Positions 1 to 64,000 of a DNA stretch of 64,000 nt are shown here, piece after piece. Every line of letters begins with the position of its first letter. Within the stretch, counting starts at the first letter, position 1. This DNA comes from Caldisericia bacterium (GTDB lineage Bacteria > Caldisericota > Caldisericia > JAAYUI01), in NCBI GenBank assembly GCA_963674785.1, contig OY771555.1, positions 1,728,001 through 1,792,000 of the forward strand, given 5' to 3'. The notes under the pieces are model-generated. The model worked only from the letters and a program-made list of their open reading frames with translations, ran no database searches and was not told the DNA's origin. Both the position numbers and the translations under genes were made by a program.

Positions 1-139
1 CAAGAGTTTTTCCAAATGGTTGCTCATGACCAGGCTCACCACGCTTGATAACTACTTCAGAGTGATCTGCATAGACAGATGTTGAGAACAAAAGCAGTGC
101 TAAAATGAATACAAAAAAGAATCGGGTGTTAGTTCGCAA
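1..139 (-). CDS. 5' part of a secreted protein (runs off the window), not in the ORF track
   Basis: TTG at 139 overlaps the atpC end; open frame MRTNTRFFFVFILALLLFSTSVYA-DHSEVV... has the shape of a signal peptide. Confidence 0.6.
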   Translation of the reverse strand, partial: MRTNTRFFFVFILALLLFSTSVYADHSEVVIKRGEPGHEQPFGKTL

Positions 140-389
140 TTTCAAACCCGGTTGTAAGAATGATCACCCTATTGTGGAATACCTCAATCCATCCGTCTTC
201 TATCTTGAAAACAACCTCACCTTTTGAGGTTTTGACCTTTATGTTTCCTTTTGACAATACGGCAACCATGTTTGAATGCTTTGGTAAGATTCCCCAATAG
301 CCATCCTCAAGAGGAACTATAAGTGATATTGCCTCATAGTCCTCCTGTTTGGCTTCTGGTGTAATTATTGTTACAGTTAATTCATTCAT
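129..389 (-). CDS. atpC: F1 ATP synthase epsilon subunit, short form (N-terminal beta domain only)
   Basis: ITPE...G..GILPKH...GWIEV motifs; follows atpD; 86 aa. Confidence 0.9.
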   Translation of the reverse strand: MNELTVTIITPEAKQEDYEAISLIVPLEDGYWGILPKHSNMVAVLSKGNIKVKTSKGEVVFKIEDGWIEVFHNRVIILTTGFEIAN

Positions 390-394
390 GAGAA

Positions 395-1855
<1,461 letters not shown>

Positions 1856-2725
1856 TTATGCGGTCTCCTTGAGTGCCTCAGCACTGGAGGTGATTTCTGT
1901 TAATTCTTTAGTAATTGAGGCTTGTCTTGTTCTTTGATATTTGATAGTAAGTTTTTCAGAGAGTTCATCGGCATTTTCCGTTGCTCGATGCATGCTCATT
2001 CTTCTCATGGCCTGCTCCGATGCACTCGCTTCAAGTAATACCTTATAGATAAAAAGGTCAATGTATGTGTTTGTTAAGGAATCTATAATCTTTGCTGGTT
2101 CAGGTTTAAATATAAAATCCTCAACAAGTCTTTTTTTGCCCTTGGTTATTCTCGCCAAAGGAAGCATTTGTCTTACAACAGATTCTTGCTTCAAAACCGA
2201 CTGGAACTCCATATAGGCAAAATTAACCGATTGAATCTCACCATTGATATACATCTCTTTTATCTTCGATCCAATAAGCTGTGCATTATCAAAGGTTACT
2301 TTATCGAGCATGCCCGGATGACTAAAAACAATCTTGTTTCCATTTTTATCAAATTCTTTTGAGGTCTTCTTTGAGATAGTTCCAAGTAATACCTCAACGT
2401 CTGACTGTTCTATGAATCTTCTTGTGATTGATGTAATATTTGAATTGAAAGATCCACAAAAACCTCTGTCTGAGGTCAACGGAATCAGAAGGGTTTTTTC
2501 AATGGGACTCGATTCAAAAAGAGGACCAGTGTTCACATCAGCATGGATGTGATTTGCAATTGAGATGAGCATCTCTTGAAGTTTTTCAACAAATGGAACT
2601 GATTGCTCAACCTGTTTTCTGAGGTGATATATTTTTACAACGGACAACATCTCCATTGACCTTGTAATATGGGCAACAGATTTTACAGATGAAATTCGTC
2701 TTTTAAGGTCGCGAAGAGTTGCCAC
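1856..2725 (-). CDS. atpG: F1 ATP synthase gamma subunit
   Basis: GTG start; SDRGFCGSFN, RQASITKELTEI. Confidence 0.97.
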   Translation of the reverse strand: MATLRDLKRRISSVKSVAHITRSMEMLSVVKIYHLRKQVEQSVPFVEKLQEMLISIANHIHADVNTGPLFESSPIEKTLLIPLTSDRGFCGSFNSNITSITRRFIEQSDVEVLLGTISKKTSKEFDKNGNKIVFSHPGMLDKVTFDNAQLIGSKIKEMYINGEIQSVNFAYMEFQSVLKQESVVRQMLPLARITKGKKRLVEDFIFKPEPAKIIDSLTNTYIDLFIYKVLLEASASEQAMRRMSMHRATENADELSEKLTIKYQRTRQASITKELTEITSSAEALKETA

Positions 2726-2728
2726 TTA

Positions 2729-4240
2729 TTATCCCTCAAATTCCCTATTTGCATCCTCAATGATAACAGAAACATAATCTTTTATGTCGTCAGTAAGTTT
2801 TGGTGAATGCGAAAGATCAGAAATGATGTTTGGATGGTTTGTTCTTGCAACATTTAAAAGTGTTTCTTCGTAATCTTTGACTTTGTGTTTTGGAACATCA
2901 TCAAAAGCTCCAAGTGAATATGCAAGAAGAACGAGAACCTGTTCTCCAACAGGGAAAGGAGAATACTGCTTCTGTTTTAGAAGCTCAACAAGCCTTTCGC
3001 CGCGAGAAAGTTTTCTCTGTGTTGTTGGATCAAGCTCAGCACCAAACTGAGCGAATGCCTTAAGATCGTTATACTGGGAGAGGTCAAGCTTGAGTGTACC
3101 ACCAACTTTTTTCATTGTTGGGATCTGTGCTGCACCACCAACCCTTGAAACAGACAAACCAACGTTTACGGCAGGTCTGATACCCTCATTGAAAAGCTCA
3201 TTTTCAAGGAAAATCTGACCATCAGTAATAGAAATCAAGTTGGTTGGAATATATTGTGAAATATCTCCGGCTTGTGTTTCGATAATTGGAAGAGCGGTGA
3301 TTGATCCACCACCCAGTTCACTCTTAAGCTTGGCTGCACGCTCAAGAAGCCTGGAATGGAGATAGAAAATGTCACCAGGATACGCTTCACGTCCGGGTGG
3401 TCTTCTAAGAAGAAGTGAGAGTTCTCTGTAAGCATCTGCATGTTTTGAGAGATCATCATAAACAATCAAAACATGTTTTCCCTGACGCATGTACTCTTCA
3501 GCGATTGCACACCCAACATAAGGGGCAATATACCTAACAGCTGGTGGATAATCGGCAAAAGTGGCAACAATGATAGAATAATCAAGAGCACCGTTATCCT
3601 GAAGGGATTTTACGATTCCTGCCATTGTTGAAGATTTCTGAGAGATACCAACATAGATACAGATAACATTCTGACCTTTTTGGTTGATGATGGTATCGGT
3701 TGCAATTGCTGTTTTACCAGTTTGCCTGTCACCAATGATCAACTCTCTCTGACCCCTTCCAATAGGTATCAAAGCATCGAGAACCTTCAAACCAGTTTGC
3801 AGAGCTTCATGAACCGGCTCACGGTCAACAACTGATGGAGCAGCGGTTTCAAGAGGAAGGTGTTTTGAAGGTGCCAAAGCCGTTTTTCCATCAATTGCTT
3901 TACCTGTGGGGTCGATAACCCTACCAAGCATCCCTTTTGAAAACGGAACAGATAAGACTCTTCCAGTTCTTGTGACTCGGTCACCTTCTTTTACGAACTT
4001 ATCGGATCCAAGAAGAACAACACCAATATACTTTGGTGTCATTGAGAGAACGAATCCTTCTATGCCACCTTCAAAATAAAGGATTTCACTGATAAAGGCA
4101 TCAGATAAGCCAGAAACCAAAGCGACACCATCACCACAATTCCGTACTGTACCAGAGTTCTCAATGACCGGTTTAAATGGCTTCTCAGAAAATGAGTCTG
4201 TCCATCCTTTAAGTATCGATTCAAGAGTATCGGACATCAT
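2729..4240 (-). CDS. atpA: F1 ATP synthase alpha subunit
   Basis: [30 protein letters not shown]. Confidence 0.98.
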
Positions 4241-5116
4241 TTACCTCAAATTTTCAGAGATGGTATGACTAACCATTCGAGCTACCGATGAATCAAAGAT
4301 AGTATCATCAAGATACATCTTTATTCCGGAGATGAGGTTCTCGTTAACCTGGAAATTCATACTTGGTTTGCTTCCAGTAAAATCACTCACGAATGTTTCA
4401 ATCTTTTTCTTCTGAGGATCTGAAAGTGCGACAGCAGTTTCTACCATTACTTTTTTGATTTTTCCAGTGCTCTTGAGTGCATCGCAGAGTGTTATCTCAT
4501 GATCGGTTATATCGCAAGCGGTGAGCTCAGAAAGCGTTTCGATGATATGATCGGTATGATATTCAATCGTGTTGCCATCAAAGACATTTGAGATAACTTT
4601 TGATGAAAGAACCTCAACAACGTCCTTTGAGCGTTTTTTAAGTTCCATGACGGTCATCTCACGTTCGCCTTTTGCTTCCTCTTCTGCTGATCTTACGATA
4701 TCCTTTGCTTCATCTCTTGCTTTTCCAAGAATATCTTCTTTTATTGCATCAGCATTTTTGGCAGCTTCAGCTCTTATTGTTCTTGCCTCAGTGATTGCTT
4801 CATCATGTTCTTTTGTTGCCTCATCAAGTTTTAGATTTGCTTGATTCTGAACTTCTTTTGCCTCATCCAAAACCTTTGTGGCAGCAGCCTTTCTCTCGGC
4901 AAGCATGTTTACCACTGGCTTGTAGAGGAACTTTTTAAGAAGGATGACCAAAAGAATAAGGTTTAAAACAACAAATAGAAATGTCCTAAGGTCAACGCCG
5001 AGGAGAGATGGATTAGCCATTTCAGCAGCATGTTCTACAGCACCTTCGGATGCATATACCGTTGGAATCAGCCAATTAGAAAAAGAATCCAATATGGATG
5101 TTAACCATGTAAACAT
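4241..5116 (-). CDS. atpF: Fo subunit b fused to a delta/OSCP C-terminal domain
   Basis: TM helix then KFLYKPV and a coiled coil (b); C-terminal VETAVAL...NENLISGI...IFDSSV is delta-like; no separate atpH between this gene and atpA. Confidence 0.85.
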   Translation of the reverse strand: MFTWLTSILDSFSNWLIPTVYASEGAVEHAAEMANPSLLGVDLRTFLFVVLNLILLVILLKKFLYKPVVNMLAERKAAATKVLDEAKEVQNQANLKLDEATKEHDEAITEARTIRAEAAKNADAIKEDILGKARDEAKDIVRSAEEEAKGEREMTVMELKKRSKDVVEVLSSKVISNVFDGNTIEYHTDHIIETLSELTACDITDHEITLCDALKSTGKIKKVMVETAVALSDPQKKKIETFVSDFTGSKPSMNFQVNENLISGIKMYLDDTIFDSSVARMVSHTISENLR

Positions 5117-5125
5117 GGAGTCACC

Positions 5126-5422
5126 TTATATGACGAAAATCAAAACAAGAGCAACGGCAAGAGCATAAATTACAAGTGATTCGATAAGTGCGAGTGAAAG
5201 AATAAGGGATGTGAAGATGTCTTGTTGTGCCTCTGGCTGTCTTGCGATAGCATCAACTGCTGATGCTGCAGCTCTTCCCTGACCAAGTGCACCACCAAAT
5301 GCGGCAATTGCAATTGCGAGTGCTGCTGCGATTTTTGTGCCCCAATATGCAGCAGGTGCGGCAAACTTAAGCATCTCTGCTGTGTTACCATTGAAAACTT
5401 CTTTAAGAACGTTTAAATCCAT
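5126..5422 (-). CDS. atpE: Fo subunit c
   Basis: GALGQG, ARQPEA loop, IESLVIY ion-binding Glu. Confidence 0.97.
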
Positions 5423-5425
5423 TTT

Positions 5426-6304
5426 TTAGTGCTCTCCTTTTTCATGTGGCAAACCCAAATTAAGGTAAACCAGGAATAACATTGTAAATACGAGTGCCTG
5501 GATGAATCCTGTGAATATTCCCAAACCAAGGATCACAACAGGAACACCAAAAGCAACAAGTCCGGTTATAACTTCTAAAACGATATGCTCACCAGTCAAA
5601 TTTCCAAACAAACGGACGGCGAGTGAAAGAGGTCTGCTGATTTGCTCGAGAACATTGATCGGTAACATAAAAGAGAATGGGTGCATAAAGGTTTCTTTAA
5701 AGTAATGACCAAATCCCAAACCTTTTATTGACTGAGCATGAACGTATACGATTGCAAATAGTGCAAGGGCAAGTGTTACTGAGAGGTCTGTTGTCGGTGC
5801 AATAAGAATTGAAAACATCTTACTTTTTGCAATAAATGGAGCTGTCAATCCAGAAAGCAAACCGAGGAAGTTGGAGATAAGGATATATCCAATAAGTGTT
5901 GTTGTAACAACAACATACTTTTCGCCTCTTTTTCCAACGATGTTTTTTGTAAAACTCTGCATCATTGTGACGATTATCTCAGCAAGAACAGCCCTTGTTG
6001 AACCTCTTTTTTTAACACCAATCCCGATAAAGATGATCAGAAATGCGAAAACAATGGTTGCAATTCCAACAGCAAAGAATGTGTTTGGTAGATTTAACCC
6101 TCCTGCAATATTGTTTAGAAAAGAAACAGGAGTTGTCTGAGGACCAACAGCTATATGAAGACCAGTCTCTGGTTGAAGGGGTTGTCCAGAAAAACTTTCA
6201 TAGATAGCTGGGGTGAAAAAAACCAAGACATAGGCAGCAATGAAAAGCATCACCACCCAAAACGATTTTCTCTTAAATAATGGTACTTTTTTCTTATCAG
6301 GCAT
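5426..6304 (-). CDS. atpB: Fo subunit a
   Basis: RPLSLAVRLFGN and IQALVF motifs; start moved to ATG 6304 (MPDKK), which has a GGAGG RBS. Confidence 0.93.
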   Translation of the reverse strand: MPDKKKVPLFKRKSFWVVMLFIAAYVLVFFTPAIYESFSGQPLQPETGLHIAVGPQTTPVSFLNNIAGGLNLPNTFFAVGIATIVFAFLIIFIGIGVKKRGSTRAVLAEIIVTMMQSFTKNIVGKRGEKYVVVTTTLIGYILISNFLGLLSGLTAPFIAKSKMFSILIAPTTDLSVTLALALFAIVYVHAQSIKGLGFGHYFKETFMHPFSFMLPINVLEQISRPLSLAVRLFGNLTGEHIVLEVITGLVAFGVPVVILGLGIFTGFIQALVFTMLFLVYLNLGLPHEKGEH

Positions 6305-6584
6305 CTTTTCCTCCAGAGGATAATTTAATCCTGAACCATATCCACCATAATGCAAAACCAAGAGCAAAACCACCAAAGGTGGCAAGCAGCGCATAAATAT
6401 TGATGAATGCAGGCAAGAATAAAGCAGCTGATGCAATTAATCGAAGAGGATTTCCAAAAGGTTTTAAACCTTTGTCAATTTTTTTCTTTGACGAGATATA
6501 AACCCAGTGAAATTGAACAAAACCTGCACCTGTTCCCCAGATAATTCCACCAATTATCGATAATGTGATTTGTAAAGTTGTCAT
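6297..6584 (-). CDS. AtpI/AtpR-like small membrane protein
   Basis: Hydrophobic 95 aa, overlaps the atpB start. Confidence 0.65.
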   Translation of the reverse strand: MTTLQITLSIIGGIIWGTGAGFVQFHWVYISSKKKIDKGLKPFGNPLRLIASAALFLPAFINIYALLATFGGFALGFALWWIWFRIKLSSGGKDA

Positions 6585-6790
6585 GGCTTAAACTTTAACG
6601 CTCCTTTAACTGAAGCTGCGAGACCGAGAAGAGAAAGAAGGATCGTGAAAAGTGGTATTGTATGAAGCCACTTATCAAGAAAAAAGCCTCCTGCACCAGC
6701 AATTGCAAGAGGCATAATAATGACCAAAAGTGCGGATACACCTGTCATTCTAGCTTTTATAAACTCTCTTCCGATTTCAGACCATTTCAT
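6581..6790 (-). CDS. AtpZ/AtpQ (ATPase gene 1) family protein
   Basis: GFFLDKWLHTIPLFTI...LG family signature; first gene of the atp block. Confidence 0.8.
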   Translation of the reverse strand: MKWSEIGREFIKARMTGVSALLVIIMPLAIAGAGGFFLDKWLHTIPLFTILLSLLGLAASVKGALKFKP

Positions 6791-6798
6791 GTTTTTTC

Positions 6799-8241
6799 TT
6801 AACCAACAAAAATTTGGCTTGCTTTTTCAATAAGCATTACAAGTCCTGGAATCATAATCATTGTTGCGGTTCCAAGTGCGCATATTCCAGATGAAAGTGA
6901 AGCAAACGCATTCCCAAAATCTTTTTGGACGATTTCTTCATCGGGTTCATCAAGATACATTGCCCTTACAATGCCAAAGTAGTAGAACGCTGAAATAGCA
7001 GAGTTGACAACGGCAACAACCACTAGCCAGATGAGTTTTGCAGAAATTGCAGCCTTAAATACAAACAATTTCCCAAAGAAACCTGCTGCCCATGGAATAC
7101 CAAGAAGCGAAACAAGTGTTATAACCATCGTAATTGCAAGAGCTGGGTTCGTTTTTCCAAGTCCTGCAAAATGTTTTAATGATGAACCACCCCGTCTACC
7201 CTCAACAACTTTGATGATAGAGAATCCTGCAATATTCATCAATGCGTATGCTGTCACATACATGAGTATTCCAGCAGCACCTTGAGCAGCTAAATCTGTT
7301 CCAGGGTTGAAGGCGATTACAACAACACCCATCAAGATATACCCAACTTGAGCAATAGAACTATACGCAAATATCCTTTTTACATTGGTCTGCCATATTG
7401 CCGTGATATTTCCAAACGTCATCGATAATACAGAAATGATTAACACAACCCATCCAAAATTGGTTGCTAGGCTTGCAGGTAAAGCTGTTCCAACAAATCT
7501 CGCCATCACAATGAGTACACCGATTTTCGGTGCAACAGATATGAATGCGGTTGAAATTGGTGGAGCACCCTCGTATACATCCGGTGCCCAGAAATGGAAT
7601 GGGAAGGCAGCAACTTTGAAGAAAAGACCTGCAAATATGAATGTCAATCCCATATATTCAATTGGAAGACCTGAAAGCGAGAGGAAGAGCTGTGAGAAGA
7701 GCATTGTTTTTGTTGTTGTGAAGACAAGTGAGATTCCGTAAATGGTGATTGCTGAAGCAAAAGCACCAAGCAGGAAGTATTTTACAACAGCCTCTTTTGA
7801 GATCGAATCCCCCGTTTTCATTCCAGTAAGCATATAAAGCGGGATTGAGGTAATCTCAATTGCAAGATATACGATCATCAAACTTGTCGCTTGACACATC
7901 AACATAAGTCCAGAGATTGAGATAAGAATAAGGAACAAAAACTGTCCCTGTCTTTTTGAATCAGGAACAAACATATCGAAAGAAGAGAGGAAAATAGGCA
8001 ACGTTATCAGCAAAAGCAATCCTCTTGAATAAGTAGCAAACGAATCGGCAGTAAACAGAATGCTTGTGACCCCACCTGCCTGACCAACCAAAGCAATGAA
8101 TGAAGCGATCAAGATCAACATCGCCAGGATTCCATTTACAAACTTTTTCCCAGAGTATGGAATCAATGAAACAAGCAGAAGTATGCAAGCTCCAATGACT
8201 ACTATTGTTTCAGGGAGAAACGCGGAAAATTCCACAATCAC
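6799..8241 (-). CDS. nuoN: Complex I-like subunit N
   Basis: EAVVKYF, FKVAAFPFHFWAPDVYEGAP, AYSSIAQ. Confidence 0.95.
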   Translation of the reverse strand: MIVEFSAFLPETIVVIGACILLLVSLIPYSGKKFVNGILAMLILIASFIALVGQAGGVTSILFTADSFATYSRGLLLLITLPIFLSSFDMFVPDSKRQGQFLFLILISISGLMLMCQATSLMIVYLAIEITSIPLYMLTGMKTGDSISKEAVVKYFLLGAFASAITIYGISLVFTTTKTMLFSQLFLSLSGLPIEYMGLTFIFAGLFFKVAAFPFHFWAPDVYEGAPPISTAFISVAPKIGVLIVMARFVGTALPASLATNFGWVVLIISVLSMTFGNITAIWQTNVKRIFAYSSIAQVGYILMGVVVIAFNPGTDLAAQGAAGILMYVTAYALMNIAGFSIIKVVEGRRGGSSLKHFAGLGKTNPALAITMVITLVSLLGIPWAAGFFGKLFVFKAAISAKLIWLVVVAVVNSAISAFYYFGIVRAMYLDEPDEEIVQKDFGNAFASLSSGICALGTATMIMIPGLVMLIEKASQIFVG

Positions 8242-8247
8242 ACCCCC

Positions 8248-9753
8248 TTAGAGTATGCCTACAATTGAATTTGCAATCATAGAAAGGATTGGAGCTGGAT
8301 AGAGTCCAATAAAGAACACAAATGCAAATGGAGGAAGTGCTGCTATGAATTCAAGGAATGTTGCATCTTTAACTGTTTCAAATTTTTCCTGTGCTTTACC
8401 AAACATGACTCTCTGCATCATCCAAAGCATTACGCCGGCATTAACAACAAGACCAGCGATAGATGCCCATGCCCACCAGGAAACTGCACTAAACGCAGCC
8501 TGAAGTGAGAGGAATTCACCAACAAATCCTGAAAGAGCTGGAAGTCCAATTGAGGCAAATGATGCGATGATAAGCATGATTGCAATTACTGGAATCTTTC
8601 CTCCCATACCTGGAAGCTCAGAGATTTCTCTTGTATGAGTTCTTTCGTAGATATATCCAACCAAAAGGAAGAGTAGTCCAGTTGTGACACCGTGACTAAA
8701 CATTACAACGATTGCACCCTGAAGTGCAATTGCAGAACCTGTAATCATGTATGCACCGATTGCAAGAAGGACAAATCCCATATGGTTAACAGATGTGTAA
8801 GCAACAAGTTTTTTGAGGTCTTTTTGGACAAGCGCACAAAGAGCTCCATAAACAATTCCTATTACACCGAGCACACCAATAACAGGCCCCCAGAAGGCAA
8901 AAACACCATCCATGTTCTTGAAGATTCCAACACCAAGTCTGATGATTCCATAACCACCCATCTTAAGAAGAACACCGGCAAGCATGATTGAGATTGGCGC
9001 TGGAGCTTGAACGTGAGCATCTGGTAACCAGGTATGGAACGGGAATGATGGAACTTTTACAAGGAATCCAAATAACATTGCACCAAAGACCGGAAGAGCA
9101 AGAGTTCCAAGGCTAACTATTAGATTCGCATTGTTTGTGAGTTCAACAATTGAGAATGTCCCAGTTTTGAAATATATTGCCAGGATTCCAATAAGCATTA
9201 TCAGTGATGCAATAAGTGTATAGATGAAGAATTTGATTGATGCGTATTGTCTCTGTTTTCCTCCCCAAATTGCTATGAGGAAATACATTGGAACCAATAC
9301 TACTTCCCAGAACACATAGAACAAAACAAGGTCAAGAGCAAGGAAAACACCAATAAGTCCGGTTTCAAGAAGAAGGAATAATGAGAAGTATTCTTTTACA
9401 CGGTCTTTGATGTAGAATGATGCGAAACATGCAGTGACTGAAAGGAGAGTTGTGAGGAAGAGCATAAGCATCGACATTCCATCAATTCCGAGGTGGTAAT
9501 TCATTCCGATTGAAGGTACCCATTCAATTATGTGTTCTAATTGAAATGCCATTAATGGAGCTTCTACAGTACCAATTTTAAACAGCGACCAGATATAGAT
9601 TGATAATCCAAGGGTAAGTAGTGTTATGACAACAGAAAACCACCTGATCAGCTTGTGGTTGTCTTTTGGAAGCAAAAGAACAAGCAATGAACCCAATAGA
9701 GGCAGGAAAGTAACCGCCGATAATAGTATTCCAGAATTGAAATTCATATTCAA
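8248..9753 (-). CDS. nuoM: Complex I-like subunit M
   Basis: FYVFWEVVLVPMY, FPFHTWLPDAHVQAP, LLKMGGYG. Confidence 0.95.
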   Translation of the reverse strand: MNMNFNSGILLSAVTFLPLLGSLLVLLLPKDNHKLIRWFSVVITLLTLGLSIYIWSLFKIGTVEAPLMAFQLEHIIEWVPSIGMNYHLGIDGMSMLMLFLTTLLSVTACFASFYIKDRVKEYFSLFLLLETGLIGVFLALDLVLFYVFWEVVLVPMYFLIAIWGGKQRQYASIKFFIYTLIASLIMLIGILAIYFKTGTFSIVELTNNANLIVSLGTLALPVFGAMLFGFLVKVPSFPFHTWLPDAHVQAPAPISIMLAGVLLKMGGYGIIRLGVGIFKNMDGVFAFWGPVIGVLGVIGIVYGALCALVQKDLKKLVAYTSVNHMGFVLLAIGAYMITGSAIALQGAIVVMFSHGVTTGLLFLLVGYIYERTHTREISELPGMGGKIPVIAIMLIIASFASIGLPALSGFVGEFLSLQAAFSAVSWWAWASIAGLVVNAGVMLWMMQRVMFGKAQEKFETVKDATFLEFIAALPPFAFVFFIGLYPAPILSMIANSIVGIL

Positions 9754-9759
9754 ATCCTC

Positions 9760-11886
9760 CTAATTAATTGCAAGGATAATTGCAAAAACAAGTAGTATAA
9801 CAACAAGTGAACCAAACATCACTGCTGCATAATTTGGCAGATACCCAGTTTGAATTTTTCGAGTCTTTTTTCCAGCAAACCCAAAAATCCAGGCAGAACC
9901 ATTTACAAACCCATCAACAACTTTTTCATCAAACCATTTGGCAATTTTGCTGAGTTTGACGCCAAGCCAGCCAACACCATTAACCATTCCATCAACGATG
10001 TGAGAATCAAACCAGTTAACAAGTTTGGCAAACTGAAGTGTTAACCATGCTGCACCGTTTACCATTCCATCAATTACGACAGCATCAAATCTGCTACAGA
10101 ATCCTGCGAACCATAGGAATGGTTTGACAGCAATGAGTGTCCATAGCTCATCCATGAACCAAGCTCTCTTGAAGAATATATAGAGCGGTTTGAGAGCTCT
10201 CATGAGTTTTACTTTTAGCTGAGGTTTCCAAACATAAACAAGTAAACCAACAAGGATTCCAGCAAAAACAAGTCCAATTGAACCAAAGAGAAGTGGTTTG
10301 TTCATTATTCCCCAGGTTTCATAGTGCTCTAGAATATGATGACTCATCTCATGGGTCATATAGCCTTTGCCAAGGAATTTTTGGAACCAGTTTGATGATA
10401 GACCCCAGAATGGAACACCGATGAAACCAATAAGTGCTGCCAAAGATCCAAGCACAATAAGAGGAACCCTCGATCTCCATGATCCTTCATGAGCATGGTT
10501 TTCTTTTCTTGGTTTTCCAAAAAATGTGAGCCAAACACATCTTGTCATGTAATATGGGGTTAGGAAGGCACCAATCAATGCTAGTATTAGAGCAATCCAA
10601 GCCGCTTGATGATGATGTGCTGAATGGAAAACTGCACCTATTATTGCATCTTTGCTCCAGAATCCAGCAAAAAGTGGGAACCCCGCAAGTGCAAGTGAAC
10701 CAATCACAAACGTCCAACCCGTAACGGGCATCTTTTTGATGAGTCCACCCATCTCATGCATATTTTTTGTATGTGTTGCGTGAATTACTGAACCTGAACC
10801 AAGGAACAATAACCCCTTAAAGAATGCGTGTGTCATAAGATGGAAGAGTGCTGCGACAAATCCAATAAGTGCGAATTGTGGTTCACCATGGTGGATTCCA
10901 CCAAAAACTGCACCAAGTCCCATAACCATATATCCAAGCTGGCTTATGGTTGAAAATGCGAGAACTTTTTTTATCTCCGCTTGCACGGTGGCAATTGTCG
11001 CCCCCATGAAAGCGGTTATCGCTCCTATCATCATAACAATGGTTAGAGCTGTTCCAGTCGTGTCCAGCATGAAAATTGGCATTGTTCTTGCTACAAGGTA
11101 GATACCTGCGGCAACCATTGTCGCTGCGTGAATGAGTGCAGAAACCGGAGTTGGGCCTTCCATCGCATTTGGGAGCCAAACATGGAGTGGGAATTGTGCT
11201 GATTTACCCATTGCACCGGCAAAGATAAGAAGAGGGATAACAATCAGCATAGTTTGGCTATATCCGGCAAGTTTTCCTGGTAAGTCGATAAAATTCAGGT
11301 TCCCTGTTACCGCAAAGATTGCAAATATTCCGAGGAATAAAAATACATCCCCGACTTTTGTTACAAAGAAAGCTTTTTTTGCTGCCTGGTAGACAGAACG
11401 TTCTGCAAACCAGAAACCAATGAGCAGATATGAACAAAGTCCAACAAGCTCCCAGAATGCAAACATCTGGAGAAGGTTTGAGGCAGTAACAACACCAAGC
11501 ATGGCAACAGTAAAGAGCTGAAGTTCTGCGTAGTATCTTGCAATTCCAGGATCACCCTTCATGTAGTCAATTGAGAAGAGGTGGACAAGGAACGAAACAA
11601 GGGATACCACGATCAGCATAATTACTGAAAGAGAATCAATATGGAACCCGAAATCAAGTGAATATTTTCCACTTTCAAGCCACTTGAAAGTTACAGGATC
11701 AAAAGAGCTTCCATGATTGGCAACAAGAATGAAAAGTACAATAGAAAGAATCAGTGAGATTCCAACTGTTATTGTACCGAGATATTTTGCCCATCCTTTT
11801 GCAATCTTTCCACATAATCCGATTGTTATAAATCCGATAAGTGGAATTCCAAGTATTAAAATTGGTAATAATGTGTGTAATGCCAT
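9760..11886 (-). CDS. nuoL: Complex I-like subunit L
   Basis: GKSAQFPLHVWLPNAMEGPTPVSALIHAATMV, THAFFKGLLFL. Confidence 0.96.
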   Translation of the reverse strand: MALHTLLPILILGIPLIGFITIGLCGKIAKGWAKYLGTITVGISLILSIVLFILVANHGSSFDPVTFKWLESGKYSLDFGFHIDSLSVIMLIVVSLVSFLVHLFSIDYMKGDPGIARYYAELQLFTVAMLGVVTASNLLQMFAFWELVGLCSYLLIGFWFAERSVYQAAKKAFFVTKVGDVFLFLGIFAIFAVTGNLNFIDLPGKLAGYSQTMLIVIPLLIFAGAMGKSAQFPLHVWLPNAMEGPTPVSALIHAATMVAAGIYLVARTMPIFMLDTTGTALTIVMMIGAITAFMGATIATVQAEIKKVLAFSTISQLGYMVMGLGAVFGGIHHGEPQFALIGFVAALFHLMTHAFFKGLLFLGSGSVIHATHTKNMHEMGGLIKKMPVTGWTFVIGSLALAGFPLFAGFWSKDAIIGAVFHSAHHHQAAWIALILALIGAFLTPYYMTRCVWLTFFGKPRKENHAHEGSWRSRVPLIVLGSLAALIGFIGVPFWGLSSNWFQKFLGKGYMTHEMSHHILEHYETWGIMNKPLLFGSIGLVFAGILVGLLVYVWKPQLKVKLMRALKPLYIFFKRAWFMDELWTLIAVKPFLWFAGFCSRFDAVVIDGMVNGAAWLTLQFAKLVNWFDSHIVDGMVNGVGWLGVKLSKIAKWFDEKVVDGFVNGSAWIFGFAGKKTRKIQTGYLPNYAAVMFGSLVVILLVFAIILAIN

Positions 11887-11894
11887 TTATCCAC

Positions 11895-12191
11895 CTACCA
11901 CTTTAGAAGATTGAACTTCTCAAGGGTAATCCAACCCTTGGCACGATACATTGCTACAATTGCAGCAAGTCCAATAATTGTCTCGGCAGCAGCAACAGCA
12001 ACAGCAAAGATGACCATTGTATGAGCGACACCTGGATCAGGGATTGAGTATGCAGTCGCAAGGAATGTGAGGTTTGCGCCATTGAGCATCAGTTCAATAC
12101 ACATCAGTATTCGAATTGCATTTCTGAGACTGAGTGCACCAATTACCCCAATACAGAAGAGGGCAGCACCCACAAAGAATAAGAAATTCAT
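11895..12191 (-). CDS. nuoK: Complex I-like subunit K
   Basis: ILMCIELMLN, VAAAE; 98 aa hydrophobic. Confidence 0.93.
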   Translation of the reverse strand: MNFLFFVGAALFCIGVIGALSLRNAIRILMCIELMLNGANLTFLATAYSIPDPGVAHTMVIFAVAVAAAETIIGLAAIVAMYRAKGWITLEKFNLLKW

Positions 12192-12763
12192 ACCTCATCC
12201 TCCTTTTTCTTAGCCATTTCAATTCCACCAATAAGAGCTGCAAGGATCATGATTGATGTCATCTCAACCGGGATTGCATATGGAGTACTTTCTCCTTCTT
12301 TGCCGAACATTACTCTGCTAATTGATTCAATAGATGGTTCAGGATTAACCAATTTTGATGGATGGATACCAGTAGGTAGTCTTCCAGCGACACTTGGATC
12401 TGTTGTAGTCTGAGTTGCAGTTTGTAGGAAGAAGAAGGCAATTGTAAGAAACATTGTCACACCAACTGCGACACCAACTCCAACCTGTCTATGAATATGA
12501 AGAAGCTGGCTACCCTTTTTATCCCTTGTGAACATGATTGCAAAAAGGATAAGGATTGAGATAGCCCCGACATAGATTGCAACCTGGGCAGCGGCAATAA
12601 AGTCAGCGTGTATCGAGATATATATGACCGCAATTGATAAGAGACACGCAATCAATGCCATGATCGCATGAACAATGTTTTTCAGGAAGATTGAGAGAAA
12701 GGCAAAAATGATTACAGGTGCAGAGGCGATGAAGAATATTAATCTTGACTCAATAAATCCCAT
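12188..12763 (-). CDS. nuoJ: Complex I-like subunit J
   Basis: AQVAIYVGAISILILFAIM. Confidence 0.92.
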   Translation of the reverse strand: MGFIESRLIFFIASAPVIIFAFLSIFLKNIVHAIMALIACLLSIAVIYISIHADFIAAAQVAIYVGAISILILFAIMFTRDKKGSQLLHIHRQVGVGVAVGVTMFLTIAFFFLQTATQTTTDPSVAGRLPTGIHPSKLVNPEPSIESISRVMFGKEGESTPYAIPVEMTSIMILAALIGGIEMAKKKEDEV

Positions 12764-13179
12764 TACACTTCACCTCCAGGCTGATTTGAAAGATCATCTA
12801 TGTTGTAAATCATGCCCTCTCTGGAAAATGATGCAAGTTCGTAAAAATTCCCAGCATGAAGTGCATCAAAAGGACAAACCTCAACACATATCCCGCAGAA
12901 CATGCATTGCTGAATCTTTACGGTGTATTCCTCAGGGTAAAATTTTCCTTCATCATTTTTTGCTTTTTTGATTTCTATCGCATGAACCGGACAGTTTCTG
13001 GCACAGATTCCACATGCTGTGCATTTCAACTTTCCGTTTTCATCAGAAACCAACCTCATGAGTCCAAAAAATCTTGGATTCATCGGTTGTTTCTTCTTTG
13101 GATACCTGAGAGTGAGCTTTTTCCTGAAAAGATGCTTCAGGGTAAGAAGTAGAGATAGTACAATTCCTTTTCCTGTCAT
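12763..13179 (-). CDS. nuoI: Complex I-like subunit I (2x[4Fe-4S])
   Basis: CTACGICARNCP and CMFCGICVEVCP; start moved to ATG 13179 after a GAGG RBS. Confidence 0.93.
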   Translation of the reverse strand: MTGKGIVLSLLLTLKHLFRKKLTLRYPKKKQPMNPRFFGLMRLVSDENGKLKCTACGICARNCPVHAIEIKKAKNDEGKFYPEEYTVKIQQCMFCGICVEVCPFDALHAGNFYELASFSREGMIYNIDDLSNQPGGEV

Positions 13180-13186
13180 ATCACCC

Positions 13187-14242
13187 TCACATTCCTGCCA
13201 AAGCATACTTGAATATCTCAAGTATGTGTGGATTTAGAACAATAAATGCGGTATACAACATATTTGCAACGGATAGTGGGAGTAAGAATTTCCATGCAAC
13301 ATCCATAAGCTGATCGGCTCTAATTCGAGGAAGCGACCTGGATACCCAGATTATCAGAACAACAATCGAACATGATTTTAGAATAAACCAGAGTGCTGGT
13401 GTTATATGTGGTCCAAGGCAAGTACCAAGAATACCGGGCATATATCCACCACCAAGGTATAATGCTGTTACCAATGCACCTGTAACAAATAAGTATGTAT
13501 ACTCTGCGAAGAAGAAGAATACGAACCTGATACCCGCAAACTCAACATTGTATCCAGCTACGAGCTCCGACTCACCTTCTGCAAGGTCAAATGGAATTCT
13601 GAAAACTTCAGCAAGTGATGCAATAAAGAATATTGCAAACCCTAAAAACTGGGGAATTATAAACCAAATCTTTTGAACTCCACCGATGATGCTTATGTTC
13701 ATTGAACCAGCCATCATAACAACACAAAGCATTGCAATTGTTTTAGGGACTTCATAACTTATTTCCTGAGCTGCCGATCTTACTGCTCCAAGAAGAGAAA
13801 ACTTGTTTCCAGATGACCATCCACCAACAAGAATACCGATAACACTAATGGACATAATCGCAGAAATCATAAGGATTCCAACGGATGAATTCGATGGAAC
13901 AAGCGGAGTTACAACTGCTTTTCCCGCAACATGTGTTACCGAAGTTGCAATAGGTATCAAAGCAAACACAATAAACGCAGGCACAAAAGTTATGAGTGGA
14001 GTGTAGGTATAAAGGAATTTGTCTGCCAGTTTTGGCATGACATCACCTTTACCAAGTAGCTTAACAGCATCTGCAAGTGGCTGGAACAATCCCCACGGTC
14101 CAACTTCCATTGGTCCAAGTCTCTGTTGAATCCAACCTAAAAACTTTCTTTCTACAAGAGTGAACGCAAGAGCGATGACCATAACAAACATGAACATCCC
14201 AATAGCAATTCCTGTTACAATCAATATATTCAATATGTTCAT
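13187..14242 (-). CDS. nuoH: Complex I-like subunit H
   Basis: ERKFLG..Q.RLGP, QPLADAVKL, PFDLAEGESELVAG; start moved to ATG 14242. Confidence 0.95.
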   Translation of the reverse strand: MNILNILIVTGIAIGMFMFVMVIALAFTLVERKFLGWIQQRLGPMEVGPWGLFQPLADAVKLLGKGDVMPKLADKFLYTYTPLITFVPAFIVFALIPIATSVTHVAGKAVVTPLVPSNSSVGILMISAIMSISVIGILVGGWSSGNKFSLLGAVRSAAQEISYEVPKTIAMLCVVMMAGSMNISIIGGVQKIWFIIPQFLGFAIFFIASLAEVFRIPFDLAEGESELVAGYNVEFAGIRFVFFFFAEYTYLFVTGALVTALYLGGGYMPGILGTCLGPHITPALWFILKSCSIVVLIIWVSRSLPRIRADQLMDVAWKFLLPLSVANMLYTAFIVLNPHILEIFKYALAGM

Positions 14243-14246
14243 TCGA

Positions 14247-15356
14247 TCACCTGTCTGCCTCGCCCATTGTTGGCGCAATAGAAGCAAAAGTTGCAATAAC
14301 ATCAGGGATCTGAATTCCCTTGATGATATCCGGGACTACTCGAATGTTGCTGAAGCTAGGAGCACGGATCTTCAATCGATATGGATTTGTTGACCCATCT
14401 GAAACAAGATACACTCCGAGCTCACCAATTGGGGCTTCGACTCTTGTGTAAACTTCACCCTTTGGAGGTTTTATTACTTTTGGAACTTTAGCCATGATGT
14501 CACCATCAGGCAGTTTTGAAAGGATTTGCTCAACAATATGAATGGACTGATATATCTCGTCATATCGAACCATATATCTTGAGAGGGTATCACCTTCGTT
14601 TCTTGTTATAACCTTGAACTCAAGTTTATCGTAAACTGAATAAGGTTCATCCATTCGAAGATCTCTTGCTACACCCGAACCCCTTAGAACTGGCCCCGAA
14701 CAACCATACTCAACTGCAAGGTCAGCAGGCAAAACACCGATTCCTTTTGTTCTTGCAAGGAATATCTCGTTTTTCTGCATCAAGTCACCATATTCTGGCA
14801 TCCTGTCTTTGAGATAATGGATAAATCTATCAATATCTGACAAAAATCCCTCAGGGATATCAGTTTTGACGCCACCGAACCTCATCCAGTTAAAAGTCAT
14901 TCTAGAACCTGAAACTGCAACAAAGAACTCAAGGAGATATTCTCGTTCACGAAGAGCGTATGTCATTGGGGTCATTGAAGCGAGATCGAGTCCCTGTGCA
15001 CCGATGTTTACAAGATGGGCTGCGATTCGATTGAGCTCCATCATAAGAACTCTCAGGTATTCTGCTCTTTCTGGGACTTCAATTCCCATGAGTTTCTCGA
15101 CTGCTGCAACATATGGATATTCATTCAAAAAACCAGCCAAGTAATCAAGCCTATCCATGTATGGGATAAACTGGAAATATGTGAGATTCTCGGCTATCTT
15201 TTCGATTCCTCTGTGAAGATATCCAAAAACGGGAGTACTGTTTACGACAACCTCACCATCTAATTCGGTTTTTAATCGGAAAACACCGTGAGTCGCCGGA
15301 TGGTGTGGACCGATATTCAGTTTCAATGTGTCTGTACAAATAGTCTGTTCGCTCAC
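14247..15356 (-). CDS. nuoD: Complex I-like subunit D
   Basis: GPHHPATHGVFRL, GYLHRGIEK, DRLDY, C-terminal GEADR; no NiFe CxxC motifs. Confidence 0.95.
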   Translation of the reverse strand: MSEQTICTDTLKLNIGPHHPATHGVFRLKTELDGEVVVNSTPVFGYLHRGIEKIAENLTYFQFIPYMDRLDYLAGFLNEYPYVAAVEKLMGIEVPERAEYLRVLMMELNRIAAHLVNIGAQGLDLASMTPMTYALREREYLLEFFVAVSGSRMTFNWMRFGGVKTDIPEGFLSDIDRFIHYLKDRMPEYGDLMQKNEIFLARTKGIGVLPADLAVEYGCSGPVLRGSGVARDLRMDEPYSVYDKLEFKVITRNEGDTLSRYMVRYDEIYQSIHIVEQILSKLPDGDIMAKVPKVIKPPKGEVYTRVEAPIGELGVYLVSDGSTNPYRLKIRAPSFSNIRVVPDIIKGIQIPDVIATFASIAPTMGEADR

Positions 15357-15365
15357 ATCATCCTC

Positions 15366-15797
15366 CTAATCAGTTTCCTTGAACTCTTTCCTAAGAGGAA
15401 AATCTGTAAATCCCTCAGGAGTCAGTATTCTCTCAAGATTTGGATGATTGGTAAATTCAATTCCAAACATATCAAAGACTTCACGTTCAAGATAATCAGC
15501 AGCCATCCATGAAGGTGTTATACTTGGAATAACAGGATTTTCTTTAGAAACGAAAGAGTACACCCAAATCTTCTTTTTATGCTTCCAATCATCAAGGATA
15601 TAGACAACATCAAATCCATCATCTCTGCATTTTGCGGATAACATTGTTAAAAAAGAAAAGCCATTGTTTTTGAGAGCAAGGATTTTTTCAACAATCTGCT
15701 CTGGCTCAACGCGAATCATCAATTCAGTCTCAGAACCTTCGACGAGCTCGGTTTTTATGCCTGTTTTCTCAAAAATTAACTTACTAAGCTCTGACAT
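15366..15797 (-). CDS. nuoC: Complex I-like subunit C
   Basis: [21 protein letters not shown]...FPLRKEF. Confidence 0.93.
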
Positions 15798-16305
15798 GAT
15801 TCCTCCCGAGATTTTTTCGAGTTTTCATTATCTTTTCTTCGAGTTGAAGCATGGCAAACTGCAAAGCCTCTGGTCTTGGTGGACACCCAGGAATATACAC
15901 ATCAACCGGGATAATCTTGTCAACACCCTTTACAACAGAGTAACTATCAACAAAAGGGCCACCAGAACATGCACAAGCACCCATAGCAAGCACCCATTTT
16001 GGATTTGGAATCTGTTCATAAAGGAGCTGTGTGGGTTCAGCCATCTTCTTGGTAATAGTACCGGCAACAATCATGACATCACACTGTCTTGGTGTGGGTC
16101 TGAAAAAGCTTCCTAGCCTATCGAAATCATATCTTGGCATCCATGATTGAATCATCTCAAATGCGCAACACGCAGTTGCAAAGGTGAGAGGCCAAAGTGA
16201 ATTCTTTCGCCCCCAAGCAAGCAACCAATCAACGCTTGTGAGAAAAACTGCACCTTTGCCATCGGATAATACAGGATCAAGAGTTCTTGATTCTTTTAAT
16301 CCCAT
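15784..16305 (-). CDS. nuoB: Complex I-like subunit B
   Basis: [24 protein letters not shown]; start moved to ATG 16305. Confidence 0.95.
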
Positions 16306-16661
16306 TTCAAAAGACCCCTTCCCCATGCGTACAACCATCCAACAAGGATGATCCCAATGAACAAAAAGACCTCAAAAAATGCATATAAACCAAGCACATT
16401 CGCCTTAACTGCCCATGGATAGAGAAATATTGCTTCAACATCAAATGCTACAAAAATAAGCAAGAATGTAAGATATCTGACGTTGAATTTTACATCGGCA
16501 TCTTTCTCCGGATACATTCCGCACTCGTACGGAGTCAAAGCTTTCTCACCTTTGATCCTCTTTGGTCTAAGAAGGAACGAAAGGAAGTACGCAACAAGAC
16601 CAAAACCGATGCCAACTAGTACAAAAATCCCTATGTTTACATAGTTATTTAGATATTCCAT
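16296..16661 (-). CDS. nuoA: Complex I-like subunit A
   Basis: [21 protein letters not shown]. Confidence 0.95.
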
Positions 16662-16707
16662 TAACCACCTCGTCTATAAATGTGGTACAAGCCTCGAACA
16701 AAACAAC

Positions 16708-16735
16708 ATTATAAAAAACAATGTGTTTTTTGCAA
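16708..16735 (-). promoter_or_regulatory. Sigma70-type promoter of the nuo-atp operon with an overlapping inverted repeat
   Basis: TTGCAA-N16-TATAAT on the minus strand; AAAAAACA-N3-TGTTTTTT palindrome at 16713-16731. Confidence 0.6.
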
Positions 16736-16748
16736 CCATCTGACAGAG

Positions 16749-16777
16749 TTTGACATTTTGGGTGCAAAAAAGTTACA
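16749..16777 (-). promoter_or_regulatory. Candidate ECF-sigma promoter
   Basis: TGTAAC-N17-GTCAAA; same layout as the motifs at 61319-61347 and 62508-62536. Confidence 0.45.
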
Positions 16778-16788
16778 GCTTTAGCTCC

Positions 16789-17901
16789 TCACAAAACTCC
16801 AACAATCTCTTCAATTGTTAATTCTCTTGTGAGTTTTCCTCTCGCAATTTTCTCGTTTCCTCCACCTTTTCCACCTAGGCTTTCAGTTATCGATTTAAGA
16901 ATCTCTTTTGCAGAAATCCGATTTGAAGAAACAGAAATAGAGGTATCTGCAACAACTATTCCGATATCGTATTTTTCTAAAAGTGCTGATAAAACCTTAC
17001 CTTGTACGTCATTTGGGATTTTATCAACTATTAATCCAGTTTTAAAACTGTTATGGTCAACTACCTCACAGTTTTCAGTGATGAACGGAATCATTTTTAT
17101 CCAAAGAGCATTTAACTCCCTGTTCTTTTCTTTTGTATCTATGATCATCTGGCTTAGTTTCTTTAAAAGCTCCGAATTGCTGCAGCTTGTTTGCTTGCGG
17201 AGCTCCCTTAAGACATCTGTTTCACTTTGCGAATACTCAACAGCATCAAATCCTGTTACATACGTAATTCTTGAGCCAGTTCTTTTCTTTTCAATAGAGA
17301 TTATTTTTATGAAACCAATGTTTCCGGTTTTTGATACATGTGCCCCACAACATGCAGAGGAGTCGATATCTTCAATGGACACGACTCTTATGTCATCAGG
17401 ATTCATGCCCTCTAAAACATCATGAAACCGAGTTTCTCCTTCTCCATAAGATGTGTTAACAGAGAAATCATCCATCACGACTTGATTCGAAAGAAGTTCA
17501 ATCTTATTGATTGTTTCCCAGCAAACCTCTTTATCAAACTCAATCGTTGAGGTGTCACCGATATGGACACCAACAGTTTTTAGATCAAACTCTTTTTCTG
17601 CTATCCCGGAAATGATATGTTGTGCAGTGTGGTATCTACTCGTAAAGAGTCGATGTTTCTTATCGACTTTCACAGAATACTTTCCACTTGATATATCTTT
17701 TGATAATGATAATACGATTTTTCCATCTACAACAACTACAGATTCAACAACCACTTCACCGACCATTCCCTTGTCTGCGGGTTGTCCACCCTCCTCAGGA
17801 TGAAAGATATTTGGAGAGATTGTAATCCTCTTATCATCAATCTTTGTTACCTCAACTTCGACATTATAAATCTCTGGTGATTCCCAATATTCTCTTCTCA
17901 T
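16789..17901 (-). CDS. AlaX-type tRNA editing protein with C-terminal DHHA1-like domain
   Basis: FHPEEGGQPAD, HTAQH and CCGAH zinc motifs, GGKGGG; start moved to ATG 17901. Confidence 0.85.
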   Translation of the reverse strand: MRREYWESPEIYNVEVEVTKIDDKRITISPNIFHPEEGGQPADKGMVGEVVVESVVVVDGKIVLSLSKDISSGKYSVKVDKKHRLFTSRYHTAQHIISGIAEKEFDLKTVGVHIGDTSTIEFDKEVCWETINKIELLSNQVVMDDFSVNTSYGEGETRFHDVLEGMNPDDIRVVSIEDIDSSACCGAHVSKTGNIGFIKIISIEKKRTGSRITYVTGFDAVEYSQSETDVLRELRKQTSCSNSELLKKLSQMIIDTKEKNRELNALWIKMIPFITENCEVVDHNSFKTGLIVDKIPNDVQGKVLSALLEKYDIGIVVADTSISVSSNRISAKEILKSITESLGGKGGGNEKIARGKLTRELTIEEIVGVL

Positions 17902-17976
17902 GAGGTTGATGATAACAAAAAAATCACATGAATTCCAACTATTGAATTTTGATTTTTCTTCATAAGAATTATCCAC

Positions 17977-18960
17977 ATGGATAAAGCAGAAATCATAGTA
18001 AGAAAATACAGAGGTGAGATAGTCGAATCTCAATTCAGAGGACACATTGTAGTAGTCAATAAAAGTGGAAAAATCATCAAATCTATCGGTGACCCAAATC
18101 ATTTCACGTTTATTAGAAGCGCCTCAAAACCGTTTCAGGCTATCGCATTGATTACCTCTGGTGCATTTGGATCATTTGGTCTTTCAAAAAAACATCTTGC
18201 AGTTGCATCTGGATCGCACAATGGCCAAAAAATAAATACTGATGTTGTTTTTGAGATGCTCAATAAAGCATCATTATCGGAAAACAATCTTTTGTGCGGA
18301 ATACATCCACCATTTACAAAAAATGCGAAAGATGAAATAGGAGATAATACAACTCCAGTTAACAACAATTGCTCAGGTAAACATGCTGCTATGCTATTAA
18401 TCTGTGTTCATATGGGATGGGAAATTCAAAACTACATGAACCCAGAGCATCCTGTACAGAAATTGATGAAAGAAACGGTATCAAAGATGTGCCAAATCAA
18501 TTCGAATAAAGTAAAGATTGGAATTGATGGTTGTGGTGTACCTGTTTTTGCGATGCCTCTTGTTAATATGGCAATTGGTTTTAGCAATTTGATAAACAAA
18601 GAGAATCTTCCTGAAGAATATAATAAGCCAGTTGAAGCAATTGTGAGTGCTATCCATAAGTATCCAGATATCTACGCTGGGGATGACCGAATCGCAACTG
18701 CATTCGTAAGAGATAACCCCGATTCTATCTTCAAAGCGGGAGCTGAAGGAGTGGGCTGCTTTGGTCTTAAAGATGTTGGAATCGCATTCAAACTCGAATG
18801 CGGTGATGATGGAAAAATCTCACATTTTGTAATCAGCAATATTGCAAAGAAAATGGGCTGCAAAACAACCAGATTGGAAAAATGGTGGAACCCCGACATC
18901 TACTCCCATTCAGGCACAAAAGTCGGTGAAATGAGATTTAATGACGATGTTTGGGGTTAA
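17977..18960 (+). CDS. L-asparaginase II (Rhizobium AnsA-type)
   Basis: RSASKPFQ, SGSH, NCSGKH, DGCG, KAGAEG motifs. Confidence 0.88.
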   Translation: MDKAEIIVRKYRGEIVESQFRGHIVVVNKSGKIIKSIGDPNHFTFIRSASKPFQAIALITSGAFGSFGLSKKHLAVASGSHNGQKINTDVVFEMLNKASLSENNLLCGIHPPFTKNAKDEIGDNTTPVNNNCSGKHAAMLLICVHMGWEIQNYMNPEHPVQKLMKETVSKMCQINSNKVKIGIDGCGVPVFAMPLVNMAIGFSNLINKENLPEEYNKPVEAIVSAIHKYPDIYAGDDRIATAFVRDNPDSIFKAGAEGVGCFGLKDVGIAFKLECGDDGKISHFVISNIAKKMGCKTTRLEKWWNPDIYSHSGTKVGEMRFNDDVWG

Positions 18961-18966
18961 TGCGAT

Positions 18967-20559
18967 TTATCTTCCAGGAGTCTTATCGTTTGAAAGTATT
19001 GCACGAAGGAATTGTTCGTTGCTCTTTGATTCCTTCATCCATTTGTAAAGCTTCTTAAGAGCTTCGTCTGTTTCAAGATTAGATAAGAATCTTCTCAGAC
19101 TCCAGATGCGTTTTCTCTCTTCAGCCTCATACAGAAGCTCATCTCTTCTCGTTCCAGATTTGTTGATTTCGATTGCAGGGAAGAGTCCCTTTTCTGCAAG
19201 TTTTCTGTCGAGTACAAGTTCCATATTTCCCGTACCTTTGTACTCTTCATAGATAACCTCATCCATTCTTGAGCCTGTTTCGATAAGTGCGGTTGCGATC
19301 ATTGTCAAACTTCCGCCACCATCCATGTTTCTTGCAGCACCAAGAACACGTTTTGGACCGTGAATTGCTGAGGTATCAAGACCACCAGTCAAAGTTCTTC
19401 CAGTTGGACTCATGACAAGGTTGTAAGCTCTTGTAAGCCTTGTAATACCATCCATAAGGATTACAACATCTTTGCCAAGTTCAACAAGTCTCTTCGCGCG
19501 CTCCATTGCAAGTTCAACGACCCTGATGTGGTTTTCAGGAAGCTGATCAAATGTTGAGTGGATTACCTGAGCCTTAACTGATCTTTCCATATCAGTTACT
19601 TCTTCTGGTCTCTCATCAACAAGGACAATCATAAGAATCACTTCAGGATGATTGATTGAAATCGCCTGGGCGATTTTTTTGATTACTGTTGTTTTTCCTG
19701 CCTTTGGAGGGGAAACGATCATTCCTCTCTGACCTTTTCCAATTGGAGAAAATAATTCTACAAGTCTCAGTGTGAAATTATTCTTGCCTGGAACTTCGAG
19801 GATAAGCCTCTCATCTGGGAAAACTGGGATCATTTTTTCAAAAATTGGTCTATCTTTCATCGCCCCGGGATCTTGACCATTTATCGATGTCACTCTCAAC
19901 ATCGCAGAATACTTCTCGCTAGCCTTTGAGGGATGTCTCACAAGACCCTCAACATAGTCACCATTCCTCAGATTGAATTTCCTTATCTGTGATGGAGCCA
20001 TATAGATATCATCAGGATTAGGAACATATGTAACCCTTAAAAAACCATAACCATCAGGATGAATCTCAAGTACACCTTTTCCTTCTCCCTGTGACTCACC
20101 CTTATACTGGAAACCGCTTATACTTTTTTTTGCATCTTTCTGTTTGGGTGGATCTTGTGGTGTTGCTTCTTTTTCTATATCAGCTTCTGTCTTCTGTTCG
20201 ACTTCCTCTTTTTCTTCGAGTTTATTCTGAGAATACTTTTTTGGAGGAAACATTAATTTTGGTCTTGGTTGCTGAGTATTTTCTTCGGTTTCATTTTTTT
20301 CATCATCTGAGGTGAATGAAAGTGATGGTGAACTTGTGTCCCCTTCCCTGTTCATCTTTTCAAGTTCGGCTTTACTCTTTCTACCTCTTTTTTTTCTTAC
20401 TACGACTTTCTTACCCTGTGACACAAGGCAAACTTCTTCAATGAGATCAGATTTTTTAAAACTTGTGTAATTTTTTATCTTAAGATCTTTGCAAATATCG
20501 TATATCTCTCTCATTGTGAGATCATCGAGATCTTCTGGTGTATAAATTTTCTTTTCCAT
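18967..20559 (-). CDS. rho: Transcription termination factor Rho with a polar N-terminal insertion
   Basis: [38 protein letters not shown]. Confidence 0.97.
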
Positions 20560-20561
20560 TT

Positions 20562-20972
20562 TTACCTATTTCCTTTTTCAAATGCAAGATTTGCCATTCT
20601 ATCTGCTGACTTATTAAATTCTCTTCCAACATGTATTATCTCTAAATTTGTAAAACGCTTTATGAGATTTGTTGCTATAAGATAATATACGAGGAGTTCT
20701 TTCTTTTTGACTTTATATTCTCCATTGATCTGTCTGACTATGAGCTGAGAATCTGATTTGATCTTCACCTCTTCAGTCTCAAGCCCTAATGAAACAAGCT
20801 TTGAAAGAGAATATATCATTCCGGCATACTCAGCTGCATTGTTTGTTTGAATGCCAATCTCAAAACTCTCTTCAAAAACAAGCGATTCATCAACCTCACA
20901 AATCGAACCAAAACTTGCTGGTCCAGGGTTTCCCTTTGAAGCACCATCTGTCCATACAAAAACTTTTTTCAT
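20562..20972 (-). CDS. rnhA: Ribonuclease HI
   Basis: TDGASKGNPG, TNNAAEY, SDSQL, REFNKSAD. Confidence 0.9.
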   Translation of the reverse strand: MKKVFVWTDGASKGNPGPASFGSICEVDESLVFEESFEIGIQTNNAAEYAGMIYSLSKLVSLGLETEEVKIKSDSQLIVRQINGEYKVKKKELLVYYLIATNLIKRFTNLEIIHVGREFNKSADRMANLAFEKGNR

Positions 20973-21682
20973 GATTCCACTTTTATCCTATAAATTATTC
21001 TTCCACAATTATTGCAATAATGAATTTCATCTGGTTCTTCAGATAATCTTTGATCCAATGATTTTGAGATTGTTTCGTTGCAACCAGAACAGAGAGTACC
21101 GATCACCTCTGCCATAGCGATCCCATCTTTTCTTTTGGCAAGGTTTCCGTAGATTTCCAATTGGTCTTCATCAATCTGAGGTAGGAGCTCTTCTCTTTCA
21201 ATATCGATTTCCAGAATCTTTTCTTCTCCCTTTTCCTTAATTTTTTTGTAGTTACCAAGAACTTCTTGATATTTTTCTTTTATCAAAGCCAATTTTTCCT
21301 GCAACTTATCCCTAAAAGATTTATACTTTTCAAACTTCTCAAGTAGCTCCAGTTCTTCTGTTTCAAGTTTATCAACATGTTCGGAAACTTTTTTTAGTGA
21401 TTCTTGAATATTTGAAATCTGCTTTGAATCAACATCCGAACTGAAAAGCATTTTTTCCATCTTTTCTTTTTCAGAAACAGCATCGTCAAGCTTCAGCTTC
21501 AAACTCTTCATTTTCTTTTCAATAAGGGAGACCGCGCTAACGAACTTATCAGCATCCACCTTCACAGAATAATACTGAGCTTTAAGTTCTGAGCCATCAT
21601 TTGTGTTTTCAATCTCGTTTTCTATCCGACGGCGCTTAAGATCTACAACACATAATCTGATGAGTTTTGAGATACCTGACAT
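20969..21682 (-). CDS. Coiled-coil protein with C4 zinc ribbon (DUF164-like)
   Basis: Long coiled coil, CSGC...CNNCGRI. Confidence 0.85.
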   Translation of the reverse strand: MSGISKLIRLCVVDLKRRRIENEIENTNDGSELKAQYYSVKVDADKFVSAVSLIEKKMKSLKLKLDDAVSEKEKMEKMLFSSDVDSKQISNIQESLKKVSEHVDKLETEELELLEKFEKYKSFRDKLQEKLALIKEKYQEVLGNYKKIKEKGEEKILEIDIEREELLPQIDEDQLEIYGNLAKRKDGIAMAEVIGTLCSGCNETISKSLDQRLSEEPDEIHYCNNCGRIIYRIKVES

Positions 21683-21699
21683 TTCCCTCTCTCTAAGTA

Positions 21700-21773
21700 T
21701 GGGCCCAGCAGGACTCGAACCTGCGACCCACTGGTTATGAGCCAGTTGCTCTGACCGACTGAGCTATGGGCCC
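21700..21773 (-). tRNA. tRNA with CAT anticodon, probably Ile2 (lysidine); CCA not encoded
   Basis: GGGCCCATAGCTCAGTCGGTCAGAGC-ACTGG-CTCATAA-CCAGT...GGTTCGAGTCC; G1-C72 paired and lacks the initiator's three G-C anticodon pairs. Confidence 0.9.
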
Positions 21774-21921
21774 TCATAAAAGAATAGTGGTATATAGATT
21801 ATCGATTTCTGGATTTATAAAACCAATAATTTATTAAGACTGACCAAAGTTTGAACGAACCTATATAGTTACGAAAACTTAATATATTTGCAATTTAAAA
21901 TAAATTCTGTATCATATCAAC

Positions 21922-22134
21922 ATGGAAAGCTTAAAAGATTTTAGTAGAAAAGAAACTGATTGTATTTTTCTCGAAGGGTGCCCATTCTTCAATAACCTTA
22001 CTGTATCTGTAACTGAGAAAGCACTTAAGGCTCTATACTGCAAGAGAAGGTACACGATGTGTGAACGTTACAAACTCAGGATGGCTGGGTCACTAGTAGA
22101 CAAAAAAATGTGGCCAAATGGTAAAATTGTTTAG
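21922..22134 (+). CDS. Small four-cysteine protein of unknown function
   Basis: C-x5-CPFF...YC-x6-CERY; promoter TTGCAA-N16-TATCAT ends 6 nt before the ATG. Confidence 0.7.
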   Translation: MESLKDFSRKETDCIFLEGCPFFNNLTVSVTEKALKALYCKRRYTMCERYKLRMAGSLVDKKMWPNGKIV

Positions 22135-22142
22135 GATTAAAT

Positions 22143-22856
22143 TTAACTTCTAGGCTTTCGTTTTAAAATTGCGACTTCTTTTGACGAAAGCCTCCTAAAA
22201 CTTCCGGGCTTAATACCCTTCAACGCAATTCCAGCGTATTCTGTTCTTTTCATTCGGTAAACTTTGTTCCCAACGGCTTCAACCATTCTTTTTACATGAT
22301 GATATCTGCCCTCGTGAAGAGTCAAAAAAAGATAATCACCTTGTTTGTATGCTTGATCAGCTTTTGTTGTTATTCCACCTTCGAGACTCACACCCTCAAG
22401 TAGTTTCTTTACTTGGTAATTGCCGACTCTATCTTTACATGTTATCCTGTATGTCCTGGCAACATTAAACTTTGGATGTGTAAGTTTATAGAGAAGATCA
22501 CCATCATCGGTAAGTAGAAGCAACCCCGATGTATCATAATCCAATCTTCCTACAGGATTCAAATGCTTCATGTTATCGGGAAGATACTTGTAAATTGTAT
22601 CTCTCCCTTTTTCATCTTTTTTTGAAGTGATTACTAATCGAGGTTTATTGAATACAATGTATTGTAGGGATTTTGCTTTCGTAAGCTCTTTGCCTTCAAC
22701 AATTATCGAGGCACTTTGAGGGAATTTTGCCCCCAGCTCGGTTATGACAACTCCGTCAACTGTAACCTTGCCATCAGCAATTAGCTCATCAGCTTTTCTT
22801 CTAGAACAGTAACCTGATTTAGAAATCAGAACATTTAGCCTAAAACTCTCGATCAA
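22143..22856 (-). CDS. rRNA pseudouridine synthase, RsuA/RluB family
   Basis: S4 domain SRRKADELI..G.V; GRLDYDTSGLLLLT; TTG start overlaps the upstream stop. Confidence 0.92.
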   Translation of the reverse strand: MIESFRLNVLISKSGYCSRRKADELIADGKVTVDGVVITELGAKFPQSASIIVEGKELTKAKSLQYIVFNKPRLVITSKKDEKGRDTIYKYLPDNMKHLNPVGRLDYDTSGLLLLTDDGDLLYKLTHPKFNVARTYRITCKDRVGNYQVKKLLEGVSLEGGITTKADQAYKQGDYLFLTLHEGRYHHVKRMVEAVGNKVYRMKRTEYAGIALKGIKPGSFRRLSSKEVAILKRKPRS

Positions 22857-23983
22857 ATTCCATCAAAAAGGTCTCTTGCGGAATTGTCATCATCTGACTT
22901 CTCCCAAGATTCCTTCTCCTTTTGAAGTCTTTCCCTCCATGATATAAACGATTGGAAACCATCACTCTTGTCTTTATCTCCATCGGATTCTTGCTCTATT
23001 TCGTTTGTATCAGATAAATCCATAATATTTGTCTTATTACTTGTGGTTTCTGAAGAAGTTTCAGTTTCATCATCATCTACCACATCTTTCTCATCATCTG
23101 ATTCATACACGATTTTTATAGCATCTGTGCTGCTATCATAAGAGAGAAACTCAGAATTGGCTGAGCTTTTCTCTTCTTCAGTATCTTCCTCAGTCTCATC
23201 AGAAAACCTGAACTCAATTTTATCTTGATCATCTGATGTGTCAGTTTCATGTGTTGGCTCGAAAGGAACATCCCCATCAGATTCTGATTCGATTGCTTCC
23301 TCTGACTCCTCTTCCACTGATTCTTCTTTCTCAACCAATGAGATTATCTCATCAGGATTTTCAATCTCTCTTTCGGTGGATTCGATTTCTTCTTCAATTT
23401 CGATGAGTTCAATAATTTCATCGGGGTCAGATATTTCGACAGAATTATCATCAACATCCAGAGGCTGAGATTGACTTTCTTCAACAGTTTCAACCGATAA
23501 ATCCGGTTCGTGATGCGTTATTTCCGGCTCGAAAATAACTTCATCGGATTCATCAGATGATACAGCATCAACAAGTTTTTCATCAGTTGTCTCAAAACTC
23601 ACAACTGACTCAGGAACAGATGGTTCATCTTTGATTTTTTCAGCAATAGCCGTTCTTAGTTTCTTACCCTTGTGAAGCAGCAAACCAAGATTTACATCAG
23701 AATCAGCAATCAAAAACAATGAATGATTTTCCAAAAAGAACACAAGAAGGAAAGAATCCTGATTCTTAATCAGGACATAGTCGTTTCCGGTTTTGCCAGC
23801 ACGTTCTGTTACTGAACTTGTAATACCAAGAATTGAAGTAGCCGATGCCGAAAGGGCTTCATTTAATGAGGAATCAGTTTCAGGAAAGGCATTTGTCAAC
23901 AGCCCATCAGATGTGCAAAGGACAGCTCTTTGGCAATATTTAATTGAGGTAACAGTTTCCTTTAATATCTCGTTGTAACTCAT
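22853..23983 (-). CDS. Roadblock/LC7 domain protein with ~250-aa acidic low-complexity tail
   Basis: N-terminal AVLCTSDGL...VNLGLL roadblock pattern; D/E/S-rich C-terminal region. Confidence 0.7.
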   Translation of the reverse strand: MSYNEILKETVTSIKYCQRAVLCTSDGLLTNAFPETDSSLNEALSASATSILGITSSVTERAGKTGNDYVLIKNQDSFLLVFFLENHSLFLIADSDVNLGLLLHKGKKLRTAIAEKIKDEPSVPESVVSFETTDEKLVDAVSSDESDEVIFEPEITHHEPDLSVETVEESQSQPLDVDDNSVEISDPDEIIELIEIEEEIESTEREIENPDEIISLVEKEESVEEESEEAIESESDGDVPFEPTHETDTSDDQDKIEFRFSDETEEDTEEEKSSANSEFLSYDSSTDAIKIVYESDDEKDVVDDDETETSSETTSNKTNIMDLSDTNEIEQESDGDKDKSDGFQSFISWRERLQKEKESWEKSDDDNSARDLFDGI

Positions 23984-24348
23984 TACGCAAGTTCCTCAAA
24001 CAGTTTTTGCTCAAATTTTTTAAGGAGGTACTTCGCTTTTCCGATATTGCCATCTGAAGTTCTCAAGCAAACAATACAGAAAAACTCTGTGCCGGGAATT
24101 TCATGGATTATAATGTGATGATCTGAAAAGGAATGGATACTCGAAAGTGCACCCTCATCATTAATCTCAAAACCTGCTTTTTTTGTAGCATTGAAAACGG
24201 TTGAAAATTCAACAATCAATGATGTAATATCAACATCGGGAAAAAGACTTTTTTGTGTCAATGCAAGCCCATCTCGTCCAACAAGTGCATAACACTCGAG
24301 ACCAACAAGTTCGTTACCTATATCTTCTAATATGTTATCAAGTTGCAT
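23983..24348 (-). CDS. Roadblock/LC7 (MglB-like) protein
   Basis: ALVGRDGL...GNIGKAKY; 121 aa; TTGACG-N16-TAGGAT promoter and GAGGAGG RBS upstream. Confidence 0.78.
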   Translation of the reverse strand: MQLDNILEDIGNELVGLECYALVGRDGLALTQKSLFPDVDITSLIVEFSTVFNATKKAGFEINDEGALSSIHSFSDHHIIIHEIPGTEFFCIVCLRTSDGNIGKAKYLLKKFEQKLFEELA

Positions 24349-24456
24349 TTGAGCCTCCTCATACGCTCAATATCCTATTTGATTTTCCGAATTCGTCAAG
24401 CGATAATCAACAAGACCTTTGCATTGAAACATATGTTGTTATAATACCCATTTGTT

Positions 24457-25848
24457 ATGAAGAATCTAATTACATGGCTTGCACAAACAAGGATTGCAAG
24501 GTGGTTTCTCCGAAAATCATCTGTTGCATCAGAAAAGACTATTTTGTCGTTTTCAAGAGACGTTCATATGTCTTCCTCGGAGAAAATCTATTCTGTTTTT
24601 TTTAAGTTCTTTTTCAAAATATTCATGAGGTCTTATGGAATATCATGGAAGCAACTCAAGGGAGCATTAGAAGATCCAGGAATAGCCAGATGTTTTGTGC
24701 TTGTGACAAAAAGCCTTGCTGAATATGGATTAAGAGTCCCCATCGTTTTAAAGGCTCCATTTTCCGTTGTGTACAACCTGACAAACAGGTGCAACCTCCT
24801 TTGCAAGCATTGTTTTCAGCGTGCACACGAAAATGAAAAAGACCACATGACTCTTGCACAAAAATTAAAAATCATCGATGAACTCAATGATGCTGGTGTT
24901 GCCGCAATAACATTTTCTGGCGGAGAACCACTCATGTCAGATGACTTCTATGAGGTAGCCAATCACGCCTTCAAAAAAGGGATATATGTCTCTATTGATA
25001 CAAACGGCACACTAATTGATGAAGACACCGCAAAGAAACTATATGATACCGGTATTAGATGTGCACAAATTTCAATTGACTCAACAGATTCAAAAGTCCA
25101 TAACGAATTCAGAGGAAAAGATGGTGCTTTTGAGCTTTCCATGAAAGCAGCAACACATCTTTCAAAAATCGGGATTCATTTATCGATGGGTGTAACCCTT
25201 ACAAAATTCAATTTTGATAAAATTGATGAGTTTATAAATCTTGCAAAAAGCAATCATTTCAACCGAATTGTTTTCTATCACCTTGTTGCAGTTGGCAGAG
25301 GTGAAGAGGTTTACGACCTCGACCTTTCCCCAAAGCAGCGTTCTGAAACCATGGAAAAACTTGCAAACATAAATGATCCTGACATAGACATACTCTCTGA
25401 AACCCCCCACTTCGGACTCGAAACCATCAAGATAAAAAATGGAAGAAAATCTGAACTGCCGACTTCAAATTCATTCCCAATCACAGCATATTTCAATATG
25501 CTCCCACATCACAGTTTCTTCAGGGCGTTATCCGATATCTTAGGTGGTTGCCCTGCAGGAAGACTCTACGGAAACATCCAACCAAATGGAGACCTCACTC
25601 CGTGTATGTTTTCGCCATTTTATCCAGTTGTTGGGAATTTGACAAAACAATCGTTTGAGGAAGCCTGGAAAGGTTTCGAATTCCTTTGGGATAGAGACCT
25701 GCTAAAAGGTAAATGTGGTCAATGTATTAACAAAATCAGTTGTGGCGGATGCCGTGCAAGAGCTGCCTCAAAGGGCGATTCGCTCATAACTGATTTTGGA
25801 TGCGATATAGCAAAGTATTACAAGGAGGACAAGCGTGGACACCACTAA
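24457..25848 (+). CDS. Radical SAM/SPASM protein
   Basis: CNLLCKHC, FSGGEP, SPASM GCPAG...PC...CGQC...CGGCRARA. Confidence 0.92.
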   Translation: MKNLITWLAQTRIARWFLRKSSVASEKTILSFSRDVHMSSSEKIYSVFFKFFFKIFMRSYGISWKQLKGALEDPGIARCFVLVTKSLAEYGLRVPIVLKAPFSVVYNLTNRCNLLCKHCFQRAHENEKDHMTLAQKLKIIDELNDAGVAAITFSGGEPLMSDDFYEVANHAFKKGIYVSIDTNGTLIDEDTAKKLYDTGIRCAQISIDSTDSKVHNEFRGKDGAFELSMKAATHLSKIGIHLSMGVTLTKFNFDKIDEFINLAKSNHFNRIVFYHLVAVGRGEEVYDLDLSPKQRSETMEKLANINDPDIDILSETPHFGLETIKIKNGRKSELPTSNSFPITAYFNMLPHHSFFRALSDILGGCPAGRLYGNIQPNGDLTPCMFSPFYPVVGNLTKQSFEEAWKGFEFLWDRDLLKGKCGQCINKISCGGCRARAASKGDSLITDFGCDIAKYYKEDKRGHH

Positions 25849-26860
25849 ACTGAAAAATGATGCGATTTCAGAAATTGAAAAATCAACATCATCCACCGAA
25901 ATTGAAGAACTGAGAGTAAAATATCTTGGTAGAAAATCTGAATTGAGTCTTGCGTTCAGAGAGCTTGGAAAGCTTTCACCAGAAGAGAAGAAAGCACTTG
26001 CTCAAGATCTGAATGAAACAAAAAACTTCATCACAAAAATGATCGATGAAAAAAACGAGATTTTCAAAAAACAAGAAAAAGAAGCACAGATAAAAGCAGA
26101 AAAAATAGATGTCTCGCTTCCAGGAAGAAAAGAAAATATAGGCACATTCCATCCAGTTTCAATTATCATGGAACAGATCGTAGAAATCTTTCACAGAATC
26201 GGTTTTGAGGTTAGAACCGGTCCACACATTGAAGATGATTTTCACAATTTTGAAGCACTCAATATTCCAAAACATCATCCCGCAAGAGCCATGCAGGATA
26301 CTTTCTATATGGAAGATGGAAAACTTCTGAGAACACACACTTCACCAACTCAGATAAGAATGATGGAATCAAGCACACCGCCAATAAAGATGATTGCGCT
26401 TGGAACCTGTTACAGAAAAGATGCAACAGATGCTTCACACATGCCGGTCTTTCATCAGGTTGAAGGTCTCATGATTGACAAAGACATAACATTTTCAGAT
26501 CTCGGTGGAATTCTTTCCATTCTTTTGACAGAAGTCTTTGGTGGAGAAACAAAAGTCAGATTCCAACCTTCATACTTCCCATTTGTTGAACCAGGAGCAG
26601 AGACTTTAGCATCCTGTCCTTTCTGTGGCGGAGAGGGATGTCGCACATGCCAGGGTTCAGGATGGGTTGAGATGGGTGGTTCTGGAATGGTTCACCCAAA
26701 TGTTTTAAGAAATGTTGGATATGACCCGGATGTCTATCAGGGATTCGCATTCGGATGGGGACTTGAAAGACTTGCCATGCTCAAGTTTGGAATCAGAGAC
26801 ATTAGAGACCTTTTCACGGGCGACCTTAGATTCCTTTCACAGTTTGGAGGTATAAGATGA
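25835..26860 (+). CDS. pheS: Phenylalanyl-tRNA synthetase alpha subunit
   Basis: HPARAMQDTFY, LRTHTS, FHQVEG, YFPFVEP, GFAFGWGLERLAM. Confidence 0.98.
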   Translation: MDTTKLKNDAISEIEKSTSSTEIEELRVKYLGRKSELSLAFRELGKLSPEEKKALAQDLNETKNFITKMIDEKNEIFKKQEKEAQIKAEKIDVSLPGRKENIGTFHPVSIIMEQIVEIFHRIGFEVRTGPHIEDDFHNFEALNIPKHHPARAMQDTFYMEDGKLLRTHTSPTQIRMMESSTPPIKMIALGTCYRKDATDASHMPVFHQVEGLMIDKDITFSDLGGILSILLTEVFGGETKVRFQPSYFPFVEPGAETLASCPFCGGEGCRTCQGSGWVEMGGSGMVHPNVLRNVGYDPDVYQGFAFGWGLERLAMLKFGIRDIRDLFTGDLRFLSQFGGIR

Positions 26861-29238
26861 TTTCATTAAATCTTTTACGATCATACACAGGTTGGGACTT
26901 GACCGACAAAGAAATAATTGATGGTTTCATCAGGCTCGGAATCGAAGTTGAAGAGGTTACCCACAGAGACAATATTGAGGGAACAAGAATCGGAATCATT
27001 CGAGAGATTACACCAATTACTGAAAAACTGAATCTCACAAAAACTGAGGTTGGCGAAGGTGATGTAAGAGAGATAGTCACAAACTCCAAAACTGTGAAGG
27101 TAGGGGATAAAGTTATTGCTGCACTTCCGGGTGGAAGAGTTGGAGACCTTCAAGTTGGTGAAAGAAAACTTCAAGGAACAATGTCATATGGAGTATTCCT
27201 CGGAGCTAAAGAAACAGGTGTTCCTTTAGAAATACTTCCTGCTGAGGAGCGTGATGGAGTATGGATCCTTCCAAAAGATGCACCCGAGTTTACTGATCCT
27301 GCTGAATCACTCTGGTTGAAAGACATAATCCTCGACGCAAGCCTCACACCAAATCATCCTGAATGGCAGGGGCTTGAAGGACTCATCAGGGAGCTTGCCA
27401 TTGTGCTTTGGTGGAAAACTGGTGAAATACCAGAAGTTCCAAAATTTGAAGCCCCAAAACTAACTTTTACAGGGAAAACCTCTGACAAGATGGCAATCGA
27501 GATTGATGATAAAGACGGCTGTATCAAATACACCGGCATCTATGCACAGATTGATTCCGTAAAACCTTCGGGATTTGATGCTAGAAAAAAACTTCTCGCA
27601 AGTTTCATGAGACCAATCAATAACGTTGTTGATGCATCAAATCTGATGATGTACTTCACCAATCAACCAACACACGCGTTTGATGCCGACAAGATCAAAT
27701 CGCACAAAATAAAGGTTTCATCCACAAAATCAGAGACTGAGTTTGTAACTCTTGATAAGGTAACACACAAGCTTCCAAAAGACACGCTGATGATTTGTGA
27801 TGATGAGATACCTATTGGGATCGCAGGGATTATGGGCGGACTTGATTCAGAAGTTAGCAATGATACGAAAAATATCCTTCTCGAATCAGCGTGTTTCTCG
27901 AACACAAAAATTGCCCAAACTGTTTCTCTTACAGGAATCAGAACTGATGCGAGTTCAAGATTCGATAAGGGTGCCGACCCAGAAACAACAGAAAGAACCG
28001 CTTATCTCGTGCTTGAAATGATCGGTGGAACTCCTTCTGAGCCACTTACAATCGGTAATGATGTTGAAAGAAATAAACTCACATTGCGATCATCGAGAAT
28101 GCAAAAGATTCTAGGTTATCTTCCAAAGATTGATGATGTCAAAAAAGGATTCTCACTTCTTGGATTGAATTGTACAGGAGATAATGATTTAGGGATTGAT
28201 ATTCCAGGTTTTAGAAGAGTCGACCTCTCAGCAGAAATCGACTTGATTGAAGAAGCAGTAAGAGTTACCGGGTATGATAATGTTCCAGCAACATTACCGC
28301 TCATAAAACTCAATATGATGCATGAAAAACCAGAGTTTGACTTTGAAAGAAGACTCAGGAGAATCACAGCGGGTATTGGTTTCAATGAGTGTGTGACATT
28401 GACTTTCACAAATGAAGATGAACTCAAAAAATTCCAGCTTGAATCAAAGCTTGACCTTGCTCCAAAAATCAGCAACCCAATGACAGCGGATGCAACAATG
28501 CTTAGACCAACAGGCGAAATTGGACTCATCAATACCGCTGCTGGCAATATCAGACAGGGAAACCACGATTTGAAACTGTTTGAAATTGGAAGCCAGTTTG
28601 GTCCTGAAACAAGAACATTGATGATTCTATTACACGGAAAAAATGGGACATTCTGGGATAAGGAATCAAATACATACGACTTCTTCGACATGAAGGGGAT
28701 TATTCACACCTTATTAAGTCAGCTTTCAATTTCAAATTTCATCGCAATTGAGTCCAATGATAATCCACATCTTCACCCCGAGAGACAAGCAAAAATAACT
28801 GCTGACAAAGAAACTATTGGCTACTTTGGTGAACTTCACCCTGACATTTCAGACACATTTGACTTCCCAGACAAAGTCCAGATAGCAAATATCGATATCC
28901 CAAGACTGATGAATGTTCTTCCCGAGAAAATTAAATTTGTCCAGACTCCAAAATTCCCTCCAGTTTATAGGGATATTTCAATGCTCTGCCCAGAATCCAT
29001 TTCAAGCTCTGAAATCGAAAAAAGAATCATGGAATCATGTGATGAAAAACTCTCATCTGTAAGACTTTTTGATCTTTTTGTGTCTGATGAAAACAAAGAA
29101 AAAGGCATCAAATCCTTAGCCTATTCACTTGTATTCGTTGATAAATCAGGAACTATTAAAGGCGAAGAGATCGACTCTCAGATTGAAAAAGTGATTTTGA
29201 ATCTTAAGGAAATTGGAGCAATTGTCAGAACAGGATGA
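26857..29238 (+). CDS. pheT: Phenylalanyl-tRNA synthetase beta subunit
   Basis: INNVVD, HAFDAD, RTDASSRF, DLIEE, C-terminal FDX-ACB domain (RDIS). Confidence 0.95.
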   Translation: MISLNLLRSYTGWDLTDKEIIDGFIRLGIEVEEVTHRDNIEGTRIGIIREITPITEKLNLTKTEVGEGDVREIVTNSKTVKVGDKVIAALPGGRVGDLQVGERKLQGTMSYGVFLGAKETGVPLEILPAEERDGVWILPKDAPEFTDPAESLWLKDIILDASLTPNHPEWQGLEGLIRELAIVLWWKTGEIPEVPKFEAPKLTFTGKTSDKMAIEIDDKDGCIKYTGIYAQIDSVKPSGFDARKKLLASFMRPINNVVDASNLMMYFTNQPTHAFDADKIKSHKIKVSSTKSETEFVTLDKVTHKLPKDTLMICDDEIPIGIAGIMGGLDSEVSNDTKNILLESACFSNTKIAQTVSLTGIRTDASSRFDKGADPETTERTAYLVLEMIGGTPSEPLTIGNDVERNKLTLRSSRMQKILGYLPKIDDVKKGFSLLGLNCTGDNDLGIDIPGFRRVDLSAEIDLIEEAVRVTGYDNVPATLPLIKLNMMHEKPEFDFERRLRRITAGIGFNECVTLTFTNEDELKKFQLESKLDLAPKISNPMTADATMLRPTGEIGLINTAAGNIRQGNHDLKLFEIGSQFGPETRTLMILLHGKNGTFWDKESNTYDFFDMKGIIHTLLSQLSISNFIAIESNDNPHLHPERQAKITADKETIGYFGELHPDISDTFDFPDKVQIANIDIPRLMNVLPEKIKFVQTPKFPPVYRDISMLCPESISSSEIEKRIMESCDEKLSSVRLFDLFVSDENKEKGIKSLAYSLVFVDKSGTIKGEEIDSQIEKVILNLKEIGAIVRTG

Positions 29239-30914
29239 CTTCCTGGGAAATAGCAACCAGACTTAGAAAAATATCTCGAATGATCCCGTTTTCTGAAAAG
29301 ATTACGGGTTCATTAAGATATTTGGATGCGGCGACACTACTTTTTTCTCTTGATCTTGATGATGTTCACGAAGAACTCATAACACACTTTGAAAACACTG
29401 GAGTAATGGACAAAAAAGTATGTGCTGACATTTTTGAAATGCTTAAGTCCGAAAATTCAACAATTGAGATGAATTTGATGGAATATGTTCCAAAAGGTAT
29501 AAGAAATCTTCTTCATCTTGATAATTTACGACCAGCAACTGTTTCGCAACTCTATTATGATCTTGGAATAGAAACAATCGATGAGCTTAAAAGAGCATTT
29601 GATAATAACATTCTTACTGGAAAAAAAAGTCTCGGAAAAAGATTTTCAGAACAACTTCGTCATCATTTGACACTCTATTACAAAGGAAACTCCAGCCTTT
29701 TTTTATACAAGGCTGAATATCTGGCAAATCTTATAAAACGCCGAATTGAAAAAACAAATCTCACTTCATCGGTACTTATTGTTGGGGATGTAAGACGCGG
29801 AAAAGAAGAGATAACAAACATCGATATTCTGTGTGTAGCAGAAAAACCAAATATCAACCTTTCAACAGATTTGATGAATAAACTGGGGCTTCCAAAATCT
29901 GAAATCACAAATTCTGGTTTTTCGGCTATTTATGAAAAAATGAATGTCAGAATACATTTTTGCAAAGAAAAATATCTCGGTTCAGTTCTCGTCTTCTTCA
30001 CTGGACCAAATGAGCATTACGACAAGTTAAGCAAAAAAATAGGACATGCAAAAAGGGTAAAGGCAGGATTCTTTAAGATTCTTGGTGATGAAAAGACATT
30101 TTATAAAAAGCTCGGTCTTTCTTATATCCCACCAGAAGTCCGTGAATGGGAAGATGCTATTGAACTTACTGAAGCAGGAAAGACTTGGAATCTTTTAGAA
30201 CTAGAAGATATTCAAGGTGATCTTCACGTTCACACAACCTGGAGCGATGGAAGGTCAAATTTTAAACAGCTAGGATATACAGCCAAAAATCATAGTCTGA
30301 ATTACATCTCAATAACTGACCACGCCCAAAAGATCAAGGTTGCGCGTGGTATTGATCTAGTCTCATTAAAAAAACAGATTAAAATCTTACAGAAAATGAA
30401 TTCATATGAAACTGATTTTGCCTTTATTCCGGGGATCGAACTAAACATAGACAAAAGCGGAGAAATTGATTACACACTCAGAGAAAACATTTTGAAACTC
30501 GGAGCAATCCACTCTGAAATGGGATGTACCCCCTCAGAAATTGAGAATAGATATATTAATGCTATAAGATCAGGTAACATAAACATCATTGCTCATCCAA
30601 GCGGAAGAAAGCTTAAAGTGAGAGATGAGTTTGATGTTGACTGGAAAAAGATTTTTACCGAGGCTGCAAAAAATAATGTTGCAATTGAATTAAACTATGC
30701 TCCTGACAGAATGGATTTGAGATGGGAACTTGCAAGAATTGCCGATGAGGCCGAATGTAAATTTACAATTGGTGGCGATATTCACTTCGCCGGTCAGCTT
30801 AATCACATCAAATATGGAGCAAAGATTGCAAAAAGGGCTGGTCTTTCTAGTGAAAAAGTGTTAAACTGTCTCCCAGCACGTGAACTGCGGCTGTTGCTTT
30901 GGAATAATAAATGA
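29235..30914 (+). CDS. polX: PolX/PHP protein with non-canonical polymerase site
   Basis: GDVRRGKE..TNIDIL, FTG..EH, YIPPEVRE; PHP motifs HVHT.WSDG, ITDH, IAHP, D.H. Confidence 0.85.
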   Translation: MTSWEIATRLRKISRMIPFSEKITGSLRYLDAATLLFSLDLDDVHEELITHFENTGVMDKKVCADIFEMLKSENSTIEMNLMEYVPKGIRNLLHLDNLRPATVSQLYYDLGIETIDELKRAFDNNILTGKKSLGKRFSEQLRHHLTLYYKGNSSLFLYKAEYLANLIKRRIEKTNLTSSVLIVGDVRRGKEEITNIDILCVAEKPNINLSTDLMNKLGLPKSEITNSGFSAIYEKMNVRIHFCKEKYLGSVLVFFTGPNEHYDKLSKKIGHAKRVKAGFFKILGDEKTFYKKLGLSYIPPEVREWEDAIELTEAGKTWNLLELEDIQGDLHVHTTWSDGRSNFKQLGYTAKNHSLNYISITDHAQKIKVARGIDLVSLKKQIKILQKMNSYETDFAFIPGIELNIDKSGEIDYTLRENILKLGAIHSEMGCTPSEIENRYINAIRSGNINIIAHPSGRKLKVRDEFDVDWKKIFTEAAKNNVAIELNYAPDRMDLRWELARIADEAECKFTIGGDIHFAGQLNHIKYGAKIAKRAGLSSEKVLNCLPARELRLLLWNNK

Positions 30915-33250
30915 ACAAACATACATTAAAAATACTTGAATTTGAGAGGATTAAAGAGCATTTGAAATCTCTGTCATTCACCGAAGGTGGCAGGGAATTT
31001 ATTGAAAATCTCGAACCAAGTAACCGCCTTGAAACTGTTTCAAATCTCCAAGATGAAACGACACAAGCAAAAGAATTTATTCAAATCGCCGGAAACATTC
31101 CACTTTCTGAAATAAAACCAATAAAAGATATACTGAGTGACTCTGCTATTGGTGTAACCGTAACATCCAGACAGGCACTCGATTTGTACCTCACCCTTAA
31201 AGCTTCAAGAGAAATAAAGGCTCTTATTTCCTCACATATGGAGCTTGCTCCAAGTCTTTGGGCGATTGCAGAACGTATCAAACCAAAAGCAAATCTTGAG
31301 AGGATGATAACAAAAGCAATCGACGAAGATGGAGAAATGCTTGACTCAGCCTCAGAGATGCTGACATCAATAATGTCGCAAACAAAGATTGTTAAAAACC
31401 GTGTCAAAGCGAAGCTTGATGACATTATTAAAACATCATCATACTCAAAAATGATTCAAGACGCTGTCATCACAATTCGAGATGACAGATATGTTATACC
31501 TATCAAATCTGAGTTTAAAAACCATTTTCCATGCATTGTCCACGACTCGTCATCATCGGGACAGACTTTATATGTTGAACCATTATCAGTTATTCCACTG
31601 AATAATGATCTTCGAAATCTGAGACAACGGGCAAGGGAAGAGATCGAAAGAATTCTAAAGGAAATCACCCTTGAGATTGCCTATGCTGCACATGATCTAA
31701 AGATCATGAATGACTCAGTCTCAAAACTTGATTTTATCTTCTCAAAAGGTCAACTTTCAATTGACTGGAATTGTATTTGCCCTGAACTCGATTCATCCCC
31801 AAAATTGAAGATTATCTCCGGAAGACACCCGCTTCTGAGTGTTGAACCAGTTCCAATTGATATTCAACTAGGAGACGGATATAGAGCACTTGTCTTAACT
31901 GGTCCAAATACCGGTGGAAAAACTGTTTCACTAAAAACAACTGCACTATTTATTGTTATGACCGAGTGTGGGTTACATGTACCATCACTTCCAGGTACAA
32001 AGATTGGAATGTTTGATGATATACTCGTTGATATTGGCGATGAACAAAGTATCTCTCAAAACCTTTCCACATTCTCATCTCATATGAGCAATATTGTTTC
32101 AATCCTCATGAGCGCAACAAAATATACGCTTGTTATGCTTGATGAATTGGGTGCTGGAACCGACCCCTCTGAGGGTGCTGTTCTCGGTTACTCAATTCTT
32201 AAACATCTCTACGATAACTCAGTTCCCACAATAATCACAGCTCACATTGGTGAACTGAAGGCTTTTGCGTACAAACACTCTCACGCAATGAACGCATCAG
32301 TTGGATTTGATTCAGATACCTTAAAACCCACATTCAAAATCCAAATCGGAACTCCTGGAGCATCTCATGCTTTCGACATTTGCAGACGTCTTGGTCTTCC
32401 CGAGACTATCCTTGAAAATGCAAAAGACCTTTTGACAGACGAACAGAAGGACACAACAAAAATCCTCACTCAAATGAGCAAGGATGCAAAAGATATTGAA
32501 GAAGACAGGGAGTCAACAAAAAGAACCAAAGAGGAGATCGAGCAATTAAAGAGCAAACATCTTCAAGAGATGGAGGATTTTGAAAACAAGAAAAGCTCAA
32601 TGCTTGAGAGTGAACTCAAGAAGGCTTCATCCTTCCTTGGAAAAAAGATGGCAGAAGCAGACGAGATAGTAAAGAAACTTGCGGCTGCTACAAGACAATC
32701 CAAAGAAACCGATGATCTTCGAAATAGAATTCAAGAAATAAGGGCTGAGGTCTCAGAAAAAGAACCCGAGATAGCCGGATACGGAGAGCCCCCAGACATC
32801 TACACCCTAAAACCAGGTGACGCAGTTTTTGTGCCAAGGTTTAAATCTCAGGGAATAGTGATGGATGTTCTAAGAGAAAAAAATAAGGTTATGGTTCAAG
32901 TTGGATCAGCAAGAATACAAGTGTCAGCAGACAGCATAGAGCTTGCAAAGGAAAAACCGTCGGTTGAACAAAACAGTGAGTCCGAAAAAAGACCGGCATT
33001 TTCAAAAGTACCAATCAAACTTGAACTATATGGACTTAAAGTTGTTGATGCTATTGTAAAACTTGAGCATTATTTGGATCAGGCCTATGGGGCTGGAATT
33101 CCATTTGTGTACATAGTACACGGAAGAGGGACTGGAACACTGAGAAAATCTATTACTGAATTTCTCCCAACCAGTCCAAGAGTTGACAGATTCCATCTTG
33201 CAGATGAATCAGAAGGTGGAGATGCTGTCACGATTGTATTTTTAAAGTGA
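30911..33250 (+). CDS. mutS2: MutS2 endonuclease / ribosome-collision factor
   Basis: TGPNTGGKT, STFSSHM, LDELGAGTDP, Smr domain IVHGRGTG. Confidence 0.95.
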   Translation: MNKHTLKILEFERIKEHLKSLSFTEGGREFIENLEPSNRLETVSNLQDETTQAKEFIQIAGNIPLSEIKPIKDILSDSAIGVTVTSRQALDLYLTLKASREIKALISSHMELAPSLWAIAERIKPKANLERMITKAIDEDGEMLDSASEMLTSIMSQTKIVKNRVKAKLDDIIKTSSYSKMIQDAVITIRDDRYVIPIKSEFKNHFPCIVHDSSSSGQTLYVEPLSVIPLNNDLRNLRQRAREEIERILKEITLEIAYAAHDLKIMNDSVSKLDFIFSKGQLSIDWNCICPELDSSPKLKIISGRHPLLSVEPVPIDIQLGDGYRALVLTGPNTGGKTVSLKTTALFIVMTECGLHVPSLPGTKIGMFDDILVDIGDEQSISQNLSTFSSHMSNIVSILMSATKYTLVMLDELGAGTDPSEGAVLGYSILKHLYDNSVPTIITAHIGELKAFAYKHSHAMNASVGFDSDTLKPTFKIQIGTPGASHAFDICRRLGLPETILENAKDLLTDEQKDTTKILTQMSKDAKDIEEDRESTKRTKEEIEQLKSKHLQEMEDFENKKSSMLESELKKASSFLGKKMAEADEIVKKLAAATRQSKETDDLRNRIQEIRAEVSEKEPEIAGYGEPPDIYTLKPGDAVFVPRFKSQGIVMDVLREKNKVMVQVGSARIQVSADSIELAKEKPSVEQNSESEKRPAFSKVPIKLELYGLKVVDAIVKLEHYLDQAYGAGIPFVYIVHGRGTGTLRKSITEFLPTSPRVDRFHLADESEGGDAVTIVFLK

Positions 33251-33258
33251 GGTAGATA

Positions 33259-33891
33259 ATGGAGCTTGCAGGGAATATAAAGGATTTCTCAATAATTGAG
33301 ATTTCTCAATTTGTATGGATTTCGAAAAGAACTGGATGTTTGAAGCTTTTTTTAGAAGTTGACGGATCAAAGTTTGAAGGACAGCTTTATTTTGTTGAGG
33401 GCAACATCATGTCAGCAAAAGCAAATGGCAAACGGGGAAAGGAAGCCTTTTTCCATATCTGCAGTGCTGACAATGGAAGTTTTCGATTTATTAGCAACGA
33501 AACAACACCAGACACAAATGTTGTTACCTCAATGAACCAATTGCTTCTTGAAGCATCTGGTCGAACAAAACTTTTTGAAACACTGAAAAGAGAGATTCCA
33601 TCTACAAACATTATCTTTTCTCTTACCCCCGATTTCGCACTCTTTGATCTCCAGTTTGAGCCTGAACAGTGGAGCGTAATCGCACTCATTGATGGACAAA
33701 AAACACTCGAAGAGATAGGAAAAACTCTTGGGATGCCAGAGTTTAACATCATGAGGATATTCTACACTCTCCTTCAGGTTGGTGTAATAAAGAGAGTTGC
33801 CGTCAAACAGGTCAGAAAGCCAGAAATCGAAAAACCCAGAAAAAAGATTGGCTTCATTCAAAAAATTATCGAGTACTTTAAAAAACTATGA
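33259..33891 (+). CDS. DUF4388 (PATAN-like) domain protein
   Basis: LAGNIKDFSIIEISQ...KRTG.L, G.LYF.EG, LLLEA; C-terminal wHTH-like IDGQKTLEEI. Confidence 0.8.
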   Translation: MELAGNIKDFSIIEISQFVWISKRTGCLKLFLEVDGSKFEGQLYFVEGNIMSAKANGKRGKEAFFHICSADNGSFRFISNETTPDTNVVTSMNQLLLEASGRTKLFETLKREIPSTNIIFSLTPDFALFDLQFEPEQWSVIALIDGQKTLEEIGKTLGMPEFNIMRIFYTLLQVGVIKRVAVKQVRKPEIEKPRKKIGFIQKIIEYFKKL

Positions 33892-34430
33892 GAAGAGTAA
33901 AAATACTGGTAACCGGACCATTCTCATCCGGCAAAACGAGTTTCATTTCCCAAGTATCTGAGATTCCCGTTGTCTCAACGGAGAAATCTATAACAGACGA
34001 GACACGAGAGATAAAATCAAAAACAACCGTTGCGATGGACTTCGGTCGAATTACAATTGATGAAAATCTCGTTCTCTATATTTTTGGCACCCCTGGACAG
34101 GAAAGATTTTCCTATATGTGGGATGTACTTTCCGTTGGAGCACTTGGATTAGTGGTAATGGTTGATGCAACAGATTACAGATCAATCATTCAGGGAAGAA
34201 GATATTTGTCATTCTTCTTACCAAAGCTTAGCATCCCATGTGTGATTGTCGCAAACAAACAAGATCTACCTGATGCAATAGAAGAGGAAAAAATAAGAGA
34301 CATTTTGGGTATCGACAATTCAATTGATGTTATCCCCTGTACATCAACCAACTTGGATTCCGTAAAAAATGTTTTAATACAGTTATTTGGGTTAATCGAG
34401 GAAATCGGACTAGAAGAAAGCAATGAATAA
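33888..34430 (+). CDS. MglA/conservon-type small GTPase
   Basis: G1 GPFSSGKTS, TTVAMDFG, GTPGQERF, NKQD. Confidence 0.88.
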   Translation: MRRVKILVTGPFSSGKTSFISQVSEIPVVSTEKSITDETREIKSKTTVAMDFGRITIDENLVLYIFGTPGQERFSYMWDVLSVGALGLVVMVDATDYRSIIQGRRYLSFFLPKLSIPCVIVANKQDLPDAIEEEKIRDILGIDNSIDVIPCTSTNLDSVKNVLIQLFGLIEEIGLEESNE

Positions 34431-35799
34431 TAAAACAAAAAAGCTATTGAAAAATCATGATTGGCGAGGAATAGTTGAATATCTCGGGTCAATCTCTCCG
34501 GATAGAATGGATGACAAAAAGGTTGCAATTCTCACACAGAGTTTACTAAAACTTGGCAGTCTTAATGAAGCTATTGAGGTTTCAAAACCTTATATTGAAA
34601 AAAATATTTCTGCATACCCAAGAACAACAAGAATTGCAGCAAGGGTTTTGTGTTTACTGAAAAAATATGATGATGCGTATGAGCTTCTAAAAAGGGCTTT
34701 TGATAATAACCCAACTCAGTACTGGTATTATCTGGCGATGGGAGATGTCTATTATTACTTCGCTGGAGACAAAGAAAAGGCATTGTTTATCTATAAGCAG
34801 GGTGAATCCATAGGGAAAGAACATCTCAGAAAAGACATTCTTTCCATCTATAGATATTTATTGAAGCGAATTTCACACGCCTTGTTTGAGCTTGAAAGGT
34901 TTGAGGATGCGGTTCCATATTTTGAAAAATTTAAAGAACTTGAACCGTCAAATTTCTATGAATCAGACTTTGTATTGTTAGGTTTATCACATGAAAAAAC
35001 GGGAAACATCAAAGCTGCAAAAGACATATGGCTCGAGGGAACAAGGAGAAGAAAAGGCAAAAAATGCCTAAAAGAGATCGAAAGAGTCGACCCCGAACTT
35101 GCCAAGACTGTCAAACTTAAACCTCCTCACAAGACAAAGCCAGGAGCAGTCTCAATCCCTGTAAAAACAAAAATTATTACTGAAGAGGATGAGACTGCAG
35201 ACGTGATTCACGATGCAGTCAAAGATATTATCAAACCAGGTGATGTGATAACCTTTGCATCAGCAGTTGCCGCAGTTGCTGACGGCAGAATTTATCCCGC
35301 TGAAGGGATTAAGGCATCAAAAATTGCAACCTTCCTGGCAGGATTTGTCACCGGTTCATCAAAGAATTCATTTGCAACAACCTCACCACTTGCAAACCCA
35401 TTATCATTTCAAGTTGCAATTGAGATCGCAGGGCTTTTTAGAATCCTTCTTGCGACATTCATTGGCGGAATTGGTAAACTATTTCGAATCAAAGGTTGGT
35501 TTTATCACATTGCAGGAAAAGAAGTTGCAATGATAGATGACATGCCTGCATCAATGGCACCATATGATTTTTATGTAATCCCTGGCCCATATGACTCAGA
35601 TATGCTAGCTGAACAAATCAAAGCGAAAACCGGCCATGAAACAGCAATTGTTGATGCAAATGATTTAGGTATCGCATGGGTTGTTGGGGCAAGTTCAGAA
35701 GTTGATAAAAAAAAGATTGAACAATATATGCTTGATAACCCAGCAGGCAACGAAGATAATCAGACACCAATTATTCTTATCAGAGAAGAGGGTAAATAA
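34423..35799 (+). CDS. TPR-repeat protein fused to a CofE-like (F420:glutamate ligase family) domain
   Basis: Helical TPR-like N-terminal half; C-terminal PVKTKII, PGDVI...GR, IDD, IVDAND, QTPIILIR. Confidence 0.65.
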   Translation: MNNKTKKLLKNHDWRGIVEYLGSISPDRMDDKKVAILTQSLLKLGSLNEAIEVSKPYIEKNISAYPRTTRIAARVLCLLKKYDDAYELLKRAFDNNPTQYWYYLAMGDVYYYFAGDKEKALFIYKQGESIGKEHLRKDILSIYRYLLKRISHALFELERFEDAVPYFEKFKELEPSNFYESDFVLLGLSHEKTGNIKAAKDIWLEGTRRRKGKKCLKEIERVDPELAKTVKLKPPHKTKPGAVSIPVKTKIITEEDETADVIHDAVKDIIKPGDVITFASAVAAVADGRIYPAEGIKASKIATFLAGFVTGSSKNSFATTSPLANPLSFQVAIEIAGLFRILLATFIGGIGKLFRIKGWFYHIAGKEVAMIDDMPASMAPYDFYVIPGPYDSDMLAEQIKAKTGHETAIVDANDLGIAWVVGASSEVDKKKIEQYMLDNPAGNEDNQTPIILIREEGK

Positions 35800-37188
35800 A
35801 TGTTTGGCTTAATTGAAAAAGTATTATCAAAATCAGTCGGATTTTGCGAGATCAGGGTACAAGATCGAACTCGAAGGTCGGTATCTGTTAGAAACGGGAT
35901 GCTCAATAATGCAAATGTTATAATCTCGGCCGGTGTCGGAATAAGAGTCTTAAGAAGAGGATGCTGGGGTTTTGCGTCAACTTCTAAACTTGATGAAGAG
36001 AGCATGCTTGATGTCTTGAGACAGGCAGAGATTGCCGCACTCCGAATGTCTGAAATGACAAAAAAAAGAGTACCTGAACTAGATGACAGCAAAAATATCA
36101 GTCTTGACTGGATACCTGATAAAACATCAAATTCGAATTCTGTTCCAATTGACGAAAAAATAAAACTTGCCCTTTCAATTGAAGAAAAAATAAGAAACTC
36201 ATCAAAACTCATTACAAATTCAACAACTGTGTTTGATGAACTCATCGACGAAAAGTGGATAATGACAACCGAAGACGTAAAGGTTCACTACGCACTCCCA
36301 AAACCACAGTTTTACACAATGGCTGTTGCTACAAAAAATGGTGAAATGACAAGGTCAATGCAGGCAATTGGCATCATGGGTGGAGTGGACGAAATGTTTT
36401 CTGAAAGCTCCCCTGAAGCAATGGCTGAAAAAACTGCAAAACTTGCTGTTGATAAATTTGATGCACCATACGCAAAAGGCGGAATGTCAACTGTTGTTTT
36501 AAGTCCAGGCATGGTTGGACTTCTCGCTCACGAGGCCATCGGTCATACGGTAGAGGCCGATTTTGTGATGTCTGGGTCAGCAGCGTCTGGAAAAATTGGT
36601 GAAAAAGTTGCGAGTGAAAAGGTAACACTTGCAGACGCAGGATTAAACCCACTCAAAAATGGTTATCCAGCAGGAACAATCCCTGTTGATGATGAAGGGG
36701 TTGAGGTTCAAGATACAATAATAATCAAAGACGGAATCATGAACTCGTATCTTCACAATAGGGAATCTGCAGCCGAATTCGGAGTAGAGCCAACCGGAAA
36801 TGCGAGAGCATTTTCTCACTCCGACACTCCAATCATAAGAATGAGAAATACATATGTGAAACCTGGAACATCATCATTTGATGAGATAATCAGTTCAACA
36901 AAAGAAGGCTATTATCTTGTCCTCCCAGGAAACGGGCAGGCGGATGCCAACGCTGAATTCATGTTTGGATGCAGCGAAGTCTACGAAATCAAAGACGGTA
37001 AAATTGGAAACCTTATTAAAAATGCAACGATTTCAGGACAAGCGTTTGAGGTTTTAAAATCTGTTGATATGGTTGGAAACGATTTCAAATGGGATCTTGG
37101 TTCAGGTTTCTGTGGCAAAGGCCAGGCAGCAAAAGTTGATGGTGGCGGCCCAACTATCAGATGTAAAGCAATGATTGGAGGAAGATAA
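35800..37188 (+). CDS. tldD: TldD metalloprotease
   Basis: HEAIGHTVEAD, DDEG, TGNAR, RMRNT, CGKGQ. Confidence 0.93.
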   Translation: MFGLIEKVLSKSVGFCEIRVQDRTRRSVSVRNGMLNNANVIISAGVGIRVLRRGCWGFASTSKLDEESMLDVLRQAEIAALRMSEMTKKRVPELDDSKNISLDWIPDKTSNSNSVPIDEKIKLALSIEEKIRNSSKLITNSTTVFDELIDEKWIMTTEDVKVHYALPKPQFYTMAVATKNGEMTRSMQAIGIMGGVDEMFSESSPEAMAEKTAKLAVDKFDAPYAKGGMSTVVLSPGMVGLLAHEAIGHTVEADFVMSGSAASGKIGEKVASEKVTLADAGLNPLKNGYPAGTIPVDDEGVEVQDTIIIKDGIMNSYLHNRESAAEFGVEPTGNARAFSHSDTPIIRMRNTYVKPGTSSFDEIISSTKEGYYLVLPGNGQADANAEFMFGCSEVYEIKDGKIGNLIKNATISGQAFEVLKSVDMVGNDFKWDLGSGFCGKGQAAKVDGGGPTIRCKAMIGGR

Positions 37189-38522
37189 TGAGAATCAAAA
37201 TGAGAGCAAGGCAGGCACTTGAATCTGCATTATCAAAAAAATTATCCTCCGCAGAAATCATAATGACCGATAGAAAAACAATCTCAATTGAGCTTCAGGA
37301 TAATTCTGTTCATGTAGCGACCGAAGACACTTCCGAGTGGACAGGAATCCGAGCCTTCAAGGGAAACTCTCTTGGTTTCTCAGCAGTCAATAGTTTGAAG
37401 GAAGACCGAATAAATGGTGCTATTGAGGAAGCTGTAAAAATCGCAAGCGTAGCACCACCTGACAAGTCAAATGTATTGCCCGAACCAGAGGTGATCCCCT
37501 GGGTAAAAGGTATGTATGATAAAGAGCTTGCATCAATGTCTCTTGACGAGTCTATCGGGATTGCAAAAAAAATCATCGAAACATGCAAGAATTACGACAA
37601 AAGAGTGAGTCTTGACTCGGGATCATTCCAGGTAATCGTATCAAATGTTGCGATCGCCTCATCCACAGGGATTGAAGCTTCAACAAGACAAAGCTTTGCT
37701 TTCTACGACATCATGGGAATGGCAAGAGATGGCGATGTGGTTTCATCATTTGATATTGAATACGGTGGAACACGAAAAATATCAGAAATTGACGTTGAAA
37801 CATCAGCGAAAAGACTCAGCGAAAAAGTGGTTTCATCACTTGGTGCAAAGTCAGGAAAATCATTCACAGGTCAGGTTATTCTTCAGGGGGATGCCGCAAA
37901 TGAATTGCTTTTATCTCCTCTGCTTTGGTCATCGTATGCTGAAAACATTCAGCTAGGATCATCAAGATTTAAAGGTAAACTCGGCAAAAGGGTAGCCTCA
38001 AGCAAACTCACAATAAAAGACTGGGGAAGAGCACCCGGACTTGTGGCGTCATACCCATTTGACAGAGAAGGGATTCCACCAAAAAGATTGTTCCCAATAC
38101 ATAATGGAATCTTTACTGATGTCTTCCACAACGCAAAAAGTGCTGCAAGAGATGGATCTGTTTCCAACGGTCATGCCGGTGGAAGCGGAAGCTCTACACC
38201 AAACATCACAACCTCAAATGTTTTTGTTAAACCTGGTAATGCAACACTTGATGATATTATCGCTGACACAAAACTTGGCATATTAGTCGGAAGGTACAGT
38301 GGGGATATTGATCCGAGTTCAGGAGATTTCAGTGGGTCTGTTAAAGGTGGGTATCTGATTGAAAATGGAAGAAAAACGCAGCCACTTCTTGGGACAATGA
38401 TTGCCGGAAACATATACGACTGTATCCAAAACATCTCAGCTATCTCATCTGACACCGTCTCGCTCATTGATGTTTTCATGCCAAGTATAAGGCTTGAAGG
38501 AGTGACGGTCTCTTCTAAATGA
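37188..38522 (+). CDS. pmbA: PmbA/TldE
   Basis: FDREG, SNGHA, SGDFS, no HExxH; follows tldD. Confidence 0.88.
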   Translation: MRIKMRARQALESALSKKLSSAEIIMTDRKTISIELQDNSVHVATEDTSEWTGIRAFKGNSLGFSAVNSLKEDRINGAIEEAVKIASVAPPDKSNVLPEPEVIPWVKGMYDKELASMSLDESIGIAKKIIETCKNYDKRVSLDSGSFQVIVSNVAIASSTGIEASTRQSFAFYDIMGMARDGDVVSSFDIEYGGTRKISEIDVETSAKRLSEKVVSSLGAKSGKSFTGQVILQGDAANELLLSPLLWSSYAENIQLGSSRFKGKLGKRVASSKLTIKDWGRAPGLVASYPFDREGIPPKRLFPIHNGIFTDVFHNAKSAARDGSVSNGHAGGSGSSTPNITTSNVFVKPGNATLDDIIADTKLGILVGRYSGDIDPSSGDFSGSVKGGYLIENGRKTQPLLGTMIAGNIYDCIQNISAISSDTVSLIDVFMPSIRLEGVTVSSK

Positions 38523-39634
38523 GTTTAACTGCCGACAAGATTCTTCCATCAACTGCAACTGTGGATTTTGATCACCTGCAATCAAATGTCGGATTGATAA
38601 GAAGAATTACAAAAAATTCAAAGATAATGGCAGTTGTAAAGGCAAATGCTTATGGTCACGGCATAGTTCCAATCGCCAGAGCTCTTATTTCCTTCGGGGT
38701 TGAACATCTTGCAGTTCAAACACCAGAGGAGGCAATTGGACTCAGGATGGCGGGGATAACTGCTCCAATTTTGATCTTTGGATATACTCACGCTGCATAT
38801 GCAGCCGATATTATTCATCATGACCTGACACCAACCATTTTTGATTATGAGTTAGCTGTTTCTCTAAACCATCTTGCTCATAAAAACATTCCAATTCATA
38901 TCAAAATTGATACTGGAATGGGTTGGGCTGGCGTTGGCACGAGTGATGCTATTCCATTTATAAATCGCATTAATAAACTCGCCAATATCGAAATCAAAGG
39001 ACTATTTACACATTTTGCAGCAGCAGGCACTGATCCAATATTTACAAAAAAACAGGGAGACGAGTTTATTTCTCTTGTTTCAAAGATTAAAGAGAATGAA
39101 CACATTAACCCAGTACTTCATGCCTGTAATTCCACTGGAACAATGAATTTTCCTGAGTATCACTTTGATTACGTAAGACCGGGTCTAATGCTTTATGGAG
39201 TGGCACCAGGTGGAAAATATGACTCAGAGCTTTTGCCTGTTCTTTCATGGACATCATTAATATGCAACATGAAGGTTGTCCACCCAGGGGAATCCATTGG
39301 GTACGAACGAAGCTATAAAGCCGATAAAACCATGGTCGTTGGAACAATCCCAGTTGGTTATGCTGATGGCTGGAATTGGCGACTGAAAAACGACGGCCAG
39401 GTACTTATCTCAGGGAAAAGGGTTCCAATTATTGGTAGAATCTGTATGGATCAATTTATGGTTGATCTCACAGAGATAACATCTGCTGAAATTGGAACTG
39501 CAGTTACTCTTATTGGCAGCGACAATCAAGAAGAAATAACTGCATCTGAGCTTGCAAATATCGCTGGTACAATTCCATACGAAATCTTGACTTCATTGGG
39601 TAGTCGAATTAAGTTTAAATACAGAAAAAACTGA
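38519..39634 (+). CDS. alr: Alanine racemase
   Basis: AVVKANAYGHG, HIKIDTGM, VGYADG, GRICMDQ, TIPYE. Confidence 0.96.
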   Translation: MSLTADKILPSTATVDFDHLQSNVGLIRRITKNSKIMAVVKANAYGHGIVPIARALISFGVEHLAVQTPEEAIGLRMAGITAPILIFGYTHAAYAADIIHHDLTPTIFDYELAVSLNHLAHKNIPIHIKIDTGMGWAGVGTSDAIPFINRINKLANIEIKGLFTHFAAAGTDPIFTKKQGDEFISLVSKIKENEHINPVLHACNSTGTMNFPEYHFDYVRPGLMLYGVAPGGKYDSELLPVLSWTSLICNMKVVHPGESIGYERSYKADKTMVVGTIPVGYADGWNWRLKNDGQVLISGKRVPIIGRICMDQFMVDLTEITSAEIGTAVTLIGSDNQEEITASELANIAGTIPYEILTSLGSRIKFKYRKN

Positions 39635-39647
39635 AAGGATGCTTAAT

Positions 39648-41975
39648 ATGAGAAAGCTGTTACCTTTTTTCCTCGCAATAATGTTGCTTATGTCGATGGT
39701 ACCAGTATTTGCATTGTCAACAAGTCTCACAACAGATGATTTCAAACCATCTCGTAAACTTCTTGTTGAAATGTTCCTGGAACCCGAATGAACCAAATGC
39801 CCACCTACTGTTAGTAGGTTAAAAGAATTAGAAGAAGAATATGGCACAGACAAGTTTTTTAAACTGAGGCTTCATTCAAACCCAAAAGACTCCTTTTTTG
39901 TCGAGGACATAGGAGATAGGTCAGAGTTTTACGAGCAGAAATCCTTTCCAACCATGGCATACAATGGAGTTGATTTGGTAAGACTTGCTCAATCAGGCGA
40001 AGAGGTTGATAAATCTGCTGACAAAGCACTTGCTAATCCAGTTGTTTATGGATCAAGCCTAGATTGCAAGCTAAGAGAAACTCCAACTGGGAATCTCCTT
40101 GAGGTCTATGGTCAACTTGAACAGATCAATCCCGGCTCAAAGGTGAACTTAAAGTATGTCTTCTTTTTGTATGAAGACTATCTTGAATTTGAAGAAGAAC
40201 ATACATTGCACATGACAAGGGCAATATCCCCATCCGCAAAAGGCTCTTCGATCAGAGTCACTCAGGGTGAGGTGACAAACGTAAAAAAAGAGTTCTCGCT
40301 TGATGTAATCGAAGTCGAAGAGAATGTTGGTGTGCTTTTTGCGGTTTTTGACGCTGACTCCAATGAGATTTACACTTATTCTCACTGGACTTTGCGCTCA
40401 CCACACATTGTAAAAGCAATTTCAAAGAAGCATTCACCAGAAAAACCAATCACATGTGAATTTGATATCGACATCGACCCTGAAACATTTTCTGAAAACA
40501 CAGTCCTTTGTGTCAGCTCAATCGGAAGACCTGTTAAGGGAACATACAATGTTTCTGGCAAGAAATGTTCATTCACGCCAAACGACCCTCTGAAGAAGGG
40601 AAGCGAATACGGTTTCTACCTTAAGGGTGGCAAAGACGGCATAACCTCGACAACTGACGTTGTGATGGACAATAATTTGGTTTGTTCCTTCATAGCTGAA
40701 GAATCTGAAGAGGCAATTCTTGAGATCGCAACTGAAGAGCTTGATTTTGGAAAACTGAGCGAACCAAGAGCACAAAAGGTTGAAATCAAAAACACCGGTA
40801 ATGCAAAGCTTGAGGGTAAAGCTGCAGTCGGAATGACATGGCTTAAGGTTGATCCTATGTCAATCAGTATCGATCCGGGTAAATCCATTGAGATGAATGT
40901 CACAATCAATCCCGCTGATCTCAAAGAGGGATTCCACAACTGCAACATAATTATCACAACCAATGGTGGAGATCATACAATTCCAGTTTCATTCCAATAT
41001 ATTCCAATTGCTGCTGAACTCAAAGTTTCCCCTGAGACGCTAGATTTTGGACAGGTTACTGTCAGCAAATCAAAATCAATGAAGCTGATGTTTACTGCGG
41101 ATGACACCGTTAAAGGAACAATTTCTGCAACAGAAGGTTGGATATCAGTTAATAAAGAATCATTTGAGTTTGCAAATGGTGAGATTGAAGTAATAGTAAA
41201 ACCAACAAAAGTTGATGATCTCAAAGGTGAGCTTCACATCGAATCAAATGGTGGAAACTTCACGATCCTTGTAACTGTTTCATGTGTACCTGAGGCTTCA
41301 ATTGAACTTGTGTCTGAAACATCAAACCCAACAACAAACGATCAAGCAGAACTGGTAATCAAGCTTGTTCCAACAGACAAAAAATTCAACCTATATCTCA
41401 ATGGTAAACTAGTTCAGGAAAATGTTGAAACAGCAGCAAATGGTGAGATGAGGCTTTATGTTGATATCACCCCAGGAAACAACACATTTAAGGTTGAATC
41501 AATAGGAACAGATGAAATTGTCACAGATGAAATCTCAATTACAAAACAGATAATCCTTCAGCTCTGGATTGGCAAGACAAACTATACTATTAACGGACAG
41601 ACTCTCACTCTTGATGTCGCTCCAACAGTTTCTTCCCCGCCACTTCCTGCTGAACTCAAAGACAATACCTACATGCCAATTCGTGCTGTTGCTGAGGCTT
41701 TGGGAGCCGAGGTTGGTTGGGTCGGAGCTGAAAAGAAAGTCACCCTCACACAAAAAAAGGCAGACGGAAGTACTAATTTCATTGAGCTCTGGATCAATAA
41801 AAAGACGGCAAAGGTTAATGGTGTTGAGACAAAACTTAATGATGCAGGCACACTTTATCCTGCAATCGTTTCCGATCGAACAATGCTCCCATTGAGGTTT
41901 GTTGCCAATAATCTTGGAGCAGAAGTAGGATGGGATGGAGCTGAAAGAAAGATAACCCTTACTTATCCAAAATAA
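39648..41975 (+). CDS. Predicted exported selenoprotein (~775 aa): signal peptide, UxxC thioredoxin/Omp28-like domain, Ig-like domains, C-terminal copper-amine-oxidase-N (stalk) domain
   Basis: AAAGGA RBS and ATG 39648 in frame with ORF 39954; only interruption is TGA 39789-39791 in LLVEMFLEPE-U-TKCP; hairpin 11 nt downstream; C-terminal YMPIRAVAEALGAEVGW and MLPLRFVANNLGAEVGW. Confidence 0.82.
39803..39819 (+). promoter_or_regulatory. Candidate bacterial SECIS element
   Basis: ACCTACT-GTT-AGTAGGT, a perfect 7-bp stem starting 11 nt 3' of the in-frame TGA, with G in the loop. Confidence 0.7.
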
Positions 41976-42001
41976 CCTTCATTCTCTTATAACTAAACAC
42001 C

Positions 42002-42039
42002 AAAAAGCCACCACTTAAAAATGGTGGCTTTTTTCTTTT
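42002..42039 (+). terminator. Intrinsic terminator
   Basis: AAAAAGCCACCA-loop-TGGTGGCTTTTTT then a T-tract. Confidence 0.85.
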
Positions 42040-42063
42040 TAGAATCTTTGTACAATCTTTTCC

Positions 42064-42816
42064 ATGAGCAAACTAGAGGCAGTAATTCTTGGTGGCGGTG
42101 GAATTGAAGAGTGGTTTGAACATGAACATGTGTCAAACAAAGGCATGTTAATATTAAATGGCAAACCAATGATAAGTTACTCTATTTCAGCCCTCAAAGA
42201 TATTGCAAACATAAACAAGATAACACTTATTGGTGACGGATACTCCAAAGAAGTCATCAATTCAGTAGATAGAAATATTTCAGATCATGGTTCACTTCCG
42301 GGTAATATTGATGCTGCATTTGAAAACGCAAACTCTGATTATGTTTTGATGATGATGTCAGATGTTCCGCTTATTACATCAGAAACCATCAGAGAGGTAT
42401 TAGCAACCATTCCTTGGGAGTCACATGATCTTTCACTTCCTGTTGTAACAAAAGAAGAGACTGAAAATAAGTTTCCAGGCACAAAAAGAACATTTGCAAA
42501 AACAAAAGAAGGTCATGTCAAAGTTGGAAATGTTTTCATCCTGAAAAAAGATGCATATTCAAAAATTCAGCCAATTGTAAAAGAAACAGCAAAAAGAAGA
42601 AAGTCTGTCATCAAACAGGCACTTCAACTCGGATTTGGATTCTTGTTCAGAATGATTGTTTTCAAAAACATCTCTATTCCCGAACTTAAAAAAAGAGTTG
42701 AAAAGATGCTTGGAATCACAGTAAACGCTGATATAGTTCCATTCCCCGAGCTTGGCGTAGATGTTGATAAAACATCTGATTTAGTTTTTTGCAGACAGAT
42801 TTTGGAGAGACATTAA
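42064..42816 (+). CDS. MobA-like NTP transferase family protein
   Basis: AVILGGG, NKG...NGKPMI, SDVPL, VDVDK..D. Confidence 0.78.
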   Translation: MSKLEAVILGGGGIEEWFEHEHVSNKGMLILNGKPMISYSISALKDIANINKITLIGDGYSKEVINSVDRNISDHGSLPGNIDAAFENANSDYVLMMMSDVPLITSETIREVLATIPWESHDLSLPVVTKEETENKFPGTKRTFAKTKEGHVKVGNVFILKKDAYSKIQPIVKETAKRRKSVIKQALQLGFGFLFRMIVFKNISIPELKKRVEKMLGITVNADIVPFPELGVDVDKTSDLVFCRQILERH

Positions 42817-43623
42817 ATGGGTTATTTAGAAGCAGTAGTTTTAGGTTTTATTCAGGGCGCGACAGAATTCCTTCCGATTTCATCAAGTGGTCATCTTACA
42901 ATTTTCCCTGCTCTTTTTGGCTGGCAACAACCCTCACTGTCATTTGATATTTTTGTTCACGCAGGCACCTTGGTAGCAGTACTGATATATTTCTGGGCAG
43001 ATATTGCAAAATACTTTAAGGCTCTGTTTGTTGGATTAGGTAACTTTTTCAAAAAAGAAGAAGTCTCAACTGATTCAAAAATCGCATTCTATATTGTTCT
43101 TTCGTTTATCCCCGCTGCAATTCTTGGTTATCTGCTTGAATCAAGAATAGAACTTCTTATCAATTCTCCGAAACTAGTTTCATATTTTTTCCTTGTTACA
43201 GCAGGACTTCTCATACTTGCAACCGTATTGAAGGGAAAAAAAGAGATAACAGGCATCAATTGGCTTGATGCAATTTTTATTGGTTTTGCTCAAGCTATTG
43301 CCTTGATACCAGGTGTTTCAAGGTCAGGAACATCAATAACAGCTGGAAGAATTATGGGAATGACACGTGAAGCATCCGCAAGATTTGCATTCTTGATTGC
43401 AGTCCCAGCAATAGCTGGTGGATTCCTTTATCATATGTACAAAGCAGTATTTAAGATTGGTTTTGTTATCGATTTGGGGCCGTCACTGGTCGGATTTGCA
43501 GTTGCAGCAGTCATCGGCTGGCTTTCAATATATATGTTCTTCAAGATTCTTAAAACCGCGGGATTCGAGCCATACATTGTATACCTGATAATACTCTTTG
43601 TAGTCCTTCAAATCGTGCTATGA
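42817..43623 (+). CDS. uppP: Undecaprenyl-diphosphatase
   Basis: QGATEFLPISSSGH, PGVSRSG. Confidence 0.95.
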   Translation: MGYLEAVVLGFIQGATEFLPISSSGHLTIFPALFGWQQPSLSFDIFVHAGTLVAVLIYFWADIAKYFKALFVGLGNFFKKEEVSTDSKIAFYIVLSFIPAAILGYLLESRIELLINSPKLVSYFFLVTAGLLILATVLKGKKEITGINWLDAIFIGFAQAIALIPGVSRSGTSITAGRIMGMTREASARFAFLIAVPAIAGGFLYHMYKAVFKIGFVIDLGPSLVGFAVAAVIGWLSIYMFFKILKTAGFEPYIVYLIILFVVLQIVL

Positions 43624-45902
43624 AACCTGAGGTCATAAGACCTTTAATAAAAGAAGAACTTTCTCTAAATTGCAATAATAAATCAGTTGGCATCGGTTTC
43701 GATAATTTTGTCATTGCAAACATTGATAAAATTGCAAAAGAATCGATTGCTCAGAAGTACAAAAACGCTTTCAGAAAATACAAAGATTTGAAGGTCATCG
43801 AAAGAAAAACCCTTGTCAATCACCTTTTGACCTATGTAGAGAGACTTCAAAACAAACAAAAGATCGCAAAACCAGTTTTTAGATACAATCTGGATGATCC
43901 TCTGACCAAAATTACTGGTATTGGAAATCAATCGAAGGCAAAGCTTTCCCAGATCGGGATCAATACAATCTATGATGTTTTGAGGTATATCCCATCCAAA
44001 TATATCGACCTGACCAAAATAAAAAAAATCTCGGAACTTGAGTATGGTGAAACATCAACAGTAATCGCAAAACTCTCTGACATGAAAGCATCAAACAGAA
44101 GAACAAAAACCATTAGCACAATTTTTTCTGATAAATCTGGTTCTTTTAGGGTAACATTTTTTAATTCACCCTGGCTTACTGGCAAACTGAAAATTGGAGA
44201 AACATATACGATATCGGGGCTTGTTGGAGATTTTTGTGGCCCACAGATGACAAATCCTGAGGTAAGAGATGGAAGGAACGAAGGATATATCGAACCTGTT
44301 TATCCAGCATCGAAAGAACTCAAACAATGGGTTTTCAAAAGAATCTTTAAAAATATCGAAAATCATTTCCCACAAATCACCAACAGCATTCTCCCGAAAA
44401 AGCTGATAACAGAGAACAAACTAACAAATATTGAATCGGCATACAGGGGTGTTCACTACCCAAAAACAATTGTAGAAGCGGAGGTTTCAAGAAACAGACT
44501 AGCGATTGAAGAGTTAATTTTACTTGAAACTGCACTCATCAAAAAGCGTGCATTCTTCAAAGCAAAACCAGGAATAGTTATCGAAAAAGCATCTGAGAAC
44601 GCAAAGAGATTCATAAAAAAGCTTCCTTTTACACCAACATATGCCCAATCAAGATGTATTAGTGAAATTTCAACTGACATCGAATCCGGAAAACCCATGA
44701 ATAGACTTCTTCACGGAGATGTCGGTTCCGGAAAAACAATCGTCGGTTTGTCGGCAATAAATTCTGCCACTAAAGCAGGATATCAAACTGCATGGATTGC
44801 ACCAACTGAAGTTCTAGCATCACAAACCTATAAAAATGCAAATGAACTCCTTTCCTGTGAAGTTGCTTACCTTTCGGGTTCTACAAAGAAATCAGAACGT
44901 GCGAAAATAAAAGAGTTATTGGAATCTGAAAAACCTTGTCTATTAATTGGAACACATGCTGTGCTTGAGGATTGGGTACAACTCCCAAATCTCGGACTAG
45001 CAGTAATCGATGAACAACACCGGTTTGGTGTTTTGCAACGATCAAGATTATCAAAAAAGGGTAAGTTCCCTCATATTCTTGTTATGAGTGCAACACCAAT
45101 CCCAAGAACGCTTGCAATGACTCTTTATGGTGATCTTGATGTTTCAGTTGTTGATGAAATGCCTGCGAACAGAAAGCCTATCAAAACTAAGGTTTTCCTA
45201 GAACAAAAAAGAGTTCGGGTTTACCAAAATGCAATAAATGAAATCAAAAATGGAAGGCAGGTTTACATTGTCTGTCCACTTGTTGAGGAATCAGCAAAGA
45301 TTGAAGCAGTTTCTGCGACCGAACTATTTGAAGAACTGCAAAAAACTCATTTCAAGGACTTCAAATGTGGATTATTGCATGGTCGAATGAAAAATACCGA
45401 CAAAACAAGCATTATGGAACGATTTAAATCTGGGGAGATTGATGTCTTGATTTCAACAACCGTAATTGAAGTTGGGGTTGACGTTCCAAATGCAACTGTC
45501 ATGATCATCCAAAATGCAGAAAGATTCGGGCTTGCACAGCTTCACCAACTTAGGGGAAGAGTCGGAAGAGGTGACCATCAATCATACTGTTTCTTGATAC
45601 CTTCTAAACCATCAAGAGCTTTAACTATCCTTGAATCAACAAACGATGGTCTCAGGGTCGCAGAAGAAGACCTGAAGATAAGAGGACCAGGAGAGATTGG
45701 AGGAACGTTACAGTCTGGAGCACCACTATTTGACTCAAGACTCATAACACCATCAAACCTAAGTTTGTTACCAAAAGCAAGAGAAATTGCAGAATCTATA
45801 ATTGACAAAGACCCAAATCTCTGTGATAAAGAAAATCAAAACATGAAACAAGAGATAAAAAAGAGATTTGAAAGCAAGGTGAAACTTGTTTGGGTGAGTT
45901 AA
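43620..45902 (+). CDS. recG: ATP-dependent DNA helicase RecG
   Basis: GDVGSGKT, DEQHRFG, SATPIPRTL, LHQLRGRVGRG, DLKIRGPGE. Confidence 0.95.
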   Translation: MKPEVIRPLIKEELSLNCNNKSVGIGFDNFVIANIDKIAKESIAQKYKNAFRKYKDLKVIERKTLVNHLLTYVERLQNKQKIAKPVFRYNLDDPLTKITGIGNQSKAKLSQIGINTIYDVLRYIPSKYIDLTKIKKISELEYGETSTVIAKLSDMKASNRRTKTISTIFSDKSGSFRVTFFNSPWLTGKLKIGETYTISGLVGDFCGPQMTNPEVRDGRNEGYIEPVYPASKELKQWVFKRIFKNIENHFPQITNSILPKKLITENKLTNIESAYRGVHYPKTIVEAEVSRNRLAIEELILLETALIKKRAFFKAKPGIVIEKASENAKRFIKKLPFTPTYAQSRCISEISTDIESGKPMNRLLHGDVGSGKTIVGLSAINSATKAGYQTAWIAPTEVLASQTYKNANELLSCEVAYLSGSTKKSERAKIKELLESEKPCLLIGTHAVLEDWVQLPNLGLAVIDEQHRFGVLQRSRLSKKGKFPHILVMSATPIPRTLAMTLYGDLDVSVVDEMPANRKPIKTKVFLEQKRVRVYQNAINEIKNGRQVYIVCPLVEESAKIEAVSATELFEELQKTHFKDFKCGLLHGRMKNTDKTSIMERFKSGEIDVLISTTVIEVGVDVPNATVMIIQNAERFGLAQLHQLRGRVGRGDHQSYCFLIPSKPSRALTILESTNDGLRVAEEDLKIRGPGEIGGTLQSGAPLFDSRLITPSNLSLLPKAREIAESIIDKDPNLCDKENQNMKQEIKKRFESKVKLVWVS

Positions 45903-45903
45903 T

Positions 45904-47799
45904 ATGGGTCAGATATTTGTTGATAAGATTACAAAATTTTTTGGTGTAGACCAGCTTTTTGATGAAGCATCATTTACTGTCGGTAGCACTGATAGATTCG
46001 GGCTTGTTGGGCCAAATGGTTCTGGCAAGACCACTCTTTTGAGAATAATAATGGGTAAACTTGAATGTGAAAGTGGTTCGGTTTCTTTTGAAGGAAAGTC
46101 AGAAATTGGATATTTTGCCCAAAACAGAGCAATCGATATCTCTGAGGAATCCGTGATGGACTTCATGAGAAAAGGATTTTCAGAGATTATTGATATCTGG
46201 GACAATCTATTAAGAACAACACATGAGCTTGAAGAAAATCCTCACGTTGAAGTTCTGATAGACAAACTCAGCAAACTGCAAACAGAGTTTGATGCAAAAA
46301 ACGGATTCGAAATTGACCACCGAATAAACAGGATTCTGATGGGTTTAGGTTTCACCGAAAAAGATTGGACAAGACCAATTTCGAGCCTGTCAGGAGGAGA
46401 AAGAAGCAGAATTCAGCTTTCACAGGTGCTTGCATTCAACCCCGATACTCTGATTCTTGACGAACCTACAAACCACCTCGACCTTAAATCTGTCATGTGG
46501 CTTGAAGACTATCTCTCAGAATACAAAGGTTCTGTTTTGATTATTTCACACGATAGATTTCTTTTAGATAGAATTTGCACAAAGATAGGCTTCATTGAGA
46601 ACAAAAAGATCAAGGTTTTCAGAGGAAACTATACATTTGCAAAAGAGCAAAACGAGATAGAAAAACACCTTCAGGAAGAAGAGGCTTTAAAGCAACAGGA
46701 GTTTCTTGAAAAAGCAAAAAGATACATTGCAAAATTCAAAAGAATTGGGACACCCAAAGCAACCGCAAAAGCCAAACAGATGGAAGCAAGGGTCAAAAGA
46801 ATGGTTCTTGTTGAAGAACCAACAAAAGAAAAAGACATAAAGCTCCGAATTGAATCCACTGGAAGGACAGGCGAAGTTGTCTTTAAGACAACTGAACTTG
46901 GTATGTCTTTTGGCGAAAAGAAGCTTTTTTCAAACACAAACCTTGAACTCAAACGTGGTCAGAAGGTCGCACTTATTGGTTTGAATGGTACCGGCAAAAC
47001 AACCTTTCTAAAAATGGTGCTTGGAAAAATCAAACCTACTGAAGGTGAGATTTGGGATGGATACAGTGTACTTCCAACATACCTTGAGCAGGAACTTGCA
47101 TCCTTTGACAAAGACAATTCTGTGCTTGATGAGATAATGAAAGATACAGAACTTCACATCCCGGAAGCCAGGAACCATCTTGCAAAATTTGATTTTACAG
47201 GAGATGAGGTTTTCAAAAAATGTGGAGTCCTCAGTGGCGGTGAGATTTCCAGGCTCATCTTGTCAAAACTTGCACTCATAGAGTCAAATTTCCTTATCAT
47301 GGATGAACCTACAAACCATCTCGATATAAAAGCAAGAACAGCCATCGAAGATACTCTCAAGGACTACAATGGCACAATTCTAATTGTTTCTCATGACAGA
47401 TACTTCATCAGTCAGATTGGGGCAAGAATTTGGGATTTGAGTGATGGACAAATAACAGACACAAAGCTCATACTTGAAGAATACCTCTCTTATAAAAGCA
47501 AACCCGTTAAGCAAGAAACTGATTACACCCCCAAAAAAGTCGAACCAGAAAAAGTAGAAAAACCAAAGACGTCAAAACTATCGAAGAACAAGATCAGAGA
47601 GATTGAAGAGAAAATTGGGAACATTGAAGAGAAGCTTTCAAGTATCGCAGAAGAGAAAAAAGAACTTGAAAGACACATGGCTGGAGAAACAGACTACCAG
47701 ATGGGACAGGATGATTTCAAACGCTATACCGAGTTAAATGAGAACGAATCGGAGCTACTCCATAAATGGGAGGAGCTTTCAGAGCTTTTAAATAAGTAG
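45904..47799 (+). CDS. ABC-F family ATPase
   Basis: Two ABC domains (GPNGSGKT, LSGGE, LDEPTNHLD), no TM segments, coiled-coil tail. Confidence 0.92.
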   Translation: MGQIFVDKITKFFGVDQLFDEASFTVGSTDRFGLVGPNGSGKTTLLRIIMGKLECESGSVSFEGKSEIGYFAQNRAIDISEESVMDFMRKGFSEIIDIWDNLLRTTHELEENPHVEVLIDKLSKLQTEFDAKNGFEIDHRINRILMGLGFTEKDWTRPISSLSGGERSRIQLSQVLAFNPDTLILDEPTNHLDLKSVMWLEDYLSEYKGSVLIISHDRFLLDRICTKIGFIENKKIKVFRGNYTFAKEQNEIEKHLQEEEALKQQEFLEKAKRYIAKFKRIGTPKATAKAKQMEARVKRMVLVEEPTKEKDIKLRIESTGRTGEVVFKTTELGMSFGEKKLFSNTNLELKRGQKVALIGLNGTGKTTFLKMVLGKIKPTEGEIWDGYSVLPTYLEQELASFDKDNSVLDEIMKDTELHIPEARNHLAKFDFTGDEVFKKCGVLSGGEISRLILSKLALIESNFLIMDEPTNHLDIKARTAIEDTLKDYNGTILIVSHDRYFISQIGARIWDLSDGQITDTKLILEEYLSYKSKPVKQETDYTPKKVEPEKVEKPKTSKLSKNKIREIEEKIGNIEEKLSSIAEEKKELERHMAGETDYQMGQDDFKRYTELNENESELLHKWEELSELLNK

Positions 47800-47835
47800 T
47801 CAGCATTCTTTTCAGTTTTTCAGTTCGATAACAAC

Positions 47836-48132
47836 ATGACCAAAAAAATGGTCTTTGGAAGATATCCCTGATTTATCAGGAAAGATTGTTATAGTGACTG
47901 ATGGAAACACTGGTCTTGGTCTAGCCACAATCGAAGCATTTGCCAAAAATTGAGCCGATGTAATTCTACCCGTAGAACACTTTCAAAAGCAAGTGACGCA
48001 GAGAAGGAAGTACTGAGATATCTCCGAGACTCAAAAATTGTAAAATCCAGCAAAGATTCACATAATCTCAAACATGCAAAATGGCTTTGGGAAGCATAAG
48101 AACATCTCACAGGAATCAATTATAGTTTTTAA
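47836..48132 (+). pseudogene. Decayed short-chain dehydrogenase (RDH/WWOX-like) with large internal deletion
   Basis: WSLEDIPDLSGKIVIVTDGNTGLGL...N*ADVIL, frameshift to RTLSKASDAEKE, then C-terminal HAKWLWEA*EHLTGINY. Confidence 0.75.
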
Positions 48133-48180
48133 AAAATATCCTGAGAAAATGGTTTACGAATAAGGGGGTCTTAGAAAAGA

Positions 48181-48256
48181 TGGCTCCCTGACGAGGACTT
48201 GAACCTCGAACCTACTGGTTAACAGCCAGTCGCTCTACCGATTGAGCTATCAGGGA
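48181..48256 (-). tRNA. tRNA-Asn(GTT), CCA encoded
   Basis: TCCCTGATAGCTCAATCGGTAGAGCG-ACTGG-CTGTTAA-CCAGT...GGTTCAAGTCC..GCCA; TTGACA-N16-TAAAAT promoter upstream. Confidence 0.96.
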
Positions 48257-48314
48257 ACAACGAAAAAATATTTTAGCGAATCTGTTTTAACTGTCAAGAA
48301 CAAAACAGAAAACT

Positions 48315-49025
48315 CTAAATCATTGGATCAAAACTATATCCGACCTTGTGTATTGTCCTGATCATTGAAGCAGAGAAAGGTCTCTCCTCAATCTTTTTTC
48401 TTAACTTGTTTATATGGACATCAACAGTTCTACAATCAACAAGGGTTTTTCTCTTCCAGACCTTAATGAACAAATCCTCTCTTGAAAAAACTCTTCCTGG
48501 GTTGCTCATAAGAAGCCAGAGAAGCTCGAACTCCTTAACCGTCAAATGTATTCTTTTTTCTCCACGCTCAACAGATCTTGCTTTTCTGTTGATTGTCATG
48601 TTTCCATAAGTTATCTGATCACGTGGTTTGACAGGAGCCGAAAACTGATGAGCCCTTCTTAACAAGCCTCTTATTTTTGCAACAAGAACATTTAATGAAA
48701 ATGGTTTTGTGATATAGTGATCAGCCCCGGTTGCAAGACCCAATACCTGGTCAAGCTCTGTACTTTTTGCAGTAAGCATTATCACAGGAACGTTTGATGT
48801 TTTTCTAACTCTTCGACAGATTTCATACCCATCGAGATCATCAAGCATAAGGTCAAGTATAATGAGATCTGGTTCGTATGAGGCAAATTTATCAAGTGCC
48901 TCTGAACCCTTGTTTACCCAAAGAACATCAAACCCTTCTGATTTCAACCTTAACTCGATAAGTCTTGCTATCTCTTTATCGTCTTCAACAACAAGTAGCT
49001 TTTTACTTTGTTTTATCTCTACCAT
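48315..49025 (-). CDS. OmpR-family response regulator (no adjacent kinase)
   Basis: VVEDD, LDLML, MLTAK, KPF, RTVDVHINKLRKK; start moved to ATG 49025. Confidence 0.92.
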   Translation of the reverse strand: MVEIKQSKKLLVVEDDKEIARLIELRLKSEGFDVLWVNKGSEALDKFASYEPDLIILDLMLDDLDGYEICRRVRKTSNVPVIMLTAKSTELDQVLGLATGADHYITKPFSLNVLVAKIRGLLRRAHQFSAPVKPRDQITYGNMTINRKARSVERGEKRIHLTVKEFELLWLLMSNPGRVFSREDLFIKVWKRKTLVDCRTVDVHINKLRKKIEERPFSASMIRTIHKVGYSFDPMI

Positions 49026-49152
49026 TTCGATAAACAATTTACAATGTAGACAGGAGTGTGTCAACCCCTTATAATGATTATAGTTAGCTTGACTTGACAA
49101 GCTTGGATATGTTGCAATTATTATTGCTACATCGACTTAAAGGAGGTGTATA

Positions 49153-49683
49153 TTGAGAATTCAAATCACAGGTAGAGGTATTGAAGTTCCGGATGATGTT
49201 GCAAGCTATGCTGAGGACAAATTTGGAAAACTGGATAAATATTTTAATGGAATCCAGTCTGCACAGGTAATTTTTTCTAGCCAGAAAAATAATAGGTCAT
49301 GTGAAGTTACAATTCACGCATCGGGAAAAATAATCAGAGCTGAGAATAAGGGGTCAGAGTTTAAGGAGTCAATTGATATTGTCGCCGAGAAACTTGAAAG
49401 ACAGATAAGAAGATATAAAGAGAAATTCCAGACAAGGAAAAAAACTGCATCAGAAATTGAACCTGATGTCACTGTCAGCGAAGAAGTTGAATATGAAGAA
49501 CCAAGGATCGTTAGAGTTAAAGAGGTACCCGTAAAACAGATGATGTACGATGAGGCAATTGTCCAGATGGAGCTTCTCTCTCACGACTTTTTCGTTTTTT
49601 ACAACGTAGAATCTGGAAAAGTAAACGTTCTTTACAAAAGAAAAGATGGAGATTACGGAATACTGGAGCCTGTTAGAGCATGA
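49153..49683 (+). CDS. hpf: Ribosome hibernation factor, long HPF
   Basis: ITGRGIEV, KLERQIRRYKEK, EAIVQMELL.HDFFVF, YKRKDGDYG. Confidence 0.93.
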   Translation: MRIQITGRGIEVPDDVASYAEDKFGKLDKYFNGIQSAQVIFSSQKNNRSCEVTIHASGKIIRAENKGSEFKESIDIVAEKLERQIRRYKEKFQTRKKTASEIEPDVTVSEEVEYEEPRIVRVKEVPVKQMMYDEAIVQMELLSHDFFVFYNVESGKVNVLYKRKDGDYGILEPVRA

Positions 49684-50162
49684 AAAAGTTCAACATCTGG
49701 GATTTGGTGATTGTGCTTTCAGTTTGTTTGATTGCATTGTTTTTCTACACAAACCTAAATACCAGAGCAGAAAACACTGATACAAATGTAATCAAGATTA
49801 CCGGTAAAGCCGGTAATCTTGAAAAGGAAGTTGCAAATTCAATCGCGACCGGCGATATCATAATGGACAAAAATGGAACACAATATTTTGAGATTCAATA
49901 CACACACCAGAGACCTTCAAGTCAAGCTGTTCCAAATTGGGAAAACGAAGTCATAGCAGTCGACAGTCCAGAACTTGATACTGTCGAATTTACTGCAGTT
50001 TCTATTAATCCTAGACTCAGAGCTGATAACCTCTTTTACAATTGGCAACAGATCAACCCCGGAATGAAGGTTTACATAGAAACTAATAAGACGGGGTTTT
50101 TTGCAATAATAACAAAAATAGAAAGTATACCTAAAGAAAAAGTTTTAAAAGTGGAGGAATGA
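49680..50162 (+). CDS. Membrane-anchored protein, DUF4330-like
   Basis: [11 protein letters not shown]-terminal anchor followed by a beta-rich domain. Confidence 0.55.
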
Positions 50163-50169
50163 TTTACTC

Positions 50170-52737
50170 ATGAGTTTATTCAAGTCGATCTTTGATTCGT
50201 CAGAGAAATTTTTGAAGAAGGCTAGACCTATTGTTGTAAAGATTAATGCTATGGAACCGGAATTTGAGGCAATGAATGACGATGACCTCAAGTCCAAAGC
50301 AAATGACCTAAGATTGCAGATTTCAAATGGAGAAAAGCTAGACAATATCCTAGTTCCATCATTTGCTCTTGTCAGGGAAGCAGCACGAAGAACCCTGAAT
50401 CAAAGACCATTTGACACACAGTTGATTGGTGGGATGGCACTCCATCATAGAAAAATTGCCGAAATGAAAACCGGTGAGGGTAAAACACTTGCTGCAACAT
50501 TACCGACGTTCCTAAACGCATTAACTGGAAAAGGTGTCCATGTTGTGACTGTCAATGATTACCTTGCAAGTCGTGATGCCGAGTGGATGGGTAAAGTTTA
50601 TTCGTTCCTTGGGATGACGGTTGGCAATATTGAAAGTGATGCCTCTTATGATACGAGAAGAGAGGCTTACAGATGCGATATCACATATGGTACAAACAAC
50701 GAGTTTGGATTTGATTATCTCAGAGACAACATGGCAAGAGACCCAAGCCAGCTTGTTCAAAGAGAACTTCACTATGCAATCGTCGACGAAGTTGACAGTA
50801 TTCTCGTTGATGAAGCAAGAACTCCACTCATTATTTCAGGGCCTGCTGAAAAATCTACTGATCTCTACTACACTGCAGCAAAAGTTGTCAAACAGCTGAA
50901 AGAAGAAGACTACACACTCGATGAAAAAAACAGAAATGTAACTCTCACTCAAGATGGTGTCCATCATGTAGAAAAAATATTGAATGTCACGAACCTCTAT
51001 GGTCAAGAGAATGTCGAGATAAACCGGCATGTAACTCAATCACTCAAAGCACACAGGTTATTTAAAGGTGATGTTGACTACATTGTCAAAGATGGTGAAA
51101 TTGTAATTGTTGATGAATTCACCGGAAGGTTGATGTTCGGAAGAAGATACAGTGACGGACTCCACCAGGCAATTGAAGCAAAAGAAAACCTTGAGGTCAG
51201 ACAGGAAAACCAGACACTCGCAACGATCACATTCCAGAACTATTTCAGAATGTATGAAAAACTCTCCGGAATGACAGGTACAGCAAAAACCGAAGAGAAT
51301 GAATTCAGGGAGATTTATGGGCTTGAAGTTGTTGTTGTCCCAACAAATAGACCAATTGCAAGAATCGATCACCCCGATGTTATATGGAAAAATGAGGCTT
51401 CAAAGTTTAAAAACATCATCAATGAAGTCGAAGGTTGCTACAAAAAGGGTCAACCAGTTCTTGTTGGTACAAGATCAATTGAAAAATCTGAGGAGCTTTC
51501 AAAAGCACTTAGAAAAAAAAGTATCCCCCATGAAGTTCTGAATGCAAAATACCATGAAAAAGAAGCACAGATCATCGCTAAAGCTGGTGAAGTAAATGCT
51601 GTTACCATCGCTACAAATATGGCGGGTAGAGGTGTTGATATTGCGCTTGCAGAAGGCGTTAAAGAGCGCGGGGGACTGCACATCATAGGAACCGAAAGAC
51701 ACGATTCCCGTAGAATCGATAATCAGCTTCGAGGACGTTCTGGAAGACAGGGAGACCCCGGTGGATCTAGGTTCCATCTCGCTCTTGATGATGAGCTTTT
51801 AAGGATTTTCGGTGGCGAGAGACTGCAAAGCCTCTTTGAATTCCTGAAAATCGACGAGGATGTTCCACTAGAACACCCAATGCTCACAAGAACAATTGAA
51901 AATTCTCAAAAAAAGGTAGAGGCAAGAAACTTTGATACCAGAAAATATGTTCTTGAATACGACGATGTTTTAAATAGACAAAGAGAAATTGTCTACGCAC
52001 AACGTCAAAGAGTACTCCATGGTGAAGACCTCCAAGATACGGTTCTTGATAAAATAAGCGTTGTTGTATCTGACATCTTAAACAGACACGCATCAACTGA
52101 ACTCATTCCTGAGGAATGGGACTTGAAAGCCCTCAAGTCAGAGGTTATGGATCTGACCGCTGGAAGGGTTGAAGATATTAGTTTCAGTGACAGAGGATCT
52201 CTAATCTACAATCTGACCCAAAGAATTCTTGAAGAGTACAAAAAGCGTGAAGAGGAATTTGGCGAAGAGACCATGCGCAACATGGAAAGATATGTTCTTC
52301 TCTATGTTGTTGATAACAAATGGAAAGACCACCTGTACAGCATGGATAACCTCCGCGAGGGAATTGGACTCCGTGGATATGGTCAAAAGAATCCCATCCA
52401 GGAATACCAGAATGAAGGATTTGCAATATTCAATGAAATGCTTGCGAGCATCTGGGACGATACCATCAAGTATCTCTTCAGATTCAGACTTCAACCAACT
52501 GCAAGACAAGAGCAACAACAAACACAAACAAATCAAGACAAGATCAAACAAGCTCAGAGAACAAGTGACATCCGACCCGAAAGAGAGAGGGTTTCAGGAA
52601 GAGCTGTCCCATCAAAAGGTGGCGGTCACAACACAAAACAGCCAATCAAACGCAGCTCTGAAAAAGTCGGTCGAAACGACCCTTGTCCATGTGGTTCAGG
52701 AAAAAAATACAAACAATGTTGTGGAAAGAATAGGTAA
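50170..52737 (+). CDS. secA: Preprotein translocase ATPase SecA
   Basis: [25 protein letters not shown] motif [13 protein letters not shown]. Confidence 0.98.
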
Positions 52738-53807
52738 TGAAATACGTAAGAATTATTGTCACAGCAGTGGTTTGCTTAGCTTTCTTAGTTTTTGCATTTC
52801 TTATCAGAGACGATTTTATAACCGAAAAAGTTCAAGCAGAACTCACAAACCACTCAATCCTTGAATACAGGGATGGTGCGTCAGTATACATTGCTGAAGA
52901 GGACAATAATTCTAAGATTTATTTTGGTAAGGTTGGATCATCAAGTTTATTCGGTGTAGGCGCTCTCGCATTGGATGAAAACGCAAATATATTCACATCA
53001 GGTTTGAGGGTAAAATCTGACAACAAAGACCTTGTTTTTCCAAAACTGACTGACGTTTTATCTGTAGTTGTATCACCAAATTCAAAATATATTGCGGCTA
53101 TCTCAATTGACGGGTCAATGGATATTTTTGATCTAACTACAAATGAAAAAACATTTTCAACATCAACAAATCAAAAGGTCAACATAAAGAATCCTTTTGA
53201 ATTCGGAAATATTTCTGCTCCACCTTATGTTTTTTACTGCGGAGAACGATTTGTGTTTTCCATGGTTGAGTCAGAAGAGATATACTGGGGTATTCCACAG
53301 AAAACCCGAAGTGAAATCATAAGAGTAAACCCAAAAGATGGTAGTATTAGTAATCTTTTGGGTGAGGAATATGATGAGTTTGTTTTTGAGATAATGGGCA
53401 AAATTGATAATGACCATCTCCTTGTACATCTGAAACCATCAGACCTAAATTCGCTAATCAATCCCGATATAGCTTCAATAGATGTTAATAATGGCAATCT
53501 CAAAAAACTTAACAGTCAACTTGAAAATATCATCGGCTACAGTAAAAGAACCAACTCAGTTTATTATACTGATGATCAAGAGATTTTTTCAAAAAGGATT
53601 TTTTCTGACAAAATCTCGGAGGATAAAAAAAGAGTTAACATAAAATCCAAAACCACCGATGAAAATAGTTTTATTATTCTAAATTCTAGAATCACATCCA
53701 GCGGGTACATATTTCACCAAACTCCAAGCCAAGTTGAACAAAACATTCTGCTTGACCCTAAAACCGAAATCCCCGTCTTTTTGGATAAACAAAGGATACC
53801 GTACTAA
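52737..53807 (+). CDS. Membrane-anchored extracytoplasmic protein, possibly beta-propeller
   Basis: N-terminal TM; VSPNSKYIA WD/TolB-like fragment; start overlaps the secA stop. Confidence 0.55.
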   Translation: MKYVRIIVTAVVCLAFLVFAFLIRDDFITEKVQAELTNHSILEYRDGASVYIAEEDNNSKIYFGKVGSSSLFGVGALALDENANIFTSGLRVKSDNKDLVFPKLTDVLSVVVSPNSKYIAAISIDGSMDIFDLTTNEKTFSTSTNQKVNIKNPFEFGNISAPPYVFYCGERFVFSMVESEEIYWGIPQKTRSEIIRVNPKDGSISNLLGEEYDEFVFEIMGKIDNDHLLVHLKPSDLNSLINPDIASIDVNNGNLKKLNSQLENIIGYSKRTNSVYYTDDQEIFSKRIFSDKISEDKKRVNIKSKTTDENSFIILNSRITSSGYIFHQTPSQVEQNILLDPKTEIPVFLDKQRIPY

Positions 53808-53808
53808 A

Positions 53809-54910
53809 ATGCTTGATGACGAACTAATTAGACAACACACGAAGGTTTGGACCAGATATGGTCAGGCCAAGGAGTTTCTTTGACCATCTGATTCCAAAAA
53901 GGGATGAGCTTCAAGAAGAGCTTGAAAAACCAGAGCTTTGGTCTGATCCTGAAAAGGCTTCAAAACTCAACAAAGAACTGACATTTATCAAAGGGCGTTT
54001 GGGTGAAGTTGAAGATGTCAAAAAGATACTTGATGAGTCTGATGTTTTACTTGAATTCTCAAGAGAAGAGGATTCTTCAATTGCTGATCTCAGAGACTCC
54101 ATAAATAAAGCAAATGATCTTTTAGAGTCAATTGAGCTAAAGAATCTTATGTCTGGTCGATTTGACCAGGGCAATGCTTTCTTATCGTTTTCAGCAGGAG
54201 CTGGAGGAGTTGACGCTCAGGACTGGACAGAGATGCTCATCAGAATGTACACAAGATGGGCAACCGAACACGGATACCATGTGAAGGTTACCGATAGGTC
54301 GGTTGGTGATGAAGCTGGAATAAAATCCGCTACACTCTACATTGAGGGCGAATATGCCTTTGGATTCCTTAAAAGCGAAAAGGGTGTCCACAGACTTGTA
54401 AGGATTTCGCCATTTGATTCAAACCACAGGAGACACACATCTTTTTCGTATGTTGAAGTGTTGCCAGAAATTGCACCCGCAGAACAGATTACGATTGATC
54501 CTAAAGATTTAAGAATTGATGTTTTCAACGCATCAGGACACGGCGGACAGAACGTTCAGAAAAACGCAACGGCAGTCAGAATCACACATCTTCCAACAAA
54601 AACTGTTGTTGCCTGTCAAAATGAACGCTCACAACTCATGAACAAAAACATGGCAATGAAAGTTCTGCAATCCAGGCTTCAGAAGCTTGAGGATGAAAGA
54701 CAAGCCGCAAAAGAAAAAGATCTTCGAGGCCCAAGAGTCTCCATTGAATGGGGAAACCAAATCAGGTCTTATGTTCTTCAGCCATATACAATCGTAAAAG
54801 ACAATAGAACAGGTGTTGAGATTGGGAATGTCACAAAGGTTCTCGAAGGTGATCTTGATGCTCTCATCTGGGGTTATCTAAAGTGGAAAGCAAAAGCAGA
54901 AGCTTCATAG
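53809..54910 (+). CDS. prfB: Peptide chain release factor 2 with programmed +1 frameshift
   Basis: ATG 53809; AGGAG-ttt-CTT-TGA-C slip site at 53870-53884; SPF and GGQ motifs in the +1 frame. Confidence 0.95.
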
Positions 54911-56745
54911 TAGGAACAGCAGGTCACGTCGACCATGGTAAGTCTGAGCTGATCCATCGAATAACAAATGTCGACCCAGACAGACTACCTGAAGAAAAAG
55001 AACGAAGTATGACAATCGTGCTTGGATTTGCTCCGCTTGATCTACCATCAAGAAAAAGATGTGGTGTTGTAGATGTTCCCGGTCACGAGCGGCTTGTAAA
55101 AAGGATGCTTGTTGGAGCCGTTGGATTTGACCTTGTATTGTTCGTAATCGCCTGTGATGAAGGACCACAAAAACAGACAGAGGAACATCTGGATATCCTG
55201 AATTATCTCGGTATAAAAAATGGGATAATTGTTCTAAATAAAGCTGATTTACCTCACGATAACGAGAAACTGATGACTGATGTCGGCAATCTTTTGAAGG
55301 GCACAACCCTTGAAGGATCTGAGATTGTGAAAGTAAGCTCAATCACAGGTGAAGGGATTGGTAAGCTTTTAGAAACAATCGATGCAACTCTTGATAGAAC
55401 CACACCTAAGCCAATAGACATGCCTGTATTTATGCCAATCGACAGAAAGTTTTTTGTGAAGGGAATCGGGCTTATTGTCGGAGGCACTCTCTGGCAGGGA
55501 GAGCTGAAGATTGGCGATAAGGTAGAGATTTTCCCATCAGGCAAAAAATTCAAGATAAAATCGCTTGAAAGCTTTGAAGAGGAGCTTCAAACTGCTGATG
55601 CTGGAAACAGGTATGCCCTTAGGTTTCAAGGAATAGAAAAAGACGATATTGAAACCGGCAATATTTTGATTTCACCAAACAGATTCAAAAAATACTCTGT
55701 TTTTGATGCCAAAATCAAACTCTCCACAAAGCTAAAAAAATACACAAGACTGAAGATTCACATCGACACAATAGAACAGGAAGTCGATATTATAAGAATC
55801 GGTGATGATTACATCAGGGTAAATCTCGAAACACCTCTGCCCATCACAAGGGGTGCAAGGTTTATCCTAAGAAAAATTGCACCAAATGATACAATTGGTG
55901 GAGGGGTTGTTTTAAATCCTGCCCCAAAAACAAAGCCAAACAACCCTGATACTCTCAAGTATCTAGGCACAATATCAAATTCAAACGATGAGGATTATCT
56001 TGATGGATTTATATCCAAAAGCAGGAATGACTTTTTAAAAACAGATGAATTGAGATTTAAGGTCAATTGGTCTGATAAACGTTTTGATGATTTCATTTCA
56101 AATGGGAAATACTACAAGGTTGAAGATTTGATCATCTCAAAGGAAATATTTGATGAGACAACAAGAAAACTATCGAAAGAGATAACAAAGTATTTTTCAG
56201 AAAATAAAAGTGTTGTCGTTTTACCGGTAAACAATGCAAAGGGGAAATTTCTACCTGAGGTATCTACAAAACTTTTTACACAAGTTTTGAATTCATCAAT
56301 AAAAAAGCCCCTCACTATCGATGGTTCTAAAATTATTAATAGCTCAAAGCAAGTAAAAATGTCTCCCGTTGAAGAAAAACTTGAGAAAATGTTTTTACTA
56401 GACTTATTCTCTCCACCAAAACTTGCCCAGGTAAAAAGTGCAAAGGTTTTTTCAGGGCAAGAGAGGGAGCTGAATCATGCGATCTCTAACTTCATCACCA
56501 ATCGAGTAATCTTTAAAGCAACAAGTGAGATATATTTTCACAAAAAATCCATTATTAAGGGATTTATAGTAATGAAATCAATTATTGAGAAAAACAAATC
56601 AGCAAAACTTGCTGATTTTAGAGATAAAGCAAATACAAGCAGAAAGTACGCTCAAGCTTTCCTAGAACTTCTTGATGCCCTGGGTTTAACAAGAAGACAA
56701 GGTGACGTGAGAGTACTTGGTCCAAAAGCTGTTGACCTCAAGTAG
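54883..56745 (+). CDS. selB: Selenocysteine-specific elongation factor
   Basis: [35 protein letters not shown]-terminal winged helix TSRKYA..LE.LD; adjacent to tRNA-Sec. Confidence 0.96.
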
Positions 56746-56748
56746 ATG

Positions 56749-56767
56749 TTTGCATATCATATGCAAA
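56749..56767. repeat. Perfect 9-bp inverted repeat between selB and tRNA-Sec
   Basis: TTTGCATAT-C-ATATGCAAA. Confidence 0.7.
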
Positions 56768-56781
56768 TGACAAGTGAATTC

Positions 56782-56873
56782 GGGGGTGGTTGGGTCCTGG
56801 TGGGCCTCCTGGTCTTCAAAATCAGTGTGGGGCTGTCGTCCCGGGTAGGTTCGATTCCTATGCACTCCCGCCA
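56782..56873 (+). tRNA. selC: tRNA-Sec (TCA)
   Basis: 6-bp D-stem with TGGT loop, CTTCAAA anticodon loop, variable arm, GGTTCGATTCC, G73-CCA. Confidence 0.95.
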
Positions 56874-56900
56874 ACAAATTTCGTCTCCTGGAGAATTTAG

Positions 56901-57559
56901 GTGAATCTTATTGTAATTGGTTGTGGAAGAGTTGGTTCTATGCTGGCAACTCTTATGTCTGCAGATGGACACAATGTGACCGTTATCGACAGAGACTCTG
57001 GTTCTTTTAAAAAGCTTCCCATAGCTTTTACCGGCACAAAAATCGTGGGTATCGAGTTTGAATCGAAGGTATTGAAAGAAGCAGGCGTTGAGACATGTGA
57101 TGCTGTAGCTGTTGTTACAGAATCTGATAATATCAACATAATGGTTGCAGAAACCATAAGGAATCTTTTTGAAAACAAATGGGTCGTAACAAGGATTTAC
57201 GATCCAAGGAAAAAGAAGACTTATGAACGATTGAATCTTAGGTCTGTCTGCCCAACCACACTTGGTGCTTATCAAATGTATGCTGAAATCCTTTCGTTTA
57301 AACTTGGGTCTAAGCTTCCACTCAATAACGGAGATTTTGAGCTTATAGAGCTTTCACAAGAAAAAATGAATTTCACAGAAACTTCTGACATAATCAAGTT
57401 TGAAAAAAATACGGTTCTAAGGTTGTCGGAATAAGAACAAAGTCAAAACTATTGTTTCCATGGATTGAAGGTTTTCCAGAGGATATCAGATCGTGGATTG
57501 TAATGGCCCCAACACTCAGGCTTAGAAAAATAGTTGATGTATTTCAAGAGGTAGAATAA
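56901..57559 (+). CDS. trkA: TrkA/KtrA potassium-uptake subunit interrupted by a frameshift in an A7 run (frame 0 stops at 57434)
   Basis: GCGRVG Rossmann motif; the -1 frame after 57403-57409 continues KYGSKVVGIRTK...EVE to TAA 57557-57559, overlapping the next ATG. Confidence 0.75.
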
Positions 57560-58227
57560 TGTACATTGTAATAGTTGGTGGAGGAAAAGTAGGTCTCAAT
57601 CTAACAAAGCTTCTAGAGTCACAAAACCATGATGTTGCAGTTATAGAGATCGAACCCAAAAGATGTGCAAGAATAGTTGAAGAAACAAACGCTCTTGTAA
57701 TTCAGGGTGACGGCTCAGATATCAGATACCTTGAGGATGCCAACTGTGGAACAGCCGATGTTTTGGTAACTGTTACCGGAAGGGACGAGGACAACCTGGT
57801 TGCATGTCAATTGGCAAAGGCTGCCTTTTCTGTTCCAAAGGTAATCGCCAGAGTTAATAACCCAAGTAACACCGAACTATTCAAAGCCCTCAGTGTTGAT
57901 GTCACTTTCGACAGTACACAGATATTATCGAAGCTTATCCACGAAGGTCTCGGAATTCAGGATTTGATAAATCTCGCACCTATTGCAAAAGGAAAACTTC
58001 AAATAGTTGAAACAAGGATATGCAACCCATCTCTATTTGGAAAACGACTCATCGACCTTAGTCTTGGTGAAAAAGGCATACTTGTTGTTTCAATAATCAG
58101 AAATGATGATGTAATTATTCCTTATGGTGCGACAGTTCTTGAGGAAAATGATGAGATAATTGTTGTTATCACCAATGAGGCTGAGGAAGATTTCAAGAAA
58201 CTGATCACGTGCAGAAATGACAAATAA
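57559..58227 (+). CDS. trkA: TrkA/KtrA potassium-uptake subunit
   Basis: GGGKVG, GDGSD, TGRDEDN, TrkA-C IIRND..IIP.G. Confidence 0.92.
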   Translation: MYIVIVGGGKVGLNLTKLLESQNHDVAVIEIEPKRCARIVEETNALVIQGDGSDIRYLEDANCGTADVLVTVTGRDEDNLVACQLAKAAFSVPKVIARVNNPSNTELFKALSVDVTFDSTQILSKLIHEGLGIQDLINLAPIAKGKLQIVETRICNPSLFGKRLIDLSLGEKGILVVSIIRNDDVIIPYGATVLEENDEIIVVITNEAEEDFKKLITCRNDK

Positions 58228-58429
58228 AAACAACAAGAAAGTTACAATGCCTCAATCATATTTATCAAAACAGGTCTCTATAAACTGGGCATCGAAGCAG
58301 GAAAACCCTGATAGAAGACCGGTTAGTGAGTCCATCAATGGCTTTTTCTCTGAAATGCTTTTTGCTGTGACAGTATTTCTAATACTCACAGCAATAGTCG
58401 TATCAATCTGGCTGGTATTTCTAATATGA
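58217..58429 (+). CDS. Small single-TM protein within the trk operon
   Basis: 70 aa, C-terminal hydrophobic helix, overlaps both neighbours. Confidence 0.55.
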   Translation: MTNKNNKKVTMPQSYLSKQVSINWASKQENPDRRPVSESINGFFSEMLFAVTVFLILTAIVVSIWLVFLI

Positions 58430-59937
58430 TAAGAAGAGTAACAAAACAAGATTTTACAATAGTATTTCACTATGTTGGTAGGATTATCCTTGGTATAGGA
58501 TTTATTATGCTTGTTCCGCTTGTGACTAGCCTTCTAAGCAAAGAATTCTCTGCTGCAGTTGATTTTGTTATAGGTGGTTCAATCTGTTTCATATTTGGTC
58601 TACTGGTAATAAAGTTTTTCAAAACAGAGAAATCTCCAGAGCTTTTTCATGCGATGCTTATCACTGCGATAACATGGTTGATTGCATGCCTATTCGGAGC
58701 CATCCCGCACTACCTCTCAGGACATTTCGGTTCATACCTTGATGCTTATTTTGATGTTATGTCAGGTTTTACAACAACTGGACTATCAATAATAAAAGAC
58801 CTTGACCACGTGAGTAATGGTTTGAATATGTGGAGGCATATCCTGACTTTTGTTGGAGGTCAGGGGATTGTTGTGCTTGCATTAACATTCCTTGTAAAGG
58901 CGAGTGGTGGAGCATTCAAAATCATGGCTGGTGAAGGAAAAGATGAAGCCCTTGTGCCATCTGTTAAACACACCTCACACATCATTTGGAATATTTCACT
59001 CTGGATGCTTGTTGCAGGAACTCTCGTTTTATCCGTTATCGCATGGATAGACGGCTTCTCTTTTAGTAGAGGATTGCTTCACGGAATGTGGATGTTCATG
59101 TCAGCATGGAGTACCGGTGGATTTGCCCCAATGTCTCAAAATGCAATCTTTTATCACTCTTTCGCATTTGAAATTGGAAACCAAATCTTCATGATTCTCG
59201 GTTCTTTTAACTTCGTTCTTCACTACAAAGTTTGGCGCGGGAAAACAAATGAGCTCTGGAAAAACATCGAAATCCGATCGTTTCTGATCACAATGAGTAT
59301 TTCTTTGTTCCTGGTAACAGTTGGTCTTGCAGCAGGTGGGATTTTTAATGGACTCGGTTCCCTTATTCGAAGAGGTCTTTTTATCATGCTTTCAGCTCAC
59401 ACTGGCACAGGTCAGATGACAATATATGCTGCACAATTCAATCACTCCTGGGCTCAAATGGCGATGCTTGGTGTTTTTATCGCCATGATTATCGGTGGCT
59501 CGATGGCATCCACAGCAGGTGGATTAAAGAACATGAGGGTGGCAGTCATCTTCAAGGGGATATGGCACGAGGTAAAAAGGATTATCTCACCAGAGTCAGC
59601 ATATATTTCCACAAAATACCACCACGTAAAAGACATGACCATCAATTCAGATCTTGTAAGACAGGCTGCGTTGATCGTTCTATCATTCTTTGCACTTTTT
59701 ACAATTGGAACAATTGCAGGACTATTCTGCAATTATTCTCTCGACAGATCAGGTTTTGAGGCAATTTCAGCGGGAGCTAATGTTGGACTTTCCAACGGCA
59801 TAACCTCATACGCCATGCCAACGTTCTTGAAAGTAATGTATATCTTCCTTATGTGGGTTGGAAGACTCGAGTTTATGGCAGTTTATGTCTTCTTTGGTGC
59901 AATTGGCATAATGGTTTTAAAAAGGAAAAAAGCATGA
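58426..59937 (+). CDS. trkH: TrkH potassium channel subunit
   Basis: SGFTTTG, GGQG, STGGF, GGSMASTAGGLK, NVGLS, MWVGRLE. Confidence 0.93.
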   Translation: MIRRVTKQDFTIVFHYVGRIILGIGFIMLVPLVTSLLSKEFSAAVDFVIGGSICFIFGLLVIKFFKTEKSPELFHAMLITAITWLIACLFGAIPHYLSGHFGSYLDAYFDVMSGFTTTGLSIIKDLDHVSNGLNMWRHILTFVGGQGIVVLALTFLVKASGGAFKIMAGEGKDEALVPSVKHTSHIIWNISLWMLVAGTLVLSVIAWIDGFSFSRGLLHGMWMFMSAWSTGGFAPMSQNAIFYHSFAFEIGNQIFMILGSFNFVLHYKVWRGKTNELWKNIEIRSFLITMSISLFLVTVGLAAGGIFNGLGSLIRRGLFIMLSAHTGTGQMTIYAAQFNHSWAQMAMLGVFIAMIIGGSMASTAGGLKNMRVAVIFKGIWHEVKRIISPESAYISTKYHHVKDMTINSDLVRQAALIVLSFFALFTIGTIAGLFCNYSLDRSGFEAISAGANVGLSNGITSYAMPTFLKVMYIFLMWVGRLEFMAVYVFFGAIGIMVLKRKKA

Positions 59938-60530
59938 AAAGCAAAAAAATAATCACCCTATTCTTTGTAGCTCTTTTTTGTTTCTCCTTTTTTGTTCCCT
60001 TTGCCTTCTCCGGAGAATCTGAAGATAAGCTAGATAATCTTTTAAATAAGGACTATTTAACATCTGCTGAGGTTATTGAAAACGCAGATATTCTTGACGG
60101 TTATCTCATCACCATAAGAGGAGAAGTTATCGGTGAAGCTCTTGAGAGAAAAGACTACTGCTGGATCAACGTTTACGACAACGAAAACTTCATTTCAATA
60201 GGTGTTTTGACAGATTTAGAAATGATTTCAGATATTGAATTTTGGGGTGGTCACAGAGTAACCGGAAACACTGTTAAGATAAAAGGAAAAGTCTTTCGAG
60301 CTGACCCTTTTGCTGATGGCGAACTCGACATACACGCTGAATCAATAAGTGTCTTGGAAGATATTTTTGCTGGATACAAACCAAATACAATTCCACCATG
60401 GAAGATGATTACAGCGATAGTTCTGGTTTTGATAATGTCATTTCTTATGATAGAAAATACTTATAATTTCTTCAAAAAGCGTGCAGAATCAAAAGATGTC
60501 CATGTGCTTGAACAATACATCGATGACTAA
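59934..60530 (+). CDS. Exported OB-fold-like protein with C-terminal TM
   Basis: Signal peptide MKSKK...AFS, ITIRGEVIGE, VKIKG.V, DGELDIHAE; start moved to 59934. Confidence 0.65.
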   Translation: MKSKKIITLFFVALFCFSFFVPFAFSGESEDKLDNLLNKDYLTSAEVIENADILDGYLITIRGEVIGEALERKDYCWINVYDNENFISIGVLTDLEMISDIEFWGGHRVTGNTVKIKGKVFRADPFADGELDIHAESISVLEDIFAGYKPNTIPPWKMITAIVLVLIMSFLMIENTYNFFKKRAESKDVHVLEQYIDD

Positions 60531-60746
60531 TTAATTTTTTTTATCCATTGCATCGGAAATTATCTTGTAATCTTCCTCAGATAGTGTTCCTGCTTCTTTG
60601 CTCTTCTTGATGTTTTCGAGTGTCTTCAAGTGATCAAGATCTTTATCGTATCTTCTCTTTTTCAGATACCACATAAGATAAAAAAACCCAATTACAAAAA
60701 GCAATAACATCGGTCCCAGAGTGTAATATATCCATTTTTCAGTCAT
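60531..60746 (-). CDS. Small membrane protein with SHOCT-like tail
   Basis: TM helix then GTLSEEDY; TTGAAA-N17-TAGAAT promoter and GGAGG upstream. Confidence 0.6.
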   Translation of the reverse strand: MTEKWIYYTLGPMLLLFVIGFFYLMWYLKKRRYDKDLDHLKTLENIKKSKEAGTLSEEDYKIISDAMDKKN

Positions 60747-60820
60747 TTATCACTTATCCTCCTAGCGCTCTAATTCTATCCAAAACATTTTAATTTTTCA
60801 ATTCACATTTATCTATATAT

Positions 60821-60855
60821 AGAAAAATCCCCCTCGAAAAACTCGAGGGGGATTT
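60821..60855 (-). terminator. Intrinsic terminator
   Basis: AAATCCCCCTCGA/TCGAGGGGGATTT 13-bp stem with U-tract on the minus strand. Confidence 0.85.
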
Positions 60856-60887
60856 GCTAAGTCCTAAGTTTTTTATTTCAGGCTAGA

Positions 60888-61271
60888 TTACTTCTGTTCG
60901 TTGACCCAACCATAAACTCCTGTGAGAAGGAGAAGTCCAAGTGTTGCAACCCAGATTCCTGGCCAACCAAACATTCCTGCCCATCCACCAAATGTGTAGA
61001 ATGGAACTCCGCCACCGATTCCTGGAATAAGTCCAAGAACGATTGCAAGAGCGAGGAAAACGACTGCGTAGATTATTCCTACAAAGATTCCATTCATGAG
61101 ACCTTTGACATCTTTAAGGAAATATGCAAGTCCGCCGAAAAGAAGTGCGGTCATGATGATTCCCCAAATTGTTGTTCCTAAGACACCCATAAGACCAAGT
61201 AGCCATCCAAGTAACCAATAAACAATTCCAAGTACCAAAGCGTTAATAACGTGTTTCATATCAAATTCCAT
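60888..61271 (-). CDS. Gly-rich 4-TM membrane protein, paralog A
   Basis: GGAGG RBS before ATG 61271; aligns with 61409-61798 (M.FD.K, VKG..NG.F.G..Y, F.WP). Confidence 0.8.
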   Translation of the reverse strand: MEFDMKHVINALVLGIVYWLLGWLLGLMGVLGTTIWGIIMTALLFGGLAYFLKDVKGLMNGIFVGIIYAVVFLALAIVLGLIPGIGGGVPFYTFGGWAGMFGWPGIWVATLGLLLLTGVYGWVNEQK

Positions 61272-61318
61272 CTTATAAACCTCCAAGTATTTTTTGTCAG
61301 ACTCTCGCCTGCACATAC

Positions 61319-61347
61319 TATGACTACCAGGTATAAAAAAGGTTACA
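61319..61347 (-). promoter_or_regulatory. Candidate ECF-sigma promoter
   Basis: TGTAAC-N17-GTCATA, repeated at 62508-62536. Confidence 0.6.
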
Positions 61348-61380
61348 AAAGAAAAACCCCCACATATCTGCGGGGGTTTT
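61347..61380 (-). terminator. Intrinsic terminator
   Basis: AAAACCCCCACA-tatc-TGCGGGGGTTTT. Confidence 0.82.
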
Positions 61381-61408
61381 GGGTATCAAGAATTATTTTA
61401 CTTACTGA

Positions 61409-61798
61409 TTAATCACTCAAAGCGTGACAATAACCAAGTCCGACCACAAGCATTGTGACAGCAAGTGATGGTAGCCACAAACCATTTGGCCATGTAAAGA
61501 GAACATCCCATGACATTCCGGCATATGGGAATGGTGCAAAAACAGGAATTCCAAGCCATAATGTAACCATGTATAACCCAAGCCAGACAGCACAATACTG
61601 CAGACCTGCAAAAACTCCGTTAAGCATTCCTTTTACTGTGCGAAGAGCATAACCAGAGGCTGCAAAAAGAATCACAAGAACAAGCGCATGCCAGATAATG
61701 TTTCCAACGATTCCAAGGAAAGTACATCCCCATCCAACCAAAATATAGGTTGCACCGATAAGGAAAGCATACCAAAACTGTTTTACATCAAATTTCAT
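61409..61798 (-). CDS. 4-TM membrane protein, paralog B
   Basis: Hydrophobic 129 aa; paralog of 60888-61271. Confidence 0.8.
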   Translation of the reverse strand: MKFDVKQFWYAFLIGATYILVGWGCTFLGIVGNIIWHALVLVILFAASGYALRTVKGMLNGVFAGLQYCAVWLGLYMVTLWLGIPVFAPFPYAGMSWDVLFTWPNGLWLPSLAVTMLVVGLGYCHALSD

Positions 61799-61897
61799 TA
61801 TAAATACTCCATAATTTTATTAACAGATTTTCATCTGTCACGAACGAAAAATATTGCATTAAATATATCAATAAGTCAACTAGTAATAAAAACCAAT

Positions 61898-61926
61898 AAA
61901 AAACCCCCACACTTCTGTGGGGGTTT
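61898..61926 (-). terminator. Intrinsic terminator, near copy of the one at 61347
   Basis: AAACCCCCACA-cttc-TGTGGGGGTTT. Confidence 0.82.
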
Positions 61927-61947
61927 GAAACCAAAATTAAGTATTTA

Positions 61948-62460
61948 TCAACCGAGTTTTTCTTTGACCTGTTCGTCGAGGTTTCCTGGAAGATTTATTC
62001 CTGCTCCTGAGGCAAGATAATACACAAGAACCGCACCGACAAGAATATGACCAATTCCACCAAAGATATCAGCAAGTGCTTCAACATTCCACAATCCAAA
62101 AAGTCCAAAGAGGATAAATGCGATGATCTGTGCCCAAGCTAAAAGATTCAGCACAGTACTTTCACTTTTAACAAGTGCAAAAGCAAAGGAAAGATAAGCA
62201 AGACCTATACCAATATCGGCACCTGGAAGGAAATCAAAAGATATTCCACCAATTGCTGAAACTGTAAGAATAAGACCTATGACTGCCAGAATTTTGTTTT
62301 CTTTTAAAGAAATCACGAAAAGTAAAAATGCTACAATTGCAAAAAGGTAGATTGAAATTCCACCCATTTTTGGTACCTGCACAATATTAAGGAATGTTGC
62401 TACAACCCAAAGTGCGACGATCAAGATAAATCCATAAGCATTCATTTTGTTTTTAAACAT
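61948..62460 (-). CDS. Multi-TM membrane protein of unknown function
   Basis: 170 aa, about 6 hydrophobic helices, GGAGG RBS. Confidence 0.75.
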   Translation of the reverse strand: MFKNKMNAYGFILIVALWVVATFLNIVQVPKMGGISIYLFAIVAFLLFVISLKENKILAVIGLILTVSAIGGISFDFLPGADIGIGLAYLSFAFALVKSESTVLNLLAWAQIIAFILFGLFGLWNVEALADIFGGIGHILVGAVLVYYLASGAGINLPGNLDEQVKEKLG

Positions 62461-62507
62461 GAGTATAACCTCCGGTTATTTCTTTTGTCAGGTTTCCCTG
62501 CACACCC

Positions 62508-62536
62508 TATGACCACCAATAAGAAAATTTGTTACA
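62508..62536 (-). promoter_or_regulatory. Candidate ECF-sigma promoter
   Basis: TGTAAC-N17-GTCATA. Confidence 0.6.
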
Positions 62537-62598
62537 GTTTGCCAACAACACATACGATAGTCTTGCTAGCGGAACTTGAATCTGTTATATTCGAATTC

Positions 62599-64000
62599 GT
62601 GCGAAAAACGAGTTATATGCTTATTTCAATTGTTTTAGGTTTCATGTTGCTTAGTGGATGCACTTTGTGCCAGCTGAAAGACCTACCCGACCCAATAAAA
62701 GTTCCCGTTCTTGTTGAAGCTGAAGAGGCAAAAGAGGAGTTTTTTCCTCTTGGATGGTATTCCTCGCTTGAACCTTCTGAACTTAAGGAGATTGCCGATC
62801 TTGGCGGAAACTTCGTCATCACATATGTTTTGTCGGGAAGGGAAGACCACAAGATAAAACCGTTCCTTGATGAAGCAGAAAGACTGGGGATTCAGGTTCT
62901 TCTTGATGTAACTGCTGACTGGATGTGGCTTGATGATGATATGCCTCAGCCTTCACATTCAATTGGTGACTGGCGATGGAGCTTCGAATACGCTTACTCA
63001 AAAAGAGCGTCTCATCACGGTGCATTCAGAAAAAATGCTCAAAATGATCATGGGTTCAGATTTGCCGAGGGCGGATACCCAGTTATGAACATCCAGCCCC
63101 ATGACATTATTGAGAATTGGATATACATCCCATCTGATTCAAATGTTTCTGAGCTTATGATTGAATTCTGGGCTGCGAAACTCACTGGGGGATTCAGTTG
63201 GAAATATCGTGTCTATTGGGGTGAAGATAAATGCCAGAGATACTTTGACGGAGAAAAACTTCCAAAAGTTAGAGCAGGAGACATTCCCAAAGAACGTGAC
63301 CAGTGGGTAAAACTAGCATTTGATGTTGACCTTATTGGGCTTGACCAAACCGTTGTTCATGGAATCAATTTTGTAAACTATGGTTCACAGGTGTATTGGG
63401 ATAAACTCACCAGAAGAACAGGTAAAAAGAGACTCGAAGAAAGAGTTGCAGAATTCTGGGATCATCCCGCACTTTACGGATGGTATCTTTGTGATGAACC
63501 AGAAATGAGAAACATTACTCCCGAAAGAATGAAAGAGATATACGATATTGTTCGAGCTGCTGACCCTGACCCAAACAATATTCTTGCCCCAGTCTACCAG
63601 GACTGGAAGGTTGTTGAACCCTACTCAAACTCATCAGATGAGATTTTTATCGATTGTTATCCAGTTGAAACAGATAGACAGGTTCTCGATTGGATGACAA
63701 AATGGGTCTCTGAAGCACAGAGAGTTGCCACGAAACAGGGCAAAAAGTTCTACTTCATCCCACAGGCATTCGGTGACATCTCAGCGTATCCACACTGGAC
63801 AAAACCAAACGAACATCAGTTCAGATGGATGACTTGGACTCCAATAATAATGGGTGCAAGAGGAATTTGCTATTGGGCATATTACGTTGCTCCCGACTAT
63901 CTGATTGCTCAATCAAAAGAGTTGTTTGCTGAGATTAGAAGCTGTATGGATTATTTCCAGTTTGGTGATGTTGTAACAGGATTATCTTGCAATATCACAG
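62599..64000 (+). CDS. Lipoprotein with glycoside-hydrolase-like TIM-barrel domain (partial, runs off the window), not in the ORF track
   Basis: GTG start, lipobox MLLSG-C; FFPLGWY, HPALYGWYLCDEP, IDCYP, FIPQAFG, GARGICYW. Confidence 0.72.
   Translation, partial: MRKTSYMLISIVLGFMLLSGCTLCQLKDLPDPIKVPVLVEAEEAKEEFFPLGWYSSLEPSELKEIADLGGNFVITYVLSGREDHKIKPFLDEAERLGIQVLLDVTADWMWLDDDMPQPSHSIGDWRWSFEYAYSKRASHHGAFRKNAQNDHGFRFAEGGYPVMNIQPHDIIENWIYIPSDSNVSELMIEFWAAKLTGGFSWKYRVYWGEDKCQRYFDGEKLPKVRAGDIPKERDQWVKLAFDVDLIGLDQTVVHGINFVNYGSQVYWDKLTRRTGKKRLEERVAEFWDHPALYGWYLCDEPEMRNITPERMKEIYDIVRAADPDPNNILAPVYQDWKVVEPYSNSSDEIFIDCYPVETDRQVLDWMTKWVSEAQRVATKQGKKFYFIPQAFGDISAYPHWTKPNEHQFRWMTWTPIIMGARGICYWAYYVAPDYLIAQSKELFAEIRSCMDYFQFGDVVTGLSCNIT

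Follow-up and report, generated by a model that had tools for sequence, protein, structure and literature searches.

The window analysed here is a 64,000-nucleotide stretch of DNA from an uncultured Caldisericales bacterium, which is known from metagenome assemblies only. On its forward strand, where the other features placed in the window below also lie, a single open frame runs from the ATG at 39648 to the stop codon at 41973-41975, and its sole break is a TGA at 39789-39791, i.e., codon 48. When this TGA is translated as selenocysteine (Sec, U), the gene (39648..41975) has 775 codons plus the stop, and no other stop or frameshift is present across the 775 codons. The TGA lies in the context LLVEMFLEPE-U-TKC-PP and takes the first position of U-T-K-C. 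It had been pointed out in the initial annotation that the listed open reading frame begins at 39954, yet the same frame is open back to the ATG at 39648, with one TGA break at codon 48 in EPE-U-TKC-P; the sequence reads exactly so.

A Shine-Dalgarno-like AAAGGA (39634..39639, read from the sequence) precedes the ATG by 8 nt, in line with the ribosome-binding site proposed for it. The start is also backed by the orthologues, and in one related locus (L008), a stop codon stands directly before the aligned Met. The upstream gene, alr, ends in a TGA at 39632-39634, and since only 13 nt separate this stop from the ATG, the two genes are probably co-transcribed. Past the end of the frame, a terminator-like hairpin (42002..42033; 12 pairs, including 5 G-C, followed by TTTTTTCTTTTT), picked up by a consensus scan only, begins 27 nt beyond the end of the gene. 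Full-length orthologues of 678-785 aa could be read in all 10 related loci, with the flanking gene order kept in each of the relatives.

In the public databases, this gene exists as two calls, namely a 47-aa stub that ends just before codon 48 and a 673-aa remnant, both entered as ‘hypothetical protein’ (the longest listed contig is 277,514 nt for each). Similarly, the six closest database proteins all start after codon 48. The earlier expectation that standard annotation would truncate the gene is thus borne out.

The in-frame TGA, its hairpin and the Sec machinery

The family set comprises 11 genomes (G000-G010) from three genera, at 34-100% identity. Exactly one in-frame TGA is found in each of them, at the aligned position, within the motif EP[EGN]-U-[TA][KF]-C-[PH]. 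In distant homologues, a CxxC takes its place, its first Cys being aligned with the Sec in 38/38 Cys-type rows of a 49-row tree set and, in another alignment (A2), in 11/11 such rows. It had been suggested that either Cys or TGA should align at codon 48 in relatives, and this is what was observed. None of the observations named earlier as speaking against a selenoprotein, such as Trp or another non-Cys residue at this position, was made. In the 49-row tree, the 11 Sec rows form one clade (support 100/100), placed among Cys paralogues of Caldisericia (grouping support 94/93; tree drawn open). Further, a 20-sequence alignment shows no variation at E41, C/U48, C51, P101 and G107, and among nine orthologues, V55, E64, G66, R74, S77, N78, D81, Y95, P101 and T102 are invariant within residues 49-102. 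Coding, therefore, continues across the TGA, as the residues after it are conserved and the thioredoxin fold spans it. Elsewhere, TGA is a stop in these genomes: alr, with a full-length Pfam match, ends in it, and so do 7 of 10 orthologues of the selenoprotein gene itself.

A SECIS-like hairpin, ACCTACT-GTT-AGTAGGT (39803..39819), begins 11 nt past the TGA, where a 7-bp hairpin had been described, and its apical loop begins 18 nt past the UGA. It recurs at the same place in all 11 orthologues, with a stem of 5-7 bp and a loop 17-18 nt from the TGA. The five core pairs are formed in 11/11 sequences (alignment A1), and RNAalifold, run on the 11 sequences, returns a 5-bp stem with compensatory changes in 4/5 pairs and no broken pair; the hairpin does covary, as had been put forward for checking. 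For the 7-pair structure, 79.4% of cells are paired; shuffles give 60.7% (0/500 reach 79.4%), and sliding the partners gives 15.9-38.1%. Covariation is scored at 0.579, compared with 0.219 for shuffles (again, 0/500 reach it) and no more than 0.119 with slid partners, for sequences that are related and a stem that lies within coding sequence. The loops seen are GTT, GTA, CGTGC and CGTGA (3-5 nt), in which G22 and T23 (GU) are invariant in 11/11.

The published constraints on bacterial SECIS elements are an apical loop of 3-9 nt, a stem of 4-16 bp, a G in the first two loop positions and a UGA-loop distance of 16-37 nt (PMC13188914). The stem, loop, loop G and spacing fit this geometry in 11/11. 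As to stability, for which the threshold is a minimum free energy of -7.5 kcal/mol or lower, the energies of the upper hairpin by itself range from -3.7 to -7.1 kcal/mol, and 0/11 reach it; 60-nt folds give -6.5 to -16.5 kcal/mol, and 10/11 reach it with outer pairs that are not conserved. Among 5000 random positions of the genome, 241 have a hairpin like it, and the hairpin of one sequence taken alone is weak evidence. It is significant because it keeps its position and covaries in 11/11 orthologues.

The machinery that would act on it in trans is present. As had been noticed, selB, the Sec-specific elongation factor (54883..56745; Pfam GTP_EFTU, SelB-wing_3 and Beta-barrel_SelB), and tRNA-Sec with anticodon TCA (56782..56873; ARAGORN; Rfam RF01852 at 69.5 bits against a gathering score of 47) lie within the window. 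The other two genes that were to be sought, selA (533 bits) and selD, are encoded elsewhere in the genome, and selD itself carries one TGA.

A predicted thioredoxin-type head on an Ig-like stalk

The N-terminus looks like a Sec-type export signal. Residues 1-22 (39648..39713; MRKLLPFFLAIMLLMSMVPVFA) show, by eye, the charged, hydrophobic and small-residue layout of a putative signal peptide, with a K/R-rich start, a hydrophobic core of ~17 residues and VFA before a possible cleavage site. This agrees with the signal peptide claimed for the ATG at 39648, and the layout, again by eye, is common to all 11 orthologues. In the AF2 model, a helix spans residues 5-24 and a low-confidence linker follows.

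The head had been called thioredoxin/Omp28-like, and it is indeed modelled as a thioredoxin fold (residues ~36-130; 39753..40037) with an Omp28-type β-sandwich (residues ~134-248; 40047..40391) packed against it. The AF2 head model (pLDDT 86.5, pTM 0.80) places strand 38-43 ahead of U48xxC51, helix 51-65 after it and P101 before strand 102-105. This agrees with the thioredoxin fold (β-α-β-α-β-β-α), in which helix 1 opens with a motif of the CxxC type and strand 3 is preceded by a conserved Pro. The FPT that was proposed as the cis-Pro loop falls at residues 100-102, and its P101 is the Pro that is invariant in the 20-sequence alignment. The head matches thioredoxins with Z 10.5-12.8 over 82-89 residues, and HBP35 of Porphyromonas gingivalis (5y1a) over both domains with Z 23.9, rmsd 2.5 Å and 214 residues (Foldseek E 7.3e-13; profile E 1.8e-12). 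It also matches 2axo (DUF1223) with Z 17.6 over 198 residues, and the sandwich alone matches the Omp28 domain 2r2c_B with Z 14.1, rmsd 1.7 Å and 100 residues. E176 and R191 of the sandwich are conserved across the superfamily. A Pfam search of the head at E up to 1 matched no family, and its score against NF033782 (Omp28 lipoprotein) is 28.9 bits, below the cut-off of 150; its distant Cys homologues match PF11551 and PF06764. The confident head model depends on the addition of these distant Cys homologues, and in a full-length model built with nine orthologues, the pLDDT is below 50 at residues 44-51 and 76-115, around the active site.

The head is followed by four Ig-like or β-sandwich domains. 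The first (residues 261-336; 40428..40655) is of the Big_5/SbsA type (PF13205, E 2.3e-8) and is all-β in the full-length model at pLDDT ~85-93. The second (residues 356-447; 40713..40988) is BACON_2/HYDIN-VesB-like/choice-of-anchor D (PF19190, E 7.8e-12; PF22544, E 1e-9; NCBIfam NF012200 at E 4.4e-8, under its cut-off). The third (residues 457-548; 41016..41291) has a weak DUF5717_N match (E 1.3e-5, 23.7 bits against a cut-off of 25) and is all-β at pLDDT ~88-92, while the fourth (residues ~570-643; 41355..41576) has a weak DUF4397 match under the cut-off (E 3.3e-4) and modelled strands at 551-640. The orthologues of one genus (g3) have 678 aa and are ~100 aa shorter overall.

After an invariant SSPPLP linker comes a C-terminal Cu_amine_oxidN1 domain (residues 669-770; 41652..41957; PF07833, 97.7 bits against a cut-off of 24.2), which is better conserved among the orthologues than any other part of the protein and is matched at 148 places in the genome. 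The SbsA-type Ig, BACON-like Ig and copper-amine-oxidase-N domains recognised earlier are, therefore, all found by Pfam. Cu_amine_oxidN1 proteins are also present in the surfaceome of D. reducens (PMC4137172). The domain probably anchors the protein to the cell envelope, and it is quite likely that the selenoprotein is exported and envelope-associated.

Known relatives and rival readings

The closest known system is HBP35, which has the same two-domain head, an N-terminal signal peptide (here assigned by eye) and an active-site pair with the same numbering, 48 and 51; surface display through a C-terminal sorting or anchoring module would be a further likeness. HBP35, however, carries a Cys pair, on which its measured thioredoxin activity depends (C48/C51; PMC2907840), where the Caldisericales protein has Sec, and the sequence identity between the two is ~15%. 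Their anchors also differ. HBP35 is held by a type IX secretion C-terminal domain and A-LPS in the outer membrane of Bacteroidota, unlike the Caldisericales protein with its four Ig-like domains and Cu_amine_oxidN1 in a Caldisericota envelope. Among other relatives, the Omp28 lipoprotein family (PF11551, NF033782; 2r2c) differs in that no lipoprotein Cys is present here and Sec stands for Cys; DUF1223 (PF06764) is matched over the whole head by 2axo but likewise lacks the Sec.

UxxC for CxxC at the N-terminus of helix 1 is shared with Sec-containing thioredoxin-fold enzymes (Trx, Grx, DsbA-like, DsbG-like, TlpA-like and thiol:disulfide interchange protein), several of which are predicted to be extracytoplasmic (PMC13188914). 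These enzymes are small and single-domain or membrane-tethered, in contrast to the 775-residue multi-domain protein with a putative wall anchor described here. Trp is usual before the CxxC of thioredoxin-fold enzymes, whereas the Caldisericales protein has E-P-[EGN]. The initial annotation went too far in regarding an exported selenoprotein as unusual. A 2026 catalogue of 119 prokaryotic selenoprotein families has many that are predicted to be extracytoplasmic, with DsbA-like, DsbG-like and TlpA-like proteins, a TonB-dependent receptor, an outer-membrane β-barrel and substrate-binding proteins among its examples, and it includes the Omp28-related UxxC family NF045500, i.e., GOS_C (PMC13188914). 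The protein is, thus, a new family within an already catalogued kind of selenoprotein.

That 39648-41975 is one Sec-decoded gene we consider very likely, and its product is most likely one 775-residue exported protein with selenocysteine in a thioredoxin-type active site. Were translation to end at the TGA, there would be two products, a peptide of 47 residues from 39648 and a protein of 673 residues from the ATG at 39954, the latter without a signal peptide. This is what the gene callers report, the hairpin is weak by itself, and HBP35 too gives shorter cytoplasmic forms of 29 and 27 kDa (PMC2907840). Yet the stretch from the TGA to Met103 (residues 49-102) shows conservation at the protein level in nine orthologues, the Cys homologues run unbroken through the codon-48 position, and 11/11 genomes, down to 34% identity, retain the TGA together with its frame and hairpin. 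The core of the modelled thioredoxin fold would also be halved, and the product of 673 aa would possess Ig domains and a surface anchor with no export signal; such a stop is, therefore, very improbable. Even less credit can be given to a pseudogene or an assembly error, in which a nonsense mutation or a miscalled base has struck a former CxxC gene. Nothing further than the in-frame stop itself speaks for it, and against it stand the same TGA in 11 genomes of three genera (10 of the loci being from separately named assemblies), the zero further stops or frameshifts in 775 codons, the neighbouring gene order of the relatives, and a near-identical contig from a different study's run that covers 39613-40122. 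Membership in the ‘Omp28-related selenoprotein’ family NF045500 (GOS_C, Zhang and Gladyshev 2008) would make the protein a plain case of a known selenoprotein. The superfamily fold is common to both, the UxxC is at the same active-site position and the model gives a weak match over residues 35-116. The match, however, is 17.4 bits against a cut-off of 200, and a six-frame search finds 0/61 Caldisericia genomes above that cut-off. The Sec orthologues score 27.9-34.8 bits, below several Cys paralogues (up to 59.6 bits), among which their clade also sits in the tree, and 775 aa with an Ig stalk and Cu_amine_oxidN1 compare poorly with a 377-position model, so plain membership is hardly to be expected. 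GOS_C itself has 74 Sec sequences and 312 Cys homologues and is thought to be thiol-based redox (PMC2398784, PMC13188914). It was found in marine samples, in contrast to the digester- or bioreactor-like isolate names of the related assemblies here, and it differs in length and architecture, the comparison being with the NF045500 model and not with GOS_C sequences. Because of the tree placement and the 0/61 result, it appears that Sec was probably recruited independently of NF045500/GOS_C.

A different question is what the Sec-decoded, exported protein does. Its U48/C51 pair may be non-catalytic and may bind or carry a ligand at the cell surface, the candidates being a soft metal or metalloid (Hg, Cu, As), sulfur or polysulfide, selenium and haem. 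UxxC/CxxC pairs also serve as metal sites, and an HMA-domain protein of the same genome has U-P-A-C for CxxC, with its TGA kept in 4/4 genomes of the genus. A reductant is not evident for a head held off the membrane, and the superfamily-conserved E176 and R191 suggest a ligand pocket to which both domains contribute. HBP35 does bind hemin and is required for growth under hemin scarcity (PMC2907840). This hemin binding, however, is independent of the CxxC, because it maps to residues 135-344 and survives C48S/C51S (PMC2907840). The invariant E41, CxxC column, P101 and G107 are hallmarks of thiol-disulfide exchange, and the genome encodes a CcdA-thioredoxin reductive pathway. We, therefore, consider pure ligand binding unlikely and lean, by a little and by analogy, towards a thiol-disulfide oxidoreductase.

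Proposed mechanism and significance

In the mechanism that we propose, SelB with Sec-tRNA(Sec) would recognise the GU-loop hairpin 12-13 nt past UGA-48 and selenocysteine would be inserted, a step suggested by the conservation and covariation of the hairpin. The N-terminal signal peptide would then take the chain through the Sec translocon. The mature protein may be pictured as a ‘head on a stalk’, with an HBP35/Omp28/DUF1223-type head bearing U48-T-K-C51, the four Ig-like domains and the Cu_amine_oxidN1 domain. The last is a standard C-terminal module of the secreted proteins of this organism and probably holds the protein on the envelope. By analogy with C48/C51 of HBP35, the head would act at the cell surface, and a selenol/thiol-disulfide oxidoreductase is its most likely role. 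In the reduction of insulin, recombinant HBP35 is faster than the thioredoxin of E. coli, its C48S/C51S mutant is inactive, and a modified form of it is located on the cell surface (PMC2907840). The genome encodes one CcdA/DsbD-type membrane electron carrier with an adjoining membrane thioredoxin, and neither DsbB nor VKOR was found in this genome, which is 92% complete. As to direction, a reductase appears more likely. The reading as a whole, i.e., a Sec-decoded, exported and anchored oxidoreductase, is given a probability of roughly 0.7, with the weight on its first two steps.

In the same genomes, in-frame TGAs followed by GU-loop hairpins are also seen in three further genes. One encodes a small secreted protein whose signal peptide is immediately followed by G-U-GSGGG-C, and its TGA is present in 8/8 full-length or near-full-length matches (a ninth, partial match over query 97-172 is without the stop). 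Another is a PQQ/BamB-like β-propeller with Sec at a repeat position that is otherwise non-Cys, and the third is the HMA metal-binding protein with U-P-A-C. It is possible, though doubtful, that this Caldisericales family has built a lineage-specific set of extracytoplasmic selenoproteins, of which the HBP35-like protein would be the wall-anchored member. A full-text literature search found no paper on selenoproteins of Caldisericota (three contain both words, on other subjects), and the present family is absent from the 119 families of the 2026 catalogue, going by its Table 1 (PMC13188914).

The gene is a clean case of one split in two by every public call, and a profile that allows U at the CxxC could let annotation pipelines recover it. 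The HBP35/Omp28/DUF1223 superfamily would gain a second, independent Sec-containing branch, which would argue that its CxxC is a catalytic redox centre. If the proposal is true, the HBP35-like protein would be the first example of a selenoenzyme that a cell-wall anchor displays, and selenol chemistry would take place in the envelope or at the cell surface, where its targets might include extracellular disulfides, sulfur or polysulfide, or metal(loid)s. This suggests that some bacteria of anaerobic digesters may spend their selenium on proteins displayed extracellularly.

The conserved TGA and its hairpin

The predicted selenoprotein gene lies at window 39648-41975 (+) and encodes 775 residues. 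The ORF list begins it at 39954; the frame is actually open from ATG 39648, with AAAGGA 8 nt 5' of it, to the stop at 41973-41975. The sole interruption is the TGA at 39789-39791 (codon 48, hereafter U48), in LLVEMFLEPE-U-TKC-PP. This frame and start were proposed in the initial annotation along with the TGA, a hairpin, selB (54883-56745) and tRNA-Sec (56782-56873) in the window, and all of these were confirmed on the sequence. The window sits within a single 2.23-Mb contig of 39% G+C. The search for selA and selD elsewhere in the genome recovered both, the former at 533 bits and the latter with one in-frame TGA of its own at the catalytic position.

For the conservation of the codon, the first 260 residues were searched in six frames against 61 genomes of the class (E up to 0.001). 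Matches were obtained in 26 of the 61, including all 10 other genomes of the family, which spans three genera. The best place in each of the 11 family genomes (identities 100, 70, 63, 53 and 34-37%) contains exactly one TGA, always within EP[EGN]-U-[TA][KF]-C-[PH], and the 34 weaker places are all free of stops. In distant homologues, at 18-25% identity, the Sec column holds the first Cys of motifs such as WCGWC and WCPAC. It had been anticipated that either TGA or Cys would align at codon 48, and this is what was observed: TGA in 11/11 family genomes, and Cys in the 38 others of a 49-row set, every one with CxxC. The 11 Sec rows of this set form one clade with a support of 100/100. In the 20-sequence alignment of Sec and distant Cys homologues, E41, C/U48, C51, P101 and G107 are invariant, and the stretch from the TGA to Met103 is conserved as protein among 9 aligned orthologues. 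A scan with one genome per species found relatives in only 10 assemblies, titled Caldisericota, Caldisericia, Caldisericales or 'uncultured bacterium'. Global recoding of TGA was ruled out, since alr (alanine racemase), whose stop lies 13 nt before the gene, and 7 of 10 orthologues of the gene itself terminate in TGA.

The hairpin ACCTACT-GTT-AGTAGGT (39803-39819) starts 11 nt after the TGA. Comparable hairpins occur at 241 of 5000 random positions of the source genome, so that one seen in a single sequence is little proof. An alignment of the 60 nt from the TGA was considered for 11 orthologues, 9 of them distinct. RNAalifold gave a 5-bp stem (columns 16-20/26-30), and the covariation that had been predicted is seen here, with compensatory changes in 4 of the 5 pairs and no pair broken. 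For the named 7-pair structure, 79.4% of cells are paired as against 60.7% in shuffles (none of 500 reaching 79.4%), sliding the partners leaves only 15.9-38.1% paired, and the covariation score is 0.579 vs 0.219 in shuffles. The loop G-U at columns 22-23 is invariant. Among the constraints listed for bacterial SECIS elements in a recent review are a loop of 3-9 nt, a stem of 4-16 bp, a G in the first two loop positions and a UGA-to-loop spacing of 16-37 nt (PMC13188914). All 11 sequences agree with these, having stems of 5-7 bp, loops of GTT, GTA, CGTGC or CGTGA and a spacing of 17-18 nt. The hairpin alone folds at -3.7 to -7.1 kcal/mol, so the -7.5 criterion is reached in 0/11; the 60-nt folds reach it in 10/11, via non-conserved outer pairs. 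It is thus the conserved position and the covariation that carry the SECIS argument, as judged from sequences that are related and from a stem that lies within coding sequence. Together, the conserved TGA, the Sec/Cys pair, the covarying hairpin and the machinery support the selenoprotein reading, and they point to SelB-dependent Sec insertion at codon 48.

The order tldD-like, pmbA-like, alr, selenoprotein gene, MobA-like nucleotidyltransferase and uppP is kept in 10/10 relatives, across which the selenoprotein (34-70% identity) evolves faster than alr (58-75%). In the window, eight same-strand genes with touching or overlapping ends occupy 35800-47799 (+): two TldD/PmbA-like genes, alr, the selenoprotein gene, the MobA-like gene, uppP, recG and an ABC-F ATPase gene. 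Two of them, alr and uppP, are cell-wall genes. A terminator-like hairpin is present 3' of the selenoprotein gene, at 42002-42033. Further downstream, at 53858-56873, prfB (encoding RF2, a UGA reader), selB and tRNA-Sec form a head-to-tail series, in which selB begins 28 nt before the end of prfB and a gap of 36 nt separates selB from tRNA-Sec. The factor that inserts Sec may be co-transcribed with the release factor that competes with it at UGA. Between secA and prfB there is a 356-codon ORF (52737-53807, +) without a Pfam match at E up to 1e-5.

As had been suspected, standard annotation truncates the gene. Among 1.84 billion representative proteins searched, the six closest begin at query residues 56-187, while a 47-residue database protein spans residues 1-47. 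This stub and a 673-aa remnant are both entered as 'hypothetical protein' with the same longest listed contig (277,514 nt), and the window's own gene, too, has an entry in its 673-aa form. The evidence from four sequencing runs consists of contigs, not reads. In run X1, which may be the source, the contig is identical. Run X3, from a different study, has a contig over 39613-40122 with 4 differences, one of them at 39842. Run X10, an RNA library, yielded a contig of 1338 nt with 145 differing letters (about 86% identity). It covers 39503-40540, a stretch that begins in the end of alr and includes the start codon, the TGA and the hairpin; among the differences listed, none falls within 39756-39827. 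It was counted neither for the TGA nor for transcription, because that listing covers part of the differences and RNA libraries can contain DNA.

Architecture and possible function

The head (residues 1-260 or thereabouts) alone matched no family in a Pfam search; its distant Cys homologues match Omp28 (PF11551), DUF1223 (PF06764) and Thioredoxin. In an AlphaFold model of residues 1-260, built from the 20-sequence alignment (pLDDT 86.5, pTM 0.80), a thioredoxin fold is predicted in which U48-x-x-C51 precedes helix 51-65 and P101 precedes strand 102-105; residues 134-248 then form a beta-sandwich. The model and its structural matches thus indicate a thioredoxin fold with an Omp28-type beta-sandwich, in line with the Trx/Omp28-like head that had been proposed. 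The head matches HBP35 of P. gingivalis (5y1a; Foldseek E 7.3e-13, profile E 1.8e-12) with a Z of 23.9 at 2.5 A over 214 residues, then 2axo, a DUF1223 protein (Z 17.6), the Omp28 domain 2r2c (Z 14.1) and thioredoxins (Z about 11-13). The active-site residue numbers, 48 and 51, are common to the two proteins (39789-39800 here, PDB 5y1a in HBP35); therefore, signal peptide and active-site spacing are equally long in two phyla. For HBP35, it is reported that the recombinant protein outpaces E. coli thioredoxin in insulin reduction, that the C48S/C51S form is inactive, that a modified form is present on the cell surface, and that hemin binding resides in residues 135-344, the cysteines being dispensable (PMC2907840).

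Behind the head, a full-length model from 9 orthologues was used solely for the domain boundaries of the stalk (pTM 0.44; pLDDT below 50 at head residues 44-51 and 76-115). Big_5 (residues 261-336), a BACON_2/HYDIN-type Ig domain (356-447) and two more beta-sandwich domains are followed by an invariant SSPPLP linker and Cu_amine_oxidN1 (669-770, 97.7 bits). The domain types listed initially (Trx/Omp28-like, SbsA-type Ig, BACON-like Ig and copper-amine-oxidase-N) were thus recovered in the protein. Cu_amine_oxidN1 (PF07833) is the organism's general secreted-protein module, given its 148 matching places in the 2.23-Mb genome, most of them C-terminal in frames of 400-4600 codons. From this distribution, it seems to be the universal surface-anchoring module of this Caldisericales lineage, and would act as an anchor in the study protein as well. 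Proteins with this domain were recovered in the Desulfotomaculum reducens surfaceome, in a report that describes it as common in cell-wall hydrolases (PMC4137172).

The HBP35/Omp28-like head module is multi-copy across Caldisericia. The source genome (contig G000:C1) has three Cys-type head paralogues, with WCGYC, WCQYC and WCINC, at 1233102-1233818, 1282742-1283020 and 1638314-1638715 (all on the minus strand), each within another large protein (996, 1894 and 1745 codons) whose frame also contains a Cu_amine_oxidN1 match. Two of the three proteins have repeat regions before the head, which look NHL-like by eye.

The study protein would be exported via the Sec pathway and retained on the envelope through its C-terminal domain, where the U48/C51 pair could carry out thiol-disulfide exchange, a proposal that leans on the activity of HBP35 and its loss in C48S/C51S. 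The reducing direction is slightly favoured, because a CcdA/DsbD-type carrier and a membrane-anchored thioredoxin are present and neither DsbB nor VKOR was found in the 92%-complete source genome. The sole CcdA/DsbD-type gene (G000:C1 373135-376761, locus L036) adjoins the membrane-anchored thioredoxin (VCIPCK; about 375.3-375.7 kb), in a row that also has a PQQ-like propeller ending in Cu_amine_oxidN1, and this locus is possibly an extracytoplasmic reducing pathway. The main rival is a binding role of the head, for metal, chalcogen or haem. It is kept alive because no route is evident for re-reducing a head that stands on a long stalk.

Other candidate selenoproteins of the genome

A codon-usage scan for the whole selenoproteome missed the study gene itself and was discarded. 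A TGA-plus-hairpin scan returned 152 sites, mostly in non-coding frames, and five candidates were inspected. One of them, at 2155963, proved to be a genuine stop, with an acyl-CoA dehydrogenase gene on one side and an ArsC-like gene on the other.

Locus L039 (G000:C1 541155-541736, +; TGA 541302) encodes a small secreted protein (about 175 aa) without a Pfam family; its signal peptide is followed, in this order, by GTYG-U-GSGGG-C, a poly-Pro/Ala stretch and a beta-rich domain. Its hairpin, GGTTGC-GTT-GCAGCC, starts 12 nt after the TGA. Exactly one TGA occurs in 8/8 full-length or near-full-length matches in family genomes; a ninth, partial match in G007 (query 97-172) has no stop. It is a candidate new exported selenoprotein.

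Two further loci are propellers. L037 (1492931-1495003, +; TGA 1493975) is a PQQ/BamB-like beta-propeller, with 690 codons, the site VGT-U-DKHIYCLSG and the hairpin TACTGCCT-GTC-AGGCAGTA 12 nt after the TGA. The TGA position is not a Cys position, as other blades have GS[YFDSWA]D. Its best matches in G003, G002, G005, G006 and G008 have one TGA each by count per match, and that in G001 has one TGA plus a TAA; orthology is uncertain because of the many paralogues. L038 (1075352-1076509, +; TGA 1075718), a PQQ-like propeller of 385 codons, has a signal-peptide-like start, VNS-U-TTFKMLCLSG and a hairpin, CTGTGCCT-GTC-AGGCACAG, near-identical to that of L037. No orthologue was found in 12 relatives at E up to 1e-50, a threshold that may be too strict.

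Lastly, L040 (2137741-2138154, +; TGA 2137780) encodes an HMA/CopZ-like protein of two modules. The first has KRCM-U-PAC, where UxxC takes the place of a metal-binding CxxC, and the second has a normal CEVC. Its TGA is kept in 4/4 genomes of the genus. The protein is related to known metal-binding selenoproteins, with 56 bits against NF041115, under the cut-off of 95. A bolder reading, suggested by these other conserved-TGA genes, is that the lineage may have several selenoproteins outside the cytoplasm.

Relation to known selenoprotein families

An exported selenoprotein of this kind had initially been considered unusual; this estimate of rarity is overstated, the rest of the initial interpretation being supported. 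The review by Zhang and co-workers (2026) lists 119 prokaryotic selenoprotein families, among them many thioredoxin-fold UxxC families and many predicted to be extracytoplasmic, and includes 'Hypothetical protein GOS_C' as NF045500 (PMC13188914), named 'Omp28-related selenoprotein' at NCBI. According to its 2008 description, GOS_C is a UxxC protein with a Trx-like fold, for which 74 Sec sequences and 312 Cys homologues were known (PMC2398784). As a kind, an Omp28-type UxxC selenoprotein therefore has a precedent.

Judged by profile score, the study family is not a member of NF045500. The study protein scores 17.4 bits against a cut-off of 200, and no genome among 61 Caldisericia has a match over it. 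The Sec orthologues score 27.9-34.8 bits, below several Cys paralogues (up to 59.6 bits). These scores, and the Sec clade in the tree, argue for a separate recruitment of Sec, which probably took place independently in the ancestor of one Caldisericales family. Within the collection of papers searched in full text, there was nothing relevant pairing Omp28 with selenocysteine or DUF1223 with selenoprotein, and no work on selenoproteins of Caldiseric- lineages. The finding is real, and it adds a previously unannotated selenoprotein family, from an uncultured phylum, with an unusual surface-display architecture.
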